Shown: positions 1 through 64,000 of the stretch, piece after piece
How positions within the stretch are numbered: the first letter of the stretch is position 1
Layout of the letters: each line of letters opens with the position of its first letter
IMG/VR virus record: IMGVR_UViG_3300028197_001738
Coordinates: 31,664-95,663 of that record
Length of the DNA: 64,000 nucleotides
Direction: 5' to 3' (one strand)
From: a virus
Program-made: the position numbers and the translations under genes
Notes under the pieces: generated by a model
What the model was told of the DNA's origin: nothing
Seen by the model: only the letters and a program-made list of their open reading frames with translations
Database searches by the model: none

Positions 1-1
1 A

Positions 2-1558
2 GAAAAGTATAACATAGCAGAATTTGCTTCTTACGGCTATGTCAATGATCATAGGGATAAAGACATCCCTTGGAAATATTATGCTAATGCAGTAAGAGAG
101 AATGACAGCAGGCATAGAGAATATTCCTCTCGGCAGGACAACCAATTTGGAAGATGGAGATTTGAAAAAGTATTGCTGGATTTTAAGCCAGATGTTGTAG
201 TTGATATAAGGGATTACTGGATGAGTGCTTATCAAGGTATTTCTCCTTTAAGAAAATATTTTCACTGGATTCTAATGCCCACAGTCGACTCTGCTCCACA
301 GCAAGAAGATTGGATTGATACTTATCTTTCTGCCGATGCCATATTTAGCTATTCTGACTGGGGAGGACAAGTTATTCAGCAGCAAAGCAGTGGTGCTGTA
401 AACTATATAGATACTGCATCTCCCGGAGTGGATTTAAATATCTTTAAACCACAAAACAAAGCCGCTTGCAAAGCATATCTGGGTATTCCAGAAGATTCCA
501 TAATTATAGGATCTGTGATGAGAAATCAAAAACGAAAACTTATTCCAGAATTACTCCACGCTTTCAGATCGGTATTAGACAACTTAAAAGAAAACAAAGA
601 AGATGAAAAGGCTAAAAAACTATTTCTTTATCTTCATACTAGCTATCCCGATATGGGTTGGGACATCCCCGAACTATTGAAAGATTTAAGATTATGTAAT
701 AAGGTGTTTTTTACATATAGCTGTAGAGGATGTAAAAATATTAAATCGACTACATTTTCAGGCCCACAAAAAACTTGCAGTAAATGCATGAACAATGCTT
801 GCTTCTTACCCTCTGTCACAGACGGTATCGAACAAGAAGATTTAAGCAAAATATATAATACTTTTGATATGTATGTTCAGTATTCCATATGCGAAGGTTT
901 TGGTATGCCTCAAGTGGAGGCCGGAGCCTGTGGAGTACCCATTGCCACCGTAGACTACAGCGCTATGTGTGACATTGTTAAAAAGTTAAATGCTTTTGCT
1001 GTGCCTCCTAAAACTATTTTTAAAGAAATGGAAACTAAAGCATATCGTGTCTATCCAGATAACGACATCCTAGAACAGCATATACTAAATTTTATAGACA
1101 AGCCATCTCCGATACGAAGTCGAATGGGTTCTGAGGTAAGATCCTTAACAGAACAAAACTACTGCTGGAATAGAATAGCCAAGGTGTGGGAAAAATATTT
1201 AGACGAACTCGACGATAGAGGATACAGGTCAGACTGGAACGCAGAAGCTACTTATATACAAGAGCATGAAATGAATAAAGATGTGTCTAGCGTTCAAAAT
1301 TTATTTAAATATTGTGCTACGTATGTTTCTGATTTATCTAAAATTGGTAGCTATAAATTTTTAAATATACTTAAAGACTCAGACTATGGTTTTACCGTTA
1401 AAGGCCCTACTTCCATAGTCCCTGCTGGTAAACAGGATATGGAGAATTTCTTTCAAATGTATGCCAAAGCCCATAACACTGCTGAAAAAGCCAGAGTGTC
1501 AGGAGCAACATCTCAAGAAGACTTTATAGTATATGCCAAAATGAAAGCATCTTCATAA
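2..1558 (+). CDS. GT-B (GT4-like) glycosyltransferase with inserted Zn-ribbon; 5' end lies outside the window
   Basis: Frame is open from base 2 (EKYNIAEFASYG...GRWRFEKVLLDFKPDVVVDIRD), so the TTG at 173 is not the true start. GT4 signature EGFGMPQVEAGACGVP, SPGVD..IFKP, RNQKRK; CRGC...CSKC insert. Confidence 0.88.
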   Translation, partial: EKYNIAEFASYGYVNDHRDKDIPWKYYANAVRENDSRHREYSSRQDNQFGRWRFEKVLLDFKPDVVVDIRDYWMSAYQGISPLRKYFHWILMPTVDSAPQQEDWIDTYLSADAIFSYSDWGGQVIQQQSSGAVNYIDTASPGVDLNIFKPQNKAACKAYLGIPEDSIIIGSVMRNQKRKLIPELLHAFRSVLDNLKENKEDEKAKKLFLYLHTSYPDMGWDIPELLKDLRLCNKVFFTYSCRGCKNIKSTTFSGPQKTCSKCMNNACFLPSVTDGIEQEDLSKIYNTFDMYVQYSICEGFGMPQVEAGACGVPIATVDYSAMCDIVKKLNAFAVPPKTIFKEMETKAYRVYPDNDILEQHILNFIDKPSPIRSRMGSEVRSLTEQNYCWNRIAKVWEKYLDELDDRGYRSDWNAEATYIQEHEMNKDVSSVQNLFKYCATYVSDLSKIGSYKFLNILKDSDYGFTVKGPTSIVPAGKQDMENFFQMYAKAHNTAEKARVSGATSQEDFIVYAKMKASS

Positions 1559-2527
1559 ATGAATATTTTATATGTAGGACCATATAGACAAGATAATTTT
1601 TATGGCTTGTATTCTCAAGCAGTTATACAAGATTTGGGATCAAAACATAATTTAAAACTTAGACCTATATTTTATAATAGCTCACAAATTCAACGAGAAA
1701 CTCTACCTAATATATTCCCACAACTAGAAAATCAAACACTAGAGAGCTATGATTGTCTAATACAGCATGTGGCACTACAAGATATACTATATACTAACGC
1801 TTTCAAAAGAAATATAGTAATTCCTATTATAGATCATGAATATGATGACGGTCTTATATCTAACAAAGGTGTTGATGAATTTTTCTTAGACTCTGACTGC
1901 GAAAACATACCTTTACCAGAACAAAAGGTAAAGAAATTTGAATTAAACCTAGACTTTTCAGTTGACAAAAATCAAATTTTTGATATTGGTCCATTAATAG
2001 CAACACGCAAGCTGTATTTTGTTGGGGACTATCAAGACAATATAGATATTATATTAAGTACTATTAGGTCTTTTGTATATCTCAACAATTTCTTGGATAC
2101 AGATATCAGCCTAGCTCTGTTTGTTTTTAATATTAGTGCTCAAGAAATACAACAAATCAAAGAATACATTAAAAAAGTATATGGTGTTTTTGGCTATAAA
2201 TTCATAGTTGATAAAATTTCTATCACCCCATTATCTATGAATATACAAAATATATTATCTGCACATAATTCTGGTAATATTTTCTTAAATTTAAACACAC
2301 ACGCATGTAATGCAATAAATTCTGTGATTGCTACTAGTCTATCTAAAGAAGTAGTTGATTTTGAATTAAATAATGATATTAGTAATTTATACATCAATGA
2401 AAAACCAACTAAACAATGGATAAAAACTTACACGGATAAGTCTATAGTCAACAGTATAAAAACCCATTTCACTGCCAAAAATACGAAACAACCAATTAAG
2501 CACAAAAAAATAAATAACTTATTATGA
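1559..2527 (+). CDS. Glycosyltransferase-like protein, probably degenerate
   Basis: N-terminus MNILYVGPYRQ and LYFVGDY...NIDIIL..F resemble GT-B proteins; no EGFG/Ex7E motif; operon context. Confidence 0.55.
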   Translation: MNILYVGPYRQDNFYGLYSQAVIQDLGSKHNLKLRPIFYNSSQIQRETLPNIFPQLENQTLESYDCLIQHVALQDILYTNAFKRNIVIPIIDHEYDDGLISNKGVDEFFLDSDCENIPLPEQKVKKFELNLDFSVDKNQIFDIGPLIATRKLYFVGDYQDNIDIILSTIRSFVYLNNFLDTDISLALFVFNISAQEIQQIKEYIKKVYGVFGYKFIVDKISITPLSMNIQNILSAHNSGNIFLNLNTHACNAINSVIATSLSKEVVDFELNNDISNLYINEKPTKQWIKTYTDKSIVNSIKTHFTAKNTKQPIKHKKINNLL

Positions 2528-3381
2528 AATCATTACCTGTAGCTAATATAGTCAATAGTCTAATATATCAAGATAATTTTAATATCGTTTATGATAGTCA
2601 TGGAAGCTTATTTGATCTGATTATAAAATCTATGGACTTTGCCATACACGACGCAGATATTGCTCATTCGGATATGTGGTATCATTCATTTTTAACTAAT
2701 AATCCTATAAATTTCACAAATAAATATATGAACACAGCTATATCTTCTCATTTAAATACATTGGCGATTTTTCATGATGGAGTACCTCCTCAACTCAAAA
2801 AAGAGGATGTAATGATATTGCAAAATCAAATTAAAAATTCAATTAAGATATTAACAGATGGATCTTTAGCGAGTCAGTGGCTTCCGTCAGATGACAAATG
2901 GTATACTGTTAATTATGGCATTCCCTATATAGATCATGAGGAAGAAGACAGGACAATAGATTGTATCTTATTTAATTTTAGACAAAATAATAATATCACA
3001 TCATTATTTGACAATATTAAGAAGTCTATCCCTAATAGTATGATGATGAATGAGTTACCCAAGAGTTTGGAGGAATTATATTCCATACTAGATAAAACTA
3101 AAATTTGTATTGATTTCGACAATCGTATAAATTCCTTAGTTGCAGCATCAAGGGGATGTTTTAATATAACTTCCTATGAGAACACTTTAATAGGATATTA
3201 CGAAAGAATTAATTCTACAGAAAGTATTGATCAACTTATCCTAAATTGTTTGCAACAGATAGATAAAGACAAGACTATTGAACAAATTAATTTTATAAAA
3301 CAGCACTATTCGTTTGATATATTTGCAGAAAATTTAACAAAGATAATTTCGCATATTTCTAAAGAGGTATTTTTATTATGA
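2524..3381 (+). CDS. GT-B-like hypothetical protein
   Basis: VNYGIP, EELYSILDKTKICI...SLVAASRGC and FIKQHYSFDIF..N follow the layout of a GT-B C-terminal lobe; ATGA overlap with upstream gene. Confidence 0.5.
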   Translation: MKSLPVANIVNSLIYQDNFNIVYDSHGSLFDLIIKSMDFAIHDADIAHSDMWYHSFLTNNPINFTNKYMNTAISSHLNTLAIFHDGVPPQLKKEDVMILQNQIKNSIKILTDGSLASQWLPSDDKWYTVNYGIPYIDHEEEDRTIDCILFNFRQNNNITSLFDNIKKSIPNSMMMNELPKSLEELYSILDKTKICIDFDNRINSLVAASRGCFNITSYENTLIGYYERINSTESIDQLILNCLQQIDKDKTIEQINFIKQHYSFDIFAENLTKIISHISKEVFLL

Positions 3382-3794
3382 GAAGAAGCATAAATATTAT
3401 ATGTGATGACTACCGCAATATAGCAGAGGGGTTTGAGTCAGTCCATATATCTTCTATTAGTAATTTGGTAGATTTTTCTATAGACACTATATTGTATTAT
3501 AACATAGGTTATTCTCAAAAAGTTGAATCTAAAAAGAATTTGCAAGTACTGTCTAATAAACTACGACCTGGAGGATCTATGGTTGTGAAATTTACTAATC
3601 TCGATCTGATATGTAAAAACTATTTAGATAAAAAAATAAAAAACAATGAATTAATTGACGCTATTAAACATATTAATACCGGGATGTCTGTAGACGAAAT
3701 GTTTACATTTATAAATAATGATTCTCTAAGAATAACAAAAATAGCTAAAGAAAATAATGATATTTCTATGGTAGTTACTAAGGTTAGAGTATGA
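3378..3794 (+). CDS. Truncated or degenerate class I SAM methyltransferase-like protein
   Basis: LSNKLRPGGSMVVKFTNLDLIC resembles the LKPGG motif; no N-terminal GxG SAM-binding motif. Confidence 0.45.
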   Translation: MRRSINIICDDYRNIAEGFESVHISSISNLVDFSIDTILYYNIGYSQKVESKKNLQVLSNKLRPGGSMVVKFTNLDLICKNYLDKKIKNNELIDAIKHINTGMSVDEMFTFINNDSLRITKIAKENNDISMVVTKVRV

Positions 3795-4576
3795 CAAATA
3801 AAACAATAGGAACAGACTGTTCTAGATGCCACTTTTCATCACCCATTACTGAAAACAATAACTGTGAATTTAATATTATTGACAATATTAAAGACATTAA
3901 AGAGGTAACAGAAAAAAACGGATATTATTACGTCAACAACTATAGTTGTGCGTACGCTTTCCCTAAAGACAAAATTAAAGAATTACTAGAACCATTTCCA
4001 GATTTAGATGTAGTGGAATATTCTAAATACAGAAGGTATGTAAAATATTATTTGATTATAAACAATATGGACAGTAAAGAAGGAATTGATTATATATGTG
4101 AACAGATTAATAAATTAACGATAAAACCACAAGCGATATCTATATTAGTTAAATCCACAGATATGGTTAGCCTTATCGAAGAATGCAACGAAAAAATAAA
4201 TCATGTTGATGACATGGTATGGAGACTACATAATTTTAAAAATAAAGACATATCAGAATCAATGGCTATGCACACTGTGTTAAGCACAAGTTCTCATTTA
4301 AAGAAATGTCATTTTATTTGGTCTTTAAACGACACAGATTTATTATATTCTGCCGATAACAAGCTGATAGAGAATATTAATTTTATTGCAAATGTTATTC
4401 AGCCTCCAGTGGGTATACTTAAATCTAAAAAATCAAATAATTATCATAGCAATATTTTCATTACTAAAAGCAATTACCAAAATCTAATTAGTCAATTATC
4501 TCAAGATCTTGACAAAGCCATTCAAATGTTTCTAGAAGAAGAACCGGAAGCAGAAATAACTATTTATGATGATTAA
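3791..4576 (+). CDS. Hypothetical protein with N-terminal Cys cluster
   Basis: 261-aa ORF; CSRCHF...C...C; ATGA-coupled. Confidence 0.6.
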   Translation: MTNKTIGTDCSRCHFSSPITENNNCEFNIIDNIKDIKEVTEKNGYYYVNNYSCAYAFPKDKIKELLEPFPDLDVVEYSKYRRYVKYYLIINNMDSKEGIDYICEQINKLTIKPQAISILVKSTDMVSLIEECNEKINHVDDMVWRLHNFKNKDISESMAMHTVLSTSSHLKKCHFIWSLNDTDLLYSADNKLIENINFIANVIQPPVGILKSKKSNNYHSNIFITKSNYQNLISQLSQDLDKAIQMFLEEEPEAEITIYDD

Positions 4577-5252
4577 TGCTCTTATAATAGCATCTGAAAT
4601 CACCAAAGGCATGAAATCTCTAGGTTCGAGATCGATGCTTAATATCAATTCAAAGAATAAAATTATTGATCAACAAATATCTTCTATCAAAACTATTCAC
4701 AGAAATGCAGAAATTACCATTTCTTGTGGTTTTGAATATGAAAAAATAAATAATTATATTAACAAAAGATATAAAAACATTCAATTAATACATAATAAAG
4801 ACTATGAAACAACCAATGAAGCCAGAGATATAGAATTATTTTTAATCGATAAAAAACCTGATGATATAGATTATTTGTTTATAATCAGCGGTGGCGTTTT
4901 ATTAAAAAAGAAGGCTATCTCTTTTACTAAAATCAAAAAGTCCTCAAGAATTTTTTTAATGAGAAGTGTAAAAAATAATTTTAAATTGGGGTGTTCAAAA
5001 AAAGATAATATAGAGTATGTGTTTTATGACTTAGACATACCTTGGTGTGAGTGCTTATTATTGAATAAAGAAAGTGTTATTAAATTAAAATCTTTTATAC
5101 AAGGAAACAACGTATTAAATATGTATTTGTTTGAAATGTTGAACAGCATACTCACAATAGACGATATCCAACCGTGCTATATTAATAAAAATGACATAAT
5201 GAAAATTACAAGTTTTGCAGATATAACTAGGGCTAAAAGTTTTATAACATGA
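4566..5252 (+). CDS. NTP-transferase (LicC/GlmU/MobA-like GT-A fold), degenerate active-site loop
   Basis: ALIIASEITKGMKSLGSRSMLNI...IIDQQI...CGFEYEKI...HNKDYETTN matches the family pattern but lacks the canonical AAGxGxR and PK residues. Confidence 0.65.
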   Translation: MMINALIIASEITKGMKSLGSRSMLNINSKNKIIDQQISSIKTIHRNAEITISCGFEYEKINNYINKRYKNIQLIHNKDYETTNEARDIELFLIDKKPDDIDYLFIISGGVLLKKKAISFTKIKKSSRIFLMRSVKNNFKLGCSKKDNIEYVFYDLDIPWCECLLLNKESVIKLKSFIQGNNVLNMYLFEMLNSILTIDDIQPCYINKNDIMKITSFADITRAKSFIT

Positions 5253-5956
5253 AAAAAATATTTATAGAATCGATAAACAATAAACTGTTTACAAACCTGA
5301 GAATAATTAAAGACAATATACAAATATTTAATGGCAACTTAGGTAACAATATATATCAAATATTTTATAAAACTAAATTTGATTCGATAATTATAGCATC
5401 AGTTATTAACGAAAGTATAGTCCAGTTTGCAGAAGAGTTTAAAGATAAAAAAGTATACATATACGATCAAAATAGATCGCTAGATCAAAATATAATAGAC
5501 AACAACAAGTCTATAGATTTTATCTTGCCATCAAACAACAAAACCAATAAACAAGGCAATAGACTAAACATAAACACAAATATGATAAACGATCAGTTGC
5601 TACAAAATACTGATGGCTCTAAGCAAAACTATATATCATGCTTTTTAGACAGCGTACAAATATTACCACAAGAACTAAATTCAGAACTTTATCCAAACTC
5701 GCACAAAAAAATTAAAATGTTTAACAATGTAAAAATACAACATCCTCAAAATCTTGGGATAATAACAGAAAGAGAACGGCTTAAAATTCTATCTGAGTCA
5801 GAATATTATTTAAATTTAGACGATCAATATGTTATAGAGGCTGCTATCAATGGATGTAAAATTCTTAGCCTAGAATCTTTGTCAAAATTAAAGCCTATGG
5901 ATTACGACATCCCTGAATATGAAACATATCAAAACTTTATTAAGGAATACATATGA
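5249..5956 (+). CDS. GT-B-like hypothetical protein
   Basis: HPQNLG...ILSESEYYL...YVIEAAINGCKIL resembles the GT-B C-terminal EA..CG motif. Confidence 0.45.
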   Translation: MKKIFIESINNKLFTNLRIIKDNIQIFNGNLGNNIYQIFYKTKFDSIIIASVINESIVQFAEEFKDKKVYIYDQNRSLDQNIIDNNKSIDFILPSNNKTNKQGNRLNINTNMINDQLLQNTDGSKQNYISCFLDSVQILPQELNSELYPNSHKKIKMFNNVKIQHPQNLGIITERERLKILSESEYYLNLDDQYVIEAAINGCKILSLESLSKLKPMDYDIPEYETYQNFIKEYI

Positions 5957-6429
5957 GAGAACTACCAGATATAGGAGTAGTATTATTAAATCTGGATAAT
6001 AGTCCTGTTTACTCTTTAATTTTAAAAAATTTATCAACAATGGCTAGTAAACTACCATACAACCAAGTTGTAGTCTTTTCTAGTTCTTGCACTATCGCAG
6101 ACACTCAACATGTCCCAGTTCTGCATATAAGTCACGCTAAATTCTTCCGTGGTATTTTAATACATATCGATGTAAGCGGTTTGATTATTAGTCAGAATTT
6201 CCCTAATCTTACTGATAGATATTTATTTGCTTTTGACACCCCTTGGGTTGGTCAAGAAGTAGGGTATAAACAGTGGAAAAGTCTTTTTATAGATAATAAT
6301 TTAAAAATAATTAGTGCTAATGTTAGTATAGATAATATATATAATTTGTGTTGGAAAGAACCATCAGGAATAGCGGAGGATTTTAATCATGAAAGAATAC
6401 TCGACATTATCGAAAAAACAAAAAGTTGA
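5953..6429 (+). CDS. Hypothetical protein (possible GT-B N-lobe-like)
   Basis: 158-aa ORF, ATGA-coupled within the glycosylation cluster. Confidence 0.55.
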   Translation: MRELPDIGVVLLNLDNSPVYSLILKNLSTMASKLPYNQVVVFSSSCTIADTQHVPVLHISHAKFFRGILIHIDVSGLIISQNFPNLTDRYLFAFDTPWVGQEVGYKQWKSLFIDNNLKIISANVSIDNIYNLCWKEPSGIAEDFNHERILDIIEKTKS

Positions 6430-7180
6430 TCTTATAGACAAGCTTTATGTTAAAGAAAATAAAAGTTTTGCTGATATAGCAAAAATTTATGGAACATATC
6501 CCAATAAAATACTGAGAGACGCGAAGTCTTTTAATGTGCCTATTCGGACCAAGTCTGAAGCTCAAAAGAACGCACTTAAAACAGGTAAGCACAGACATCC
6601 GACCAAGGGGAAGGAAAGATCAGAAGACATTAAAAACAAAATAGGTAAAAGCGTAATGAGTGCTTGGGAAAATTTAACAGAATCTGAGTTAAATGATAGA
6701 AAAACAAAAGCTCAAGAGAATTGGAGTAAATTAACAGAAGATAAAAAACTGTCTATTCAAAAATCTGCTACAGATGCTGTTAGATTAGCAAGCAAACTGG
6801 GTTCAAAGTTAGAACACTATTTATTAAGAAAACTTATAGATAGCGGCTATGCTGTAGACTTTCACAAAGAGCACACTTTGGTAAATACAAAATTGCAGAT
6901 TGACCTTTTTGTTAGAGACAATAATATAGCAATAGAAGTCGATGGCCCTTCTCACTTTGCTCCCGTGTGGGGTGAAGAAGTGCTAAAAAGGAATATTGCT
7001 TATGATCAAAAAAAAGAAGGACTAATTATAGGCAAGGGATGGCACTTGATAAGAGTGCAACAGCAAAAAGACTTTTCAAAAACAAGAGCCGACTTTCTTT
7101 TCGAAAAATTAAGAAATGCAATTGTTCAAATCATAGATTCAAATTCGGATACTGTACTATCGCTAACTATAGAGGATTAA
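6389..7180 (+). CDS. HTH + NUMOD3 + Vsr/DUF559 (EDxHD-like) endonuclease; homing-endonuclease architecture
   Basis: KLYVKENKSFADIAKIYG (HTH), HPTKGKERSEDIKNKIG (NUMOD3-like), IDLF...IAIEVDGPSHF...YDQKK...GWHLIRV. Confidence 0.8.
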   Translation: MKEYSTLSKKQKVDLIDKLYVKENKSFADIAKIYGTYPNKILRDAKSFNVPIRTKSEAQKNALKTGKHRHPTKGKERSEDIKNKIGKSVMSAWENLTESELNDRKTKAQENWSKLTEDKKLSIQKSATDAVRLASKLGSKLEHYLLRKLIDSGYAVDFHKEHTLVNTKLQIDLFVRDNNIAIEVDGPSHFAPVWGEEVLKRNIAYDQKKEGLIIGKGWHLIRVQQQKDFSKTRADFLFEKLRNAIVQIIDSNSDTVLSLTIED

Positions 7181-7181
7181 A

Positions 7182-7907
7182 ATGGCAAAAAAAGCATCTA
7201 CTAAAAATAATTTGGAAACCAAAGAAATAACCAAAGAAATAAGCAGTCCCAATATTACGGATGTCGAATGGACTGAATATGTTTTAGGATTATTGTCTGA
7301 TGACGAAAAAATCAAAGGCAACCCTACAACAGATGGTCTTAGGAGAGTGTTTGAAATAGCTTTAGATTGTATCATAGTGGATTCTACATCAGAAGTTTCT
7401 CAGGCTCCAGATCCAGACAATGGAAATAGAGCTACTGTAGTCCATGGTCTCAGCTATATTTTAAATGACAGCACTCTCACCCCAGAAACTAAATGCAGGA
7501 CCGTAAACGGTGCGGCAGACGTATACTGGGGCAATTGTGACAAGATATTTAGAAACCATCCTGTTGCTGTAGCAGAAACTAGAGCAGAAGGAAGGGCTCT
7601 TAGAAGAGGTCTTAGATTAAGAAAGGTTGTTGCTGCTGAAGAAATTGCAGAAAATATAGAAGATGACATTGATGGAAATAATGCTGGGAAAATTACTAAT
7701 AATCAAATTAATTTTATAGATGTAATATCAGCAAGATTAAATGTGAATGTTTTAGAGTTATTGAAATCAAATAAATTAAATAAAGATAATATATATGATA
7801 TTGACCATTCTTCTGCTGTGTCTATTATTAGATTGTTATCTGGATATCAGCAAAACATGAGTGATATATCAGAAAAAATTACGGGCTACTCTAAAGACTG
7901 GAAATAA
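7182..7907 (+). CDS. Putative Rad52/Sak-like single-strand annealing protein
   Basis: GAAD...AVAETRAEGRALRRGL..VAAEE motif; small C-terminal ITNNQINFI...SAVSII domain; SD GAGGA upstream. Confidence 0.55.
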   Translation: MAKKASTKNNLETKEITKEISSPNITDVEWTEYVLGLLSDDEKIKGNPTTDGLRRVFEIALDCIIVDSTSEVSQAPDPDNGNRATVVHGLSYILNDSTLTPETKCRTVNGAADVYWGNCDKIFRNHPVAVAETRAEGRALRRGLRLRKVVAAEEIAENIEDDIDGNNAGKITNNQINFIDVISARLNVNVLELLKSNKLNKDNIYDIDHSSAVSIIRLLSGYQQNMSDISEKITGYSKDWK

Positions 7908-7909
7908 AC

Positions 7910-8230
7910 ATGAAGGCATCATATAAGGCTAACGACAAACTGCAATTTGAAGTTCAGGGAGAAGGTCAGAAAGAAATATTTAAAGAACTGGCCGCAATAC
8001 AAGAAATTTTTGGAGAAACAAAATGCGGTGTGTGTGGGTCTGAGAACATTAAATTTGTAGTAAGAGCTGTTGATGACAACGAATACTATGAATTGCGATG
8101 TATGGACTGTGGAGCTGTTCTTGCTTTTGGTCAGCACAAAAAGGGAGGAACTCTCTTTCCTAAACGTAAAGACGAAAAGGGAGAATACATGCCGAATAAA
8201 GGATGGTATAAATGGACTAACGCTAAGTAG
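7910..8230 (+). CDS. Zn-ribbon protein
   Basis: CGVC...CMDC with an aromatic/basic C-terminus (FPKRK...GWYKW). Confidence 0.7.
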   Translation: MKASYKANDKLQFEVQGEGQKEIFKELAAIQEIFGETKCGVCGSENIKFVVRAVDDNEYYELRCMDCGAVLAFGQHKKGGTLFPKRKDEKGEYMPNKGWYKWTNAK

Positions 8231-8242
8231 CGTTACCATTTA
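8209..8242. terminator. Hairpin at the convergent gene junction (possible bidirectional terminator)
   Basis: TAAATGG-AC-TAACGCTA-AG-TAGCGTTA-CCATTTA: 8-bp perfect plus 7-bp outer inverted repeat containing both stop codons; no long U-tract. Confidence 0.55.
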
Positions 8243-8604
8243 CCCTCTGGACATTTTTCAGATTCCCATGATAATTTGCTAATATATTTTCTGTGTTGAA
8301 AAACGGGACAACCGCATTTATCACAGCTGTAATTATTAAAAAATTCACAACTTTCACATATTGAATATCTTTTAGATATAGTTTCATCAGGTGCTAATTT
8401 CATACCTTGAGATATATGCTCTGAAGTAGCCTTAGCAAAATTTTTCACCTTATTAATAAAAGATGGCTTACTTTCATTGGGTCTTTTAAAAGTCGTATTA
8501 CGACAAGGAAAAACTGGAGGCTGTCCATCATTCGAGCGTAACTGGATATTGCAGTTACTACATCTGTACCATCCCTGTCCTTCTACAATAAAATCACAAA
8601 GCAT
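8233..8604 (-). CDS. Small Cys-rich protein (DUF6171-like C-terminus)
   Basis: RYSICESCEFF...CDKCGC...KLSW...KCPEGKW. Confidence 0.7.
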   Translation of the reverse strand: MLCDFIVEGQGWYRCSNCNIQLRSNDGQPPVFPCRNTTFKRPNESKPSFINKVKNFAKATSEHISQGMKLAPDETISKRYSICESCEFFNNYSCDKCGCPVFQHRKYISKLSWESEKCPEGKW

Positions 8605-8606
8605 TA

Positions 8607-11600
8607 TTAATCTCCAGTATATTCATGAGGAATCATGAAAGCATCGAATTCTGACACTATCTGTCCTTGCTCCCTATTTTCTGCTCCATCAACACTTCCC
8701 ATATATGCTCTATACGATAACTCATTAAGAAGTTGCATTAATCTAGTATTGCTAGTTTTTTGCAGATTAGAATCTTCATCAAACTCATAACATTGCCACA
8801 TATAGGGAAAGTTATACAAATATCCTTGAGCTATTGTTGTTTGTATAGGTTGAAGAGGTGCAACTCTTGAGTCTTGTCTGTATTCTGTAACATCTCCATA
8901 TCTATAAAGAGTAGCAAGCAAGTCTACTCCTCTTAAGCTCCTGGGTATTTTTCTAAACTTTACTCTTAAATCTTTAGTATTATCTAGATTAAAAATGTTT
9001 GTCACCCTTGATGGAGCACCCACTCTCAAACCATCGTCTTCTGGATCTAAAGCTGATAGTAGCCCCAAGCCTCCTGGAGAACCATCAGTGCAAGCAGGAT
9101 CATCCCCAATTCCTAATACGGAATTGACATCTGCTGAATAATCATTTCCTATTAATCCTTCTTCAATTGCTTTTTTGGGAGGCAAAATGTTAGAAGCTGG
9201 TAAAGCTACTTCATAATATTCTCTAACCAAAACGATATAATTCTGTGAAGCATTTGAGCCGATATCTTGTGTTGTTGGCATATAAAAAGTTCTAAAAACA
9301 TCATATGTTGCCCAACCAGCAATAGATGGATATTTCTTTTCTAATTCTTCTTTTTGTTTTTGTACTGTTTCTTCTGGTATTGTATACGTAGGAGATAGTG
9401 TTTGACGAAAATCAACTGAACCGATTGGATTATCACCGAACTCTAATTGTTCTACTCCTTCGTCCCCCGCTGAGAAACCTCCACCATAAGCAAACTGAGG
9501 ACACACATTATTATCAATTTGACCTTCTTGACCTTGAAGATTGGGATCTAAAAATGCACAACTAGTTACTGTTTTAATTAGAACTTTAGGTCGGAGTTCT
9601 TCTGCAATAGAGCATGATTGCTTGGGATCAATATTTATCCAGTATAGATTATTATTTATTGAGTAATCTACATCATAAGTATTTATATTATTATCAGTAA
9701 CAGATAATGTCGCTACAACATGAGAAGTAACATCCTCCTCAGCTATTTGTAACAATAGTCTTTTCAAAGAATTTCCTTCTGCGCATAATTTTTCTATATT
9801 ATCAGACAACTTTATTAAAGCATTTACTTCATCTGAATCTTTGGAATTATCATAATACAACAAGGCTGTCGATATCGAAGGTTCTAATTTAAAAAACTTG
9901 CGTATTTCTTCCATAGATAATTTTTCTGGAATAATAGACTCGGTGACCTCTCCGTCTAAAGTTTCTAATCTTTTGTTGATATCACTCTTGGTATTTCCAT
10001 ATAGATTAACCTTATTAGATATAGTCATATCTCCTTGAAACATTAATTGATAATCAGACCAAAGATCTTCTTCATATATATCATTAAAATCTTTATTTTT
10101 TATATAAATAATTTCATGCTTTTTATTCTGGTATTTATAATCTTTATATTTATTTTCAAAAGTCTCTTTTATCTCTGCTAAAGTATCAGGAGTTACAATA
10201 TCGCTATCTATTACTCTTTTTTTCTTTTCTTCTTCTCTGTCATCAAAAACTTCTTGAAAATTTAATAATTCATTAATACTACAACTGAAACCCCTTGTTT
10301 TCGATTTTATAAAATCAGAAAAAGAGCTAGTATTCTTATCATATAATAATATTTTATTGTATTTAAATTTATTATTATCTCTATTATTGTATATTTCATA
10401 CAACTTTTTAATTTTATTGACTTTGTCAAACTCATTTACAAAAAACTTATTATGTAATAAAGATATGTCTCCATAGCTACCACGACTAAATAAATTATTT
10501 TTTGGTGGATATATAGGGTGTTTGGCAGAAGTCCATTGATCATCGTAGCTTGAATCATTAATCTCTCCGTCGAATTTAAACTGATTAGTAGGATCTGATC
10601 CTATATTTTCTTCATCTTCCAAAGTATCTGCAATACTCGTAACAGGATCGATAATTGCTATTACGCTATTATCAAGACTCATGACTTTATTTCTGCCTAC
10701 TAGAGTGTCTCCCTGTGCTGGGCAGAATACTCCTTCTTTTTCATCAGAAAGGGCAAATATAGAAACATGCTTATTGTCTAATATAATTTTTGCTTTACCT
10801 AATATTGTAGCTGTTGTTTCTTCAAAATCTCCTGTGCTATCTATAATGTTCATATCTTCATCAACATCATATAGATCATAAGGTATAGAATTTTCTATTT
10901 TTATAACAGTTATATTACATCTATTACCGATAGCACTATATGTATCATCATCGAATATGTGATATGCACTACCTATATTACTATTTAATAAATCTATTGT
11001 TTCACTACCTGGTTCATACAGTTCGGACTTACTGGAAACAATCGAATATTCAAAATTAGATAATAGTATTTCTAAATCCGTAGACCCATTAGAAATAGGA
11101 GTAATGTCTCTAAGCATAGTTTTAATTCTGGGAGTATTAGATAGTCTAAAGATAGATGCTTCAAGATTATACCAAAAAGCACCATCCTTACTAACATTAA
11201 GCAAAATTTTATCTCCAGACCCAAACTGGTATCCATCATGATTAAGAGCATATATTTCTCCTTGCTTTCTATCAGCACCTCTCCATTTTCGTGTTTGAGA
11301 AAAGTAATCAAATATTTGTCCATAAGCAGAATTACTAGCAGACCCCGCTATACTAGCCCCAGCAGCAGCAGCACCAGCACCAGCAAAACCCAAACCTGCC
11401 CCAGCAGCACCTGCAGCAAGTATAGAGACCGTTGCGGAGCTTGGAAATTCGGGAGGTCCAGCAATTGCAATATCTGTTTTAAAAGGATTGTCTGTGTTAT
11501 TCGGACAGGGTGTGAAGTCTTGAATATATTGAAAAGGAGCATTAACATTAGCCAAAGGCATTAGTTCTAGCATTCCTGTAAGGTCAGCAATAAAACTATT

Positions 11601-14600
11601 ACCATAATACCCACTATCTTTATTTATTGGTTGTGTTTGATAGTCTATGAATCCCAGGATATCACTACCACTTCCATAGTGTTCGCTATCATTACTTGTT
11701 GGAACTGGTTTGGTTTCGGAATCTACATGTAAAATAGTTTCCCATGTGCATAAAGTGCTGAATTTTTGTGTAGACGTAACTTTACTGCTGGGCTGTGTAA
11801 AATTATTGTATAAAACATTACTTTTAACATTATCGTAAGGTCCCATTAAGTCTGTTTCATTAACTACTGCTATTTTTAAACTAAATTTTGTTTGTGAATC
11901 AAAAGCATCTCCCTGCTGTTTAGGCATTTGGTCTTTACAGGGGCCAGTTTCAGGACCCGGATTGACAAAAAGAATCTTATTATGGAATTTACTGAATGTA
12001 TTGCATGGTATAGTTAGTCCATTGCGAGGTATTATTTTGTCCATGAGGTGATGATCTTCAGACGAAAATCCCATTGCTGCTGTTGTTGGTTTTAATGAGC
12101 TAAAATTATCAACAGCTGTATATCTGGTATCGAACCTACCATCAGCAGAATTATTAGTTTCAGCATTATCAGAAAATTTTAAAGATAAATTAAATTCGTT
12201 ATTTTTTACGTATTCCTGATTCAAAAGCATTAACTTAAAAGGTTTTTGAGGAGCAGTGGAATTTATAGTTGTTAGTTCAGTTAAATAACTTTTAAGTAAT
12301 TCTACATCTACATGTCCTTCAATAGTTTCTTTAATTCCTGTGTTTGAAAAATAGTCTTCTAATTGTTTTTTAATATTACTATCAGTATTAGACCATTTTA
12401 TATCCGTTGATTGATACTGAGTAGAGCTACTAAAAACCTGATCTAAAAATGGCTCGTCAACATTTATTAAGTCAGGATATTTAAGTTCTCTCTTACCCCG
12501 GCCCTTTTGAGCATCTATTTCTTTTTCTGACAATTCTGCTTCTAGCCATATTACTAAATCTTGAGTATTTACATAGTTAAAAAATCTTAAATTTACTTCT
12601 AAGTCTTTTATTTGGAAAGAATTAACTCTAGGGTCTCTTAATTCTAAATCAGAATCCATATCATCTTCGGGAAGTCCTCCCTTTCTTAGTAGTTCTTCCA
12701 ATTCTGGAGATAAATCTTTTAGATTGTTAGCTGGTCCAGTAACTCCAAATTCATATAATGTTTCATAATCGAGAGAACTATTTTCTTTTGTTGTTATAAA
12801 AAATTCATCATTCACATCATAATTTAGAGAAAGAGTTCTTTCCATTTGTTTAGGATAGCCACCAGCCAACATTCTATAACCATGAGTAGACTCATATTGA
12901 ATTTCAGATCCGCTTGTCATAACCTTTTTATTCGTATTATAGGCATCTGCATATTCTTTATGCAACTGATTGATAGTGTTTTGAAATCGCATTCTCTTAT
13001 TAAAACTGTTCCCTGCTGCCCCACCTCCTTGAGCAGGGGGACACTCGCACAGAGGATCCCACCGAACACCCTTAGCTATTCCTAAACTTACAGTACTAGT
13101 AAATATCTTAGGACTATTGTATGTGACGCCTCCTAAATTTATAATACTACTACTGTCAATATTTAATTTAGGTCCATTAAAAGTAAATGAATCTCTAGCT
13201 CCGGGGTTGAATTTTAAAACAGAAGATTTGTTGATATCTATTCCGTCAACCCATCCACTATTAGGAATAAACGAACCCTTTTTAAAATTTACGTAAAAAT
13301 CTCGACTGTCCACACTATCTATTATAGCATCGCTAGCTTTAGGATAACATAACTTATGCCTAGGAATATTTGCACTTTCTTCTTCATCTTCTTGAGCCTG
13401 AGGGCCAGATTGAGCATCTGCGATGTTATTATTTATTTCTTTGGATTTGGCTAGTTCACTAAGATCGTCCAAAGGATATCCAGTAATCGGAGGATATGTT
13501 ATATCGAGTCCTAAAGCAACATCAGGTAATTCTAATTCGTTGTGAAAATTTGTTTTTTGCTCACTATCTAGACTATTATAACCCCCATAAGATCTTAACG
13601 GGCTACCACGATCAGTAGAGAATGTAGTCAATCCAAAAGTTTTAGTTTGACGTTCGTCCGGCATTGCTGCTAAAGCAAAACCTAAATAATTATTGGTATA
13701 GCCAAGCGTATTTCCTGTAACACCTTGACCAGCAGCTCTTCTTTCATATGCAGATATTGTGTTTGAAAATAGAGATAAACAATCCGAACATTCTGTACTT
13801 CCATTCCTGACTTTTTCTACAATAATTCTATCTACATAGACTCTAATGTCGCTGTTGTTCATATTGTATTTAACATTATATAATGAACCGCTAGTTTCTC
13901 CTGTATTAATTAATACTTTACCACCATCTGTTTCGTCAATGGCATTAAATATAAATTTACTTCCTGATAATTGCATAACTGTAGATGAGAGAAAAGCACT
14001 TTCGACAACCTTAAAATTTGTAGAGACAGGCCAAACAGCACCTTCTGCTTTAAATGCTACCTTAGTCATTGATCCAGCTACAACTTTTATCCCCCTAGGA
14101 TTTAGAGCAATCGGATTTCTTTGAGCTCTAAAAAATTTATTATACTTATTGATGAGAACATTAGTATTAACTATTTCTCTTGTTCTATTCATATAGTTAT
14201 CATAGCTATAAGTGGCTGTCTCGTTTTTTTCTGTTTCTACGATAAAAGTTTTATATTTAACATGAACACCAAAAGGACCAGATATAGTACACTTAACCGT
14301 GATGGCCCCATAATCAGAAGGCAATATATCAACTATATCGGCTGTAGAAGTATTATATAAAGTTCTCTTTCCTGTTCCAGAAATATTTGTGTCTGTAAAT
14401 TTAATCTCTGGTCCACTAACATGCTCCCATAAAACACCAAAGTCACTTAGCGCTTCATTGCTAGCGAGGAAGAAGGTCCAATCTTCCCTCCCAACCATAA
14501 CTGCTTGAGAAAGAATAGGGAAAAATGCAGATAAGCTAATAATTGGTGCGTTAATTTCTTCAGCAGGTCTAGGATCATCCGATGACAAAACCTGAGGAAA

Positions 14601-16181
14601 TGCTGGATTATTATCAATAGACGATTCTCCTGGTAGTACTCGATCTGGGAATGAAGGATTCTGGGAAGCCGCAGGGAGAGGTATGAAAGTAAACACATTT
14701 GATAAAACCGACCAAGGAGCATCTCTTGGAATCCCGTCTGTAACTACTCCAGAGTCTGTCGTATTATCATAAGCCATAGCTATATTTATATTGAGTCGAG
14801 GTCCCCAATATGGCTCTATTCCATCATATAGAGGTATCCTGTTTTCTGCAATTTTGTCTCCTTTAACTTTTGATACAATATTCAGTTCGGCATAAGGATT
14901 GAATTCAGGGTTGTCGTTATTTATCTTGGATAATATTGTAATATTCTTGGTTTCAAATTGTTGAGTTGCTGTTACTGTTTGACCCAAAGAGCTAGCGTTA
15001 TTAGTAACAAGATCAGAAACTTGGGTAATGGCAATATTGTCTCCATTTTTTATATCAAAACTACCCAAGTTAACTGTACCTCCATCTCTTAACGCCAATT
15101 TTGCTCCATACTTATGAAATAATTTATTGAATACCTGATCTGGAGTTCTTAGTATACCTCTAGTAGGTAAAGGGTTTTCATTCTGTGTGCCTGTGTCTTG
15201 ATTTAAATTTAGGTCTGTATTTAAAGATGCTGAATTTAACTCAGCACTAATGTAAGATAACGCTGTCTTTAAATTCGTATCTCCGTTAAGAAAATTATTT
15301 TTGATATTTTTTATTGAATCTAGACGCAAAGCTTCGATATGAAAATTAGAAACTAAAGGACTACTAGCCAAATATTTTGATAAGTTTTTTAGTCTTCTAC
15401 GATATTGCGCGTCTCCAAGTACCAATTTCCGCAGATCATATGTTATAGCATTATATATAGCATTATAAGATTTATACAGTGCTGGTGATATAAAACTTTT
15501 GTCTGGCAGACCCACAGCCTGATTCTCTGTATAAGAAAAAACATCTCCATCAGGTATCCATAATTCTGTGGTTGTCTCATTTAAATAAAGCTTATAGCTT
15601 TCTTCATTATATTTAGGCCCCAGTATTTCTGAAGCCTCTTTTACAGCGGAATTTTCTATTATTGGAGTATCAGATGTTGATGATAAAACCCTATCTTCTG
15701 GAAGTTTTATAAAAGGACCATTTCCATCGCTTGTATAAAATGGAATATGGGTTGCTAAATTTTCCCAACTAAAAAATCTTTCTTCACTGTTATCAACTAA
15801 TTTTCTTGACCAATACATCAAGCCTTCTGTAACAGTAAATGGGAATTCATAACTATTTAGTCTCCAGCATATGGACATATAACCATCAGAATATCCAAAA
15901 TTACGAAAGTCTGGATTAAAAGTTACATAATCATTAATTCCTATAGAGTTTTTATTGTATACTCCTCTATTGCTTATTTTTTGAATATCACTATTAGCAG
16001 AAAGAAGTGTCGGAGTCCAATGTTCTTTTGGCTGCAAAGAAGGTAATAACGTGTTATCAATTGAGATATTAGAGACACTACCATCAAACCAATCCTCTAT
16101 GGTTTCTTTAGCACTGCTAACTTCCGGTTTAATTAAATCATCAGACAGATAACTGTCGACGATAGTACAATCTGCTACCAT
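8607..16181 (-). CDS. Very large virion tail-tip/baseplate protein (PKD-like segment, expanded P-domain, Gly/Ala hydrophobic segment)
   Basis: 2524 aa, distal to the TMP; WEHVSGP (PKD-like); IKDLEVNL...TQDLVIWL...CTWETILH (proprotein convertase P-domain-like). Confidence 0.6.
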   Translation of the reverse strand: MVADCTIVDSYLSDDLIKPEVSSAKETIEDWFDGSVSNISIDNTLLPSLQPKEHWTPTLLSANSDIQKISNRGVYNKNSIGINDYVTFNPDFRNFGYSDGYMSICWRLNSYEFPFTVTEGLMYWSRKLVDNSEERFFSWENLATHIPFYTSDGNGPFIKLPEDRVLSSTSDTPIIENSAVKEASEILGPKYNEESYKLYLNETTTELWIPDGDVFSYTENQAVGLPDKSFISPALYKSYNAIYNAITYDLRKLVLGDAQYRRRLKNLSKYLASSPLVSNFHIEALRLDSIKNIKNNFLNGDTNLKTALSYISAELNSASLNTDLNLNQDTGTQNENPLPTRGILRTPDQVFNKLFHKYGAKLALRDGGTVNLGSFDIKNGDNIAITQVSDLVTNNASSLGQTVTATQQFETKNITILSKINNDNPEFNPYAELNIVSKVKGDKIAENRIPLYDGIEPYWGPRLNINIAMAYDNTTDSGVVTDGIPRDAPWSVLSNVFTFIPLPAASQNPSFPDRVLPGESSIDNNPAFPQVLSSDDPRPAEEINAPIISLSAFFPILSQAVMVGREDWTFFLASNEALSDFGVLWEHVSGPEIKFTDTNISGTGKRTLYNTSTADIVDILPSDYGAITVKCTISGPFGVHVKYKTFIVETEKNETATYSYDNYMNRTREIVNTNVLINKYNKFFRAQRNPIALNPRGIKVVAGSMTKVAFKAEGAVWPVSTNFKVVESAFLSSTVMQLSGSKFIFNAIDETDGGKVLINTGETSGSLYNVKYNMNNSDIRVYVDRIIVEKVRNGSTECSDCLSLFSNTISAYERRAAGQGVTGNTLGYTNNYLGFALAAMPDERQTKTFGLTTFSTDRGSPLRSYGGYNSLDSEQKTNFHNELELPDVALGLDITYPPITGYPLDDLSELAKSKEINNNIADAQSGPQAQEDEEESANIPRHKLCYPKASDAIIDSVDSRDFYVNFKKGSFIPNSGWVDGIDINKSSVLKFNPGARDSFTFNGPKLNIDSSSIINLGGVTYNSPKIFTSTVSLGIAKGVRWDPLCECPPAQGGGAAGNSFNKRMRFQNTINQLHKEYADAYNTNKKVMTSGSEIQYESTHGYRMLAGGYPKQMERTLSLNYDVNDEFFITTKENSSLDYETLYEFGVTGPANNLKDLSPELEELLRKGGLPEDDMDSDLELRDPRVNSFQIKDLEVNLRFFNYVNTQDLVIWLEAELSEKEIDAQKGRGKRELKYPDLINVDEPFLDQVFSSSTQYQSTDIKWSNTDSNIKKQLEDYFSNTGIKETIEGHVDVELLKSYLTELTTINSTAPQKPFKLMLLNQEYVKNNEFNLSLKFSDNAETNNSADGRFDTRYTAVDNFSSLKPTTAAMGFSSEDHHLMDKIIPRNGLTIPCNTFSKFHNKILFVNPGPETGPCKDQMPKQQGDAFDSQTKFSLKIAVVNETDLMGPYDNVKSNVLYNNFTQPSSKVTSTQKFSTLCTWETILHVDSETKPVPTSNDSEHYGSGSDILGFIDYQTQPINKDSGYYGNSFIADLTGMLELMPLANVNAPFQYIQDFTPCPNNTDNPFKTDIAIAGPPEFPSSATVSILAAGAAGAGLGFAGAGAAAAGASIAGSASNSAYGQIFDYFSQTRKWRGADRKQGEIYALNHDGYQFGSGDKILLNVSKDGAFWYNLEASIFRLSNTPRIKTMLRDITPISNGSTDLEILLSNFEYSIVSSKSELYEPGSETIDLLNSNIGSAYHIFDDDTYSAIGNRCNITVIKIENSIPYDLYDVDEDMNIIDSTGDFEETTATILGKAKIILDNKHVSIFALSDEKEGVFCPAQGDTLVGRNKVMSLDNSVIAIIDPVTSIADTLEDEENIGSDPTNQFKFDGEINDSSYDDQWTSAKHPIYPPKNNLFSRGSYGDISLLHNKFFVNEFDKVNKIKKLYEIYNNRDNNKFKYNKILLYDKNTSSFSDFIKSKTRGFSCSINELLNFQEVFDDREEEKKKRVIDSDIVTPDTLAEIKETFENKYKDYKYQNKKHEIIYIKNKDFNDIYEEDLWSDYQLMFQGDMTISNKVNLYGNTKSDINKRLETLDGEVTESIIPEKLSMEEIRKFFKLEPSISTALLYYDNSKDSDEVNALIKLSDNIEKLCAEGNSLKRLLLQIAEEDVTSHVVATLSVTDNNINTYDVDYSINNNLYWINIDPKQSCSIAEELRPKVLIKTVTSCAFLDPNLQGQEGQIDNNVCPQFAYGGGFSAGDEGVEQLEFGDNPIGSVDFRQTLSPTYTIPEETVQKQKEELEKKYPSIAGWATYDVFRTFYMPTTQDIGSNASQNYIVLVREYYEVALPASNILPPKKAIEEGLIGNDYSADVNSVLGIGDDPACTDGSPGGLGLLSALDPEDDGLRVGAPSRVTNIFNLDNTKDLRVKFRKIPRSLRGVDLLATLYRYGDVTEYRQDSRVAPLQPIQTTIAQGYLYNFPYMWQCYEFDEDSNLQKTSNTRLMQLLNELSYRAYMGSVDGAENREQGQIVSEFDAFMIPHEYTGD

Positions 16182-16198
16182 TTTTATTCTATCCTACT

Positions 16199-19100
16199 TT
16201 AATTCATAGATGTTAATGTCCATGATCCGTCTATAAAAGAAAAAACTCCAGGGGCTCCTGAATAAACTTTAAAATCTAATGGGTTATTAAAATTAACTAC
16301 CAAATCACTGCTTACTGCTCCTGTTTTAGATTTAGCATATGCTGTATCAATATTAGCCTCTCCATTATTTATAACTCCTAGGGCCACTATATTAGGCTTG
16401 CTAATAGGTTCATAATAACCAAGATCAGGATTATACCTACACAATAACCTAACACCAGCAGGAGCACTGTATCCTGCTCTATCTATAACATATACTAGTC
16501 TTCTAAACCCCTTAGGTAAAGGTTCAGTTATATATTCTAAATCATCAATATATCCCCTAACAACATTAGTATAGAAAAATATATCAGGATCTCTAATTAG
16601 ATCTTGTTCTAACGTAATATATACCATTTTATATGGGCATCCGCTATCAGTTTTTTCACTAATATAATCAGCTAATGTAGAGTTGTCAATTTTATTAGTA
16701 ACAATATATGGTGGCAATAATTCTTCTCCACAGCCACCATCTCCTCCAACCCAGACTCTGCGTTCATGATCCCATCGCAAGTCTACAGGACCAACAGGCC
16801 AAGTATCAGGTTTAGATGCCCAATTTTCACTAAAATACTTACTAGGTTTTTTACTCATAACCCATTGACTACCGTCCCATGAATATCTTTTTGTAATAAT
16901 ATCCCCTAAATGAAGCAAGAAAAAAGGATTATCTTTTGTTTTCCTTATTGGTTCAAATGCTCCTGGATGTGTCATATCATTGAATCCTTTTCCGTCCAAC
17001 TTAAATCTTTTCGGTCTTCCTTTTTCATCTATTTCTAGCGGCTCATCACTATAATTAGGTATGGGGTAACCATCTTTATCATACCCCCATCCGTGAACCA
17101 TTAAGGGACCTCTTAGCGAAAAGAATCTTTGATTATTTAAGAAAAGTGTTCCTTCTGCCTCTTTTGATTCAAAATCAAATTCTTCAAAAGCAGGAGGTAT
17201 CGTTGAACTCTGAGTGTTTCTGCCGTGGAAATTATCAAGATTTGCTTCTATACCAGGAAGTTGTTGACCTCTACCAACAACTCTAATACTATGTGTATCA
17301 GGAATATTCCCGGATGGATACGCATTAGGATTAGCAAATTCTCCACGAGGAACAACCACAGGATTTAAAGAATAAAAATTTATACCTATATCTTTAGATT
17401 TAGGATCAGAGTTTAATACTACACGAGGAGCCTTGTCTTTAGTTGGTTTCTCGTCTAAGAATTTATCATAAGACACTCTAGAAGCATTACAGTTTGGACA
17501 AGCATACTTAACAGTTTGTCTATCTTCGGAATTAGGATAATTCACAAACGTATCTTCAATATATCCGACATTTTTACATATGTGACAATAAGCTTTGGTT
17601 GCATAGCCGTCAAGTACTGCAGGTATGTTTCCACTTTCTAATGTAGCAAGCCTTGTTTGTGCTGTTGTGAAATTTGATAAATTGTGTGTAGAATGATAGG
17701 ATGTAGCATAAAAAGAAACAGGAGATAATAAACCGTCTAGGCTCATAGCAGATTTAACATTATAGCCTTGCAATAATTCTGGACCTACTTCTTCAGCCAT
17801 AAATAATCCAGCCCAAGATTCCATTTGTTTATTTTTAATCATTTTTTGAGCATCACTACCATTATTACTGGCCGCTATGAAATGCCTAGATGATCCTATC
17901 AATAACTCTCCTGGACTATTTCCAAACATACTATCTGAATATAAGTCAGCAGCCTCTTTTAAGACATCAGTAGTGTTTGTTTGGTTTTCTATAATAGATA
18001 AAACTTCTTCCGCTAATTGATTTGTGCTACTGTTTTGATTAGTTAGCACCTCATTACCCAGTTTCAGAAATCTTTGGTTTATTTTTTTCTGAGTATCAGA
18101 CAGTTCTTTGTTATAACTACCCATTTTTGGATTGTAGGAGCCAATATTATATGAGGTAGTCACTCCTTCTGTAGCGACCGAAATATTAATACCTTGAACA
18201 AAAGGATATCCTTGATTATATGTAGAGCTTTGATCTAAAAATGTACATTTAAAATCCTGACTTACAAAACCTCCTTGCGTATTATAATCTTGCATTTTTA
18301 TGGATTCAGTATCAACAGAATAAGGAGATACCAAAGTATTAGCGCTAGTAGAAAATTGAGACCCTATAGTAAAAATAGGAGGTCCTAAAATTTTAACAGA
18401 ACCATTTTCTTCTGTAGTCAAATAATTTTCTTTGGCATTTATATCCCAAATAACGGCTTTGTCAAGTAAAGAGGTTCCTCCATAATTCCAAGGAACGTAG
18501 TCACTGTTGCTCTCTACAGTAATATTGTCTACTAAGTTTTCTACGATAGTGTCAGGATTGTTTACATAGCTCCATATATTGTTTTTATTTAAATCTGGAT
18601 AGTTTGCCCACGGACCATAAACATATCTATTGCTTTCTACTGGAATAGCAGCAAAAAACGGCTGTGCTGCTTTTGCTCCCATTTTCCTGTGATTGGCTGA
18701 TACGTTAGTTTTGGAACCTTTTTCTAGTAAATTACCTTCTTTGATTACCGGTGTAAGAAAATTACTTTCTAGATATTCCATATGATCATATTCGTCTTGT
18801 GTTAAGTCAAAACCGGTCCCAACTAATTCAGGTTCTCCATTCTCATCTATTCTATATTTTCTTGCTGCTCCTGTTGCGTATCTATAAAAAGATATATCTT
18901 CACTGGCAACATTAGGCATCACGTAACCGTTTGGATCATGCTCATAGGCATAAGTAGTTGTGTTTAATTCAATTCTATTACCAATAGAAATAATAGCTCT
19001 AGGATCACTCAAAAACTCTGGTCTGCCATATGCTATTTTAGCATTGTTGTCTATAGAAGCTTTTTTATAAAGTTTTTTGCCTCCTGCACAAGGATCTGCG

Positions 19101-22100
19101 TCTGCGCCATAAGCAGAAACAAAACCTACATTATAAGGAACAACAACATGCTCTTTGCTATCTCCAGCTGTTGACCATTTAATAGAAGGAATTAAGAAAC
19201 TGTCTTCATTAACAAATACTTTAGCTGTCGCATTTAAATTACCGTTGTTTTGCTCTAATGCTTCTTCGGCTGTGCATTCTATGGCAGCAGGCATATCTGC
19301 TGTTACTGCCGCTGCCTGTCTTTTTAAAGCTTGAAATTTTTTAAAACCTTTGAATGTCTCCTCGTCCATCCCTACGAAACTCTGCTTTAAGTACTCATCA
19401 GTTTCACTACCTGTTAATTCTAGGTATCCATCAAGTGCGCAAGTCAGAACGATATTGGGTGCTCCATTATCCATCGTTTGAGGACAAACTATTCTAAATG
19501 TCCAATTGCTTAAAGGTCCAACAAAAGGTTGTCTTATAAATTGAACTTGTTCAAGCACGACCAACTCTACAAATAATTCATTAATTGCTTGGGCTCTTAT
19601 CCCTGATAGTTTTTTAGCTTTTTCTAAAGCACTAAGAGCACACCATGCTTTTTTAGTATAATCAACTTTATCGCTAACATTAAATCCTAACAGAGGAGGT
19701 ATCATACCCTGTTCATCTGTTAGAGCTGACCAGTAAGCTCCTCCTACCATAACTCCATCATCAATGAAATTACCTGGCTCTTCCCATGCTGATCTAGCTA
19801 AAGAATATTCACTAAATGTTTTGGCGCTACCTGAATAAACAAAAAGATCTCCTCCTCTAAAACCAGGTATATTAAAATTAGAGTACGCCTGATCTCTATA
19901 GCTTTGCATATATGGAATTTTAACCATATATTTTTTACCATAATACTTACTAGCCAAAGTAGAAAGAAAATTAGTTAATATTTTAAGGTCATTAATAAAA
20001 CCAGGATGCATAAGCATAGAAAAATTAATATCTGATATTTTGCTTTTTTGAGCACCTTTTCTTTTACCTGGTCCTCCACCAGCATTTGCAACATTATTAT
20101 CATTACCATGAGCTGCTAATTCTGAGGGAGATCTTGTCAGACCTTTCTTATTAGACACAACACCACTTGATATTTGAACACCTTTATCTTGCCAGCATTC
20201 TAATAACATTAAAAATAAATCTGGTTTTGTGCTTGGCATTTTAGCCAAACAATATTTTAAATAACTTTCCCAACCAGACATAGCAGCTCGAAGCTCTGAT
20301 TCTGTTACCAAAAATCCAGTACCTTTAAAATTTATTTCTCTTTTTAATTCAGGAGTTATATTTGGTTGAGTAGGGGGTACTCCTGTAGGAGGTATAGTTT
20401 CAGGATTTCCAGGACTATCACCACCAGATGCTAAGTCATCAGGGTCTTGATCAAGCCCTTTGTCGGTTCCAGGTAAAGCTCCACTATCTTTACCGAAAAA
20501 AGCTTTGTCATAAACAGAAACTAAAGGACCACAACTAACCGGAGGCAATTCATTTATATCAAAAGCTACACATAATTGACCTGTCCAACTATCTAGCCAA
20601 ACAGGTCTAATATAATTATGCATGTTCGAGTCTTGCGAGACCGGGAAAGTTCTATCATATTTAAAACCGAAAAAAGGACAAATAGAGTCTTTAAATATAG
20701 GTATATATCTATTAGATTGGTCGATATTTGTTATAGTTGTCTCTGAACCTGAACTACCAAGGGTTCCTAGACTTCCAAAGAGAGCGGTTCCAAGAAGACC
20801 GCCACTAAAAAGACTACCTATAGACGGTGTTGTTTGTGTATCGGCTTGCTTAAATACTCCCAATAAAGTTAATGGACTCCCAACTGCTGTAAAACCAACA
20901 ACATTGTTGCCTATGTTGCCAGCTAAACCAATTCCAGGAAGTTTAGCGGCATCAGTAATATTATCTATAATAGGTAGCCCGGTGTTTTCATCTATAGCAA
21001 AGTCTTTATTACTATAAACATCTAAACAACTTGCGTCTCTAGAAAATACGGTGTCGTCCACCCAAAGATTGTTTGGATCAGTAAACGAATTTCCAGTAAT
21101 AAACTTTCTTACTTTTTCGTCGGTATCTATAATAGCATTATAATTACCGTGAATTTGATCTCCTAATTGTGGATTTCTGGTCGATGTCGCCATAGGAACT
21201 TTGTATTTGTCCGTAACAATATCGTCGAATCTTCTAAAATTAATAAACTCTGCAGTAACTGGATTCCATATATAATTATCTTGATTGAAAGCTAATCTAT
21301 AATTTTTAACTTGATATATTCTTTTTTGCTTACCTCCTATCATTACTGATCTAACATTAGCTTCTTTATTTTTTCTTTGACCAGAAGAACTAGATGTAGC
21401 AGCATACCCACTATTTACTAATTCGTTAACAACATAATTGATTGTATATGGCTTTATATAATTTTCTTTAGGTACAGCTTTTACTTTTAATATATTATAA
21501 GGATTACTCTGTTGCACTAAAGATTCAGCAAAGACCCAATAATTTTGTTGACCATTCAGTTCTAGCATTTGGTTTAAAAAATCACTAATTCTTAAAATCC
21601 CACCCTTAGCCTCTACTCTAAAATCATCAGGAGGTATTTCTATTTCAGATAGATCTAAAGCAAATTCTGTTCTAGGGATACCATTATGATCGAGTGTTGG
21701 AGGTATAACCCCAAAAGCATTATTTCGAAAAGAAGTTTGAATATTTAGATATCCCGTACTTTCAACTTTCTGCATCACTTTTGATAGTATTCTGCCAAAA
21801 GGAGAAAACATATTTTTAGATTGCCATTTTAATTGACTCTTATCTGTAGAAGAAGTCAAAACCTTTAAAGCCTGCAATGCTAATCTGTAGGATATTCCTT
21901 TTTCATTCTTATTTGCTCCTCCAAAACCAGCAGGACCTAACGAATCAAGGAAACCATAGGCATTAAAAGTGTTATGTAAATTTCCAGATTTTATATTCGC
22001 CGTAGCGTCCAATGAACCTGCATAATTTCTTGGTGCTCCATAAATATCGCCAGGAGCCATAGAGAATACTGTTCCTGCGTATTGATCTAAAATAATATGA

Positions 22101-22708
22101 GAATTTTCTAATAGAGAACCAGCTGATTCTATTTCTACTTTGAAAAAATTTCTTCCATTTCTAAAATTTCGTTCCCATCCTTTGACAATTCCAGTAAAAG
22201 TCATATTATCAAATTTAAAAAATACCGCAACTCCTATTATATCATAAACATTAGTGTTTGTATTATCTATACTTCCATTCTCATTAATTTTAGTTCCTGT
22301 CGCAAAAAACCCAGGATCTTCAGCTAACCAGTATTTTGAAACAACGCCGCTGTCTGTCCACGTATAATATATTTTACCAGGAACATTTTTTTCTTTAGGA
22401 GGATTAGGATCTCCATCCTTATCCACTCTTGCAGGATCGTAGGGTTTTCCTAATTCATCGATATAGCAATCCTCATCTGTACTGCAAGTATGGTAATGGT
22501 CATCTCCATAAGACGGAACATCATTAAATGGGTTTATCGGATTTGTTCCGTTATAACAAGTTAACGGTTGAAAATCTTCTACTAATTCTACTGTGCATGT
22601 AGAACTTGTTCCTCCCCAACCAAGATTCATGTTGACAGACACAACGCTTGCGCCTAAAAATAAAGTTTGTCCTATAACTTTGGTGCCGTCACATTTAGTA
22701 GTAGCCAT
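16199..22708 (-). CDS. Large tail-tip/baseplate hub-like protein
   Basis: 2169 aa; N-terminal FLGASV...NLGWG...CTVELVED and FTGIVKGW resemble hub/Tal N-termini; CHIC...CPNC motif; position in tail module. Confidence 0.55.
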   Translation of the reverse strand: MATTKCDGTKVIGQTLFLGASVVSVNMNLGWGGTSSTCTVELVEDFQPLTCYNGTNPINPFNDVPSYGDDHYHTCSTDEDCYIDELGKPYDPARVDKDGDPNPPKEKNVPGKIYYTWTDSGVVSKYWLAEDPGFFATGTKINENGSIDNTNTNVYDIIGVAVFFKFDNMTFTGIVKGWERNFRNGRNFFKVEIESAGSLLENSHIILDQYAGTVFSMAPGDIYGAPRNYAGSLDATANIKSGNLHNTFNAYGFLDSLGPAGFGGANKNEKGISYRLALQALKVLTSSTDKSQLKWQSKNMFSPFGRILSKVMQKVESTGYLNIQTSFRNNAFGVIPPTLDHNGIPRTEFALDLSEIEIPPDDFRVEAKGGILRISDFLNQMLELNGQQNYWVFAESLVQQSNPYNILKVKAVPKENYIKPYTINYVVNELVNSGYAATSSSSGQRKNKEANVRSVMIGGKQKRIYQVKNYRLAFNQDNYIWNPVTAEFINFRRFDDIVTDKYKVPMATSTRNPQLGDQIHGNYNAIIDTDEKVRKFITGNSFTDPNNLWVDDTVFSRDASCLDVYSNKDFAIDENTGLPIIDNITDAAKLPGIGLAGNIGNNVVGFTAVGSPLTLLGVFKQADTQTTPSIGSLFSGGLLGTALFGSLGTLGSSGSETTITNIDQSNRYIPIFKDSICPFFGFKYDRTFPVSQDSNMHNYIRPVWLDSWTGQLCVAFDINELPPVSCGPLVSVYDKAFFGKDSGALPGTDKGLDQDPDDLASGGDSPGNPETIPPTGVPPTQPNITPELKREINFKGTGFLVTESELRAAMSGWESYLKYCLAKMPSTKPDLFLMLLECWQDKGVQISSGVVSNKKGLTRSPSELAAHGNDNNVANAGGGPGKRKGAQKSKISDINFSMLMHPGFINDLKILTNFLSTLASKYYGKKYMVKIPYMQSYRDQAYSNFNIPGFRGGDLFVYSGSAKTFSEYSLARSAWEEPGNFIDDGVMVGGAYWSALTDEQGMIPPLLGFNVSDKVDYTKKAWCALSALEKAKKLSGIRAQAINELFVELVVLEQVQFIRQPFVGPLSNWTFRIVCPQTMDNGAPNIVLTCALDGYLELTGSETDEYLKQSFVGMDEETFKGFKKFQALKRQAAAVTADMPAAIECTAEEALEQNNGNLNATAKVFVNEDSFLIPSIKWSTAGDSKEHVVVPYNVGFVSAYGADADPCAGGKKLYKKASIDNNAKIAYGRPEFLSDPRAIISIGNRIELNTTTYAYEHDPNGYVMPNVASEDISFYRYATGAARKYRIDENGEPELVGTGFDLTQDEYDHMEYLESNFLTPVIKEGNLLEKGSKTNVSANHRKMGAKAAQPFFAAIPVESNRYVYGPWANYPDLNKNNIWSYVNNPDTIVENLVDNITVESNSDYVPWNYGGTSLLDKAVIWDINAKENYLTTEENGSVKILGPPIFTIGSQFSTSANTLVSPYSVDTESIKMQDYNTQGGFVSQDFKCTFLDQSSTYNQGYPFVQGINISVATEGVTTSYNIGSYNPKMGSYNKELSDTQKKINQRFLKLGNEVLTNQNSSTNQLAEEVLSIIENQTNTTDVLKEAADLYSDSMFGNSPGELLIGSSRHFIAASNNGSDAQKMIKNKQMESWAGLFMAEEVGPELLQGYNVKSAMSLDGLLSPVSFYATSYHSTHNLSNFTTAQTRLATLESGNIPAVLDGYATKAYCHICKNVGYIEDTFVNYPNSEDRQTVKYACPNCNASRVSYDKFLDEKPTKDKAPRVVLNSDPKSKDIGINFYSLNPVVVPRGEFANPNAYPSGNIPDTHSIRVVGRGQQLPGIEANLDNFHGRNTQSSTIPPAFEEFDFESKEAEGTLFLNNQRFFSLRGPLMVHGWGYDKDGYPIPNYSDEPLEIDEKGRPKRFKLDGKGFNDMTHPGAFEPIRKTKDNPFFLLHLGDIITKRYSWDGSQWVMSKKPSKYFSENWASKPDTWPVGPVDLRWDHERRVWVGGDGGCGEELLPPYIVTNKIDNSTLADYISEKTDSGCPYKMVYITLEQDLIRDPDIFFYTNVVRGYIDDLEYITEPLPKGFRRLVYVIDRAGYSAPAGVRLLCRYNPDLGYYEPISKPNIVALGVINNGEANIDTAYAKSKTGAVSSDLVVNFNNPLDFKVYSGAPGVFSFIDGSWTLTSMN

Positions 22709-22710
22709 GA

Positions 22711-24657
22711 TTAATGATCCATATATCCTTTACCTATTTCACAATTTTGATATATCCATGTCACAGATCTACTATATCTACCTTGATTAGCAGACCAAGA
22801 CTCGTTATCCGACTGAGTGTAAACTAATCCATTTGTAGTCTTAGCCGTAATAAGTTTACTAGTTACAAAAGGCTGGTTTCCGATTATTAAATCCTGTATA
22901 GTACCATACACCCTTCCTCCAGTATATAATGGACATTCCTTATCTGTTAATAATGTTCCTTTAACACTAGAAGGTGGGACAACAACAATACTGATATTAA
23001 TAGTTTTAGTACTAGCACTTCTGCCTGTTCTAGATAAAATAGGACCTAATGCTCTACCGGGAACTGCTATAGTAGCTACCTCATCACGAGGAACAGCAAA
23101 ACTTACATCAATATTTTCACTTAAAACACCACTAATAATTCTCAATCTATTATTATATTCTGCAGTATATCCTATGGTTCCTTTTCTTGGATTGTGACTT
23201 TCTGTTAAACTATTACAGGTTGGAGAAAGAGGTCTTTCTTTACTATAAATGGGGTTGTTAGGAGGATCTGTAGTCTTTGCTGGGTCTGTATATTGTAAAG
23301 TTCTGTCCGAAGAATTCATGCCTATGCATGCTCTACGATACAAATGTGGTTTAATGTCGTCTGTCCATCCTGTGATAGCATTGCCATATCTTGCAGACCC
23401 GTTCATACTAGAAACAAGACCAGGCTTTGTTTGGTCGTCAAGTTTTTGATAAGCTATAGTTCTATCGGCTGGTGATTCAGCATTGAGATTTATCCCACTT
23501 GCTGGGGCTATATCTAAAGCTGGATCTTGACTATATAATTGCAAACCGGCAATATTACCAACAACTCTTACAGTTTTTGTCATATCTTCAGAGGTAGAAG
23601 TTTCAATAGTATATTCTTCTGTATAAGGGATTCCTGTTGGTAGAGCTAACCAGCTTTCAGTAATTTCATAATTACTATAATCTATATTAATAGAACGAAC
23701 ATGATTATATAAATTAGTGTTCGATGCAGAAGATCCCCCACCATTTCCATTTGGTGGCCATACAACAAACGGCATAACTCCACTGCCTGCATCTGCACTA
23801 TCAACAACTCCTCTGTCAATTTGAGCTAAAACCCAATCTCTAGCCTGGCTTAAATTATTACCCCTAGCGACTTCAGATGTTAAACATTGTCCACTTGGCT
23901 TTGTCATACCTCTTGCAGAAACTGTATGTGTTATACGGAATTGAGGAATATCTATTATATCAATACTTGTGCTGCTAGTATTACCTCCACCTACATTGCC
24001 TGGAGGAATAGTGGAGTTTGGAGTTGCACTAAGTATAGGATTACTAAATTCTGGTCTTTGGTGGGAAATATCATTTTGGAAAAATGTTGCATAAGTATTA
24101 TCTATACTTTCTACTGACCACCTGTCTGTTTTATCTGTTACCCAATCTTCTGAGGACAAACCACTTAAAGGCGTTACTTGTTCTAAACTTACAGTATAGT
24201 CAATAGTGCTTGTCCAATTATCTGGAGTTTGATTAAAAGAAATATCTGTTAATGTTGACCCCGAAGCAGAAAAAATTGACGCTCCATCACACTTTATTTG
24301 AAAATCCCCGTAAGGACAAGATCTGAACAAAGTATTTAATCCACTGGCTGCTCCGAGCAAACCTGTAATACCGCTACCTGGGGGTTTTAGCTCTACATTA
24401 TCAGCAGGATTATTATACCTAACTATTTTACCTTCTATATTAATAGATGTAGTTTGAATACTGGGAATATCACTAGAGTTTTTTTGAACACTAGTAGAAA
24501 TATTAACAAAAGGCACCGGTCCTGTTATTTCGGCTAGCTCTTGTTCATTATAGAAAATCTGTGTACCTTTATTCTGAGTAGCATCTTGGACTACTACAGT
24601 CTTGTTATTTTCACTGTTTGACGAATCACCGTCAAGTAATAGGTTTGAGTACACCAT
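22711..24657 (-). CDS. Putative distal tail/baseplate structural protein
   Basis: 648-aa beta-rich ORF immediately upstream of the hub-like gene; call is from position. Confidence 0.45.
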   Translation of the reverse strand: MVYSNLLLDGDSSNSENNKTVVVQDATQNKGTQIFYNEQELAEITGPVPFVNISTSVQKNSSDIPSIQTTSINIEGKIVRYNNPADNVELKPPGSGITGLLGAASGLNTLFRSCPYGDFQIKCDGASIFSASGSTLTDISFNQTPDNWTSTIDYTVSLEQVTPLSGLSSEDWVTDKTDRWSVESIDNTYATFFQNDISHQRPEFSNPILSATPNSTIPPGNVGGGNTSSTSIDIIDIPQFRITHTVSARGMTKPSGQCLTSEVARGNNLSQARDWVLAQIDRGVVDSADAGSGVMPFVVWPPNGNGGGSSASNTNLYNHVRSINIDYSNYEITESWLALPTGIPYTEEYTIETSTSEDMTKTVRVVGNIAGLQLYSQDPALDIAPASGINLNAESPADRTIAYQKLDDQTKPGLVSSMNGSARYGNAITGWTDDIKPHLYRRACIGMNSSDRTLQYTDPAKTTDPPNNPIYSKERPLSPTCNSLTESHNPRKGTIGYTAEYNNRLRIISGVLSENIDVSFAVPRDEVATIAVPGRALGPILSRTGRSASTKTINISIVVVPPSSVKGTLLTDKECPLYTGGRVYGTIQDLIIGNQPFVTSKLITAKTTNGLVYTQSDNESWSANQGRYSRSVTWIYQNCEIGKGYMDH

Positions 24658-24671
24658 ATCATTTTTAATTC

Positions 24672-27600
24672 CTATGTAATTGGAGCAGTATTTCTAGCCC
24701 TGTACTTAATAATTACTATGCCGCTTCCTCCGGTGGCTGAAGCTCCTCCTGCTCCTCCAGTATTTGCTGCTCCAGGCGCTCTTCTAGAACCACCTCCGCT
24801 GGATGCTCCTCCTCCACAAGAACCTCCTTCTCCGTCTCCTCCTCCGCCTCCTCCGAATTGATTACTATTTATACATCCATCTGCTATGTCTACGGTTAAA
24901 CCAGCACCACCATTACCTCCTCTTGTCTGACATCCTGAGTTGCAACTGCCCCAACCTGCTCCAGCTCCTCCTCCTCCTCCTATGCCTGCTCCTCCTCCAC
25001 CAGCAATGCAACTGCCGGAACCAAAAGCAGCACCGGTGTAACCCTGAAGACAGCCATCATTATTACTTAGTGGTCCGCCGTATTTTGCACCGTTCAATTC
25101 TATGCAATCACTAGTTCCGTTAGGGTATGTAGTTGGGTCAGCTGCTATTTGAGCTGCTGTTAGAATAATGAGATCATCAGGATTCTTGCCGCAATCATAT
25201 TCTTCTGTTGCTCCCCATGGAGCTTGAATCAAGCCAGCGCCAGGATATCTGCATCCCTGACCACCACCACTTGCTCCTCTACTACCAGGGAAAGCTGTGT
25301 TGCCCCTTAATTCTCCACTTCCACCAAAACCACCACCACGAGCAACCAGCACCCTTTTTTTTACAGCGTCTCCATCAGGCTGATCTCCTGTTTGACTTGT
25401 TGTTTTGTATCTAATTATAACTATTCCGCTTGCTCCGCTAGCCCAAGGACCACCTCCACCCCCACCAGTATTAGGTGTTCCGTTTGTTTGAGCCGTCGCA
25501 CCATACCCTGTTCGACCAGGTTTATAGCTTTGTCCACCACCTCCGCCATTTCCTTCGGCTGGGGTGTTGTTATATTGTCCAGTATAGAACAAACCAGCCC
25601 AGAAGCCTGTTAGACGACCTCCTTGTGCCTCATTGCCTCTACCTCCGCCTCCTACTCCTCTTAGGTAATAAGCGTTGTCTCCTACACCTTGAGGGCTTCC
25701 GCCTCCTCCACCGCCATACCATTGTGTTGTTCCAGATATATCGGTTCCGTATGAAGATCCCCCATCTCCTCCTTTATTATGCCAGGCTGGGCCGCTTCCT
25801 TGAGTTGGGTCCCAAGATAGACTACCTCTTCCGGAGATACCGGCTCCAGTAGCCCCTCCTCCTCCACCGCCCGACACGGTAGAAGAACCAGATTCAGAAT
25901 ATCCTTGAGGACCTCCAGCAAAACCTTCGCCAGAATCTCCTCCTTCATTAGCAGATCCAGGACTACCTCCATTAGCTTCTATAATCAATGAGTTTCCTGA
26001 GATAGATGAATTAGATCCACTTTGCTTATATATGCCTCCATCACCAATAACAATATTATATTGCCCTGTAGATGGGAAAATTATATCTCGTTGATGCTTA
26101 ACACCACCGCTGCCTCCTCCTCCACCAATTAATGATTCATTTGGTGATCTTCCAGCTCCTCCGCCACCCCCAACAACTAGAATATCAAATTTTGCATCAG
26201 CGGGCAAGCTGCCAATGCCGAATGTTCCATTTTGTTTAAAGGTATGTATGGTATATTCTCCAACAGTAGTTTTTTCTCCACCATTAGCAAATATTTCTGT
26301 GTCTGGAGCATCTGGGTCTTGTGGCTCAGGAGCAGCGCCATTATAGAATATACTACTGTTCTTACCCCTAGCTCCAGGGGCTCCGCCATCTCCAACATGT
26401 ATGTCGTAAACTCCAGCTCCATCTGCACCATTTTGATTTAAAGAATAAGATGTTCTTAATGCAGCTCCTCCTGATCCTCCTCCACCAGCAGCTCTATTTA
26501 CTGGGCCGCTTCCGCCGCCTCCACCACCTCCCATTAAGAAGACATCGAAAACAGCGTCATTATCTATAGTATTAATCGTAAAGGTATCATCATTTGTAAA
26601 GATATGAACATTATAATCTCCTTGAGTACACAATGTGCCACCAGTGGCATCGACGTTAGGAACTCTAGCTCTACATACCTGTAGTTCTCCTATCCAATTC
26701 CCTGATGTTGCAGCAACGGACTCCCAAGCATTTGTCACATCGTTCCATGCCCAATGAAATTGAGCTCCAGGATTAGGATAATTTGTTTGATTAACAAACA
26801 ACCCACACTTTGCCATACTATCAATAAGGCAAATTTCTACATTGTTTTCAGCTTCTATTTGTCTGATTTTGTTAATAGTTATTTGATCAAGTCTTACGGT
26901 AGCTGTTCCATTTTGTGTATCTAAACCATATCTAGCAGCAATCTTTTCTGGAGCACAAAAGTACAGAGAAAAACCTGGAGTATGACTTGGTGTCGGTGTT
27001 GGGGTGTGAGTATTAGTTGCCGTAGGAGTTGCTGTAGCCGTAGCAGTAGGAGTTGCTGTTGCTGTAGCTGTGGGAGTAGCTGTTCCTGTTGCTGTTGCTG
27101 TGGCTGTTGCAGTAGGGGTTGCTGTTGCTGTTTCTGTAGCAGTATTAGTCACAGCAGGAGTGTGTGTATTAGTTGGCGTTATACTAGGAGTAGGAGTATT
27201 TGTAGGTGTTTCTGTTTGCGTAGGAGTTGGTGTTTTTGTTGGCGTTCTACTAGCAGTAGCAGTAGGAGTACTAAAAGCTGTTGCTGTGTTCGTTGGAGTA
27301 GGGGTATTACTTGCAGTATTAGACGGAGTAACAGTATTAGTAGGAGTTATAGTAGGAGTGACGCTATTAGTAGGAGTAGGACTAGCTGTAGCCGTTGTAG
27401 TAGGTGTAGCCGTTGTAGTAGTAGTAGGTGTATTAGTTGGGGTTTTAGTTGGTGTGACTGTAGGAGTAGGAGTTGGACATAAGTAAACAGTGTTTTGTGA
27501 ATAAACATCTCCATTAAAGTTATTGGTAGTTATAACTTCAAGCAAAACCAAATTTACATGTTGACTTTTTCTCAATAAAAAAGGAACAGTTTTCTTATTA

Positions 27601-27740
27601 GAATTAGCGGTAAAAGTAACTGTATCTCTATCTATTTCAGCGAATTCATCATAAGTGTTTCTTAGCTTAACCTTAACAGTATATTCATTTCCTACAATAA
27701 GATCTTCTAGATCAATATTTATAATGTCTGTTGTTATCAT
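24672..27740 (-). CDS. Fibre/adhesin: Ig-like N-terminus, Pro/Thr stalk, nested glycine-rich domains
   Basis: About 165 aa of PT/TA repeats; Y.IH.F...VVGGGG.G...GSGIVIIxY glycine-rich domains typical of phage fibres. Confidence 0.75.
26976..27476 (-). repeat. Coding low-complexity Pro/Thr/Ala repeat (mucin-like)
   Basis: [18 protein letters not shown]...[12 protein letters not shown]. Confidence 0.95.
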
Positions 27741-27779
27741 TTTTTATCCTAGTAATATAAAGTTGACTAAAAAGCTACA

Positions 27780-29705
27780 CTATTCTAAATAAGTAGCGTT
27801 GGAATTGCATTCCTCGCCACATAAAAGACCTAAAAATCCAAGAGATTCTGCACCTGTGCCGATATCTGTTAATGTAGCTTGTGCCAAACCTTGTTCTCTA
27901 TTAGTAAGTGCTGTAGTCATAAGAACAGGAACAACAGCTTTTCCATTTCTTCCTATATAAACAACACCTGTGTGAGGAACAAAATTAACCTGACCAGATA
28001 GGCTAGCTAACTGATATTTGTAAGCTGTATCTGGATTTGCACCTGTAATAGAAACAAACATCATATCTGTGCCAGAGCAACATGATAGCGGTAATTCTAA
28101 AATAGGAGCACCGGAGAAACTAATAGTTGAGCAATTTAAACAAGGCAAGCAATCATTGCACTGCATATCAATATTGGCTCCTTCATAATATAATCCAGAA
28201 CACTCTTTATTATATAATACTGTATGAAATTTATTAAATTTATTTTCATACTCTTGATTGTAAGAGGTGATATTGTAAGCTAAAGCCCCAGGGTTATTGA
28301 GAGCATCTCCTGTTGGTAAAGCAAAAATAGCTTTATGTCCAAACGTTTGAGTCGTTTCTCTAGCTCTAAATTCTCCAGAAGGAGGATCCGCTATAACAGG
28401 CCAATTCCCATCTATACTTTCAAATTTATAACCATAAGTTGTTTTAGGTGTCAAATTATCAAATGTTACAGTAAAATCGCTAACTTGAGAAGCAGCAGAA
28501 ATTTCCACATCAGTATCTTTAATAATAATATCTTTATCAGTAGACATAGTAACTTCTGGATCAATAAAGCAATCGTCACAGGATAGAGTAAATTGATTAC
28601 TTACCCCTGCTTGTAATTGACAATTTGCTGGCTCTACATAAAGATATAATGTATTCATCTTATGATCTTTTTGAAGACACACGTTCGTTGCTGTTAGTAT
28701 GCCGTTGTTGCCAACATTACACACATCTTCAGAATCACAAAAAGAATACATAGAATCTAAAGCGTAGAAAGTATTGTTGTTTGCAATAAAAGTTCCAGAA
28801 ACATTAGTTAGATTTATTGGCCAGTTGCCACCAGCTGAATGAAATTGATAATTATAGCTTTTATTCTTTTGTACATTATTAATTTTTGCATGTAAATGCC
28901 CTGTACTCCCAGTATTCTTAGTAAGCTCTACATCTTGTATATCTTCAACAGAAATATTACCTAGACAGTCTTGACAAGAAAATGTCATAGGATCACTGGT
29001 GTAAATTTGTTGACTATTACAATCTTGGTCAGCAATAAGCTCCATACCGATTGTGGCCGTTAGATCAAAATCATCAAAACATGTAGGAGTAGTATTATTA
29101 AAAATATTGTCAGAAATAATACCCGTTGCTTCGTTAAAAGTAATTCTGCTATATACTTGAGAAGATGCGCTATTGGGGACAAATGTTCCAGAAATATTGG
29201 AAATAGTTACGGGCCAATTGCCTCCCAAAGAATAAAATTTATATGTATATTTTTTGTTTGGAATTAGATTAGTTAAATCTATTTTAATATCTGAGCTATT
29301 ACCCATAGCGGTAGATAATGTGTTTATGTAAGTAGGTTCAACCGAAGGTTTGCTGGTGCAGTCTTCACAGTTAACTCTAATATTTTTTGTTAATTGTACC
29401 GCGTCGTTGGCATCTTTTTTTATAATTAATTCTAAAACAGAATAAACGTCAGTAGATTTAATATCACAAGATTCAATACTGTACGGAAGTAAGTTTAATT
29501 CACCTTGGCAAGACCCTGTTGTAGAGCAGAACTGCAGTCCTGTATTAACATCATAGGTAGTGCTATAAGCGTCAGAAGCAATCACTCCAGATTTTGCTCC
29601 TAACAAAGCTGGCCAATTACCACCAAGACCATTCCACATATAACTATATGTAGCATTTGGTTCTAAACCACTTATTTTAACGGAAACATTTTTGTAATTA
29701 GACAT
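27780..29705 (-). CDS. Virion protein with 4 NWP/CxxC Ig-like repeats plus a divergent CCSG domain
   Basis: GGNWP x3 and DGNWP x1; repeats end CEDC/CQDC/CDDC/CNDC. Confidence 0.7.
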   Translation of the reverse strand: MSNYKNVSVKISGLEPNATYSYMWNGLGGNWPALLGAKSGVIASDAYSTTYDVNTGLQFCSTTGSCQGELNLLPYSIESCDIKSTDVYSVLELIIKKDANDAVQLTKNIRVNCEDCTSKPSVEPTYINTLSTAMGNSSDIKIDLTNLIPNKKYTYKFYSLGGNWPVTISNISGTFVPNSASSQVYSRITFNEATGIISDNIFNNTTPTCFDDFDLTATIGMELIADQDCNSQQIYTSDPMTFSCQDCLGNISVEDIQDVELTKNTGSTGHLHAKINNVQKNKSYNYQFHSAGGNWPINLTNVSGTFIANNNTFYALDSMYSFCDSEDVCNVGNNGILTATNVCLQKDHKMNTLYLYVEPANCQLQAGVSNQFTLSCDDCFIDPEVTMSTDKDIIIKDTDVEISAASQVSDFTVTFDNLTPKTTYGYKFESIDGNWPVIADPPSGEFRARETTQTFGHKAIFALPTGDALNNPGALAYNITSYNQEYENKFNKFHTVLYNKECSGLYYEGANIDMQCNDCLPCLNCSTISFSGAPILELPLSCCSGTDMMFVSITGANPDTAYKYQLASLSGQVNFVPHTGVVYIGRNGKAVVPVLMTTALTNREQGLAQATLTDIGTGAESLGFLGLLCGEECNSNATYLE

Positions 29706-29719
29706 AATTTGGTACCTTG

Positions 29720-31369
29720 TTATTCTATATCTGCTGAAACAAAACTTACTGAATCGGATAGTTTACAATCTGTACATGTGACTCTGAAAATATTACTCTC
29801 AAATATATTGGCTTGGCAATCAGATTCTTGAACATATAATCTAACATCAACATATTCTGGTAAATCATTTTGATAAGCCTTCACGGTCTTGCTTGTGTCT
29901 ACATAGGGGTTGTAATCCATAACATACGTAAACCCTGAAGGACAAGATCCAGTGGACTCACAAAGAGTAAAAGGGAAATCTATGGTTTGATAAGAAAGTT
30001 CAGGACGTATAATACCAGTAGATAAAGGAATGTATAGAGGCCAGTTACTACCCTCCTCCGATTCTATATAATAATTATATATTTTCTTAACATCTAGATC
30101 TGTTAGTTTGGCCTGAACAGAGACTCCATCTCCTCTACTTAAGCTAACCTCTTTAACTCCTTTAGCAGAAAGCTCCGGAGTAGGATCAGGAGGAAAACAA
30201 TCATCACAACCTAAATGCATAATATTAGACTTTATAGACTGATCTGGACAATCTAGTGCTGATACGCTCATTGTAATTTTAGCTTCATAATCATCTTTGT
30301 TAAACAAGCATCCGTCTTCTAGCTGATAGTCCAATACTTTGTCATGAGATTGTATAGCTAATCCAGTAGCTTCGGAAAATTCTACATACGAATCTATACA
30401 ATATGTATTTGTAGGGGAATGGAACATTCCTGTAATGTTATCCATAATCACAGGCCAGTTAGACCTAATGGCTGAGTATTCATACTTATATTGTCTGTAT
30501 GGAACAATACCACTAACTATGGCAACAAATTCGGCATAATTGTTATTGTTTTCTGTTAGTACTAATCGACTAGGTATTCCTAATATGGGTTTGGGTAGAC
30601 AGTCATTACAGTCTAGATTCATAGTATTGCTATAGACTTCATCATAATCACAAGAATCAGGCTCTATGTATAATCTCAAATTGCAAAAATTTTGATTATT
30701 ATTCATGCATGTAGGATCTAAATCATAAGCCATAACACTGTCAGAGCCATTTGGACAAACACCCGTGCCTTCACAGAACACAACCTTGGTTGGTATCATA
30801 CAGTTATCTTCTGCTGCTAATATTTGTCCTGTGGGAGGATATACTTTAGCTGGCCAGTTAGCATCAACAGATTCATATCTATAGTTGTATCTTTCTTTGG
30901 GAACTAAACCTCTTACATTAGCAGTAAACTCTATGTTATTTGTAGCTGTTTGTTGATTATCTAACACAATATTATTTGTAAGGGTGTATTGTTCAGGTAG
31001 CTCAACAGAGACATTGGGTATGCATGTGTCACATGTTACATAAACGGGATCGCTAAAAACCTGAATACTTGGGTCCTCTACTAAGGATGCTTTTAGTCTA
31101 ACAAAAGCAAATACGTCAGATCTATCTTTTGTGCATGTCTTAGTCATAGAATATGGCATAGTCTGTGTATCCTCTGAACATCCACTAGATGAACAAAAAG
31201 AAACAGCAGCTGAAACAGAACCACTTTTAGCAACAGCAGTGAATTCTCCAGATGTTGGTAAAACAGTAGCTGGCCAATTACCGCCTAAACCCTCTACTGT
31301 AAATGAGTAATTTAATCGTTTTAATAGGCCGTTTAATTCAAAATTGATAGGAACAGTATTATTTGGCAT
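29720..31369 (-). CDS. Virion protein with 4 NWP/CxxC Ig-like repeats
   Basis: GGNWP, DANWP, RSNWP, GSNWP; CDTC/CNDC/CDDC/CTDC. Confidence 0.7.
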   Translation of the reverse strand: MPNNTVPINFELNGLLKRLNYSFTVEGLGGNWPATVLPTSGEFTAVAKSGSVSAAVSFCSSSGCSEDTQTMPYSMTKTCTKDRSDVFAFVRLKASLVEDPSIQVFSDPVYVTCDTCIPNVSVELPEQYTLTNNIVLDNQQTATNNIEFTANVRGLVPKERYNYRYESVDANWPAKVYPPTGQILAAEDNCMIPTKVVFCEGTGVCPNGSDSVMAYDLDPTCMNNNQNFCNLRLYIEPDSCDYDEVYSNTMNLDCNDCLPKPILGIPSRLVLTENNNNYAEFVAIVSGIVPYRQYKYEYSAIRSNWPVIMDNITGMFHSPTNTYCIDSYVEFSEATGLAIQSHDKVLDYQLEDGCLFNKDDYEAKITMSVSALDCPDQSIKSNIMHLGCDDCFPPDPTPELSAKGVKEVSLSRGDGVSVQAKLTDLDVKKIYNYYIESEEGSNWPLYIPLSTGIIRPELSYQTIDFPFTLCESTGSCPSGFTYVMDYNPYVDTSKTVKAYQNDLPEYVDVRLYVQESDCQANIFESNIFRVTCTDCKLSDSVSFVSADIE

Positions 31370-31374
31370 ATTGA

Positions 31375-32784
31375 TTACCTGATAAATGATATGGTACTAG
31401 TATTACTATACACTTTATTTCCTGGACAGTCATAAGATTCGACAGCTGCACGAACTTTAACATTATATACACTAGTTAATATGTCTTCCCCTGCTAAAAA
31501 AGTAGGATATTTGGGAACATCATAATTAGGTATATTATCTCCTCCCTGTGGACATAATCCACTAGTAGGACATAAGAAAAATCTGGTGTTTTTTTGAACA
31601 GCTAAATCAGATCCTTTTTTGGCCGTTATAACTCCTCCAGTAGGAGAAACAAAAATTATGGGCCATTCTGCATCTAGTATTTCTATACTATAATTAAAAT
31701 TTGTATCTTTTTCAAAAACCCCACCAGGACTTTTGTCCGTTGGCGTAAGAGCAAAATTAAATTCATGATAAGCAAAGCCGTCGAAATCTTCTTCTATTAT
31801 TGTTTTTTCATTAAGAGTAGCACCCTCTGTGTCTGTAATTTCTATTTGATAATTATCTGGTAAACAATCTTCACAAATTACAGTTTGTTGATCGCCATAA
31901 ACTTGTAAATCTGGACGTATTACAGGACTTAAACCTAAGCGGATATTAGCATATTTGATACTATTGTCTCTCATCAAACATCCATCATTTATAGAATAAT
32001 CTATTACATTATCTCCGCAAACAACTCCTGTTGCTGGACAAAATAGTAAATTTACATCAATTTTACCAGTATCTTTAGAAGGTTTAATTAAGCCAGAAAC
32101 AGGGGAGATATTAACTGGCCAGTTTGCAGCAACGCTTTCCACATTATAAGAATATACCTCAAAAGGTCTTAAGTTAGATAAATTAAATACTATATCAGCA
32201 GAATTATTCTCTGTCAATTTTATCTGAGATATTCCATTTGTTGATTGAACATTAAATAATAATGGTGGTTCATCTTCAGAAACGTCACCATCGCCATCTC
32301 CTCCCCCATCTCCGCCCCCATCTCCCCCATCTTCAGGAGTTGTAGAACTGCCGCCATTATCGCAAGTAGTAACAGTGGCGTTACAAGAACTAATCCCATC
32401 AATAGTAGGAAGACTAGATATGTCAGTAAAGCCAAATACCTCTCCTCCTTTTACAGGAACTTCAAGAGGAACTAAACTACTGTCTCTTAAGATAATATAG
32501 TAAGCAGTTAAAGAACTTAAAGAGGTTAAAGTGCATTCTGGATGAGGTTCATAAGTATAAACTATATTACCTAGATTGTCAGATCCTTGAGTTAATCTGG
32601 TCCAAAATTTAGGCATTTCTCCGGCAAGATTTTGAGGAGCATATATAGTATCTACACTTTGTATAAATCTATTATATTTTTCTCTTGCTGTGGTGTCACT
32701 GTTGATCTCTTCGGGTATTTGAATAATATCCAAAGATTCTACACCAGTATATGTAAATATAAAAAATTGGCCATTAATAATCAT
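31375..32784 (-). CDS. Virion protein with unique N-terminus, Gly/Asp linker and 2 NWP-type repeats
   Basis: AANWP...FCPATG...CEDC; DAEWP...LCPTSGLCP. Confidence 0.7.
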   Translation of the reverse strand: MIINGQFFIFTYTGVESLDIIQIPEEINSDTTAREKYNRFIQSVDTIYAPQNLAGEMPKFWTRLTQGSDNLGNIVYTYEPHPECTLTSLSSLTAYYIILRDSSLVPLEVPVKGGEVFGFTDISSLPTIDGISSCNATVTTCDNGGSSTTPEDGGDGGGDGGGDGDGDVSEDEPPLLFNVQSTNGISQIKLTENNSADIVFNLSNLRPFEVYSYNVESVAANWPVNISPVSGLIKPSKDTGKIDVNLLFCPATGVVCGDNVIDYSINDGCLMRDNSIKYANIRLGLSPVIRPDLQVYGDQQTVICEDCLPDNYQIEITDTEGATLNEKTIIEEDFDGFAYHEFNFALTPTDKSPGGVFEKDTNFNYSIEILDAEWPIIFVSPTGGVITAKKGSDLAVQKNTRFFLCPTSGLCPQGGDNIPNYDVPKYPTFLAGEDILTSVYNVKVRAAVESYDCPGNKVYSNTSTISFIR

Positions 32785-32809
32785 AGTAAGTCTCTTGTAA
32801 AAGTGTCAT

Positions 32810-32822
32810 TAGTAATTACACC
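32810..32822 (-). promoter_or_regulatory. Candidate late promoter motif GGTGTAATTACTA
   Basis: Intergenic, about 26 nt upstream of ATG 32784; same core as the copies at 58422 and 62839. Confidence 0.5.
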
Positions 32823-32830
32823 ACAAATTA

Positions 32831-33820
32831 TTAGGTAACATCTACAATACATTTTGTATCTCCCATCACTCTGCCAGCTATATTAATTATGGGAGCTAAT
32901 GCAATATCTGAGGACTCTTCAGAGTTTGGTAAAAAGGCATTACTTTTTACTGGCAAAAATATAACAATATCTTCATCTGTAGAATCTTCTCTGTAAAAAT
33001 TAGCTATAACTCTATTCTGAAATACATATTTCCAATTATTGTCTTTATTCAAAATTACATAATTACCAATAGTCTCTCTTTCTTCTATAGTTTGTGGAGA
33101 AACACAGGATTGATCTTTAGTGAGTGTGTATAGACCTTCAAATATAGTTGAGTTATTTGTATTATCTGCAGACCCATCAACTAATTTTGTTAATTCAAAT
33201 CTATTATTTGATCCAAAAATTATATCTTTTATATACACGGACTCTTCTTCGGGAATACCCGGCCCCTCTATCAGCATTCCAGGTCTAACTAAGCCTACTA
33301 GGTCGTTCTCTCCGTCGTTTTCATCTTCGTCTGTATTATTTGATGAGTTGTTTGTTAGCTCTATTATAGAAAACCCATTTGGACCAATATTAGAGTTGGT
33401 ATTACTTCTTAGTATACGACCATTTAATGCAAATTTTTCTTCTCCGCTAGTTGTTATTAACTTATAATCAGTATATAAGACTGCACCATATCTATTTTTA
33501 ATACTTAATCTAAATAATACTTGAATTTGAGATAAATGAGAATATTTAACAGAAACAAATATCTTCGGTTGAAAATCTTTATTACCAAGCATTGTATAAG
33601 CAGCAGTTTCTGGTAAAAATCTAATAACTGGCTCTGGTTTTTCAGGTAGTATTCTAACATAATCGAAATAATAAAAATATTCTTCTGCAGCAGATATGTT
33701 GGAAGAAAATACTACTCCTTCAGATGAGCTTGTATTGCATGGATTGGTTCCAGGTATCGGAAAGGATAAAATAATTCCATCCGATAGTTGTTCGCTAGTA
33801 TATGTGTCTGTACAAATCAT
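32831..33820 (-). CDS. Putative virion structural protein
   Basis: VRPGMLIEGPGIP...YIKDI...FELT resembles a beta-repeat seen in phage fibre/baseplate proteins. Confidence 0.5.
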   Translation of the reverse strand: MICTDTYTSEQLSDGIILSFPIPGTNPCNTSSSEGVVFSSNISAAEEYFYYFDYVRILPEKPEPVIRFLPETAAYTMLGNKDFQPKIFVSVKYSHLSQIQVLFRLSIKNRYGAVLYTDYKLITTSGEEKFALNGRILRSNTNSNIGPNGFSIIELTNNSSNNTDEDENDGENDLVGLVRPGMLIEGPGIPEEESVYIKDIIFGSNNRFELTKLVDGSADNTNNSTIFEGLYTLTKDQSCVSPQTIEERETIGNYVILNKDNNWKYVFQNRVIANFYREDSTDEDIVIFLPVKSNAFLPNSEESSDIALAPIINIAGRVMGDTKCIVDVT

Positions 33821-33833
33821 TATTAATCATTTC

Positions 33834-34391
33834 CTATATAGATTCTAAACAAGTAAGAGTTAATAATTTTTCAACTAATTTAATATTATCAAGATATACT
33901 ACAAATTTAAAGATACTAATATTTTCATAAGAAGCTGGATTAACTTTTATGGTTACAGGAACAGTAGCTTGTCTAAGTTCTGTCTCTGTAGCGGGAGTAT
34001 CTCCATCAGCGGGAACTGTATCTGTGTATGATCTATATCTTGGTGTGTCCAAAGATATATTGTCTGCTATGGTGTTATTAGTTAATTCCACAATATCAAA
34101 CGAGTACTGAGATGGGTCAGGTTTTAATTTATTAATCTCTGCTATAATTAAACCACCAGAACAACAAAAAGATCCGACATTATCTCCAACGTCGGCTTCT
34201 TCATAATAAAACTTAATTTCTGGGACAGTATTAAAACACAGTTTTTGACCTATAAATTCTACAATTTCTCCTGCTATTGTTTTTGTATAAAGTCTACCAG
34301 TAACGCTATTGATAACGATTTCTCCGATATCAACTTGATCTTTACCTGGTGGAACTATACTTGTTTCGTCTCTTTTGAATTTGAGTTTCAT
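33834..34391 (-). CDS. Fibre-attachment protein with Mtd-N/hyaluronidase-N-like domain plus CCSG Ig-like domain
   Basis: MKLKFKRD...P...VDIGEIVINSVTGRLYTK; FCCSG shared with the last domain of 27780-29705. Confidence 0.6.
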   Translation of the reverse strand: MKLKFKRDETSIVPPGKDQVDIGEIVINSVTGRLYTKTIAGEIVEFIGQKLCFNTVPEIKFYYEEADVGDNVGSFCCSGGLIIAEINKLKPDPSQYSFDIVELTNNTIADNISLDTPRYRSYTDTVPADGDTPATETELRQATVPVTIKVNPASYENISIFKFVVYLDNIKLVEKLLTLTCLESI

Positions 34392-36851
34392 CTAACATAC
34401 TCCTCCTGTAAATAATACTAAACCGAAATCCCAATTACCTAATGGATCATCTTCAGGATCATCTTCTTCTATTGGGTTCTCAACTTCTGCCTTAGAAGAC
34501 ATCGCCAAAAATGAATAAGAACTTTGTCCTATACTGTTATAGGCTGAAAGTCGATACAAATATGTAATATCTTCATTAGTTCCTGTAATTGTTTCAAATT
34601 GATTTGTAATTAAATTCTCAGGAGAATTATAGTTAACCCAATTTATACCACCATCTTCCGATTCTTCTATTAGATATCCTAATATAGCACTACCCCCATT
34701 ATGCCCAGGCTCCCAAGACAAATTAATTTCTGATGGACCTCCTGGAGTATCAGAAAAGAATCTGAATCCTGTAAAATTATTTGGATTTTCTGGTAAATCT
34801 GCTGATACAAAAACGGTATCGGTCGCAGCCGTATATTCGCTTATGCCAACACTGTTTTGCGCAGCAATCCTAAATATGTAAGGGGTTAGGACAGACAAGC
34901 CTGTGATAGTAGCAGAAGTTTGATCATTACTTTGTCTTTCGACCAAAACCGGAGTTTGAGGTAGTGTAGTCCATTCATTACCATTATTCGCTGAAAATTG
35001 CACAATATAATTAGTAATGGTTTTGCCACCATTGTTTACGGGAGCATTCCATCCTAAAGAAATTTCTGATCTACCTGCGCTAAAACTTAAATTGGTAGGA
35101 GGACCAGGTTCCGTTGGATTTTCTGTTGCTCTTCTAGATATAATTCGACCCTTATCATTTACTGTCAATAGAGCATTGGTTACATACTCAGATTCTCCAT
35201 CTTCAGTAGGTTCTGGCAATAAATATATTTCTCTAGACATCAAGTAATCTGTGTAACTCACACCAGACACAGTTAAATTAGCATAACTTTCTAATGTTCC
35301 AACGCCGCTAGCAATAGCCGAATAACTATAGGCTCCTGATGTATTAACAAGCACTTTAGCAGACTCATCAAAACCCCAGCCTGTAGGCATTGTTTTTTCT
35401 CTGTCTATATATTTTTCGTAAATTACTCCAGTGGACGGCAATCCACTAACAGCATTTGGTATATGTGCATCTATTTTAAAACTTGGAACAAGTCCACTAG
35501 GAACACCGTTGTCGTTTAAATCAAACAACTCTTTAACATAATTATCATACTCTATAACTCTTCTTCCATAAATATTAAAGTCAATATCTTCAGCAACACT
35601 ATTAAATGATGTATAAAGCTCTGGTCGATTGCTTAAAGTATTTATAGTAGAGGGTTTAAAGGTAAATCTAGAATCTGTCTCATCTGCATCCTCGTTAAAG
35701 AGTACTTCACAGTTAAACCTCGCCTGGGATTTTACTCCTGAGGCCAAAGCCATCTCAAAATAGGAACCTTTCTTTACCGAAAAAGCATAAGATATTCCAG
35801 ATACAGGTAGTGCGGCTCCTGGTGGACAAACATTAATTTTAGTACCACTATAAGGTTCGCCATCAATTGGATCAACCCAGTTTGCAACCTCTGTAATATC
35901 ATCGAATTGGGGTTCTTCTACAAAAATATCATCATCATAAGTAAGGTATCTAACATTATCAGAGAATTTTACAAATGAAACATCTCCATTCTCGTTAACT
36001 AATGCTACTGTATCAGCTATGTCAAATTCTATACCCAGCACTGTATCGTCGGTAAAAGGAGCGACATCTTCAAGAGGTTCGTACCAAGTGGGGTTTTTGT
36101 TATAAAATGCAATAGCTCCATCCATTACAAAAACAGGTCTCATAGGATATCTATTAAATGTTAATCCTTCTGGTAGAAAATCTGGTGGTTGCCAAAGAGC
36201 AGTGATGTCATCTCCTGAACCCATGTGTGTTAGAACCCTGCCTTTATAAAGTTCTATTTCTGGTCCTACTTTAATACCACCTGTTATATGAACTAACTCT
36301 ACATTAAAGTTTACTTGAGGTCCCACCTGTTGAGCATCTTCTCCTTCTCCAACCACTACAGGATTAGAAAATTCAATATGACTATAGGTAGCTAATTCGT
36401 TACTAGGACTTGCTTCGTTACCTCCATCACTAATATATAACAATTGTTGCGTACCATATCCAGAAAAAATTAAACTATCAAGCTCTTCGTTATATATAAT
36501 GCCTGTCGTTGCAGCAAGCTCGTCGTTTCCAGCTTTATAAATTAAACCACTGGCAGCACCTGGGTACAAATCTAAAACTTCTCCAGAGCTATCTATTTTA
36601 TAAATATTTTGAGCATACAAAGAATCTGCTATAAGACCACTGGTTTCTACAAAACCGGGCGTATTTAAGATAATTCCCGATGAGCTAGATATGCCTATAT
36701 AACCTGAGGCAGCAAAAGAAGTAAAACGAGTGCCCCATTGATTTGGAAAATTTACTGTAACAAGTTTGCCCTCACTGTCTCTTTGATTTGGTTTATCATG
36801 AGGAGGAGCTAAAGTAATTGGTACTGGATTATATCTTGAAAAAATACTCAT
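34392..36851 (-). CDS. Tail fibre-like protein with two C-terminal fibronectin type III domains
   Basis: PGPPTNL...LGWNAPVNNGGKTITNYIVQ...YIFRIAAQNSVG and LSWEPGHNGGSAILGY...YRLSAYNSIG. Confidence 0.85.
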   Translation of the reverse strand: MSIFSRYNPVPITLAPPHDKPNQRDSEGKLVTVNFPNQWGTRFTSFAASGYIGISSSSGIILNTPGFVETSGLIADSLYAQNIYKIDSSGEVLDLYPGAASGLIYKAGNDELAATTGIIYNEELDSLIFSGYGTQQLLYISDGGNEASPSNELATYSHIEFSNPVVVGEGEDAQQVGPQVNFNVELVHITGGIKVGPEIELYKGRVLTHMGSGDDITALWQPPDFLPEGLTFNRYPMRPVFVMDGAIAFYNKNPTWYEPLEDVAPFTDDTVLGIEFDIADTVALVNENGDVSFVKFSDNVRYLTYDDDIFVEEPQFDDITEVANWVDPIDGEPYSGTKINVCPPGAALPVSGISYAFSVKKGSYFEMALASGVKSQARFNCEVLFNEDADETDSRFTFKPSTINTLSNRPELYTSFNSVAEDIDFNIYGRRVIEYDNYVKELFDLNDNGVPSGLVPSFKIDAHIPNAVSGLPSTGVIYEKYIDREKTMPTGWGFDESAKVLVNTSGAYSYSAIASGVGTLESYANLTVSGVSYTDYLMSREIYLLPEPTEDGESEYVTNALLTVNDKGRIISRRATENPTEPGPPTNLSFSAGRSEISLGWNAPVNNGGKTITNYIVQFSANNGNEWTTLPQTPVLVERQSNDQTSATITGLSVLTPYIFRIAAQNSVGISEYTAATDTVFVSADLPENPNNFTGFRFFSDTPGGPSEINLSWEPGHNGGSAILGYLIEESEDGGINWVNYNSPENLITNQFETITGTNEDITYLYRLSAYNSIGQSSYSFLAMSSKAEVENPIEEDDPEDDPLGNWDFGLVLFTGGVC

Positions 36852-36866
36852 TTATTAAAACTCCTG

Positions 36867-39800
36867 TTAACAGAATGGTGGGCAGGGCACGTCGACTGCT
36901 CCACCTCCACCGGTATCATCTTCGTCACAATTTAAACAATTATCACAAACACCAGCAACTTGATCATAATCAAAACAACAATTACTTTGACAGCAAAAGT
37001 CTGAAGAGGCTACGCAAAAACCATCACTACCACAAACTTCACAGAAGAAACAATCGGTATTAGCAGTACATGCTTCTGTTCCGGGTATCAATTCTCTTCT
37101 TGGTAGAGGAGAAGAAGCTTGGGGATTATCTCCAACTATTAAGCGATCCGTATAAAGCCAGCCACTCACGCTAACCGTGGCATATAATGAACCATCGGTA
37201 TATTCAACAACTTCGTACGGATCAGGTCTCCTGAACATAGAAGAGGAAATACCTGTCCCCACACTACTAGCACTAGGCTCAAAATACGCAGCTTTATGCC
37301 ATTGATTTATACTAGGAATCCAATATTTTCTGTATCTCTTTTTAGCTATAACATAACTATTCTCAGAATTGTCATTAGGCATAACGTCATAAGCGCCAGT
37401 ATCTATGGTTACATCTACATCTGCATCAGCGACTCCCGTAGGAGCTCCATTGTGCAACCAATTGGTGAATCTTACAGCGCTAATAAAGCTTACAAAATTT
37501 ACTGGTTTTTCAGCCATATGTTCTTTAACAGTATAATCAAAATCTACATCGGAAGCCATAAGCGATATCTGCTGAATACCTCCGATTACTTCACTATACA
37601 TTCTTGAATCATATAAATCCCTATCATTTTCTCTAGCTACTGCCTGTAAGAATTCTACATATTGAGAATTAGTAATCTCATATTTACCCATTCGATAAAA
37701 ATTATCAACCACACCTAGTCCATCAAGAGATACTAAAGAATAACTATCGCCGTCTTTAAGATATAAGTTAGTGTTATCTTCAACATTATTAGAATCAATG
37801 ACTGTAACAAAATCTAAATTCAAAGTATTCGCAATAAAAGACTCGTCTTCCATGTTATATGCAGAAGCTATTCTAAAGCCTACTCTGTCGTAAGCTCCAG
37901 ACCTGTCAATAAATTCTATACTTCGTAATCCTGTTGGACTAATAGTACCACTGTTTGGCGTAAACGCAGAACCACCAGCTACTGTCTCTTGATGATCTCT
38001 CATTTCTAATATGTCTTTTTCAACCCATTCAGCTACATTACCATTTTGATCATAGGTTCCATAATAAGAAGACACTCCGTTAGTTCCGACATTTGAAAGT
38101 ATTCCACTAAATGTATGAAGTTTTGTGTCAGGACTACTGGCATTATAACCATAATTAGCAGATGAATATAGATTACTTAATCCTTCTCCGCTAGCATTAA
38201 TAATCATTGGGAAAATACTTGAGTTACAATCTCTTGTGGCAAAAATATTATAATTACCAGATTCGTAAACAACCTGATCGCTGAAAGCTTTAATTTTAAA
38301 TGCTGGGTTTTCTTCTGTCCCATAAACAATAAAATCTATATTCTTTTTTTCTGTATTAAATTCGGTAGTGACATTAGGTCTAATACTTAAAATAATATTA
38401 GAGTTATCTGGAATTGCCCCTTCCGCAATTTTTCGACTTATAGATAAATAACCTCCTTGGCTTGTTGAAAATACATTATACGTTGATTGTACAGTATTTA
38501 CATTTTGGTCTAATAGCATAGAGGTAATAAGACTATTTTCAGAATATATCTCTAAAATAAATCTGTAATCAAGAGACCCATCAGCATTTTCAATAGATAT
38601 TTGATCATTAACACTAAATTCATTAATTGGAATAGGGTCTGCTTCTATAGCAGTTATCTGTCTTTTACAAATAGAAACTTGTCTCTTCTTATGTTTATTC
38701 CATAGTATATCTGCATCTGTTCTAAAATAATCATCTATGCCATAAGAGCCACTTAAAATACCATTTTCTGTGGTTGTAATAAATTGACCAGAAGGAATAT
38801 TAGAAAAACTAAGTGTTTGATTTTGATTCAAAATAACTCCTGTAGACGCGACGACATCATTATTATCGTCGACCACAAGTAAACTACTAGGAGATATATT
38901 GGGAATATTTATATTAGATGATTGAATATTAGTTATATTCGCTGTTCCCTGTATTGTTACAGTAGAAGTTCCACTACCCAATGTTACATTATTAGAAGCT
39001 ATATTGGATGTTGTACTATTAACTATAAAAGAAGATCCTGTATTAAATGTACTAGATGTTGTGTCTACAGAAAGTCCAGTAGAGTCTAAAGTTATATCAT
39101 TACCACTAGATCCTATAGTAGTAGAATTGTCTCTATCAAAAACTAAGCTATTTAAACCACTATAACCTACCGTAATATTGTTTATATCAGCACTTAGTGC
39201 GCTGACATCAGAAAAGCCAGAAGCAAAAACAAGATCTAGATGTCCTAGTTCTGAGCCATAACTATTATTAATTGCAAAAGCTTGTATTTTTACAAAATCT
39301 GTTTTATTACCTACAGAATTTTTAGCAGATAGATTGAGTTGGGATATTTGAGTATTGTTTGATAAAGCGGTAGTTGGTTTATGGTATAGGGTTACATTTG
39401 CTGGATGACATACGCTTCTATTTTCTAATCTAAAACCTTCTTGACATAGAGTATTAACAACATGGAATATGGTCGTTGGTCTGGAGCCTGAAGGTATATT
39501 TAAACCTAATTTACCATCATATGTAAAAAATAAATTTTTAGGATTAGCACCAGTACCAGATCCGTAAACAATAAAGTCTGAAGATTGTCTATCATTATTG
39601 AAAACAACCGAATCTGCTCCGCTAGTAGGTATGATAGTATGAGCCTGCTCACTATTATCTGCTCCAAGTAGTAGATCTCCATTTCCAGAACCTATATAAA
39701 ATTCTCCACCCTGAAAACCGTTTGCTCCATCATTGTATTGGAAGGAATAAGGATTTCCATTAGAGTCACTCATAGAACTAAACTGATTGTCTTCATTAAG

Positions 39801-40421
39801 ATTAAGTTTAGCAATAGAGTCTTCTAGATTAGCTGTATTGACGACATACCATTTGTCTTTATAGATTAATCTAACATAATCTTTATAGTTAGATAATACT
39901 AATATTACATGCCCATTACCTTCTCTTACTGTAACATTATTAGAGCCTTCAATAATTTTTACATCAATTTCTAATCCACTAAGAGGCTCTGGGGGTAATA
40001 CAAGATCTATGTTTTGATGAGTTGTATCTGCTAAATAAGTAGATTTTTGATTGTATGCTGCGATAGATTTATCGAGAAGTATTGTGTTGGAAAATGCAGT
40101 GTCAAAATTACGCTGATTGGCAAATAGATAAAATTCTGTTTTAGGATTATCGGGAAATGTAACAGGATTATTATTACTAGAAGAAGAAACAACATCTTTC
40201 CTACTAACTACAACATTACCATTAGAATCAAATTCTACAACACCGACGCCAGCCTCCCACAAACCACTATCAACTAATCTTGCAATATAAGGAATACTGT
40301 ATCCTATATGAGATTTATCTAAAAAATGGAAAGTAGATATTTTTTTGTCCTGATGAAACTGATTATTTTTTAACTTAAACCTAAAACCTATATTATCAAA
40401 AATTTTCAGTATTGTATTCAT
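36867..40421 (-). CDS. Tail fibre/receptor-binding protein with circularly permuted FGE-sulfatase (CLec-fold) domain and Cys-rich tail
   Basis: WEAGVG...VSR..VVSSS phage fibre N-domain; YDQNGNVAEW...GGS...VGFRIAS precedes FVTV...KYEITNSQY...KPVNFVS...WHKAAY. Confidence 0.8.
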   Translation of the reverse strand: MNTILKIFDNIGFRFKLKNNQFHQDKKISTFHFLDKSHIGYSIPYIARLVDSGLWEAGVGVVEFDSNGNVVVSRKDVVSSSSNNNPVTFPDNPKTEFYLFANQRNFDTAFSNTILLDKSIAAYNQKSTYLADTTHQNIDLVLPPEPLSGLEIDVKIIEGSNNVTVREGNGHVILVLSNYKDYVRLIYKDKWYVVNTANLEDSIAKLNLNEDNQFSSMSDSNGNPYSFQYNDGANGFQGGEFYIGSGNGDLLLGADNSEQAHTIIPTSGADSVVFNNDRQSSDFIVYGSGTGANPKNLFFTYDGKLGLNIPSGSRPTTIFHVVNTLCQEGFRLENRSVCHPANVTLYHKPTTALSNNTQISQLNLSAKNSVGNKTDFVKIQAFAINNSYGSELGHLDLVFASGFSDVSALSADINNITVGYSGLNSLVFDRDNSTTIGSSGNDITLDSTGLSVDTTSSTFNTGSSFIVNSTTSNIASNNVTLGSGTSTVTIQGTANITNIQSSNINIPNISPSSLLVVDDNNDVVASTGVILNQNQTLSFSNIPSGQFITTTENGILSGSYGIDDYFRTDADILWNKHKKRQVSICKRQITAIEADPIPINEFSVNDQISIENADGSLDYRFILEIYSENSLITSMLLDQNVNTVQSTYNVFSTSQGGYLSISRKIAEGAIPDNSNIILSIRPNVTTEFNTEKKNIDFIVYGTEENPAFKIKAFSDQVVYESGNYNIFATRDCNSSIFPMIINASGEGLSNLYSSANYGYNASSPDTKLHTFSGILSNVGTNGVSSYYGTYDQNGNVAEWVEKDILEMRDHQETVAGGSAFTPNSGTISPTGLRSIEFIDRSGAYDRVGFRIASAYNMEDESFIANTLNLDFVTVIDSNNVEDNTNLYLKDGDSYSLVSLDGLGVVDNFYRMGKYEITNSQYVEFLQAVARENDRDLYDSRMYSEVIGGIQQISLMASDVDFDYTVKEHMAEKPVNFVSFISAVRFTNWLHNGAPTGVADADVDVTIDTGAYDVMPNDNSENSYVIAKKRYRKYWIPSINQWHKAAYFEPSASSVGTGISSSMFRRPDPYEVVEYTDGSLYATVSVSGWLYTDRLIVGDNPQASSPLPRRELIPGTEACTANTDCFFCEVCGSDGFCVASSDFCCQSNCCFDYDQVAGVCDNCLNCDEDDTGGGGAVDVPCPPFC

Positions 40422-40436
40422 TATAGTCTCTTAGCC

Positions 40437-43400
40437 TTACGGGTTAACGTCAAAGTTCATGGTGTCCTGTAGTGATGGGTTATTATCACGGAATGTATTA
40501 AAAGCTCCTTTTATGCCGTCTGTAACTAGTGTCGCTAAATCTGGCTTCAAGCTATTTAATGCTGCATCTCCATTAATAATCACATTCACCTCATGTTTTC
40601 CGGTAATTTTAATCTCTTGTGGAATGTCCAAACTGCTTAATGTAGACGCTATTCGGTCTAATCTCGACACAAATTGATCTATACTGCTAACGGCACTTTC
40701 AATACTACTAGATACACCGCCAGCATCTCCTGTTTGTCTATCTAATCCATTTAATGCGGATTCTATAGCTGAAGTGATCTTACTTGTAAATCGGCCAATA
40801 ACATTATTGATAAATCTGGATGCGTCAAAGGTAGGCTGTGAATTACTTGGTCCTACCTGAGCCCCATTTCTGTAATAATTTGGCAAAGCTAGGCCACCAC
40901 CCTGTAGATATGATGCGATTCCTCCAACAGAATATTCTCCACTATTAATAGCCCTTAAAACACCAAGATGTTTTTGTGTAGATTCTCTATTAACAACAAA
41001 TTCTCCAGGAGTCAACATTGCTGGTACAGTATCTGTTCCCTTTGGCTGGAAATTAATATGAGAACCAGAGCTAGCATATATGGGCCCACCAGAACGTCTA
41101 TATTGTGATTGGTTACTATTTGCTAGTATCTCCGAAAGATCTGCTTGTGCCCCAGCAGTGATCGCTTCAGCAGAAGCTCTTGTCAGTTCTACTAAACTCT
41201 TGGCTAATTGAGCAGAAGCGTGCAAGCCTTCAGCTCTGTTTGATTCTGCTACAATGTTTGGAGATCTTTGTTGCGACTGTAGATTTTTAAGAACAGTTTG
41301 TCCGAGTGAACTTTTATTGAAATTGTTATATTCTATACCTTTAATTGAGTTATAATCATTATTAGCCGTAACTAAAGCATCTCTTTGTATTTTTTGGACT
41401 CTATTAAGATCGATATCGCTTTTAAATCCTTTGGTCCTTTTTCCTAGGTTTGATGAAGCACCTAAGTAAGTGTCGCCAGCTAGATTTTTAAATAAATCAG
41501 AATAAGCATCGTCTCTATCAAACAAACTCTTCAATAAACCATTTTTATCCTCTTGTGTTTTAGGAATAGATGTCATACTAGAATCAACAATAGCACCACC
41601 ATAAGAATCCATTATTTGTCTCAGTGTTTTATCTTTTAATGTGTCTGATAAAAATAGATTATTTGCTAACCACTGAGACAATCCTCCTCCACTAGCTTCT
41701 GCTTTTATCGTTCCTATTTCGTTAAGTGGTGTGTTCATTGGAACACTAGATCCACTTTCAGATAATCTTTTTATATCAAAAGATCTTAATGATACGTTTC
41801 CTTGTTGCACTTCGGCCATTTCATTTTGTAAAGCGTTGCTTTGAGCATACAAAGCCTGTGTATTTCTTTTTAGTACAAGTGATGAAGCAATTAATGCTGA
41901 TATAGGACCTGGTACACCAGCGCTAGTAAGATTATATGTAGTATTAGCCATTTCACCCAAGTCACCAGCCATAGCTCCCAAAATTGAGCTATCAAATACT
42001 TCATTACCCCTTAAGCCACTTGCCTCAGCATTTCCAAGCAATGCTTGCTCTAGAAAATCACCACCAGACACTTTGCCTTCCGCAACTTTTTTCGCCGCTA
42101 AAGCGCCATCAATAAGCAGACGCCCTCTTGCAAGATATTTTTCGTATGCTTTAAATTGAGTTGCGGAGTCGCCTAATCCTTGCATTGATTTTAGACTATA
42201 GAAAAGGCCAGCTATCTCTTTGAGCGAAGAAACTCCATAAGCTGCCGATTTTCCAAAATAATCACTTGAATTATATAAACCTTCCGATGATGAACTAGAA
42301 TTTGCAAATTCGTCTATACCATGTTGTAATTTGTCGACCATGGCAAAAATATTACCAAAGAAAACCAAAGCATTACCAGCACCTTTTATTGGGTATGGTA
42401 TATTTCCTGATCTTTCTCCAACTGATTGTGCTATTTTTTCTGCTCCTCTTAATTGAACAAAATCCAAAGCAGATCTCGTACCTGACTCATAAAAAGAAGA
42501 TGGTATTAAACTGGCAAAATCACCAGTAGCTTTACCAGAATAACCAAGTCCTTTTTCCACATCACCTTCACTAAAAGCTTCAATAGCTTTTACTATGCCT
42601 GTCGCTCCTTTTGTAAATGGCGTAACCATATCTCCACCAGCCAGATAAACCACTCCACCATCTTGATAGCCTTTACTACCACCGCTATTAATTTGTTTAA
42701 GCAAAGGTAGATTGTTTTGTGTTGCTTGTCTGTTTACGACAAACTCCCCAGGAGTTAACATAGCAGGAACAGTATCTGTGCCTCTTGGTTGGAAATTAAT
42801 TAATCTTCCTTCATTAGCATATATCATACCTCCAGTTGCTTTATTAACAGGATTTTCTGCTTCATCTTTAAGGAATTTTTCCAGGCTCTTATCATTAGAT
42901 GATGTATAAAGAGAACCATATCTTCCAGCAGTTAATTTCCTATGAGCGCCTGCAGCAAATTCAGAAGCTATATTTGTTGTCTTAGCTATTTCTTCAGGAC
43001 TGTTTGAGTTATCTAATATATCGTCGGAACTCAGAGATGAATTAATAAGCTTGTCGAAGTTTTCAAAATATTTTTGTATAGAATTTGGATTACCTACAAG
43101 AGCCTCTTTAGTAGAAGCAATAAAATCTGGAGTGTATACTTGCTGGCCATTGTTTATTCTGTTTTCAAAGAAATATGATAACTCATCAAGATATTTACTT
43201 CTTGTTGAAGGACCAGGAAAAATATTAGTAGGAGTTAAAACTCTTTTGAATAAAGTTTGATAATCATTAGGAGCGCTCTTATCTGGAGTTATTTCTGTTC
43301 TACTGCCATCTGCACCAATTTCATAATACCGACCACCTTTAAAATCGTTTGTAACCTCTTTTGTTAAATCGTCAGACAAATCAGCTGATCCACCTAGACG

Positions 43401-46400
43401 TTTAGCTCTTATAATATTAACTTCTTTAGACAATGCGCTATCTATAAAATTATTAAAACCCTGTTCTCCTTCCGCTGTCAATTTATCATAGTATAAAGTT
43501 TTTTCTCTGCCTCTAAGGTTAGGATCAGCAACCTTTACAGCAGAACTCAGATCGGTAGCTTTTTTCATATCTCCTGGAAGGAGACCCAAGGTTTGTGTTG
43601 TGCTAACACCTCGCACACCCCCGACGGTAGTATATAAACGACGTAGAGCTTCTAGTTCGATACCTTTATTATTTTTAGGATCGTCTATTGCTCCTATTTC
43701 TGAATTCAATTTACTTCGCATGCTGTTAATATCTGAAAGACTTTCTGGCATAATCCCAGTTGTTTGATCTTGTTTTTCTATGAATCTAGCCATAGTAACT
43801 CTCAAAGCGTCTGTAAGATCACTATCTAGGTCTTCAGCTACTCCTAATGCAGACCCTCCTGTGCTACCTGTCTTGTCTTTTAGGTATTTTTGTACTGCTT
43901 TTACATAGTCGGTAGATGGTTCATAAGCACCACTTGTTAAACTGTCTTTAATATAAGCAAAATTCTTAGCTTTCTCATTCAGTCCCAACTGAGACAGACT
44001 AGACGGATCAGCTTTATTAATATATCCAGCATCATCAAATGCAATGTCTGTATCGGACCAGGTGTCTGGATCTCCGCTATTTTTAAAAGCACCAAATCCC
44101 ATACTCATTACGCTGCGATAAGCTTTTAAATCGTCTAAATTAGAAAATTCTGCCAAATGTGTATTTGCATACACAGGACTTTTATTATAAAAAGGACCTA
44201 AAGGTGGTTGTTTGTAGGGATCTACCGTATACATTTTATCAGATATGTCTTCAATAAAATCTGATTCTCTTCTGTCATAATATTTACCAGAAACTTCATT
44301 GTATTTTATCGGAACGGTTGTTGCATCTGCACTATCTCCCAATGTTTTTGTTTTTACTTTAATAGCAGATTCCGATGGCGGCGGTAGGGAACTAGCTTCT
44401 GGACCAAAATGCTTAAAGAAAAATGGTAACTCTAGATCAATATCTTCTTCGCTATTGGTAGCCTTATAGAAATCTAGAGAGCTTCCAAAACCCTGTTTTG
44501 ACCAGTCACTATAACGCTCATATGGTTTAGCAATATCTTTATAATATGTGTCAAATATATTTTTAACTTCAGGAGCAGCTTTTTGCCTAGGCGAACTTCC
44601 CTCGGCATACAAACTAATAGGAAAAAATGTATCATTAAGATCATCTACTCCGAATGGTGCAAATTGAAGATTCTTGAAATCTTCTGAACTTATCGTAGCA
44701 TAGTTTCTTGTTCCTTCATATAGTCCTTTAATTTTTTGTTGAATAAGTGTTAATTGTTTACCTTTTTCAGTTAATCCTAAAAAATTGTCATTAGATAAGT
44801 CAGTACTATATCTAGACAACTGATCTTCTGTATTCTCAATATATTTTATAATCAGATCTGTAGGACTTTCAATCCGACCACTATAAGAACCAATAAGACT
44901 CTGATCTTTATAGGCCACCTTTGCAGCATTGCCAAGAAGTTGAGGATTTTCGGCGTTTTTACCAATTCCTAAACCACCATCAGAAGCCCCTAATGTCTTT
45001 ATAGCTCCTTGTTTATCAAAAAGACCCAAATTTTGTGGACCACCGTCTAGACTTTGACCCAAGCCCCCTATGCTTAAAGATAAATTAGAGCTTCCAGTCT
45101 TCGGTGCAGATATGCTATAATCGAATGAAGATCCAAAACTTTTTTGTGCATTTTGTTTAAAGTCTTCTGAACTAGAAATTATACCCTCTGTAATTGATGC
45201 TTTAAGATTAGATAATCTTTCAACATTATCGCCCAATACTTGTTGAGCATGGTCTTTATCTTCTTTATTAATATAGTCTGATGACTCTATAATTTTATTT
45301 GTAGTGGCGTCACTTAAATAATAACTTTTTGCAAACTCTTTCGCCTCAATACCTTCTGTAATATTTGTTGGTTGCGTGTTTTTTGCTCGACCGGTTCGAA
45401 TTCCACCAGATCTATTAATAACTATCTTTAAATTTTCAAATCCTTTACCAGGAGAAAAATTATAATTACTCAAATCTCCATCAAGATTTGGCATTCGAAC
45501 ATTAGCAAAATCACCACTTATTTGTGACGACATTGGTTCATCATTGTTTTCATCCCCCATGGCGTTCTTCATCTGTTTGAAAATTCCTTTTACACCAACA
45601 CTAAGTTCTTTTGCGGGGCCGTAAAAAACGCGATTAACTCGTGCCGTATATAATTGTTTCTCATTAAAATCAGGCAATAAATCTGAGTCGTTGACACTAC
45701 CTCCCGGTAATTGCTTATAAGGATATTGATTATCACTCATGCCTTTATTTTCATCAATACTTTTTCTTACTCCTAAACTTCTTTCTCTTAAGTCAGCAAC
45801 TGGAGGATCGTTCGCATAAAAGCCAGATCCAACGAAACCACCAGATTCATAATAAGAAGTATTGCCATCATTAATAGATTTCAACATACCTAAATTTTTA
45901 GATGTTGCCTGTCTGTTTACTACAAACTCACCAGGAGTAAGCATAGCTGGTACGGTGTCCGTGCCTTTAGGTTTGAAAATCTGTGAGCCACCAGCTGCAT
46001 ATATAATGCCTCCATCTGATTTACCTTGAATACGAATATCTAAAGCACCAGGAAGATCCCGAATTCCTGCACTTATCTCTGTTAATTGTTTAGTAATATA
46101 ATTTTCAACAATGTTTTGGAAGCCATTTAGGAGATCTGTGGTTCCCTTTTGTTCTGAAGCAGACAACTCTTGTTTTATTCCTGCTAGAATCACATTAGCA
46201 TCAGCTTGCTTCTGCACTGCTTCTTTGTAAATACTTATTGTCTCCGCCATTTCGCTGTCTGATTCTGGATCTCTTAATGCGTCTAATATATTTTGCAAAT
46301 TAGAGTCCAGAGGAACATTAGCTTCTTTAAGCATAGATCCCAATACATTAGCCCTAAATTCATTTTGAGTTCTTCCTGTGCCTAAAAGAGGAGCTATACT

Positions 46401-49400
46401 ATTAAATAATTGTAGTCTTTCCGATCTGCTTTGTGCATTAGATCTACCAACCGTATTTCCTGCTAAATTCTCTGACAGCTCACCTAATCTTCTGAATGTT
46501 TTATTAATATCTCCAGCAGAAGAAGTTGATAATTTTTCTAAGAAAGATGTTCCAGCACTAATTCTGCCTTGTATCTCATTAATTCTAGATAAAGCAGACG
46601 AAGCCACTTCTGAATTGCTTGCCAACTCTTGTAATGCTGCATAATTTTGTCTAAGCTGGATAGCTGTTTCTGCTGCTGCTTCCCTAACCTCTCTTAAAGC
46701 TTCAGAAGAGGTTGCTCCATTTTCAGCAAGAGACCTTGCGAAATCTTCTTCTGCTTTTCTTCTTTTTTCTAAATTTAAAATGTTCTGACCTATATTAGCA
46801 GGAGCTGTGCTTCCTGCTCCTCCTCCTACCGATGTAAGATCTGTAATAGTCTGGGTAAATGCATTAATCTTAGATCGAAGAATACCTTCGTTTTTAAATG
46901 CTTCACTTAAACTAATAATTCCCTTGTTTTGTATATTTGCTGCTTTAGATATTAATTGAGTATACTCTACTTGCAATTGTATCTGTCTGTTCATTGATTC
47001 CGTATAAGAATTAACAGTATTTTGCCAAGCCTCTAAAGATTTTACTGCTGACTCTTGAGCTGCTCTTGCTGCATCTACTTGTTTACTCAAGGATGGCAGG
47101 GCTTCTATAAGTTCTTGTGCCGTAATTCTACCGTCTCCTCTAGTAGAAATTTGTTGAATTTGGCTTCTAACTTGTTTAAGAGTTAATTCTTCAACATTTT
47201 GTGGTAATTCAAGATCTCTAATAGATTGTATCGCAGCTTTTTCTATAGCAGCTGTTAGCGCTTTATCACTAGCTCCAGGATTTTCGCTTATGGCTGAGTT
47301 TATAGCCTGATTCATAGAATCTTCTAAATTTGTTATTAAATCTAACAAAGGTCTAATTGCTTGCTGATCCAAACCGAATGAACTAGAGGCCATATCTCTA
47401 GCACCACGAACTTGGTCGTCAGAATAAGCTCTAGGGTTTCTTAAAGTATCAATTGATTCTAAATTAATATTTCCTAATTTAGCCTGCCCAGACAAAGCAG
47501 CAGTAGTTAAATCTAAATTAGTTGCTGATAGTTTAGAAGCAAAATCAAACCTACTAACTATTTGATTTAAACTAGTGTTTAATCGACTTAAACTACTAAC
47601 CATTTGATTAACTTGTTTATTAAGTCTATCAAATTCTATTTGTCTCATAGCCACATTAAATTCTCTTTGAGCTATGGTTGAAGCAGTAATAAATTGTAAA
47701 TTATTTACTCTTGCATTCTTCTCATCGTCAGTTAAATCTATGTTACTCTTTATTTGTTCTATTTCTCGTTGAACAGCAACGTCTGTAGCAGCTAAACTAG
47801 TAGCCAAACTACTAGCAGCGTCTGATGTTCCTAGTAAAGCCTGAAAATCATCAGCAGATTCAAATTCTCCAGACTTAATTAAGGAAGGCAGAGACTGTAA
47901 TAAAGGATTAATAACTTTCGACGCAGCATTAGAGGTTTCTATAGCAATCTGAGGTATTATGTCATTAAACATGAATTCCTGTCTATTCTCATCAGATGCA
48001 CCACGGAAAAGAACTGCATTAGCTGATTGAGCGAAAGCTAATTCTCCTAATCTATTCTTAATAAGATTTAATTCTTCACCTCTTCTATCAGCACCGAATG
48101 CCTGATTTACAAACCTATTCCCAACATTAAGAAATCCTTCTGGTGATTGTCTGTCTAATGATACCTGTCTGTTACTTAATTCTGATGCTTCTTGAACTTC
48201 TCTCACAAAAGCTTCACTGTTATTAATGTTCTTAAGATTTTTTTCAAGTTGACTTAATCTGTTACTGAGGCTGTCTAATGCTGTAGTTAGTCTTCTGTTA
48301 TTGAGAGTCTTAATCCACTCATAGTAAGCATTAGATGTAGCTTTTAAAACCTGAACACCTGCTACTAAAAATTTACCGTATCCAAATAAAGCATCTGTTG
48401 CCTTCAAAACACCTTTAGTAAAACCTTCGGGCAATTTAAATTTATCTGCTATCTTAGGTAGTAACGATTCTAGCTGTGGTCTTGCTGTTCTAGTGTACTG
48501 ATCTGTTGTTTTAGATATAATAGCAACAGAAGTACTTAAAGATCTAACAAATGCACCAACAACTTTACTAGCGCCACCAATATCTCCTAGTAATTGTGAC
48601 ACAACACCACCAGCAATGCCAATACTTAAAGCAAACCTATTGGCTTGTCTTTGAGATTCTGCATCAGCCTTGGTTTTCTTTTGAGTAGCAATAGCAGAGT
48701 CTTTATCTGCTTTTTCTTTAATTTTTTGCCCAGGATTAGCTTGAAATAACACATTGGGTGTTGCCTGTGGTCTACCTTGAGTAATATCAACACTAGCAAG
48801 ATCAGATCTAGTAATAGCTTGTTTAATACCCTGTATTACATCCTTAATATCTGCATCAAATCTACCTCTTACAGACCCTGCTCCAGTTTCTTGGATCAGA
48901 CTACCTCCTTTTGCTATTCCTGATTGTGTAGCTAAATTGCGTGCTACTGCCAAGCTTTCAGATGGAGATTTACCACTTTGTCTCAAACCTTCAAACGCCT
49001 CAGATTTTGTTGACTTTGCTGCTTCAAGCATTTCTGCTTTAACAAATTCTATAGCAGCAGCTAGATCTCCTGCAGATTTACGTGTAGCTTCTGTTATGTC
49101 TTCAACACTTGATGGAGCAGGAGCTACTGGGGAGGACTGTTGAATAGAATCCATATTTACAAAATCGCTCATGTCTCCAGAAAGTCTTCTTGATCTAGAT
49201 TCTGTAACAGCAGGATTAGCAGCTAACTCTGCTGCATTAAACCCTGGGTCTGATTTAATTTGACTTCTCTCTATATCTTCAGCAACTCTTTTACCAGCAT
49301 TAAGCATATTTCTTATTGTATCAACTAATTCTGGAGCACCAGATATGGTCTGAGTCATAGTCTTATTCAAAGTACCCATAATGTTTTGAACAGACCCTGA

Positions 49401-52400
49401 AACTTCTCCTGCTGCAAACTCTGTCTGCTTTAAGAATAACGCAGAAGCTTTTCGTAAGTCGTCTGGCATCTCAAACAGAGCTTTAAGCATAGCATTGGTT
49501 ATTTGTTGAATTTGCTCGGCGGTTACTTCTCCACCAACCTCAAACTTTGCTACGCCTCCTACCATTCCTCCCTTATTGTATCCTTGAATTTTATCAGCTT
49601 TATTTAATTTGTTTAATTTTGCTGCTCCTAGTTTTGAAGCAGCTTTTTTATTTATAACGAACTCACCAGGAGTTAACAGTGCTGGTACTGTGTCTTCGAC
49701 TGACCCACCATTAGCAAACTGCGACATATATTGTGTGGTAGGAGCTTTTGTATATGCATACTGTAATGGTAAAGCTGCTCCTGTCCACGTAGAAGGATCT
49801 TCACTAGGATAGTCTTGTTCTTTAAAATAAGAACCAGTATACATATTCTCTGAAGGCACCAAGGACTTACCAACAGAAGCGCCATCTTGACCTGCTCCTT
49901 TATTAAAATAGTTAGTCCAAATTCTAGTTAAAGAGGCACTACTAACTCTACTTCTGTCAGAAGTTAAACTGCCTCCATTAGCTGTTGCCGTTTCCATAAC
50001 AGCATCATATAAAGATCTCCCTCCTCCACCAGAAACTTGTGCTGATGTGGCTGCATATAATCCATTTCCAATATTATTTGCAACTACATCGCCTGTGCTT
50101 TTTCCTTGAGTGAAATATGCACTAATAGCAGATCCCGCATCTGTAACCCCAATATCTTTTCTAATAGCACTTTCTGCTATAGCAGCTTCACCACCGTCTT
50201 TAAATTTTGTAAAAAAGTCAGATTGTAAACCAGACTCAGCAAAAATCTCCTTTAGTAAAGCTTCAGCTTGTTTGTTCTTACTGCTCTTATAACTTTGAAG
50301 CATCATAGGAACAGCTTCTCCTCTCATTTGAGAAGATAATAATTGTTTTTTGTTTTTGTCATCTTCAAGTGGGTACTCGGACGCAAAAACATCTTCAGCG
50401 GAATAGCCGAGATCTTTGGTATTGTTGATAAAGTCAGAAATTTCAGCTTCTCTATTTATTACAGCGCTATCTAGTTTAGAACTAATATCTGGATAGTTTT
50501 GTAATAAATAAGATTGAACATCATGAAAACCTTCATGAGCAATAATATCGTCTCGATGTTTATCAAAAACCGCCAACCATCTTTTCTGATTAGAACCCGC
50601 ATCGCCAAGAGAGCTTGAAGCTTTTTGTTCTGTGTCTGGATTTAAACCCTGTTGACTTATAAATGCATCTAAATCTTTTGTAAAATCTGGAAAATAAGCA
50701 CCACGACTACCTCCCAGTAGTCTATAAAGTATTCCTCTCCAATTAAAATTAGCATTTTTAGGAGCTTCCCATTCTTGACCATCTTTGGTCATTAGCTTGT
50801 CACCCTGAAACATTTCTGAAGGCAGAACAGCTTTTAATAAGTCATTATAAACTTTGCCTGTATTACCAGAAATGGCTCCTCCAAAAAATTTCTTTTGAGC
50901 TTTCTCTTCAAAATATCTAGTAAACTCACCTCTTGCTCTTTTTAAAGAATCTTTATTAATAATCCTTTTAACTTCTGTTGGCATTCCACTATCAATTCCT
51001 GGAAAATATTGTGAAGCAGCACCTAGTCCATTAGGATAATCTATGGCTCTGTTCTGCTCTGCTCCAGGAGGTAAAGGAGCTCCTAAAAGAGCCATGGTTC
51101 TTTCTATTATGGCTCCTTCTATATTTCCTTGACCTGTTAGCTCTTCTAGCTTTGTGGTGGGTGTTGAGGGCTCTTGATATCTATAAGCAGCTTTTCCAGA
51201 ACCTAAAACAGCTGTAACATTTGACAAGCTGTCATCAATCAGTTTTTCTGCCGCTGACATATTTTGAGCTTTAAGCTCAGGAACATTTGTTGTATTAGGA
51301 GTTTGGGAAACACCTGTTACAGAAGATGTCTCGTAAGGCAGACCGAATCTTTGAAGTGTATCTGCTACTAAATCTGCAGTTAATTGAGGACGAGCAGTTA
51401 AAACCCTTGTATTATTACGAATATAACCAGGAGATTGTTTTTCAAGCTCTAAAAGCTTACTAACTATAGGAGTTGGTCTAGCTCCACGAAGAGCTTCTGC
51501 AACGCGATCTCTATTATAGTATTGAGGAATATCTTCTTTACCTTCAGAATCTAGAATAGCTGTGTTAGAAGCTAAAGTTTCATCAAAATCAAAAGCTATA
51601 GGTCTTACTGGTCCTATTTGATTAGGATCTGAACCCTGAAAAATATTTGCATTCTCTAAATCATTAGCAAAACTAACAGCAGAATCTTTTGTTGCTGCCT
51701 GCATTTTATTAACTGATTCTTTATATCTTTCTCCCAATCCACGAGATTTAATATTTACTTTAGTATTAGCTAAATCATAAACTTTATCTTTATTATATCC
51801 GATAGGTAGTAAGCCAACAATACCAACCTGCTCTTCAAAATCTGTTGCTTGTGATCTCAAAACATTGTCAAGAGTAGTAGTTCTTGCTTGTAAAGCTTGA
51901 TTCATAATCTCTGTAGCTTGATCTAGATTAGAACCAATATTATTAGATCTCAGAACGCTATCTAATGTTCTATCTCCCTTTGATAATCCTAAAATTTGTT
52001 TAACTGACTGTATACCTCCCAAAGAACCTATTTGGTCCTTGATAACATCTTCAACGGACATAGATTTTTGATCAGCTATATCTTGAACCATACCGCCTTC
52101 TAAGAATTTTTGAACCATTCCTCCAGAGTTATAATAACAATCAGCTTTAGGTCTACCTCTTCTTTCAAAAGGTATATCACTAGGAGAAAAATTGCCCCTG
52201 TCTACTGCAACAGCTTTTTCGATGATGCTTCTGCGATTAGGATAAGTATCACTAAGTTTAACATCAGTTAAATCACTAATAGGCTGGTCTGTTAAACCTT
52301 TAATCGTCTGGTTGGCAACAGGTATATCAAATCTGTCTGTTCCAGGATCTTGTAAATCAGCAGCGGCGAAAACGAAACCTTCAAAAAGTTTTCCTGCAGC

Positions 52401-54698
52401 AGTAGCGGTTAAAGCTTTAGCTGTATTAATTGAAGATTCTTGTATTTCTACTCCTCCGATACTATCAGATAAACTAGTAGCCATCTTGTCTATTAATTTT
52501 GGTAATTTCTTTTTTTCTTTATCAAAAGCTTTAGTTTCACTAAAACCAGAAACTTCTATTGGTGCGACATACTGATCACAACCTATCGTTGTTCTAACCA
52601 TGTCGTAATCTGGAGGATTGCCCATGGAAGGTATAAGCATACCATAGGATCTTGAGCTTTCATAAACATCTCCACCATCAGCAAATTTTTGAACAGTTCC
52701 TATTCTAGCAGACTTTCTCGCTCTTCCTCCGCTACCATATTTATTCATATTCTGCAGCTGTTCTGTTCCTATAGTATCAACAGCTTTCTTTCTTATTACG
52801 AACTCGCCAGGCTGCAACATCGCGGGAACCGTATCTCTATTACCTGTTCCTGGTACAGAGCCACCTCTTGCGAATTGTAGTGGTTTTCCATCAGGGCCTA
52901 ATGATCCTGTTGATCCACCAGACCTACCTGTACTAGAAGATCTAACAATATTAGCTAGGGCATCTACAGAAGATGTTAATTTTGTTAAAGCAGAAGTGTT
53001 CGTGGATAAAGCAGATATGTTTTTAATAAGCTCGCTTGAAATATTTTTATTATTGTCTTTTTGACTAGTAGCAGTTGCTAGCTTGGTTGCTGCTTCAGCA
53101 ATTACTTTAGCTGCGGTATTCGTCTGTTGTTCTGGAGTACCAGCACCTCCTTGAACTTTCTTTAAACCTCCGACAAAACCTGTTCCGAATTGTTTGAGTG
53201 CAGACGCCCCTTTTTCTAAACCTATCAAAGCTAATACAGGCAAAGCTCCCTTGACAGCACCAGCTAAACTTAAAATGGTTTTTGTAACACCAAGAGCACC
53301 TTTCGCCAGAGTTTGAAAAGTATCGCTACCAACTATATCACGAGTAAGAGTGGTAAATTGTTCTCTTACTTTAGCAATCTGATTGGCTAATGACTGCTGA
53401 GCTTTTACAGCATCAGTAGCAAGAGATCCCTGACCAGTTTGAGCAACCTTCAATGCTTCTTGAGCTGTGCTAAATCTTTGGATTAAAGGAATAACCTTAC
53501 CAATCTGTCTAAATCCACCGAGCTGCTCTACAATACCTCCGAATTCTATAGACCTAGGATCTAAACCAGACAAACCGCGAGACAAAGCTTCTACTGCATT
53601 AAAAGCACCAACAAATTTGCCTTCAACATCAGTTAATTGAACACCAAAGGCTTCCAAAGCTTCTATGGTGTCTCCTCTTTGTATTCTAGTAAAGATGGTT
53701 CTTAAGCCCGTTGCAATAGTTTCTGCACTTTCACGAGTTGTAGACCTAACACTTGTAAACACAGCTAAGAATTCATTTAATGCGTCTGTACCGGAGCTTA
53801 CGCCTGAACTAGCTGTAGCGAACACACCACCAGCACGTTGTATTGCGGTAATTAAGTCTGTTGATTCAACAGCAAAACTAGCAGCTACAGAATTTATAGA
53901 AGACAGGGCTTTTTCTAAATCTTGCGTACCTATACTAAACTGTCTCATTAAAGCAACACTACCCTCAACGGTCTGATTAAGATTGGTAAACGAAGGCGCT
54001 AGTTCTGTTAATGCCAATGCCTTTAAAGCTGTTTGGGTCTCTTGTGCAGATAACCCAGCCTGAGCTAACGTGTCAGATATGCCAATTAAGCTTGCGGATG
54101 AAACACCTAGACCAGTAGATAGATTGGCTATAGTACCAGATAAAGACTGTAAGCTTTGTTGAGACTTACCAGTAATTTGTTCTATTCTTACCATCTGACG
54201 TTCGAAATCAATAGCAGCACTTACGCCTTGATTAATGGCTCCACTCAATTTAAATATAATACCTGAAACAACACTAAAAGCAGCAAATCTACGAATAGCT
54301 AATGCTCCTTGTCTACCAAACTCTTCCATCTCTGTTTTTGCTTCAGACAAAGCTCCGGAAGAGTCGGAAGCAGATTCAGACACTTGTTGAATTGATGCCG
54401 CTGCTTTTTTAGTATCAGAAGCCAATTTATTGGCTTTGATAGAAGCAACAGAAGATTTTAAGTTAGATAAAGCTTTAGCTGCTGAATTAGCGCTGGTCGT
54501 TGTTTGACTAAGAGTAGTATTAAAAGTTTTTAAAGAAGCGTTCAAAGATGCTACATTTTTTGCTGACCCAGGATCTAGTTTGAATTTTAGATCGCCCGTA
54601 ATGGTTCCTACTTGCTTCTTAATATCAGATACTATAGATCCTATATTTTTAGGACCTCTTAGATTTAATTGTGCTGTTAAATTAAAAGCTTGTGCCAT
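40437..54698 (-). CDS. Tape measure protein (TP901-like N-terminus) carrying multiple enzymatic-looking cassettes
   Basis: 4753 aa; FERQMVRIEQITG...LAQAGLS...TRESAETIATGLRTIFTRI core; follows tube and chaperone genes; five DTVPA(M/L)L(T/Q)PGEFV modules. Confidence 0.92.
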   Translation of the reverse strand: MAQAFNLTAQLNLRGPKNIGSIVSDIKKQVGTITGDLKFKLDPGSAKNVASLNASLKTFNTTLSQTTTSANSAAKALSNLKSSVASIKANKLASDTKKAAASIQQVSESASDSSGALSEAKTEMEEFGRQGALAIRRFAAFSVVSGIIFKLSGAINQGVSAAIDFERQMVRIEQITGKSQQSLQSLSGTIANLSTGLGVSSASLIGISDTLAQAGLSAQETQTALKALALTELAPSFTNLNQTVEGSVALMRQFSIGTQDLEKALSSINSVAASFAVESTDLITAIQRAGGVFATASSGVSSGTDALNEFLAVFTSVRSTTRESAETIATGLRTIFTRIQRGDTIEALEAFGVQLTDVEGKFVGAFNAVEALSRGLSGLDPRSIEFGGIVEQLGGFRQIGKVIPLIQRFSTAQEALKVAQTGQGSLATDAVKAQQSLANQIAKVREQFTTLTRDIVGSDTFQTLAKGALGVTKTILSLAGAVKGALPVLALIGLEKGASALKQFGTGFVGGLKKVQGGAGTPEQQTNTAAKVIAEAATKLATATSQKDNNKNISSELIKNISALSTNTSALTKLTSSVDALANIVRSSSTGRSGGSTGSLGPDGKPLQFARGGSVPGTGNRDTVPAMLQPGEFVIRKKAVDTIGTEQLQNMNKYGSGGRARKSARIGTVQKFADGGDVYESSRSYGMLIPSMGNPPDYDMVRTTIGCDQYVAPIEVSGFSETKAFDKEKKKLPKLIDKMATSLSDSIGGVEIQESSINTAKALTATAAGKLFEGFVFAAADLQDPGTDRFDIPVANQTIKGLTDQPISDLTDVKLSDTYPNRRSIIEKAVAVDRGNFSPSDIPFERRGRPKADCYYNSGGMVQKFLEGGMVQDIADQKSMSVEDVIKDQIGSLGGIQSVKQILGLSKGDRTLDSVLRSNNIGSNLDQATEIMNQALQARTTTLDNVLRSQATDFEEQVGIVGLLPIGYNKDKVYDLANTKVNIKSRGLGERYKESVNKMQAATKDSAVSFANDLENANIFQGSDPNQIGPVRPIAFDFDETLASNTAILDSEGKEDIPQYYNRDRVAEALRGARPTPIVSKLLELEKQSPGYIRNNTRVLTARPQLTADLVADTLQRFGLPYETSSVTGVSQTPNTTNVPELKAQNMSAAEKLIDDSLSNVTAVLGSGKAAYRYQEPSTPTTKLEELTGQGNIEGAIIERTMALLGAPLPPGAEQNRAIDYPNGLGAASQYFPGIDSGMPTEVKRIINKDSLKRARGEFTRYFEEKAQKKFFGGAISGNTGKVYNDLLKAVLPSEMFQGDKLMTKDGQEWEAPKNANFNWRGILYRLLGGSRGAYFPDFTKDLDAFISQQGLNPDTEQKASSSLGDAGSNQKRWLAVFDKHRDDIIAHEGFHDVQSYLLQNYPDISSKLDSAVINREAEISDFINNTKDLGYSAEDVFASEYPLEDDKNKKQLLSSQMRGEAVPMMLQSYKSSKNKQAEALLKEIFAESGLQSDFFTKFKDGGEAAIAESAIRKDIGVTDAGSAISAYFTQGKSTGDVVANNIGNGLYAATSAQVSGGGGRSLYDAVMETATANGGSLTSDRSRVSSASLTRIWTNYFNKGAGQDGASVGKSLVPSENMYTGSYFKEQDYPSEDPSTWTGAALPLQYAYTKAPTTQYMSQFANGGSVEDTVPALLTPGEFVINKKAASKLGAAKLNKLNKADKIQGYNKGGMVGGVAKFEVGGEVTAEQIQQITNAMLKALFEMPDDLRKASALFLKQTEFAAGEVSGSVQNIMGTLNKTMTQTISGAPELVDTIRNMLNAGKRVAEDIERSQIKSDPGFNAAELAANPAVTESRSRRLSGDMSDFVNMDSIQQSSPVAPAPSSVEDITEATRKSAGDLAAAIEFVKAEMLEAAKSTKSEAFEGLRQSGKSPSESLAVARNLATQSGIAKGGSLIQETGAGSVRGRFDADIKDVIQGIKQAITRSDLASVDITQGRPQATPNVLFQANPGQKIKEKADKDSAIATQKKTKADAESQRQANRFALSIGIAGGVVSQLLGDIGGASKVVGAFVRSLSTSVAIISKTTDQYTRTARPQLESLLPKIADKFKLPEGFTKGVLKATDALFGYGKFLVAGVQVLKATSNAYYEWIKTLNNRRLTTALDSLSNRLSQLEKNLKNINNSEAFVREVQEASELSNRQVSLDRQSPEGFLNVGNRFVNQAFGADRRGEELNLIKNRLGELAFAQSANAVLFRGASDENRQEFMFNDIIPQIAIETSNAASKVINPLLQSLPSLIKSGEFESADDFQALLGTSDAASSLATSLAATDVAVQREIEQIKSNIDLTDDEKNARVNNLQFITASTIAQREFNVAMRQIEFDRLNKQVNQMVSSLSRLNTSLNQIVSRFDFASKLSATNLDLTTAALSGQAKLGNINLESIDTLRNPRAYSDDQVRGARDMASSSFGLDQQAIRPLLDLITNLEDSMNQAINSAISENPGASDKALTAAIEKAAIQSIRDLELPQNVEELTLKQVRSQIQQISTRGDGRITAQELIEALPSLSKQVDAARAAQESAVKSLEAWQNTVNSYTESMNRQIQLQVEYTQLISKAANIQNKGIISLSEAFKNEGILRSKINAFTQTITDLTSVGGGAGSTAPANIGQNILNLEKRRKAEEDFARSLAENGATSSEALREVREAAAETAIQLRQNYAALQELASNSEVASSALSRINEIQGRISAGTSFLEKLSTSSAGDINKTFRRLGELSENLAGNTVGRSNAQSRSERLQLFNSIAPLLGTGRTQNEFRANVLGSMLKEANVPLDSNLQNILDALRDPESDSEMAETISIYKEAVQKQADANVILAGIKQELSASEQKGTTDLLNGFQNIVENYITKQLTEISAGIRDLPGALDIRIQGKSDGGIIYAAGGSQIFKPKGTDTVPAMLTPGEFVVNRQATSKNLGMLKSINDGNTSYYESGGFVGSGFYANDPPVADLRERSLGVRKSIDENKGMSDNQYPYKQLPGGSVNDSDLLPDFNEKQLYTARVNRVFYGPAKELSVGVKGIFKQMKNAMGDENNDEPMSSQISGDFANVRMPNLDGDLSNYNFSPGKGFENLKIVINRSGGIRTGRAKNTQPTNITEGIEAKEFAKSYYLSDATTNKIIESSDYINKEDKDHAQQVLGDNVERLSNLKASITEGIISSSEDFKQNAQKSFGSSFDYSISAPKTGSSNLSLSIGGLGQSLDGGPQNLGLFDKQGAIKTLGASDGGLGIGKNAENPQLLGNAAKVAYKDQSLIGSYSGRIESPTDLIIKYIENTEDQLSRYSTDLSNDNFLGLTEKGKQLTLIQQKIKGLYEGTRNYATISSEDFKNLQFAPFGVDDLNDTFFPISLYAEGSSPRQKAAPEVKNIFDTYYKDIAKPYERYSDWSKQGFGSSLDFYKATNSEEDIDLELPFFFKHFGPEASSLPPPSESAIKVKTKTLGDSADATTVPIKYNEVSGKYYDRRESDFIEDISDKMYTVDPYKQPPLGPFYNKSPVYANTHLAEFSNLDDLKAYRSVMSMGFGAFKNSGDPDTWSDTDIAFDDAGYINKADPSSLSQLGLNEKAKNFAYIKDSLTSGAYEPSTDYVKAVQKYLKDKTGSTGGSALGVAEDLDSDLTDALRVTMARFIEKQDQTTGIMPESLSDINSMRSKLNSEIGAIDDPKNNKGIELEALRRLYTTVGGVRGVSTTQTLGLLPGDMKKATDLSSAVKVADPNLRGREKTLYYDKLTAEGEQGFNNFIDSALSKEVNIIRAKRLGGSADLSDDLTKEVTNDFKGGRYYEIGADGSRTEITPDKSAPNDYQTLFKRVLTPTNIFPGPSTRSKYLDELSYFFENRINNGQQVYTPDFIASTKEALVGNPNSIQKYFENFDKLINSSLSSDDILDNSNSPEEIAKTTNIASEFAAGAHRKLTAGRYGSLYTSSNDKSLEKFLKDEAENPVNKATGGMIYANEGRLINFQPRGTDTVPAMLTPGEFVVNRQATQNNLPLLKQINSGGSKGYQDGGVVYLAGGDMVTPFTKGATGIVKAIEAFSEGDVEKGLGYSGKATGDFASLIPSSFYESGTRSALDFVQLRGAEKIAQSVGERSGNIPYPIKGAGNALVFFGNIFAMVDKLQHGIDEFANSSSSSEGLYNSSDYFGKSAAYGVSSLKEIAGLFYSLKSMQGLGDSATQFKAYEKYLARGRLLIDGALAAKKVAEGKVSGGDFLEQALLGNAEASGLRGNEVFDSSILGAMAGDLGEMANTTYNLTSAGVPGPISALIASSLVLKRNTQALYAQSNALQNEMAEVQQGNVSLRSFDIKRLSESGSSVPMNTPLNEIGTIKAEASGGGLSQWLANNLFLSDTLKDKTLRQIMDSYGGAIVDSSMTSIPKTQEDKNGLLKSLFDRDDAYSDLFKNLAGDTYLGASSNLGKRTKGFKSDIDLNRVQKIQRDALVTANNDYNSIKGIEYNNFNKSSLGQTVLKNLQSQQRSPNIVAESNRAEGLHASAQLAKSLVELTRASAEAITAGAQADLSEILANSNQSQYRRSGGPIYASSGSHINFQPKGTDTVPAMLTPGEFVVNRESTQKHLGVLRAINSGEYSVGGIASYLQGGGLALPNYYRNGAQVGPSNSQPTFDASRFINNVIGRFTSKITSAIESALNGLDRQTGDAGGVSSSIESAVSSIDQFVSRLDRIASTLSSLDIPQEIKITGKHEVNVIINGDAALNSLKPDLATLVTDGIKGAFNTFRDNNPSLQDTMNFDVNP
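40995..52835 (-). repeat. Five dispersed DTVPAMLTPGEFV modules in the TMP
   Basis: Copies at about 52800-52835, 49656-49694, 45921-45959, 42738-42776 and 40995-41033 (aa about 622, 1669, 2914, 3975, 4556). Confidence 0.95.
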
Positions 54699-54718
54699 AA
54701 TAATAAAACCTTATAGTC

Positions 54719-54758
54719 AAAAAACAAAAGCCTCTACCGCAATAGGCAGGTAGAGGCT
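54719..54758 (-). terminator. Intrinsic terminator between the chaperone and TMP genes
   Basis: Minus strand AGCCTCTACC-TGCCTATTGC-GGTAGAGGCT-TTTGTTTTTT: 10-bp stem plus U-tract. Confidence 0.85.
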
Positions 54759-54789
54759 GATGTAAATAAATATCATTACAAAATTAAAA

Positions 54790-55710
54790 TCAAGCAGTTT
54801 TTTCAGTATCCTTTGACTTTTTAGATTTGGTCTTTGCAGACGAAGCCCTAGGGCTTTCAGGCTCTTCTGATTTGGCTGATGTTGTGTCTGCAATTTCTTC
54901 ATCTTTTACTTCTTCGTCTACTATTACTGGTTGTCCACTATCGTCTAAAAACGGCTCTTGTTCGACAATAAAATCACCTTGGCTATCAACTAAGTTTCCA
55001 AACTTATCAACAAACTCGCCACTGTCATTGATAAATCTTCCGTTTTCGTCAACCAGTCTTCCTTCTGCGTCGATAAATCTTCCTTTTTTATCAACTAACC
55101 TTAAATTATCATCTACAAATTTATATTTCTTTAAGAATTTATTTTCAGGTAAATTCTTCTCATAATCGTTATCCAAACCGTACATCATGTTAGCCAAAAT
55201 TTGAGCACCCTTAAGTGATACCTCTTCGGTAGCTCTGTTTAGGTAGTCTTCCATATCTTTAAAATATGGTTGTTTCGTATCGTTATACACCACACAGGCA
55301 CTTACTAAATAATTAAATCTATTGTTATCAGCTTGGCCTTCGGCACTATGATTATCTAGACTAGTTCTCACACTAATCAAATCTCTAATGTCGTCTCTAA
55401 TGACCTTCATTCTAACAGCTAGGTCTTTAGCTTCGTTTAGGCCAAAACCACCTTTAGCAAGACGTTTTTCGCCATCTGAAAGCTCTTTCTGTAATCCTGT
55501 AAATTTAGCCTGTTTCTCATTGTCCCACAGTCCCTGATCTGATAATAGGTCATCTAGCTTTGCTCTTACAACACTTTTGCTTTTAATAGCATCCGTAAAA
55601 GCTTGATTATAAACCTTTTGTGCTTCTCTGTTATCTTGCAGAGTAGGGCTCTTAACAAGAAACTCAACTTCTTTATCTTCTATAGTTACTGTAAAAGTTT
55701 TAGTCTTCAT
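54790..55710 (-). CDS. Putative tail assembly chaperone with C-terminal 7-aa hairpin repeats
   Basis: Directly upstream of the TMP; (L/F)(V/I)(D/N)xxG repeats; charged disordered tail. Confidence 0.6.
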   Translation of the reverse strand: MKTKTFTVTIEDKEVEFLVKSPTLQDNREAQKVYNQAFTDAIKSKSVVRAKLDDLLSDQGLWDNEKQAKFTGLQKELSDGEKRLAKGGFGLNEAKDLAVRMKVIRDDIRDLISVRTSLDNHSAEGQADNNRFNYLVSACVVYNDTKQPYFKDMEDYLNRATEEVSLKGAQILANMMYGLDNDYEKNLPENKFLKKYKFVDDNLRLVDKKGRFIDAEGRLVDENGRFINDSGEFVDKFGNLVDSQGDFIVEQEPFLDDSGQPVIVDEEVKDEEIADTTSAKSEEPESPRASSAKTKSKKSKDTEKTA

Positions 55711-56014
55711 TGGTATTCTCCTGATTTTCCTGGTCTTGGTTGTCGAAGTAAAATTTGTAATGGTATTTGTTTTTAACTCTGCTATTATTAAGATATTTAG
55801 TTATATCGTCCAATGCTGATCTTGCTTGTTTATTACCGTTATTTAAAATACTATTCCTAGCATCTTCCCAAAGATCCTCAAATTTCTCTCTGTCTTTATG
55901 ATCATTTTCCCATAAAAAACCAAAAGATTCTTCAAACCTAGCCAAAGCTCCTATCATTGTAGTTTGAAAATTTTTATAAACTTTATTTGTCAACTCTTGT
56001 TTTTGATTATTCAT
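55700..56014 (-). CDS. Hypothetical tail-region protein
   Basis: 104 aa, coupled to neighbours; TTMIGAL..FE..FG.LW...R..ILN.GN. Confidence 0.7.
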   Translation of the reverse strand: MNNQKQELTNKVYKNFQTTMIGALARFEESFGFLWENDHKDREKFEDLWEDARNSILNNGNKQARSALDDITKYLNNSRVKNKYHYKFYFDNQDQENQENTNED

Positions 56015-56016
56015 AA

Positions 56017-57066
56017 TTATTTCCTACGGTTTTGCCTTTGCATTTCTACAGATTTAGCTCTTAAGTCCATTTTAATATCAGGGAATTCAAAATCTGTAGA
56101 TTTCCCAGTCCTGTCTAAATGATCAGATCTTTGTTTCATTTTTCTTTTTGACTCTAAAGAATTCATAGAAAGAACTTCTGAAACCTCTGACTGATTTTCA
56201 GACATTAAAAAGACTTCTTGTGCTTTTTTTAGTTTTGGATTTAAATTATCAACTCGCTCTTGTTTTTTCTTGCTTTCTGTTTTTCTCTTTTCGAATAACA
56301 TCCAGCCCTCTAACATATCATCATCTTTAATTACTTCTTCCTCTGGGCATTCAGGATGCTCATGTACATTGTCATACATTCTGCTAACATTCACTAATGT
56401 TCTTTGATCAAAACTCCACTCCGATGCGCTTCCTGGAAAAACATTACCCTTATTAGCATTCCAATACATTCTCCACATATCAGTTCTAGCTAACAATTTA
56501 AATTGAGGAGAATCTAAAACATGCTCATTAATTTCTTTAACTAAATTATTGAATAATGTATAAGAGTGTTCGTTATTTTTTATTCCTTTATCAAAGACTA
56601 GCTTATTATCTCTGTATAATGTATTGCAGATTACGTGCTCATTTTTAATTGAAGAGGCATACCCTTCAAGAGTATGAGAGAATATATCAGATTTAGAATT
56701 AAGAAGCCTGTTTATCTGATTCCTGATGGTTTTTAGTTTCTTTTTGTTGTCTTGAACGGCTTTAGTTGAAGCTCTTTGTTCGTAGAGCCTAACCTTGGTG
56801 TCGTCAATACTTTTGTCTAAGCTTTTAAGTATAGTTTTCGTATCCATTGTCCATAAACCTAATGTTGTAAGTATCCTGTCTAAATTGTCTTCTCTAAGCC
56901 ATTCGTTATATTTTTCTTCATAAATAATTTTATTATACAAGATTTCGGACTCATACTTGATATCAATGCTAGGTTGACGAAGTTCGTATGTGTCATTCTT
57001 ATAAAAGAAATAGAATTTTCCACTTATTATCCTGTATAATAGAATTTCAAGAGCTGCATCATTCAT
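56017..57066 (-). CDS. Putative tail assembly chaperone-like protein
   Basis: Helical; MYDNVHEHPECPEEEVIKDDDMLEGW; lies between tube and TMP. Confidence 0.55.
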   Translation of the reverse strand: MNDAALEILLYRIISGKFYFFYKNDTYELRQPSIDIKYESEILYNKIIYEEKYNEWLREDNLDRILTTLGLWTMDTKTILKSLDKSIDDTKVRLYEQRASTKAVQDNKKKLKTIRNQINRLLNSKSDIFSHTLEGYASSIKNEHVICNTLYRDNKLVFDKGIKNNEHSYTLFNNLVKEINEHVLDSPQFKLLARTDMWRMYWNANKGNVFPGSASEWSFDQRTLVNVSRMYDNVHEHPECPEEEVIKDDDMLEGWMLFEKRKTESKKKQERVDNLNPKLKKAQEVFLMSENQSEVSEVLSMNSLESKRKMKQRSDHLDRTGKSTDFEFPDIKMDLRAKSVEMQRQNRRK

Positions 57067-57202
57067 CCTCTGTCCCGGTTTGTCTTAATATTTTATTTTG
57101 ATCTTTTTCTTTATCTAAATCCTCTTGTAGGCTTTGTATAAGCTTTTGAGCATTATATAAGTCTACATACATTTTTCCTATAATTGCAAATACTTCTTCC
57201 AT
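57059..57202 (-). CDS. 47-aa coiled-coil protein missing from the ORF track
   Basis: MEEVFAIIGKMYVDLYNAQKLIQSLQEDLDKEKDQNKILRQTGTEDE*; SD AAGGA 8 nt upstream; stop overlaps the next ATG (ATGAATGA). Confidence 0.75.
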   Translation of the reverse strand: MEEVFAIIGKMYVDLYNAQKLIQSLQEDLDKEKDQNKILRQTGTEDE

Positions 57203-57269
57203 AAAAATATTCCTTGTTCCATCTGTCTAAAATCCTACTTCTTCTCTCACCACCCACCAACACAAGCTC

Positions 57270-58373
57270 TTAAGTAGCTACATTCGTTAGGCTTGCAAAG
57301 CCAGTGTTTCCGGTAACAGCAACTTTAAAAGCGTTAAACGTTTGGAAACTATAAGTAATAGTAGCATTTCCACCGCCAGTGTCACCACCAGTGTAGTTGA
57401 TACTAGATAGCTTATTTTTGTCTCCAAGGTCAACAGCTAGTGTGTCTCCAGTACCAGTACCACAAACAACAACTTTAATGCTCTTGTTTACAAGGTTCTG
57501 ATAAGTAGAATCACAGCCAGTAGTACTGGCGAAGTCATCAGCATCAACTTGATCGCCTTCACTGCCGATAACTTCAAATTCACTAGTTACTTCAACAGGG
57601 AAAGTGACGTAACGATAATAAGGAGTCATAGCTCCAAGCTCGTTAATCTGTTCACGTCCTAGGTCGGTACTAAGCGTAATATTTTGTAAATATGGGAAAG
57701 TTCTTGTTCCACCACTAGGAATTGGAATACCTCCGTTACCCGTAGGTAGATCACAAGCAGTTGGATCAATCTTATATCTACGAGCAGTAGCAGGAGAAGT
57801 TTCTGAATTTACTCCATTTTCAAAATTGAAATCGGTATTTGCTGCATCCCATTCAGCCTCTCGGTTCCAAAGCTTATTATTACCAACAAGGGTAACATCT
57901 TCTGTGGAATTACCGTCTACAGGGAAAGTGTAAGAAACACTGTTTAAGTACATACCCGTGCAATCGACAGCATCTCTAGCAGCACCCGAAGCAGCAGAAT
58001 TGGTATCGGAGAAAATACCTAATCTAACGTTAACCCTATTGTTGGCAATTGCTGCTAAATCTTTATCATTAGCGAGTTCAAGAATGGTGCTGGAAGAATC
58101 ATCGGCACCACCAACGCACATAAGATAAAGAGGCAAAGTGCCATCAATAACTTTATTTAAAGTAACTTCAATATCAGGCACATCTTCTACTTGATCATAA
58201 ACATCAAGTTGGCCGAGTTGGAATATTTGTTCAAGACTAAAATTGGTGGTTATACCAACGCTCTGAACACCCCTTGGTCTAAACCAGGTAGACTGCTTAA
58301 AAGATCCATCGGAATTCATTGGTTTTAATAATACTGCTTGTGTAGCGTAGTAAATTCTATTGTTTGCGGGCAT
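57270..58373 (-). CDS. Major tail tube protein
   Basis: RGVQSVGITTNFSLEQIFQLGQL..Y...E..PDIEVTL and DLGREQINELG...PYYRYV.FPVEVT beta pattern; SD GGAG; position between terminator and chaperones. Confidence 0.8.
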   Translation of the reverse strand: MPANNRIYYATQAVLLKPMNSDGSFKQSTWFRPRGVQSVGITTNFSLEQIFQLGQLDVYDQVEDVPDIEVTLNKVIDGTLPLYLMCVGGADDSSSTILELANDKDLAAIANNRVNVRLGIFSDTNSAASGAARDAVDCTGMYLNSVSYTFPVDGNSTEDVTLVGNNKLWNREAEWDAANTDFNFENGVNSETSPATARRYKIDPTACDLPTGNGGIPIPSGGTRTFPYLQNITLSTDLGREQINELGAMTPYYRYVTFPVEVTSEFEVIGSEGDQVDADDFASTTGCDSTYQNLVNKSIKVVVCGTGTGDTLAVDLGDKNKLSSINYTGGDTGGGNATITYSFQTFNAFKVAVTGNTGFASLTNVAT

Positions 58374-58421
58374 CTTATATTCTCCGATTTAATGATATTT
58401 ACGGGTTGTATTGGGTAACGG

Positions 58422-58434
58422 TAATTAATACACC
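58422..58434 (-). promoter_or_regulatory. Candidate late promoter motif GGTGTATTAATTA
   Basis: Intergenic, about 49 nt upstream of the tube gene. Confidence 0.55.
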
Positions 58435-58501
58435 AAGTGAATACAATTTACGCTTTTTGTTTTTATTTTAAAGCGGCCAAAACTCTAGTCGTCGTCTCTG
58501 A

Positions 58502-58515
58502 TAATACTATACACT
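58502..58515 (-). promoter_or_regulatory. Second candidate motif AGTGTATAGTATTA
   Basis: Same intergenic region, same GTGTA+AT-rich core. Confidence 0.4.
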
Positions 58516-58540
58516 ATAAAAAATATTTTCTTATCTTATA

Positions 58541-59830
58541 TTAAGGAGGGCAGCTTTGAGATCCAGATTCAGGATTCCAAGAGGTTATAGTTCCAAGGCC
58601 CAGGCAATCGTTATCTAGGTATGTTTGTGCATCATTAGAGTCGGAAAAAGACTGACAGCTAAAGGGTTGCTGGTATTCGCAATCTGAACCACACAACCCA
58701 TTACATAAGGGTTCGGATGTGCATTCTGATGCTGTGTAACTACAACAAGCAGGTTCTCCATTGCCATAACAACAGACACAATGTTCCTGGGGAGGAGGTG
58801 GAGGAGGTGGAGGCGGTGGAGGAGGAGGCGGTGGAGGAGGTGGAGGCGCCCCAAGTAGCTGGGGAGGATCATCTAATTGAGCTTTTGCAACAGTGGCTCT
58901 CGAAGGGAAAATCTCCATAGACCATCTTACTATTCCATTATACATCTTAGAACCAAGAGTATTGAGCTCAGAAATAGTACTATCTTTAACATCACAGTAA
59001 GATTTTCTATAATCCTGAGATAATTTAGGATAATTAAATCCCGTGGGATTAATATTACCATAAGCATTAAGTGGATATACTTTATCTTTAACTACTTCAT
59101 CAATATTATATAGTAATAATACTTGATCTTTTTGGTTTACAAGTATGTCTGCAATAGTATTTCTGTGAGTTGGATTTTCAGCAAAAATATGCAAGAAAAT
59201 ATCTTGTATAATAATATTTTCAGTAGTACCCAATTCATATGGAACCATAACTGTTCTAGGAATAGTTTCTATAACAACAGCTGGTAATTGAACCCTATGA
59301 TTAGCGGTAATGCTATAATCTCCACTAGGTTTATAATTACTTGGATTATATGTTTCTCCTTGAACCTCTTTCCACCAAACAGACTCATTGGCTTTATATG
59401 TCTGTACATACCTGTGTGAATATTCTAATTTAACATCACTATTACTACTAACATTATTATCAAACACAACTCTTCCTAGTGGATAATTAATGTTGTATCC
59501 ATAACTACCACTGCCTGTCGGAGCCGGTAAAAATGTATCATTTAGATAAATACCAGAAATAGATATTGGCGCGTGAGACTCATAAGATACTCCGCTTTCA
59601 TAAACCCAATCTTTTCTAATGCCTTCCCACAATACAGCTTTCTGTGAAGGATCGCCCACTGGTTTTAGCGTATGAAAATTACCCCCAGAAACACCACTTG
59701 TAGATATATTGACATTAACAAATCCCCCGACTCCTAAAAAAGACCAGTCAAGGAAACTTTTAATATTATCTTCTAATAAAGATATACTATTTTTTTGATT
59801 AATTCCATCTACATTATGAAATCCTGTCAT
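58541..59830 (-). CDS. Tail terminator/completion protein with poly-Pro linker and Cys-rich C-terminal extension
   Basis: RVQLPAVVIE...PYELG...DIFLHIFAE...RNTIADIL...VRWSMEI core; then P19 and a Cys-rich domain. Confidence 0.7.
   Translation of the reverse strand: MTGFHNVDGINQKNSISLLEDNIKSFLDWSFLGVGGFVNVNISTSGVSGGNFHTLKPVGDPSQKAVLWEGIRKDWVYESGVSYESHAPISISGIYLNDTFLPAPTGSGSYGYNINYPLGRVVFDNNVSSNSDVKLEYSHRYVQTYKANESVWWKEVQGETYNPSNYKPSGDYSITANHRVQLPAVVIETIPRTVMVPYELGTTENIIIQDIFLHIFAENPTHRNTIADILVNQKDQVLLLYNIDEVVKDKVYPLNAYGNINPTGFNYPKLSQDYRKSYCDVKDSTISELNTLGSKMYNGIVRWSMEIFPSRATVAKAQLDDPPQLLGAPPPPPPPPPPPPPPPPPPPQEHCVCCYGNGEPACCSYTASECTSEPLCNGLCGSDCEYQQPFSCQSFSDSNDAQTYLDNDCLGLGTITSWNPESGSQSCPP
58790..58846 (-). 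repeat. 19 consecutive Pro codons
   Basis: 57 nt of mixed CCN codons. Confidence 0.95.
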
Positions 59831-60483
59831 AACTTCGCCTCTATGTTAGATATAATGGTTTTATAGATTTCCTTTTCTGTCCTACTAATCGCTCTAGTTG
59901 TCCAATTGTTCGTAATAGAGCCAGCATACGTAGGAGGAACTCTCCAATTACTGGCTGATGGAACCATTATGGCCATGCCTGATCTAGAATACGGACTATC
60001 GGTATAACTGACATTATATCTTTTTACAATCGGATTATTTTTTTCATACAACAACCATTCTAGCCAAGGTAAAGAATAGCCTTTAGCATCATTAACACTG
60101 GCTAAATCAGTATATACTAAACCATTCATATCGTCAGACTTCATCATAGTCAGTGAAAAGCCTCCAGCAATTCCATTTCTAGATATTGTTATTGGATAAG
60201 CTTCTATATTTAAGGTGTCTACTAATGCATCGACTACACTATCGACAACAGAAGAATTAGGTATGCCAAGTTCAGCTTTAAGAGTACCGCTTAGTAATGA
60301 TCCATATTCTGGTTCTGCTACTAAAGCATTCTTTATAATAAGTTTAACAGATGTGTTTATTTGAGGCATCGCTTTACTGACAACTCTTGCTACGGTTTCT
60401 TTTATGCTTTTTAAAATTGAGTCTTTTATCTGTTTATCAGACTCTATAATATTTACATTTAATTTCATGGCTTTCTTTTCCAC
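59827..60483 (-). CDS. Putative neck/tail-completion protein (HK97 gp10-like position)
   Basis: LPWLEWLL...SRSGMAIM...WRVPP...NNW.TRAI; position between head closure and terminator. Confidence 0.5.
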   Translation of the reverse strand: MEKKAMKLNVNIIESDKQIKDSILKSIKETVARVVSKAMPQINTSVKLIIKNALVAEPEYGSLLSGTLKAELGIPNSSVVDSVVDALVDTLNIEAYPITISRNGIAGGFSLTMMKSDDMNGLVYTDLASVNDAKGYSLPWLEWLLYEKNNPIVKRYNVSYTDSPYSRSGMAIMVPSASNWRVPPTYAGSITNNWTTRAISRTEKEIYKTIISNIEAKL

Positions 60484-61010
60484 ATAGTAATAATATATCT
60501 ATGACTTCCGAATCCTGCTGGTGTGGGATCAGAAGCTCTTTCGTAAGTATAGCTACCATAATTATCTACATCTGTTAGTAGGGTTAGTCCTATACAATTC
60601 CTTAATTGAGGAGCTAGTTTAACATGGCAAATTGTCTGTATTTCTCCGTCCGTCATATTTACAATCTGATTATTAATTGGAAAGAAATCTTTAGGCGTTA
60701 GAACAACCGCCAAGTATACTGTGGTGGTTTCTACAGCAGTATCAATATCGGCCACTCCATTACCCATGCAAACAGGGCATACTCCTCCTTCAGGAAAAGG
60801 ATTGGGACCGGTGCCGTTATATATGTTCGCAGATAATTTACTTATAGGATCATAAACACAGTTATTACAAAAATTTTGATTCTGTTGTCCAGCGTAGGAT
60901 AGTCCACAAGGCATAGCTAAACCACCCTCGTTGACAACAGCATCTATAGCATTATTGTATAGGCTTTTTAAGCTATTAGAAAGAATATTTGTGAAAGGAT
61001 TAGTGCTCAT
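60465..61010 (-). CDS. Putative head-closure protein with Zn-binding insert
   Basis: CNNC...CPVC.GNG; Y.R...P.P.GFG..RYIITMWKR; gene order. Confidence 0.55.
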   Translation of the reverse strand: MSTNPFTNILSNSLKSLYNNAIDAVVNEGGLAMPCGLSYAGQQNQNFCNNCVYDPISKLSANIYNGTGPNPFPEGGVCPVCMGNGVADIDTAVETTTVYLAVVLTPKDFFPINNQIVNMTDGEIQTICHVKLAPQLRNCIGLTLLTDVDNYGSYTYERASDPTPAGFGSHRYIITMWKRKP

Positions 61011-61222
61011 GATCTCACACCTAATACAATTTTGGGTGATTCGTTAATAATAACTTCAAATTCATCTTCCAAATTACTTCCATTATTACCTGTTTGTAAA
61101 ATAAAATTATCAGATATTCGAACTACTTTAGATTCTGGATCATCATCTGATGGATTTAAACTAAAAAATCTATATCGAATAGACACATTGCTTTGCTTAT
61201 TATTAATTTCTTGAATAATCAT
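61007..61222 (-). CDS. Small hypothetical protein
   Basis: 71 aa, fills the gap in the operon with an ATGA overlap. Confidence 0.6.
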   Translation of the reverse strand: MIIQEINNKQSNVSIRYRFFSLNPSDDDPESKVVRISDNFILQTGNNGSNLEDEFEVIINESPKIVLGVRS

Positions 61223-61225
61223 ATC

Positions 61226-62275
61226 TTATTCTTCCGCTTCATAAGTAATGATTAATTTCCAAGAATCTATAGACCCTGTTGACACCGGGTCAGTATCTCT
61301 TACATAAAAATACCAATTACCTGTTACTGCATACCCGAACAAATGATTAAAAGAATATAACAAATTTTCGGAGTTATAGTTCACAACATCTGTTTTATTA
61401 TAAATATTAATATTATTACCATTACTAGCATTATGTAAATATTTTGATGCCTCAGCTTTATTGCTAAACATAAAAGAACAACCGTCAGTATAATTGTTAA
61501 TTTTGTGATTAGCAGATAGCAGTATCTTATCTCCGGAAGGAGGAGCTAGTAACATCTGTAAATCTGTAACACTCTCATGTCTTAATCCATTAATTGCAAA
61601 TTCTACATTCTCTATTGGTCTGGTATCATCTACATATACATAACCGCTAGCTGTAGAAAGATCTTCTATTACTAAACTGCCTCCTGTATTAACCATAGAG
61701 TAAACATCTAAATAACAATCAAAAGGCAATTGACATAGATCTTGTACGTCAGCCGTGGGTGTTGGAGTAGCTCCACCCCCTCCACTATCACCTCCATCAT
61801 CCCCACTGTCTGGCTGTTGGGTAACAACTGGAACATATATTTCGTTACAGATATCGAGATTAGTAGGACAGTTTACTAAATTATCAAAATTTCTTTGATT
61901 AAATGTTATTAATCCCCCTGACAATCTTTTGGATCTTAAAGTATTTGCTGCTGTATTTGTAATAATATCCAAATCATAATTAGCGCTAGATTTTCCAGAA
62001 AATGTTTTGGTGAGCTCTGCTGCTATTCTAATTTTTATAACCCCATTATTATCAGCAGAAATAGACCAATTCTCTGTTTCATAATTACTGTTAGCTGCGG
62101 TAGACAATATATATTTTGCACATTCTCCATCGCTTAAATCCCCAGTAAAACCGAATTGAAAAACAACACACTGATCAGTAAGATCTACAGGATTACCTGA
62201 CTCGTCACTATAAACGAAATCTAAAGAAAAGTCAGACCCTATTTCTAAAACAAAATTATATGTAACTGCTGGCAT
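61226..62275 (-). CDS. Virion protein: BppU-like Ig N-domain plus proprotein-convertase P-domain
   Basis: IGSDF...YSDESGNPVDLT...YDLDI...RLSGG; IENVEFAINGLRH...DLQMLL.PPSG..ILLS...GNWYFYVRD...GSIDSWKLII. Confidence 0.75.
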   Translation of the reverse strand: MPAVTYNFVLEIGSDFSLDFVYSDESGNPVDLTDQCVVFQFGFTGDLSDGECAKYILSTAANSNYETENWSISADNNGVIKIRIAAELTKTFSGKSSANYDLDIITNTAANTLRSKRLSGGLITFNQRNFDNLVNCPTNLDICNEIYVPVVTQQPDSGDDGGDSGGGGATPTPTADVQDLCQLPFDCYLDVYSMVNTGGSLVIEDLSTASGYVYVDDTRPIENVEFAINGLRHESVTDLQMLLAPPSGDKILLSANHKINNYTDGCSFMFSNKAEASKYLHNASNGNNINIYNKTDVVNYNSENLLYSFNHLFGYAVTGNWYFYVRDTDPVSTGSIDSWKLIITYEAEE

Positions 62276-62284
62276 GTTATTTCC

Positions 62285-62800
62285 TTATGAATAGAGATCT
62301 CTACGAAAGCCACCGGGTTGATTAAGATTAGTTGGGTCAAATTTGTTACCAACAAAAGGACTAAGGACAGCCCTGATATAAGATGCTTCTCTTATATTCC
62401 AGCTATTAGCTAAATGAGCATAACTAGCGCAGGGACCTTTATCAAGGATTATTTTAATTCCAGATAATCCACCATTAACACTTATACTAGCAGGGCCTAA
62501 TGCTGCTCTGACGCCCTCTGTAGCTGATTTAGTTCTTAATGTGCTCTGGTCAATAATACAAGCTGCTTTTAAACTAACAAGACTAATAAAAATATCATCA
62601 TTATCGACAGTAGGGTCTGGAGTAATATCTGGATTACTAACATCTATAATGTATTCATTATCTAACGAAACATCAAATTTAACATATTTTGCTGCTACCA
62701 CAATAGCTTGTTGTATTCTTTCGTCGCTGTATTCAGGATTGTCTGAAAGATCATTAACAAGAGTTCTTACCATAATTGGTATTTCTAAATTCCAACTCAT
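62285..62800 (-). CDS. Putative head-tail adaptor
   Basis: MVRTLVND...YSDERIQQAIVVAA helical adaptor-like N-terminus; first gene of the neck block. Confidence 0.55.
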   Translation of the reverse strand: MSWNLEIPIMVRTLVNDLSDNPEYSDERIQQAIVVAAKYVKFDVSLDNEYIIDVSNPDITPDPTVDNDDIFISLVSLKAACIIDQSTLRTKSATEGVRAALGPASISVNGGLSGIKIILDKGPCASYAHLANSWNIREASYIRAVLSPFVGNKFDPTNLNQPGGFRRDLYS

Positions 62801-62838
62801 AATTTTGACCTATTTATTTGGTTAAAGATAGTATTTAG

Positions 62839-62851
62839 TTATTTATACACC
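62839..62851 (-). promoter_or_regulatory. Candidate late promoter motif GGTGTATAAATAA overlapping the upstream stop codon
   Basis: About 39 nt upstream of ATG 62800. Confidence 0.5.
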
Positions 62852-63802
62852 AGCACCTGTATGTAAAGAATTAACATAGATATTATCACGGATCTTAGAG
62901 TATTCTATAGTTGTGCCATTTTGCTTCCAATGAATACGTAATGTTTTGTCTGAACGTTCTATAACAGATCCATAAAGAGAGGACTGAAGAACACAATATA
63001 TATCGTTATTATACATAATATTAAAATCTAAATACGGATATGTTTGTTTTACAACAGGATCTGAAATTTTAATACAAATATATTCTTGATTTAAATAGCC
63101 TACCTCTTGAGAAGCTCCTATATATCCAAGAACTCGTTCCATAGCATGAGAATATGTACCAGTTGGTGTCTCCTCAATCTTCCCTTTTTCTTGACTCAAT
63201 AATTGAGTAAGTTTGTCAACTGTTTCAGAATTCAAATATTGTTTATATAGAGATGTGTTTCCAGCAAACATAGTTCCTGCAAAAAAAACACTAGTAAATT
63301 CATTAAGATTTAATAATTCAGTTAAGTAATTAATTTGATTATTGTGTAAATTAGATGGCAAATCATTTTGATTATACAGTAAAGAATTGCAACCATACAT
63401 GCCCTTTTTTGTTTTATTTATATAGTTTATATTATCTAATAAAGCTTTTTTGCTACCTATAAGATTATCTAATAACATAACTCTCCAGTCTCCAACATCA
63501 TTTTCTCCCCAAAAGCTTTTTTTACTATGAATTTTAAAAAAATATTCGTAATTATCAGCAGAAATACTTTGTAGCTGATTGATAAAAGGTAGAATGTCAG
63601 CACCACAATTAGGCATAAATGTTATTTGTTTTATATTGTTCATTCTATTAAATAAATTTATAGTATCTGAATTTTCATTATCTTCGCACAAAGCAAGATG
63701 AATATCCACATATTGTTGTACAGGATATAAAAGATCAAAGAATTCTTTGTCTAAGTCATTGTGATACAGCCATAGAAGAACTGCAATTTTTTTATTTAAC
63801 AT
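62843..63802 (-). CDS. Rhamnan synthesis F (RgpF)-family glycosyltransferase-like protein
   Basis: KIAVLLWLYH.D, N.GADILPF, KIHSKKS, WR..LL..L, FFAGTMF, HAMERV. Confidence 0.85.
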   Translation of the reverse strand: MLNKKIAVLLWLYHNDLDKEFFDLLYPVQQYVDIHLALCEDNENSDTINLFNRMNNIKQITFMPNCGADILPFINQLQSISADNYEYFFKIHSKKSFWGENDVGDWRVMLLDNLIGSKKALLDNINYINKTKKGMYGCNSLLYNQNDLPSNLHNNQINYLTELLNLNEFTSVFFAGTMFAGNTSLYKQYLNSETVDKLTQLLSQEKGKIEETPTGTYSHAMERVLGYIGASQEVGYLNQEYICIKISDPVVKQTYPYLDFNIMYNNDIYCVLQSSLYGSVIERSDKTLRIHWKQNGTTIEYSKIRDNIYVNSLHTGAGV

Positions 63803-63818
63803 ATGATTTATATAATAA

Positions 63819-63998
63819 TTAAGGAATTATATTATTAATACTACCTAAAACATTAGTCTCTGTATAACCGGAAACATTTCCTCCAACTTCTAACAATTCT
63901 AATTTTACAACCCAGTTGACAGTTTTGCTAGCTGCTCCTTTGACTTGTATATTTAATTTATCTGTTCCTCCAGCTCCAGCTCCAGTAACAGTTGCCTG
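63819..63998 (-). CDS. 3' end of a probable virion protein (begins beyond the window)
   Basis: Open frame QATVTGAGAGGTDKLNIQVKGAASKTVNWVVKLELLEVGG...NNIIP*. Confidence 0.65.
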   Translation of the reverse strand, partial: QATVTGAGAGGTDKLNIQVKGAASKTVNWVVKLELLEVGGNVSGYTETNVLGSINNIIP

Positions 63999-64000
63999 TA

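Follow-up and report, generated by a model that had tools for sequence, protein, structure and literature searches.

P0001, a gene in the 64,000-nucleotide stretch of viral DNA analyzed here (the window), carries a complete FGE-sulfatase fold that is circularly permuted, with the usual C-terminal half read before the usual N-terminal half. This swapped-order FGE-sulfatase/C-type-lectin-like domain occupies residues about 750 to 1059 of what is predicted to be a tail-fiber-like protein of a large marine phage. Taken together, our results make it probable that P0001 is tail-fiber-like and that its inserted, noncatalytic, permuted FGE/lectin domain serves in ligand binding, with no DGR involved.

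A permuted domain in a protein encoded next to the tape measure gene

To place the domain in its context, we list the parts of P0001 that bear on it together with the neighboring tape measure gene.

36867..40421, minus strand: P0001 gene, an open reading frame for a 1184-amino-acid tail-fiber-like protein
40437..54698, minus strand: tape measure protein of 4753 amino acids, gene immediately upstream of P0001 (Pfam PF10145 PhageMin_Tail, E 5e-20)
39831..40109, minus strand: predicted attachment domain of the CBA120 TSP4 XD/T4 baseplate gp10 type, P0001 residues ~105 to 197 (full-length AF2 model)
37860..38174, minus strand: first half of the domain, corresponding to the C-terminal half in normal order (SANY...GNVAEW...GGS...GFRIAS), residues 750 to 854 (hhalign, structure match)
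37809..37859, minus strand: new linker from the old C terminus to the old N terminus, residues 855 to 871 (unaligned to the normal-order profile)
37245..37808, minus strand: second half of the domain, corresponding to the N-terminal half in normal order (LDFVTV...KYEITNSQY...KPVNFVS...NWLHNG...WHKAAY), residues 872 to 1059 (Pfam positions 35 to 124, hhalign)

The P0001 gene lies directly downstream of the tape measure gene. Residues ~105 to 197 of its full-length AF2 model resemble 7rej_B (Z 10.6, rmsd 2.1, 86 residues), the KP1 baseplate structures 9f4a/9f4b (Z 9.3 to 9.4), and 5iv5_AC (Z 8.6). The predicted attachment domain and the position after the tape measure gene thus suggest that P0001 is tail-fiber-like, in keeping with the first-pass annotation, which had called the host protein a tail fiber. 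No Dit structure was among the matches listed for the full-length model (1184 residues, pTM 0.37). A tblastn search of a phage GenBank collection with P0001 returned no matches, PHROGs yielded nothing informative on P0001 or on ten neighboring proteins, and NCBIfam gave only GldK and EgtB for P0001, both below threshold. More than 100 P0001 orthologues were found on phage contigs of up to 247 kb, and the swapped arrangement is kept in more than 100 of them; in many relatives, P0001 and the product of the next gene, P0002, form one fused protein of about 1810 to 1830 amino acids. The phage record itself is 95.7 kb long and 66% complete. The P0001 locus recurs on contigs of four independent marine runs, which excludes an assembly artifact.

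All of the motifs from which the domain had originally been recognized were recovered on the minus strand, including SANYGY (38162-38145), GTYDQNGNVAEW (38060-38025), VGFRIAS (37883-37863), LDFVTV (37817-37800), and WHKAAY (37301-37284). The Pfam profile PF03781 matched P0001 above its cutoff (34.8 bits against 23.3), and each half of the domain aligned to it: profile positions 35 to 124 fall on residues 907 to 1047, and positions 163 to 223 fall on residues ~773 to 820 (E 0.04 alone, E 0.003 in a six-frame search). Because the latter segment lies upstream of the former, P0001 runs through the C-terminal half of the profile before the N-terminal half, and no collinear match running from the N-half to the C-half was found. 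The profile order is likewise reversed in two paralogues of the same genome (68.2 and 57.0 bits), so the present phage has three copies of the swapped-order domain. Residues 750 to 1059 contain no cysteine at all; thus, the domain is not an enzyme. The cysteine pair that follows the GGS motif in catalytic FGE is absent, as had been noted at the outset.

To compare the two arrangements directly, a profile of 279 permuted units was aligned with one of 84 normal-order (bacterial) units by hhalign. In native order, the permuted profile gave two noncollinear matches: columns 3 to 107 aligned to normal-order columns 199 to 302 (E 5.4e-21), and columns 125 to 312 aligned to normal-order columns 1 to 182 (E 5.8e-65). 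When the halves were exchanged in silico, these became a single collinear match of positions 1 to 289 to 7 to 302 of 305 (E 1e-83), indicating that all parts of the FGE-sulfatase domain are present.

Structure prediction pointed the same way. The AF2 model of the domain fragment was confident (pLDDT 87.4, pTM 0.77), with the linker modeled as a short helix (fragment residues 202 to 207, pLDDT ~96). Model residues 62 to 203 corresponded to the C-terminal halves of human FGE 1y1g (240-374), 6muj (175-310), and OvsA 8ux5 (331-449), and model residues 196 to 391 corresponded to the N-terminal halves of CarF 5aoh (Z 5.5), TvpA 2y3c (Z 5.4), and PvdO 5hha. Every real structural match was to an FGE-fold protein and covered one half only, with modest per-half Z-scores of 4.2 to 5.5, and representatives of 48,161 PDB clusters included no match to the whole domain. 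Foldseek with the fragment model gave just weak, partial FGE matches (best E 0.19), as is expected of a permutant. A phmmer search of the PDB with the domain region returned one chance match only, and a PDB search with the family profile returned weak FGE-fold matches to the C-half only. Based on the pLDDT and pTM values and the profile result, the two halves would pack as one domain. We found no description of a permuted FGE or C-type-lectin fold in open-access papers and bioRxiv, and permutation of an FGE-type lectin fold is apparently undescribed so far.

Insertion into a repeated module

The first-pass annotation had also read the domain as an insertion relative to the neighboring fiber. 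We aligned the sequences on either side of it, family against family, to those of P0002, using the following segments.

38244..38912, minus strand: N-terminal part of the host module, with IDFIVYG and FKIKA, P0001 residues 504 to 726 (hhalign to the P0002 family)
37137..37241, minus strand: C-terminal part of the host module (ATVSVSGWLYTD), P0001 residues 1061 to 1095 (hhalign to the P0002 family)
35238..36473, minus strand: uninterrupted paralogous module, P0002 residues 127 to 538, in the next gene (34392-36851)

The N-flank aligned to P0002 residues 127 to 479 (hhalign probability 98.9%, E 2e-17), and the C-flank gave a weak but collinear alignment to residues 500 to 538 (probability 39%, E 3e-4). 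Compared pairwise, the flanks of P0001 and P0002 are only weakly alike (E 0.004 and 0.56). Two distant orthologues, P0303 and P0304, lack exactly the domain-bearing segment of ~335 to 360 residues and keep both flanks, about 20 to 30 residues apart. In addition, the two flanks of P0001 jointly match a contiguous 47-residue stretch of the Bdellovibrio fiber 8ond_B (Z 3.9, rmsd 2.0, 44 residues). These comparisons support reading the domain as an insert when P0001 is set against the paralogue and the domain-less orthologues. The ~335-residue insert would sit in a loop of one repeated, β-rich module of P0001. Its permuted chain would begin in the loop that normally links both halves, run through the usual C-terminal half, cross the ~17-residue linker over the old termini, and finish with the usual N-terminal half.

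An indel by itself carries no direction, and the domain is present in nearly all detected orthologues; both points would fit a domain that was ancestral to the module and was later deleted in P0002, P0303, and P0304. However, that history would require at least two to three independent, precise deletions (in P0002 and in the distant orthologues), whereas the alternative takes a single insertion, and the module is clearly able to move, since different proteins of a genome carry three to four copies of it. We regard ancestral presence as unlikely and, by parsimony only, infer a gain in P0001 rather than losses in the other three. With a filled site, an empty neighboring paralogue, and empty orthologues, the locus offers a natural and clear-cut case of an inserted domain, and its boundaries (residues ~727 to 1060) are defined for expression of the module and binding work.

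Permuted units in other phage proteins and their cellular relatives

The swapped order is common in uncultured phages. Most copies are found at N termini or in tandem arrays, and the module is also borne on flexible Pro/Thr stalks. The paralogue P0123, for example, opens with the C-half at residue 8 and continues after the unit into a Pro/Thr stalk. Among the 73 proteins that have only swapped-order units, 40 have their first unit starting at most 15 residues from the N terminus. The median gap is 9 residues inside a permuted unit (118 units; ~17 in P0001) and 138 residues between permuted units. Since a median of 9 residues bridges the old termini, these must already have been adjacent before rewiring. 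The layout of these proteins, together with that adjacency, speaks against the earlier suggestion that permutation is what lets the domain sit in the middle of a fiber.

Tandem normal-order arrays are common among the relatives, and a permuted query would align across the junctions of such arrays. It could thus be argued that P0001 has no permutation but two degenerate normal-order FGE domains in tandem, of which only the end of the first and the beginning of the second are still recognizable. We consider this extremely improbable, since the sequence before residue 750 and after residue 1059 aligns to the P0002 module rather than to FGE halves, the exchanged profile leaves no remainder, and neither the start of P0123 nor the N-terminal position of the unit in over half of the permuted-only proteins, nor the long spacers between units, agrees with it.

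Loss of the outer halves from tandem normal-order domains is the most likely source of the permuted form, and we infer such a duplication-deletion origin from the arrays among the closest normal-order representatives. These arrays have two, three, or four units (the top 150 include 49 proteins with two units and 10 with three) and are plausible precursors, not a record of the history. In the tree, one branch separates 147 normal-order units from the part that includes all 152 permuted units. The hypothesis that permuted units form a single clade was not rejected (AU p 0.555), and free trees need 6 to 8 changes between permuted and normal order. A single origin is therefore allowed but not shown; the permuted form may have had one origin, after which it moved, as a mobile module, between proteins of uncultured phages.

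Within the searches made, swapped-order units were found only on phage-like contigs. A single-protein scan of viral contigs gave no matches, and an alignment-based scan did find them. Three apparent cellular cases in GTDB genomes were rejected: one unit is on a 141-kb contig with an ORF for a 3349-amino-acid tape measure protein 14 kb away, and two are on contigs of 3.8 and 5.0 kb, from a bin with at least four fragments of tape-measure genes. In bona fide cellular loci, the normal order was seen in all 79 complete units. The nearest normal-order domains belong to Planctomycetota/Verrucomicrobiota in 59 of 80 genome loci, which bears out the PVC subtype that had been proposed. The hint at a PVC host drawn from it is weakened, however, because these domains are only 26 to 43% identical to the phage domain and because GC content is 43 to 69% at the PVC loci versus 35% in the phage (related viral loci have a median of 35%).

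A broader reading of these data is that a PVC-type lectin fold was rewired a single time, specifically in phages, that its chain ends were moved off the old termini so that it can serve as an N-terminal head, a tandem bead, or a loop insert, that it now ranks with the binding modules most commonly displayed by large uncultured aquatic phages, and that the present locus preserves one insertion together with its empty paralogue and orthologues. We put this forward tentatively, as a scenario with somewhat less than an even chance.

Diversification, function, and comparison with known systems

Among the targets of DGRs, FGE-type lectin folds make up the largest class (PMC5758913), and the domain had been proposed to be such a target. 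If it were a DGR variable protein, residues ~800 to 850 would be rewritten from a template repeat, and the stretch from GGS to GFR does vary between orthologues more than most of the domain (entropy of 2.4 bits at residues 820 to 829). The entropy of the whole domain, however, is not above that of the rest of P0001. Scans for RVT_1 found none in the 95.7-kb record and none in four relatives rated 100% complete by CheckV, and no template repeat of 37850-38170 was found in the record, where only 14- to 33-nucleotide motifs common to the paralogues were seen. Differences among the contigs of the four marine runs are mostly scattered transitions, many of them spaced in multiples of three, with no adenine bias on the coding strand, although contigs drop rare variants. 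Just one of the best 40 of 86 contig differences lies inside 37863-37980. These results make DGR rewriting highly unlikely. Instead, the domain would diversify through ordinary divergence and module shuffling.

FGE folds can be purely structural, as in PorK/GldK, and the domain might accordingly be an element of tail-tip assembly or oligomerization, like the FGE fold in the PorK/GldK rings. PorK structures do match its N-half (9p6h and 9mzu, Z 4.4 to 4.5), P0001 has a weak GldK match, and nearly all orthologues keep the domain. P0303 and P0304, however, manage without it, suggesting that the tail protein can be assembled in its absence, and its display elsewhere on Pro/Thr stalks and in tandem arrays is a layout typical of binding heads. 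A structural role thus appears improbable. By analogy with TvpA and other nonenzymatic FGE-type lectin folds, the most likely function of the domain is to bind a ligand, which may be a surface glycan or another molecule met at adsorption.

The FGE-type lectin fold is the classic scaffold on which binding proteins of phages and bacteria vary their sequence massively. A widespread natural circular permutant indicates that this scaffold also tolerates rewiring. Because standard models detect only half of the domain (Pfam positions 35 to 124), putative binding heads of the permuted kind are underannotated in viromes.

The domain can be compared with four groups of known proteins. TvpA (Treponema denticola variable protein 1, 2y3c), TaqVP (5vf4), and Mtd (1yu0) share its fold family; TvpA-type domains have a nonenzymatic binding role, and all of these proteins, like the phage domain, are noncatalytic and thought to bind ligands (PMC5758913). 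TvpA matches the phage N-half, and TaqVP and Mtd match the C-half, the site of their variable region. All three have the normal order, with a DGR-rewritten variable region at a free C terminus, whereas the phage domain has the swapped order, holds the equivalent region in its first half, and is nested in another module, and no DGR was found. FGE itself (human SUMF1 1y1g, bacterial 6muj), EgtB, OvoA, PvdO, and CarF resemble the domain in that it passes the PF03781 cutoff and matches their structures half by half; it differs from them in its complete lack of cysteine, its circular permutation, and its setting in a phage tail protein. The closest cellular relatives by sequence are the Planctomycetota/Verrucomicrobiota FGE-sulfatase subfamily, which shares the GTYDQNGN and WHKAAY motifs and matches collinearly over its full length once the phage halves are swapped, but has the normal order and the divergent identity and GC content described above.

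The fourth group is the "evolved Dit" of lactic-acid-bacteria siphophages, in which carbohydrate-binding modules are inserted in distal tail/baseplate proteins. There, as in P0001, a tail-tip protein whose gene lies just downstream of the tape measure gene has a binding module built into one of its loops. P0001 differs in having a predicted TSP4/gp10-type attachment domain rather than a recognizable Dit fold, and the inserted module is a CBM β-sandwich in evolved Dit and an FGE/C-type-lectin fold in P0001.

Order of the half-domains in P0001

P0001, a tail-fibre-like protein, is encoded between the genes for a tape measure protein and its own paralogue, P0002:

window 40437-54698, minus strand: tape measure protein of 4753 aa, upstream of P0001, with a PhageMin_Tail tape-measure domain
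window 36867-40421, minus strand: P0001 ORF (1184 aa), carrying the permuted domain
window 34392-36851, minus strand: P0002 (819 aa), downstream of P0001, with two fn3 domains at its C-terminal end

The first-pass annotation proposed that P0001 contains a circularly permuted FGE-sulfatase domain, and every motif position it gave in P0001 was recovered. PF03781 (Pfam) scored above its cut-off over residues 907-1047, equivalent to profile positions 35-124; a second segment, residues ~773-820, corresponded to profile positions 163-223. Because the residues matching 163-223 precede those matching 35-124, the C-terminal half of the profile comes first in P0001; both halves align, in reversed order. 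We built an HMM for each half-domain, sorted all relatives by the order of the halves, and compared profiles of 279 swapped-order units (with the P0001 unit first) and 84 normal-order units from bacterial genomes. With the halves left in native order, this comparison gave two non-collinear matches: permuted columns 125-312 with normal-order columns 1-182 (E = 5.8e-65) and permuted columns 3-107 with normal-order columns 199-302 (E = 5.4e-21). Exchanging the halves in silico gave a single collinear match (1-289 to 7-302 of 305; E = 1e-83), which confirms the permutation and shows that the domain is complete, with no part of it duplicated. There is no cysteine anywhere in the permuted domain; thus, the FGE catalytic pair is absent, as had been noted.

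An AlphaFold model of P0001 residues 660-1110, including the 17-residue linker, was confident (pLDDT 87.4, pTM 0.77). Its best structure matches were FGE-fold proteins, each spanning a single half. Model residues 196-391 matched the N-halves of CarF, TvpA, PvdO, and PorK (Z = 4.2 to 5.5), and residues 62-203 matched the C-halves of human and bacterial FGE, pFGE, OvsA, TaqVP, and Mtd (Z = 2.3 to 4.5). No collinear match to the whole domain was found among 48,161 PDB cluster representatives.

Probable insertion into a tail protein

Pairwise similarity between P0001 and P0002 is limited to short flank stretches. At the family level, P0001 residues 504-726 align with P0002 residues 127-479 (probability 98.9%, E = 2e-17), and P0001 residues 1061-1095 align weakly but collinearly with P0002 residues 500-538 (E = 3e-4). 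Between these flanks, P0001 has ~335 extra residues, versus ~20 in P0002. A search with P0001 residues 1-700 as the query also recovered two orthologues lacking the domain, P0303 and P0304. Residues 1-688 and 708-725 of P0303 correspond to P0001 residues 5-721 and 1081-1098, and residues 2-692 and 723-746 of P0304 correspond to P0001 residues 1-712 and 1080-1103; neither half of the FGE domain is present in either protein. In addition, both flanks jointly match 47 consecutive residues of a Bdellovibrio fibre (8ond_B; Z = 3.9, RMSD = 2.0, 44 residues), which is consistent with spatial adjacency of the flanks. The family alignment and the domain-less orthologues uphold the proposal that the domain is an insertion, which is the parsimonious reading of the direction of the indel. 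What is new at this locus is a nested insertion with an empty paralogue and empty orthologues still preserved. Three further, distant relatives of the N-terminal 700 residues (P0305, P0306, and P0307; 862-863 aa, on contigs of up to 248 kb) lack the FGE halves, are close in length to P0001 minus the insert, and may represent the ancestral insert-free form.

The full-length P0001 model had a pLDDT of 70.8. Within it, residues 105-197 resemble the XD domains of the CBA120 tailspike TSP4 (top match, 7rej_B; Z = 10.6, RMSD = 2.1, 86 residues) and are also similar to T4 and KP1 baseplate proteins. Based on these model matches, it is reasonable to regard P0001 as a tail-fibre-like, baseplate-attached protein, in line with its initial designation. 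A recurring motif, FN..(4-5 residues)..DF.VYG or DF.IYG, suggests that the tail protein is made of repeated modules:

window 39558-39617, minus strand: copy 1, P0001 residues 269-288
window 38319-38390, minus strand: copy 2, P0001 residues 678-701
window 35565-35636, minus strand: copy 3, P0002 residues 406-429

In this phage, P0001 and P0002 are encoded separately (window 34392-40421, minus strand), and many related phages have a single fused protein of ~1810-1830 aa instead, a split/fusion polymorphism of the tail protein. The final 67 residues of P0001 contain ~17 cysteines (CTANTDCFFCEVCGSDGFCV...; window 36870-37070, minus strand), and this tail is absent from the fused relatives. The 4753-residue tape measure implies either a tail of great length or numerous cargo domains embedded in the protein. 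At window 24000-27740, there is a local peak in GC content (45.5% at 24001-26000, versus ~35% overall) inside a 1022-aa ORF with Gly_rich_2 (PF21722). The virus record is a linear IMG/VR entry of 95.7 kb (CheckV completeness, 66%), of which bases 31664-95663 make up the window. Marine and seawater metagenomes of at least 11 studies contain DNA near-identical to the P0001 gene.

Distribution and origin of the swapped order

The reversed order was found twice more in this genome, in neighbouring genes upstream of the window (record 6249-11612):

P0123: 537 aa, domain from residue 8 and then a Pro/Thr stalk
P0124: 1239 aa, domain, Pro/Thr stalk, and DUF285 region

Both domains are displayed on long Pro/Thr-rich stalks, and the DUF285 protein ends in a polyproline tail. 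Each of four complete relatives (197-244 kb) has 3-4 copies of the domain, and the C-half precedes the N-half in every copy with both halves detected. Among 1.84 billion representative proteins there were 6470 matches, 831 of them with E values of 1e-30 or lower.

Order of half-domains (A, usual C-terminal half; B, usual N-terminal half)
Best 150 representative proteins: swapped, AB 35, ABAB 35, ABABAB 5; normal, BA 3, BABA 49, BABABA 10, BABABABA 2
ORFs at IMG/VR viral loci: swapped, AB 57, ABAB 10; normal, BA 19
ORFs at GTDB species-representative genome loci: swapped, AB 3; normal, BA 79

The three swapped-order GTDB cases were rejected as cellular, since all lie on phage-like contigs. Tandem normal-order arrays could be misread as swapped units; however, the median gap in swapped-order proteins is 9 residues inside a unit versus 138 between units, and the first unit begins within 15 residues of the N terminus in 40 of 73, which excludes this explanation. 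A tree of 315 units contains a branch with 147 normal-order units on one side and, on the other, all 152 swapped-order units together with 16 in normal order. Constraining the swapped-order units to a single clade was not rejected (AU p = 0.555); thus, a single origin is possible. We found no description of a permuted FGE or C-type-lectin fold in the literature, and a 2021 survey reported finding no such domains in jumbo phages (PMC7824862).

Ancestry, variability, and chain ends

The nearest normal-order domains are mostly from Planctomycetota (32 of 80 loci) and Verrucomicrobiota (27 of 80), so the PVC-like description of the subtype holds (59 of 80), and sequence relatedness suggests that the domain may have PVC-like ancestry. 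The PVC host that had been hinted at is not supported: identity to these domains is just 26-43%, and median GC content is 60% at the Planctomycetota loci and 56% at the Verrucomicrobiota loci (minimum, 43%), versus 35% in the phage and a median of 35% at related viral loci.

The suggestion that the domain is a DGR target also found no support. RVT_1 was absent from the 66%-complete record and from the four complete relatives, and no template repeat was found in the record. Contigs from four marine runs differed from the window chiefly by scattered transitions, many at multiple-of-three spacing, with no bias toward coding-strand adenines; only 1 of the 40 best-supported differences (of 86) fell within 37863-37980. 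Across orthologues, the stretch corresponding to a DGR variable region ranks with the domain's more variable parts, and the domain as a whole is not more variable than the rest of P0001.

Permutation had been thought to let the domain sit mid-chain. This need not be so: a bridge with a median length of 9 residues connects the old termini, and therefore a normal-order domain could sit in a loop too. The majority of swapped-order copies are N-terminal heads or stalk-borne beads. By analogy with DGR targets, relocation of the chain ends may instead free the face bearing the DGR-type variable region. In normal-order DGR targets, this region lies at the free C terminus (PMC5758913).

Follow-up and report, generated by a model that had tools for sequence, protein, structure and literature searches.

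We propose that the 4,753-residue protein encoded on the reverse (-) strand of the window (the whole 64,000-nucleotide stretch of viral DNA analysed here) is likely to combine a fixed tape measure scaffold of the TP901 type with five gpH-type modules, named for the lambda protein, and with exchangeable enzyme-like cassettes, all of which would be delivered at infection. Tape measure proteins (TMPs) are usually regarded as rulers and channel formers that carry at most one cell-wall enzyme motif. The large family to which this protein belongs (more than 270 members in our searches), and for which we found no published description in the literature, appears to be a carrier for swappable, cytoplasm-type enzymes, which the tail probably delivers ready-made.

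The tape measure scaffold

The gene is a single open reading frame (window 40437..54698; all features described below lie on the same (-) strand) that codes for 4,753 amino acids plus a stop and has known homologues. Its product is a genuine giant TP901-family TMP. PF10145 (PhageMin_Tail) matches residues 190-381 with 72.6 bits against a Pfam cut-off of 33.2, and the PHROG TMP families 28, 4211 and 1533 also match. The downstream co-directional reading frames carry fn3/minor-tail (phrog_6977) and FGE-sulfatase domains, placing the gene in a tail gene module; no family was matched by the reading frames upstream. The source contig is only ~66% complete.

The N-terminal TP901-type core (aa 1-600; 52899..54698) contains the PF10145 match and two hydrophobic segments (aa 131-156 and 475-493), and aligns in ~110 of 120 homologues. 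Segment E (aa 1733-2891; 46026..49502) looks like ruler sequence, rich in Ala, Ser, Leu and Gln and poor in Pro, and includes one hydrophobic segment (aa 2022-2040); ~88 of the 120 share its C-terminal half. The C-terminal tail (aa 4614-4753; 40440..40859) is conserved (aligned in 50-90 of 120) and is presumed, by likeness to lambda, Douge and T5, to be the hub-binding end (PMC12617516, PMC13033339).

The same build is found in more than 270 metagenomic giant TMPs of 2.7-7.5 kaa, and the complete genomes of the family measure ~190-230 kb. Every one of the 121 giant homologues fetched carries between two and nine modules, of which the first lies near aa 570-690. In blastn and tblastn searches of GenBank phages, the module alone was matched and the cassettes were not; a single-protein scan of viral contigs gave no match.

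The junction module and the GG motifs

The first-pass annotation had read the TMP as a modular protein punctuated by [FYK]xxGG motifs, and the 16 that it listed (for example FARGG, YNSGG 856, FLEGG 865, KFFGG 1270 and FKDGG 1499) are all where it placed them. With KVQGG 514, YGSGG 654, KSDGG 2893, KRLGG 3766 and KVSGG 4209, the total is 21, against 4.6 +/- 2.2 expected from 2,000 shuffles (maximum 13); the GG dipeptide occurs 54 times (35.5 +/- 5.4 expected by shuffling). Fourteen of the 21 motifs form the edges of five copies of one conserved module of ~75 residues, so the motifs in excess are not independent of one another, and outside the repeats there are seven, roughly the chance number. 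The "GG sites" are not the bare cleavage motifs that had been supposed, being mostly the edges of a structured, conserved module. Its core reads DTVPAMLTPGEFV; invariance is strongest in D.VPA.L.PGEFV and thus extends beyond the glycines.

The first copy, R1 (aa 600-686; 52641..52901), runs FARGG...DTVPAMLQPGEFV...YGSGG...FADGG, and is repeated as R2 (aa 1647-1732; 49503..49760), R3 (aa 2892-2965; 45804..46025), R4 (aa 3952-4032; 42603..42845) and R5 (aa 4533-4613; 40860..41102). The copies are only 72-79% identical as DNA over 63-109 nt and long exact repeats are absent, which places the conservation at the protein level. Predicted alone, the module folds with low confidence (pLDDT 51-71); a complex prediction of three copies scored 0.01, a value that bears neither way on trimer formation.

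Outside the repeats, single FAxGG-type joints separate adjacent cassettes. The motifs at 856/865, 1270, 1499 and 3766 fall on homology breakpoints and are kept as (K/R)[FY]AxGG in homologues; the first pair forms a GG doublet, YNSGGMVQKFLEGG (aa 856-869; 52092..52133). In sequence, these joints resemble the module's first strand: compare KFFGGAISG and FKDGGEAA with FARGGSVPG and FANGGSVED. In a set of 163 giant homologues, each protein has on average 12.4 [FY]xxGG motifs, where 2.06 would be expected, and the joint consensus of the family is [KR][FY]AxGG.

By profile comparison, the junction module is homologous to residues 729-796 of lambda gpH: the module HMM (built from alignment A8) matches this region with 29.9 bits (E 4e-11) in the layout FATGG...RGEFVF...YATGG. 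It also matches mycobacteriophage Douge gp16 twice, whereas T5 pb2 and P23-45 gp96 gave no match. The module occurs, too, in ordinary TMPs of Gordonia, Clavibacter and Rhodococcus phages and in proteins of cyanomyophages. R5 corresponds in position to the single module of gpH and, followed by the conserved tail, mirrors the gpH layout. gpH itself has 853 residues, one module and no enzyme domain, whereas the TMP described here has five modules and about 2,000-2,500 residues of non-ruler inserts.

gpH loses a C-terminal piece of ~14 kDa from a glycine-rich region (PMC12617516). The module adjoins this region, and the fragment would begin at about aa 715-722, ahead of FATGG 733-737. With neither exact site nor protease identified in lambda (PMC12617516), no cleavage rule can be transferred to the present protein. 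If our reading is correct, FAxGG...D.VPA.L.PGEFV...YxxGG would offer a mutable element for probing where and how gpH is cut.

Cassettes and their exchange

Cassettes were folded from per-cassette alignments (A5-A9); MAFFT alignments in which full-length giants, or fragments from different cassettes, had been combined proved misaligned when compared with BLAST and were not used for this purpose. Cassette A (aa 687-855; 52134..52640) is rare among homologues, and its structure, predicted without a usable alignment, has pLDDT below 50. Cassette B (aa 870-1274; 50877..52091) is a conserved alpha/beta domain that ends in KFFGG and gives an AF2 model with pLDDT of ~90; its prevalence in our homologues is inflated, as these were collected by means of words from aa 600-1730. 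The fold-match lists for B are filled by a nested HAD domain, and its C-terminal block has no relative in PDB profile and sequence searches.

The nested domain (aa ~1029-1176; 51171..51614) is a genuine HAD phosphatase of the Pnkp type, as the motifs seen earlier had hinted. Foldseek and VIA both match it to the Rossmannoid HAD fold, and the catalytic motifs are present as D1037xD1039xT1041, T1101, K1143 and D1155-D1156. D1037, D1039, T1041 and K1143 are found in 28/28 aligned rows, as is T or S at 1101; in motif IV, D1155 is kept in 30 and D1156 in 32 of 36. It shares 16-18% identity with the 3'-phosphatase domain of T4 Pnkp, from which it differs in lacking the kinase and in being inserted in another domain inside a TMP.

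A PD-(D/E)xK nuclease among the cassettes, also proposed at first, is not supported. In the nuclease-like stretch (alignment A9), E50 and D71 are invariant and the lysine of ExK is not, being K or T (PTEVKR, PTDATR, PTDVTR). Nor is there support for the idea that cassettes A and B are paralogous, A showing no similarity to the flanks of B (Smith-Waterman z ~0).

Cassette C (aa 1275-1503; 50190..50876) ends in FKDGG and contains AHExxHDxQ with a downstream Glu. Of the earlier HExxH claim, the site itself stands: A122, H123, E124, H127, D128, Q130 and E196 are invariant in ten sequences of only ~25% identity. Its assignment to the zincin fold is weaker, the top VIA rows being weak matches to lethal factor, Certhrax and PPEP, with no Foldseek match for the model in PDB or BFVD and no relative in PDB profile and sequence searches. 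The cassette is present in a minority of family members. We note that standalone homologues of ~300 residues end at LPRF.., at the point where the TMPs go on with ..GG.

Cassette D (aa 1504-1646; 49761..50189) represents a conserved phage family with the pattern GYGPxLYD..ME...SDR..VS..A..VW..Y. It has no Pfam match, no PDB profile match and no ESM Atlas match of its own. A neighbouring Atlas cluster at rank 30 has Acetyltransf_1 in 15% of its members, a weak lead towards a GNAT-like domain. By eye, the pattern resembles acetyl-CoA motif A.

Segments F (aa 2966-3951; 42846..45803) and G (aa 4033-4532; 41103..42602) match no known family and have no relative in PDB profile and sequence searches. 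F has a globular-type composition, and its last ~190 residues (after KRLGG 3766) are a cassette common to about 30 homologues. G has practically no counterpart, since between 0 and 9 of 120 homologues align, and these only at its ends.

Comparison of the homologues bore out the modular build, with cassettes that vary while the GG-edged joints stay fixed. The placing of the motifs at cassette edges held up too: 48% of 1,915 BLAST HSP ends lie within 15 residues of a motif, where 11% would be expected. When 163 homologues were divided at the motifs, 1,843 segments resulted, which fall into 622 clusters at a reciprocal coverage of at least 60%. In one relative (P0007), an ADP-ribosyltransferase at aa 1303-1513 sits exactly between FFNGG 1294 and FADGG 1515, in the slot occupied here by cassette C, and relatives also carry SNase domains. 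The modules lie in one unbroken reading frame in 65 of 65 related loci, with no TMP gene naturally split at a joint among them.

Proposed delivery and possible processing

We suggest the following model. The scaffold would consist of the N-terminal core with its membrane-type hydrophobic segments, the long helical ruler segment and the conserved C-terminal end. Into it would be set the inserts (the Pnkp-type HAD in its conserved domain, the zincin-like domain, a possible GNAT-like domain and segments A, F and G), bounded by [FY]AxGG motifs at module edges and at single joints between inserts. The TMP would be synthesised as a single chain and built into the tail lumen as such, its cassettes unfolded or compacted. 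Three copies of folded cassettes of 150-400 residues would be too big for a lumen of ~4 nm, and unfolded storage is therefore an assumption of the model; TMP-like CIS effectors have been proposed to refold once ejected (PMC13277306). Leaving the tail first at infection, the TMP could reach the host envelope or cytoplasm before the DNA, with its enzymes ready-made. The junction modules would serve as functional joints at the protein level and are candidate sites for processing like that of gpH. At 1.5 A per residue, the ruler part alone (~2,400 residues) would span about 360 nm and all 4,753 residues about 710 nm. If the model is true, it raises the physical problem of how a tail tube can hold, and then let out, ~2,000 residues of globular domains in three or six copies. 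The family would then also be a naturally occurring collection of candidate enzymes that act early against the host or its defences.

The likeness to polyvalent proteins noted in the first-pass annotation is apt (PMC5512222). Both are giant phage polypeptides that join unrelated effector-type domains (here phosphatase and zincin, in relatives ADP-ribosyltransferase and SNase), and both have been proposed to enter along with the DNA. In polyvalent proteins the hub domain is a lethal-factor-like, zincin-like MPTase with HExxH and a Glu on the following helix; the examples described are head-packaged or conjugation-transferred, and tape measure proteins are not mentioned (PMC5512222). The present case is different in that the carrier is a TMP in the tail lumen and the domains are parted by a reiterated gpH-type module. 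If our reading holds, the polyvalent-protein idea extends to the tail lumen.

Enzymatic parts that act at infection have been described inside other TMPs. T5 pb2 has a metallopeptidase part (pb2C), which a cut separates from the ruler (bioRxiv 10.1101/2022.09.20.507954), and the TMP of mycobacteriophage TM4 has a peptidoglycan hydrolase motif (PMC1796659). Each has one cell-wall-directed motif, whereas the family described here has several swappable cassettes that include cytoplasm-type enzymes (Pnkp-like phosphatase, ADP-ribosyltransferase). The TMP of the cultured Thermus siphophage P23-45, gp96, is comparable in length (5,002 aa) and has an annotated metallopeptidase domain; it lacks the module by HMM and has eight loose [FYWLMK]xxGG motifs, two of them with F or Y. 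The length of gp96 is regarded as mostly ruler, in line with the tail of ~1 um in the related P74-26 (PMC10034513).

The Ulp1/adenain-like protease that had been suggested as a partner was not found: the contig (66% complete) has no Ulp1/C48 (PF02902), adenain/C5 (PF00770), C39 (PF03412), JAB (PF14464, PF01398) or NlpC/P60 (PF00877) peptidase, and four 100%-complete relatives have no PF02902 or PF14464 (Prok-JAB). Sites of adenain, Ulp and PLpro (LxGG or (M,I,L)xGG) have their hydrophobic residue at P4. In the joint consensus [KR][FY]AxGG, the aromatic residue is at P5, not at P4.

It is quite possible that the joints within this architecture are purely structural, forming hinges or points at which the chain docks or is held in register with the tail-assembly chaperone, the tube lumen or the hub. 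The TMP would stay intact, its cassettes working in cis on the chain once this is ejected and inserted in the membrane. This fits the unbroken reading frame in all 65 loci, a module core invariant beyond its glycines, the occurrence of the module in ordinary TMPs (lambda, Douge and the Gordonia, Clavibacter and Rhodococcus phages) and the failure to find a dedicated protease in the contig and the four complete relatives. It sits less easily with gpH, the one well-studied carrier of the module, being cut close to it, and with the module being unresolved in the lambda and Douge maps (PMC12617516, PMC13033339). By analogy to gpH, cutting at some of the junction modules may occur, and we hold this tentatively. 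That the gpH-type modules in general are processing sites (for a host protease, the embedded zincin or autocatalysis), which would make the tail lumen a programmable delivery system for effectors and would also mark the cut site in gpH, seems doubtful to us. So does its corollary, that the Pnkp-like phosphatase, the zincin and the relatives' ADP-ribosyltransferase and SNase are released separately ahead of the genome.

A true polyprotein, in which cleavage by a GG-directed protease behind each [FY]xxGG frees the effectors in the virion or the infected cell, is unlikely, and cutting at every GG joint to free individual enzymes is, if anything, slightly less likely still. The GG is invariant at joints across a deeply divergent family, standalone homologues of cassette C stop just short of it, gpH is cut beside its module and T5 pb2 is cut to free its enzyme domain (PMC12617516; bioRxiv 10.1101/2022.09.20.507954), and the chain itself holds a zincin of a type put forward as the processing enzyme of polyvalent proteins (PMC5512222). 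However, that zincin is confined to a minority of the family, none of the peptidases sought was found, the hydrophobic residue is displaced from P4 to P5, most motifs are embedded in a module whose most invariant part is D.VPA.L.PGEFV, and the 14-kDa gpH fragment would start ahead of FATGG.

Returning to the modules as functional joints at the protein level, a last alternative, that they are mainly DNA-level recombination joints and the FAxGG motifs module-half remnants with no biochemical role, is very improbable: single joints do look like the module's first strand and are exactly the places where cassettes have been added, lost or replaced, but the DNA copies have diverged as described, and the amino-acid conservation persists between proteins of ~25-40% identity and reaches lambda, which argues for selection on the protein.

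The tape measure gene and its family

The tape measure protein (TMP) is encoded by a single uninterrupted reading frame of 4,753 codons (40437-54698, minus strand) inside a co-directional run of large structural genes that extends from ~63.8 kb down to 8.6 kb. Its sole Pfam match is PhageMin_Tail (PF10145; aa 190-381; 72.6 bits, cut-off 33.2), its first ~600 aa match tape-measure families in PHROGs, and phrog_35029 and phrog_25241 match it in five and four separate stretches, respectively. Six ORFs directly upstream (54790-60483, minus strand; 306, 104, 349, 367, 429 and 218 aa), a stretch in which tail chaperones, tube and head-tail proteins are expected, have no match in PHROGs or Pfam; an 11-nt overlap links the 104-aa ORF to the 306-aa one. 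The gene is followed immediately by a 1,184-aa ORF (36867-40421) with an FGE-sulfatase-like domain (aa 907-1047, E 1.8e-8) and then by an 819-aa ORF (34392-36851) with fn3 domains and a minor-tail PHROG. The same structural block holds two giant ORFs, presumed fibres, of 2,524 aa (8607-16181) and 2,169 aa (16199-22708), these four all on the minus strand. GC rises to 0.455 at 24-26 kb, within ORF 24672-27740.

A word-indexed search with aa 600-1730 matched 272 proteins of 2,614-8,318 aa (E <= 1e-3), with PF10145 in nearly all of the 120 listed among them, and an exhaustive phmmer search of 1.84 billion representatives with aa 680-1660 gave 101 matches, almost all giant TMPs. The family belongs to near-jumbo siphophage-like genomes, since the complete relatives with family TMPs (G001-G004, the records of loci L001, L029, L038 and L046) measure 192-229 kb, two of them with direct terminal repeats. 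The source record, a 95,663-bp viral contig in IMG/VR (completeness ~66%, CheckV), is probably about two thirds of such a genome. TMPs with one embedded enzyme motif, polyvalent proteins and the processing of lambda gpH and T5 pb2 are already published; our literature search found no description of the giant-TMP family or of the reiterated module described here.

The junction module and the edges of the cassettes

All 16 GG motifs named in the first-pass annotation are present at the residues it gave, together with five more, making 21 [FYK]xxGG against 4.6 +/- 2.2 in shuffled sequence. Fourteen of the 21 belong to five copies of one ~75-aa module (aa 600-686, 1647-1732, 2892-2965, 3952-4032 and 4533-4613), in which [FY]AxGG, a gap of 3-12 residues and the core D-T-V-P-A-x-L-x-P-G-E-F-V are followed by a helical stretch ending L..xN and by [FY]xxGG(xV), often with another FAxGG. 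An alignment of 35 copies has invariant V, L, P, G, E and V within the core, followed by invariant L and N and the later GG; the core is thus conserved no less than the glycines. The copies in the gene are just 72-79% identical in DNA over 63-109 nt and are therefore old duplicates kept by protein-level selection. All 121 homologues fetched carry 2-9 copies, the first always directly after the tape measure core and the last, in full-length members, ~150-230 aa before the C-terminus.

Chance would account for the number of motifs outside the modules (seven); despite this, those at 856/865, 1270, 1499 and 3766 mark boundaries. That the motifs lie at cassette edges, as had been proposed, is borne out: 48% of internal BLAST HSP ends (n=1,915) fall within 15 aa of a motif (11% expected), with sharp peaks at the isolated joints 850-865, 1260-1275 and 1490-1500 and at module edges, and tblastn matches in 65 IMG/VR loci begin and end at the same positions. 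A set of 163 giant TMPs averages 12.4 [FY]xxGG each (2.06 expected); the motif stands in the context GG-x-[VI]-Q-[KR]-[FY]-A-x-G-G-x-V and is frequently doubled. Split at the motifs, these proteins yield 1,843 segments, which, clustered end to end at 60% or more reciprocal coverage, give 622 families (440 singletons). Comparison of homologues likewise agrees with the suggestion that cassettes vary while the GG joints stay. The clearest single example of cassette replacement between constant joints is the metagenomic homologue P0007, in which a B-type cassette ends ...KFFNGG (1294) and is followed by an ADP-ribosyltransferase (ART; PF03496, aa 1303-1513) and then directly by EQFADGG (1515); this slot is that of cassette C (aa 1275-1503) here, between KFFGG 1270 and FKDGG 1499. 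The joint preceding cassette D (aa 1504-1646) reads PKFADGG, RFAVGG, TRYAVGG, QKFAEGG or MGYASGG in homologues, and SNase and SHD1 domains occur in other family members (precomputed Pfam).

Coverage of the TMP by 120 homologues comes in blocks. The core, the modules, aa ~2350-2900 and the C-terminal ~150 aa are broadly common; aa 870-1270 are common and aa 1500-1650 intermediate, the prevalence of cassette B being inflated because the sample was picked with words from aa 600-1730. Rare blocks are aa 690-850 and 1290-1480 (14-21 of the 120) and, rarer still, aa 3000-3750 (1-7), and aa 4100-4450 have no counterpart in this sample.

Related modules, cutting and delivery

A profile with the module matches the TMP gp16 of mycobacteriophage Douge (1,699 aa) twice (PDB 8zdo_S, E 5e-6), the model of which covers residues 1658-1699 only (PMC13033339); by tblastn, the module is also found in TMPs of Gordonia, Clavibacter and Rhodococcus phages and in cyanomyophage proteins. 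An HMM of the 35 aligned copies matches the lambda TMP, gpH, at 729-796 (29.9 bits, E 4e-11): FHFATGGFTGTGGKYEPAGIVHRGEFVFTKEATSRIGVGNLYRLMRGYATGGYVG. The gpHC portion (~690-853) is retained in the particle, with residues 818-849 alone resolved, bound to gpI (PMC12617516). As a 14-kDa fragment would begin at ~aa 715-722, 10-20 residues ahead of FATGG, the module forms the head of gpHC, a conserved part outside the resolved structure. Whereas gpH has the module in that one stretch, the TMP here has five copies, of which the last, with the conserved tail, is in the lambda-like position. The HMM matched neither T5 pb2 nor P23-45 gp96. In T5, pb2C is the final 92 residues of pb2 (PMC12617516); if exactly so, the cut falls within the region aa 1118-1160, between ...NSFVPR and AEGGMMYPGVSYQMGEHGTEVV, with a GG 2 residues further on and a GE...EVV stretch downstream. 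The region looks like a degenerate junction module, though the HMM has no match there.

Cutting at some modules of the TMP is, in our judgement, possible though less likely than not, and a GG-directed polyprotein, fully cut at every joint, is unlikely. The latter draws on the lambda and T5 precedents, the T5 cut parting the ruler from its enzymatic domain (bioRxiv 10.1101/2022.09.20.507954), on the invariant glycines, on the zincin-like domain present in cis and on the free-standing C-type homologues, which stop at ...LPR[FLV]xx (as in ...LPRF) precisely where the TMP versions go on with GG. However, most family members lack the zincin, the motif has its aromatic residue at P5, not P4, and none of 65 loci has the gene split at a joint. 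Nor did the Ulp1/adenain-like protease envisaged earlier materialise: the contig (~66% complete) has no Ulp1 (C48), adenain (C5), C39, Prok-JAB, JAB or NlpC/P60 peptidase, and C48 and Prok-JAB are absent from four relatives of 192-229 kb whose genomes are 100% complete. Cutting by a host protease or by autocatalysis is possible; a 1973 T5 study, to go by its title, reportedly points to a host protease.

As the most likely mechanism, we suggest that the whole chain would be assembled in the tail lumen with its cassettes unfolded or compacted, a storage also proposed for TMP-like CIS effectors (PMC13277306). Such a chain would leave first at infection, and its enzymes would therefore arrive in the host before the DNA.

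Identities of the cassettes

The HAD domain of cassette B (aa 870-1274) sits inside a larger conserved outer domain, and structure match lists for this cassette are taken up by HAD matches. The C-terminal block of the outer domain is widespread without the HAD insert and has invariant G, E, D, G, F, T and R. A standard PD-(D/E)xK site in the outer domain, and with it the nuclease-like assignment, is not borne out, as the proposed ExK lysine is K or T by member. Speculatively, the Pnkp-like phosphatase could serve in end-healing or in nucleotide-directed counter-defence, and the ART domains of relatives in host takeover of the kind exemplified by T4 Alt.

Cassette A (aa 687-855) does not resemble the flanks of B (Smith-Waterman z about 0), and its predicted structure has pLDDT below 50. 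Free-standing homologues of the HExxH cassette, C, are metagenomic proteins of 150-357 aa (P0185, P0186, P0188, P0190 and P0198). Cassette D is well conserved (GYGPxLYD..ME...G..L.SDR..VS..A..VW..Y), occurs also as free phage proteins of ~210 aa and has no relative in Pfam or PDB. Its Atlas neighbours are 'hypothetical' phage clusters, with Acetyltransf_1 in 15% of the members of one, and we treat a GNAT-like identity as a weak lead. Segment E (aa 1733-2891) has a ruler-type composition with a single hydrophobic segment; segments F (aa 2966-3951) and G (aa 4033-4532) are globular in composition and have no relatives in PDB or among GenBank phages. The database 'proteins' P0171 (350 aa) and P0173 (288 aa) are pieces of giant TMPs: they run from a nuclease-motif block through FAxGG and cassette D to a module of a second sequence type, a variant with TVPALVSNGEAYVP.
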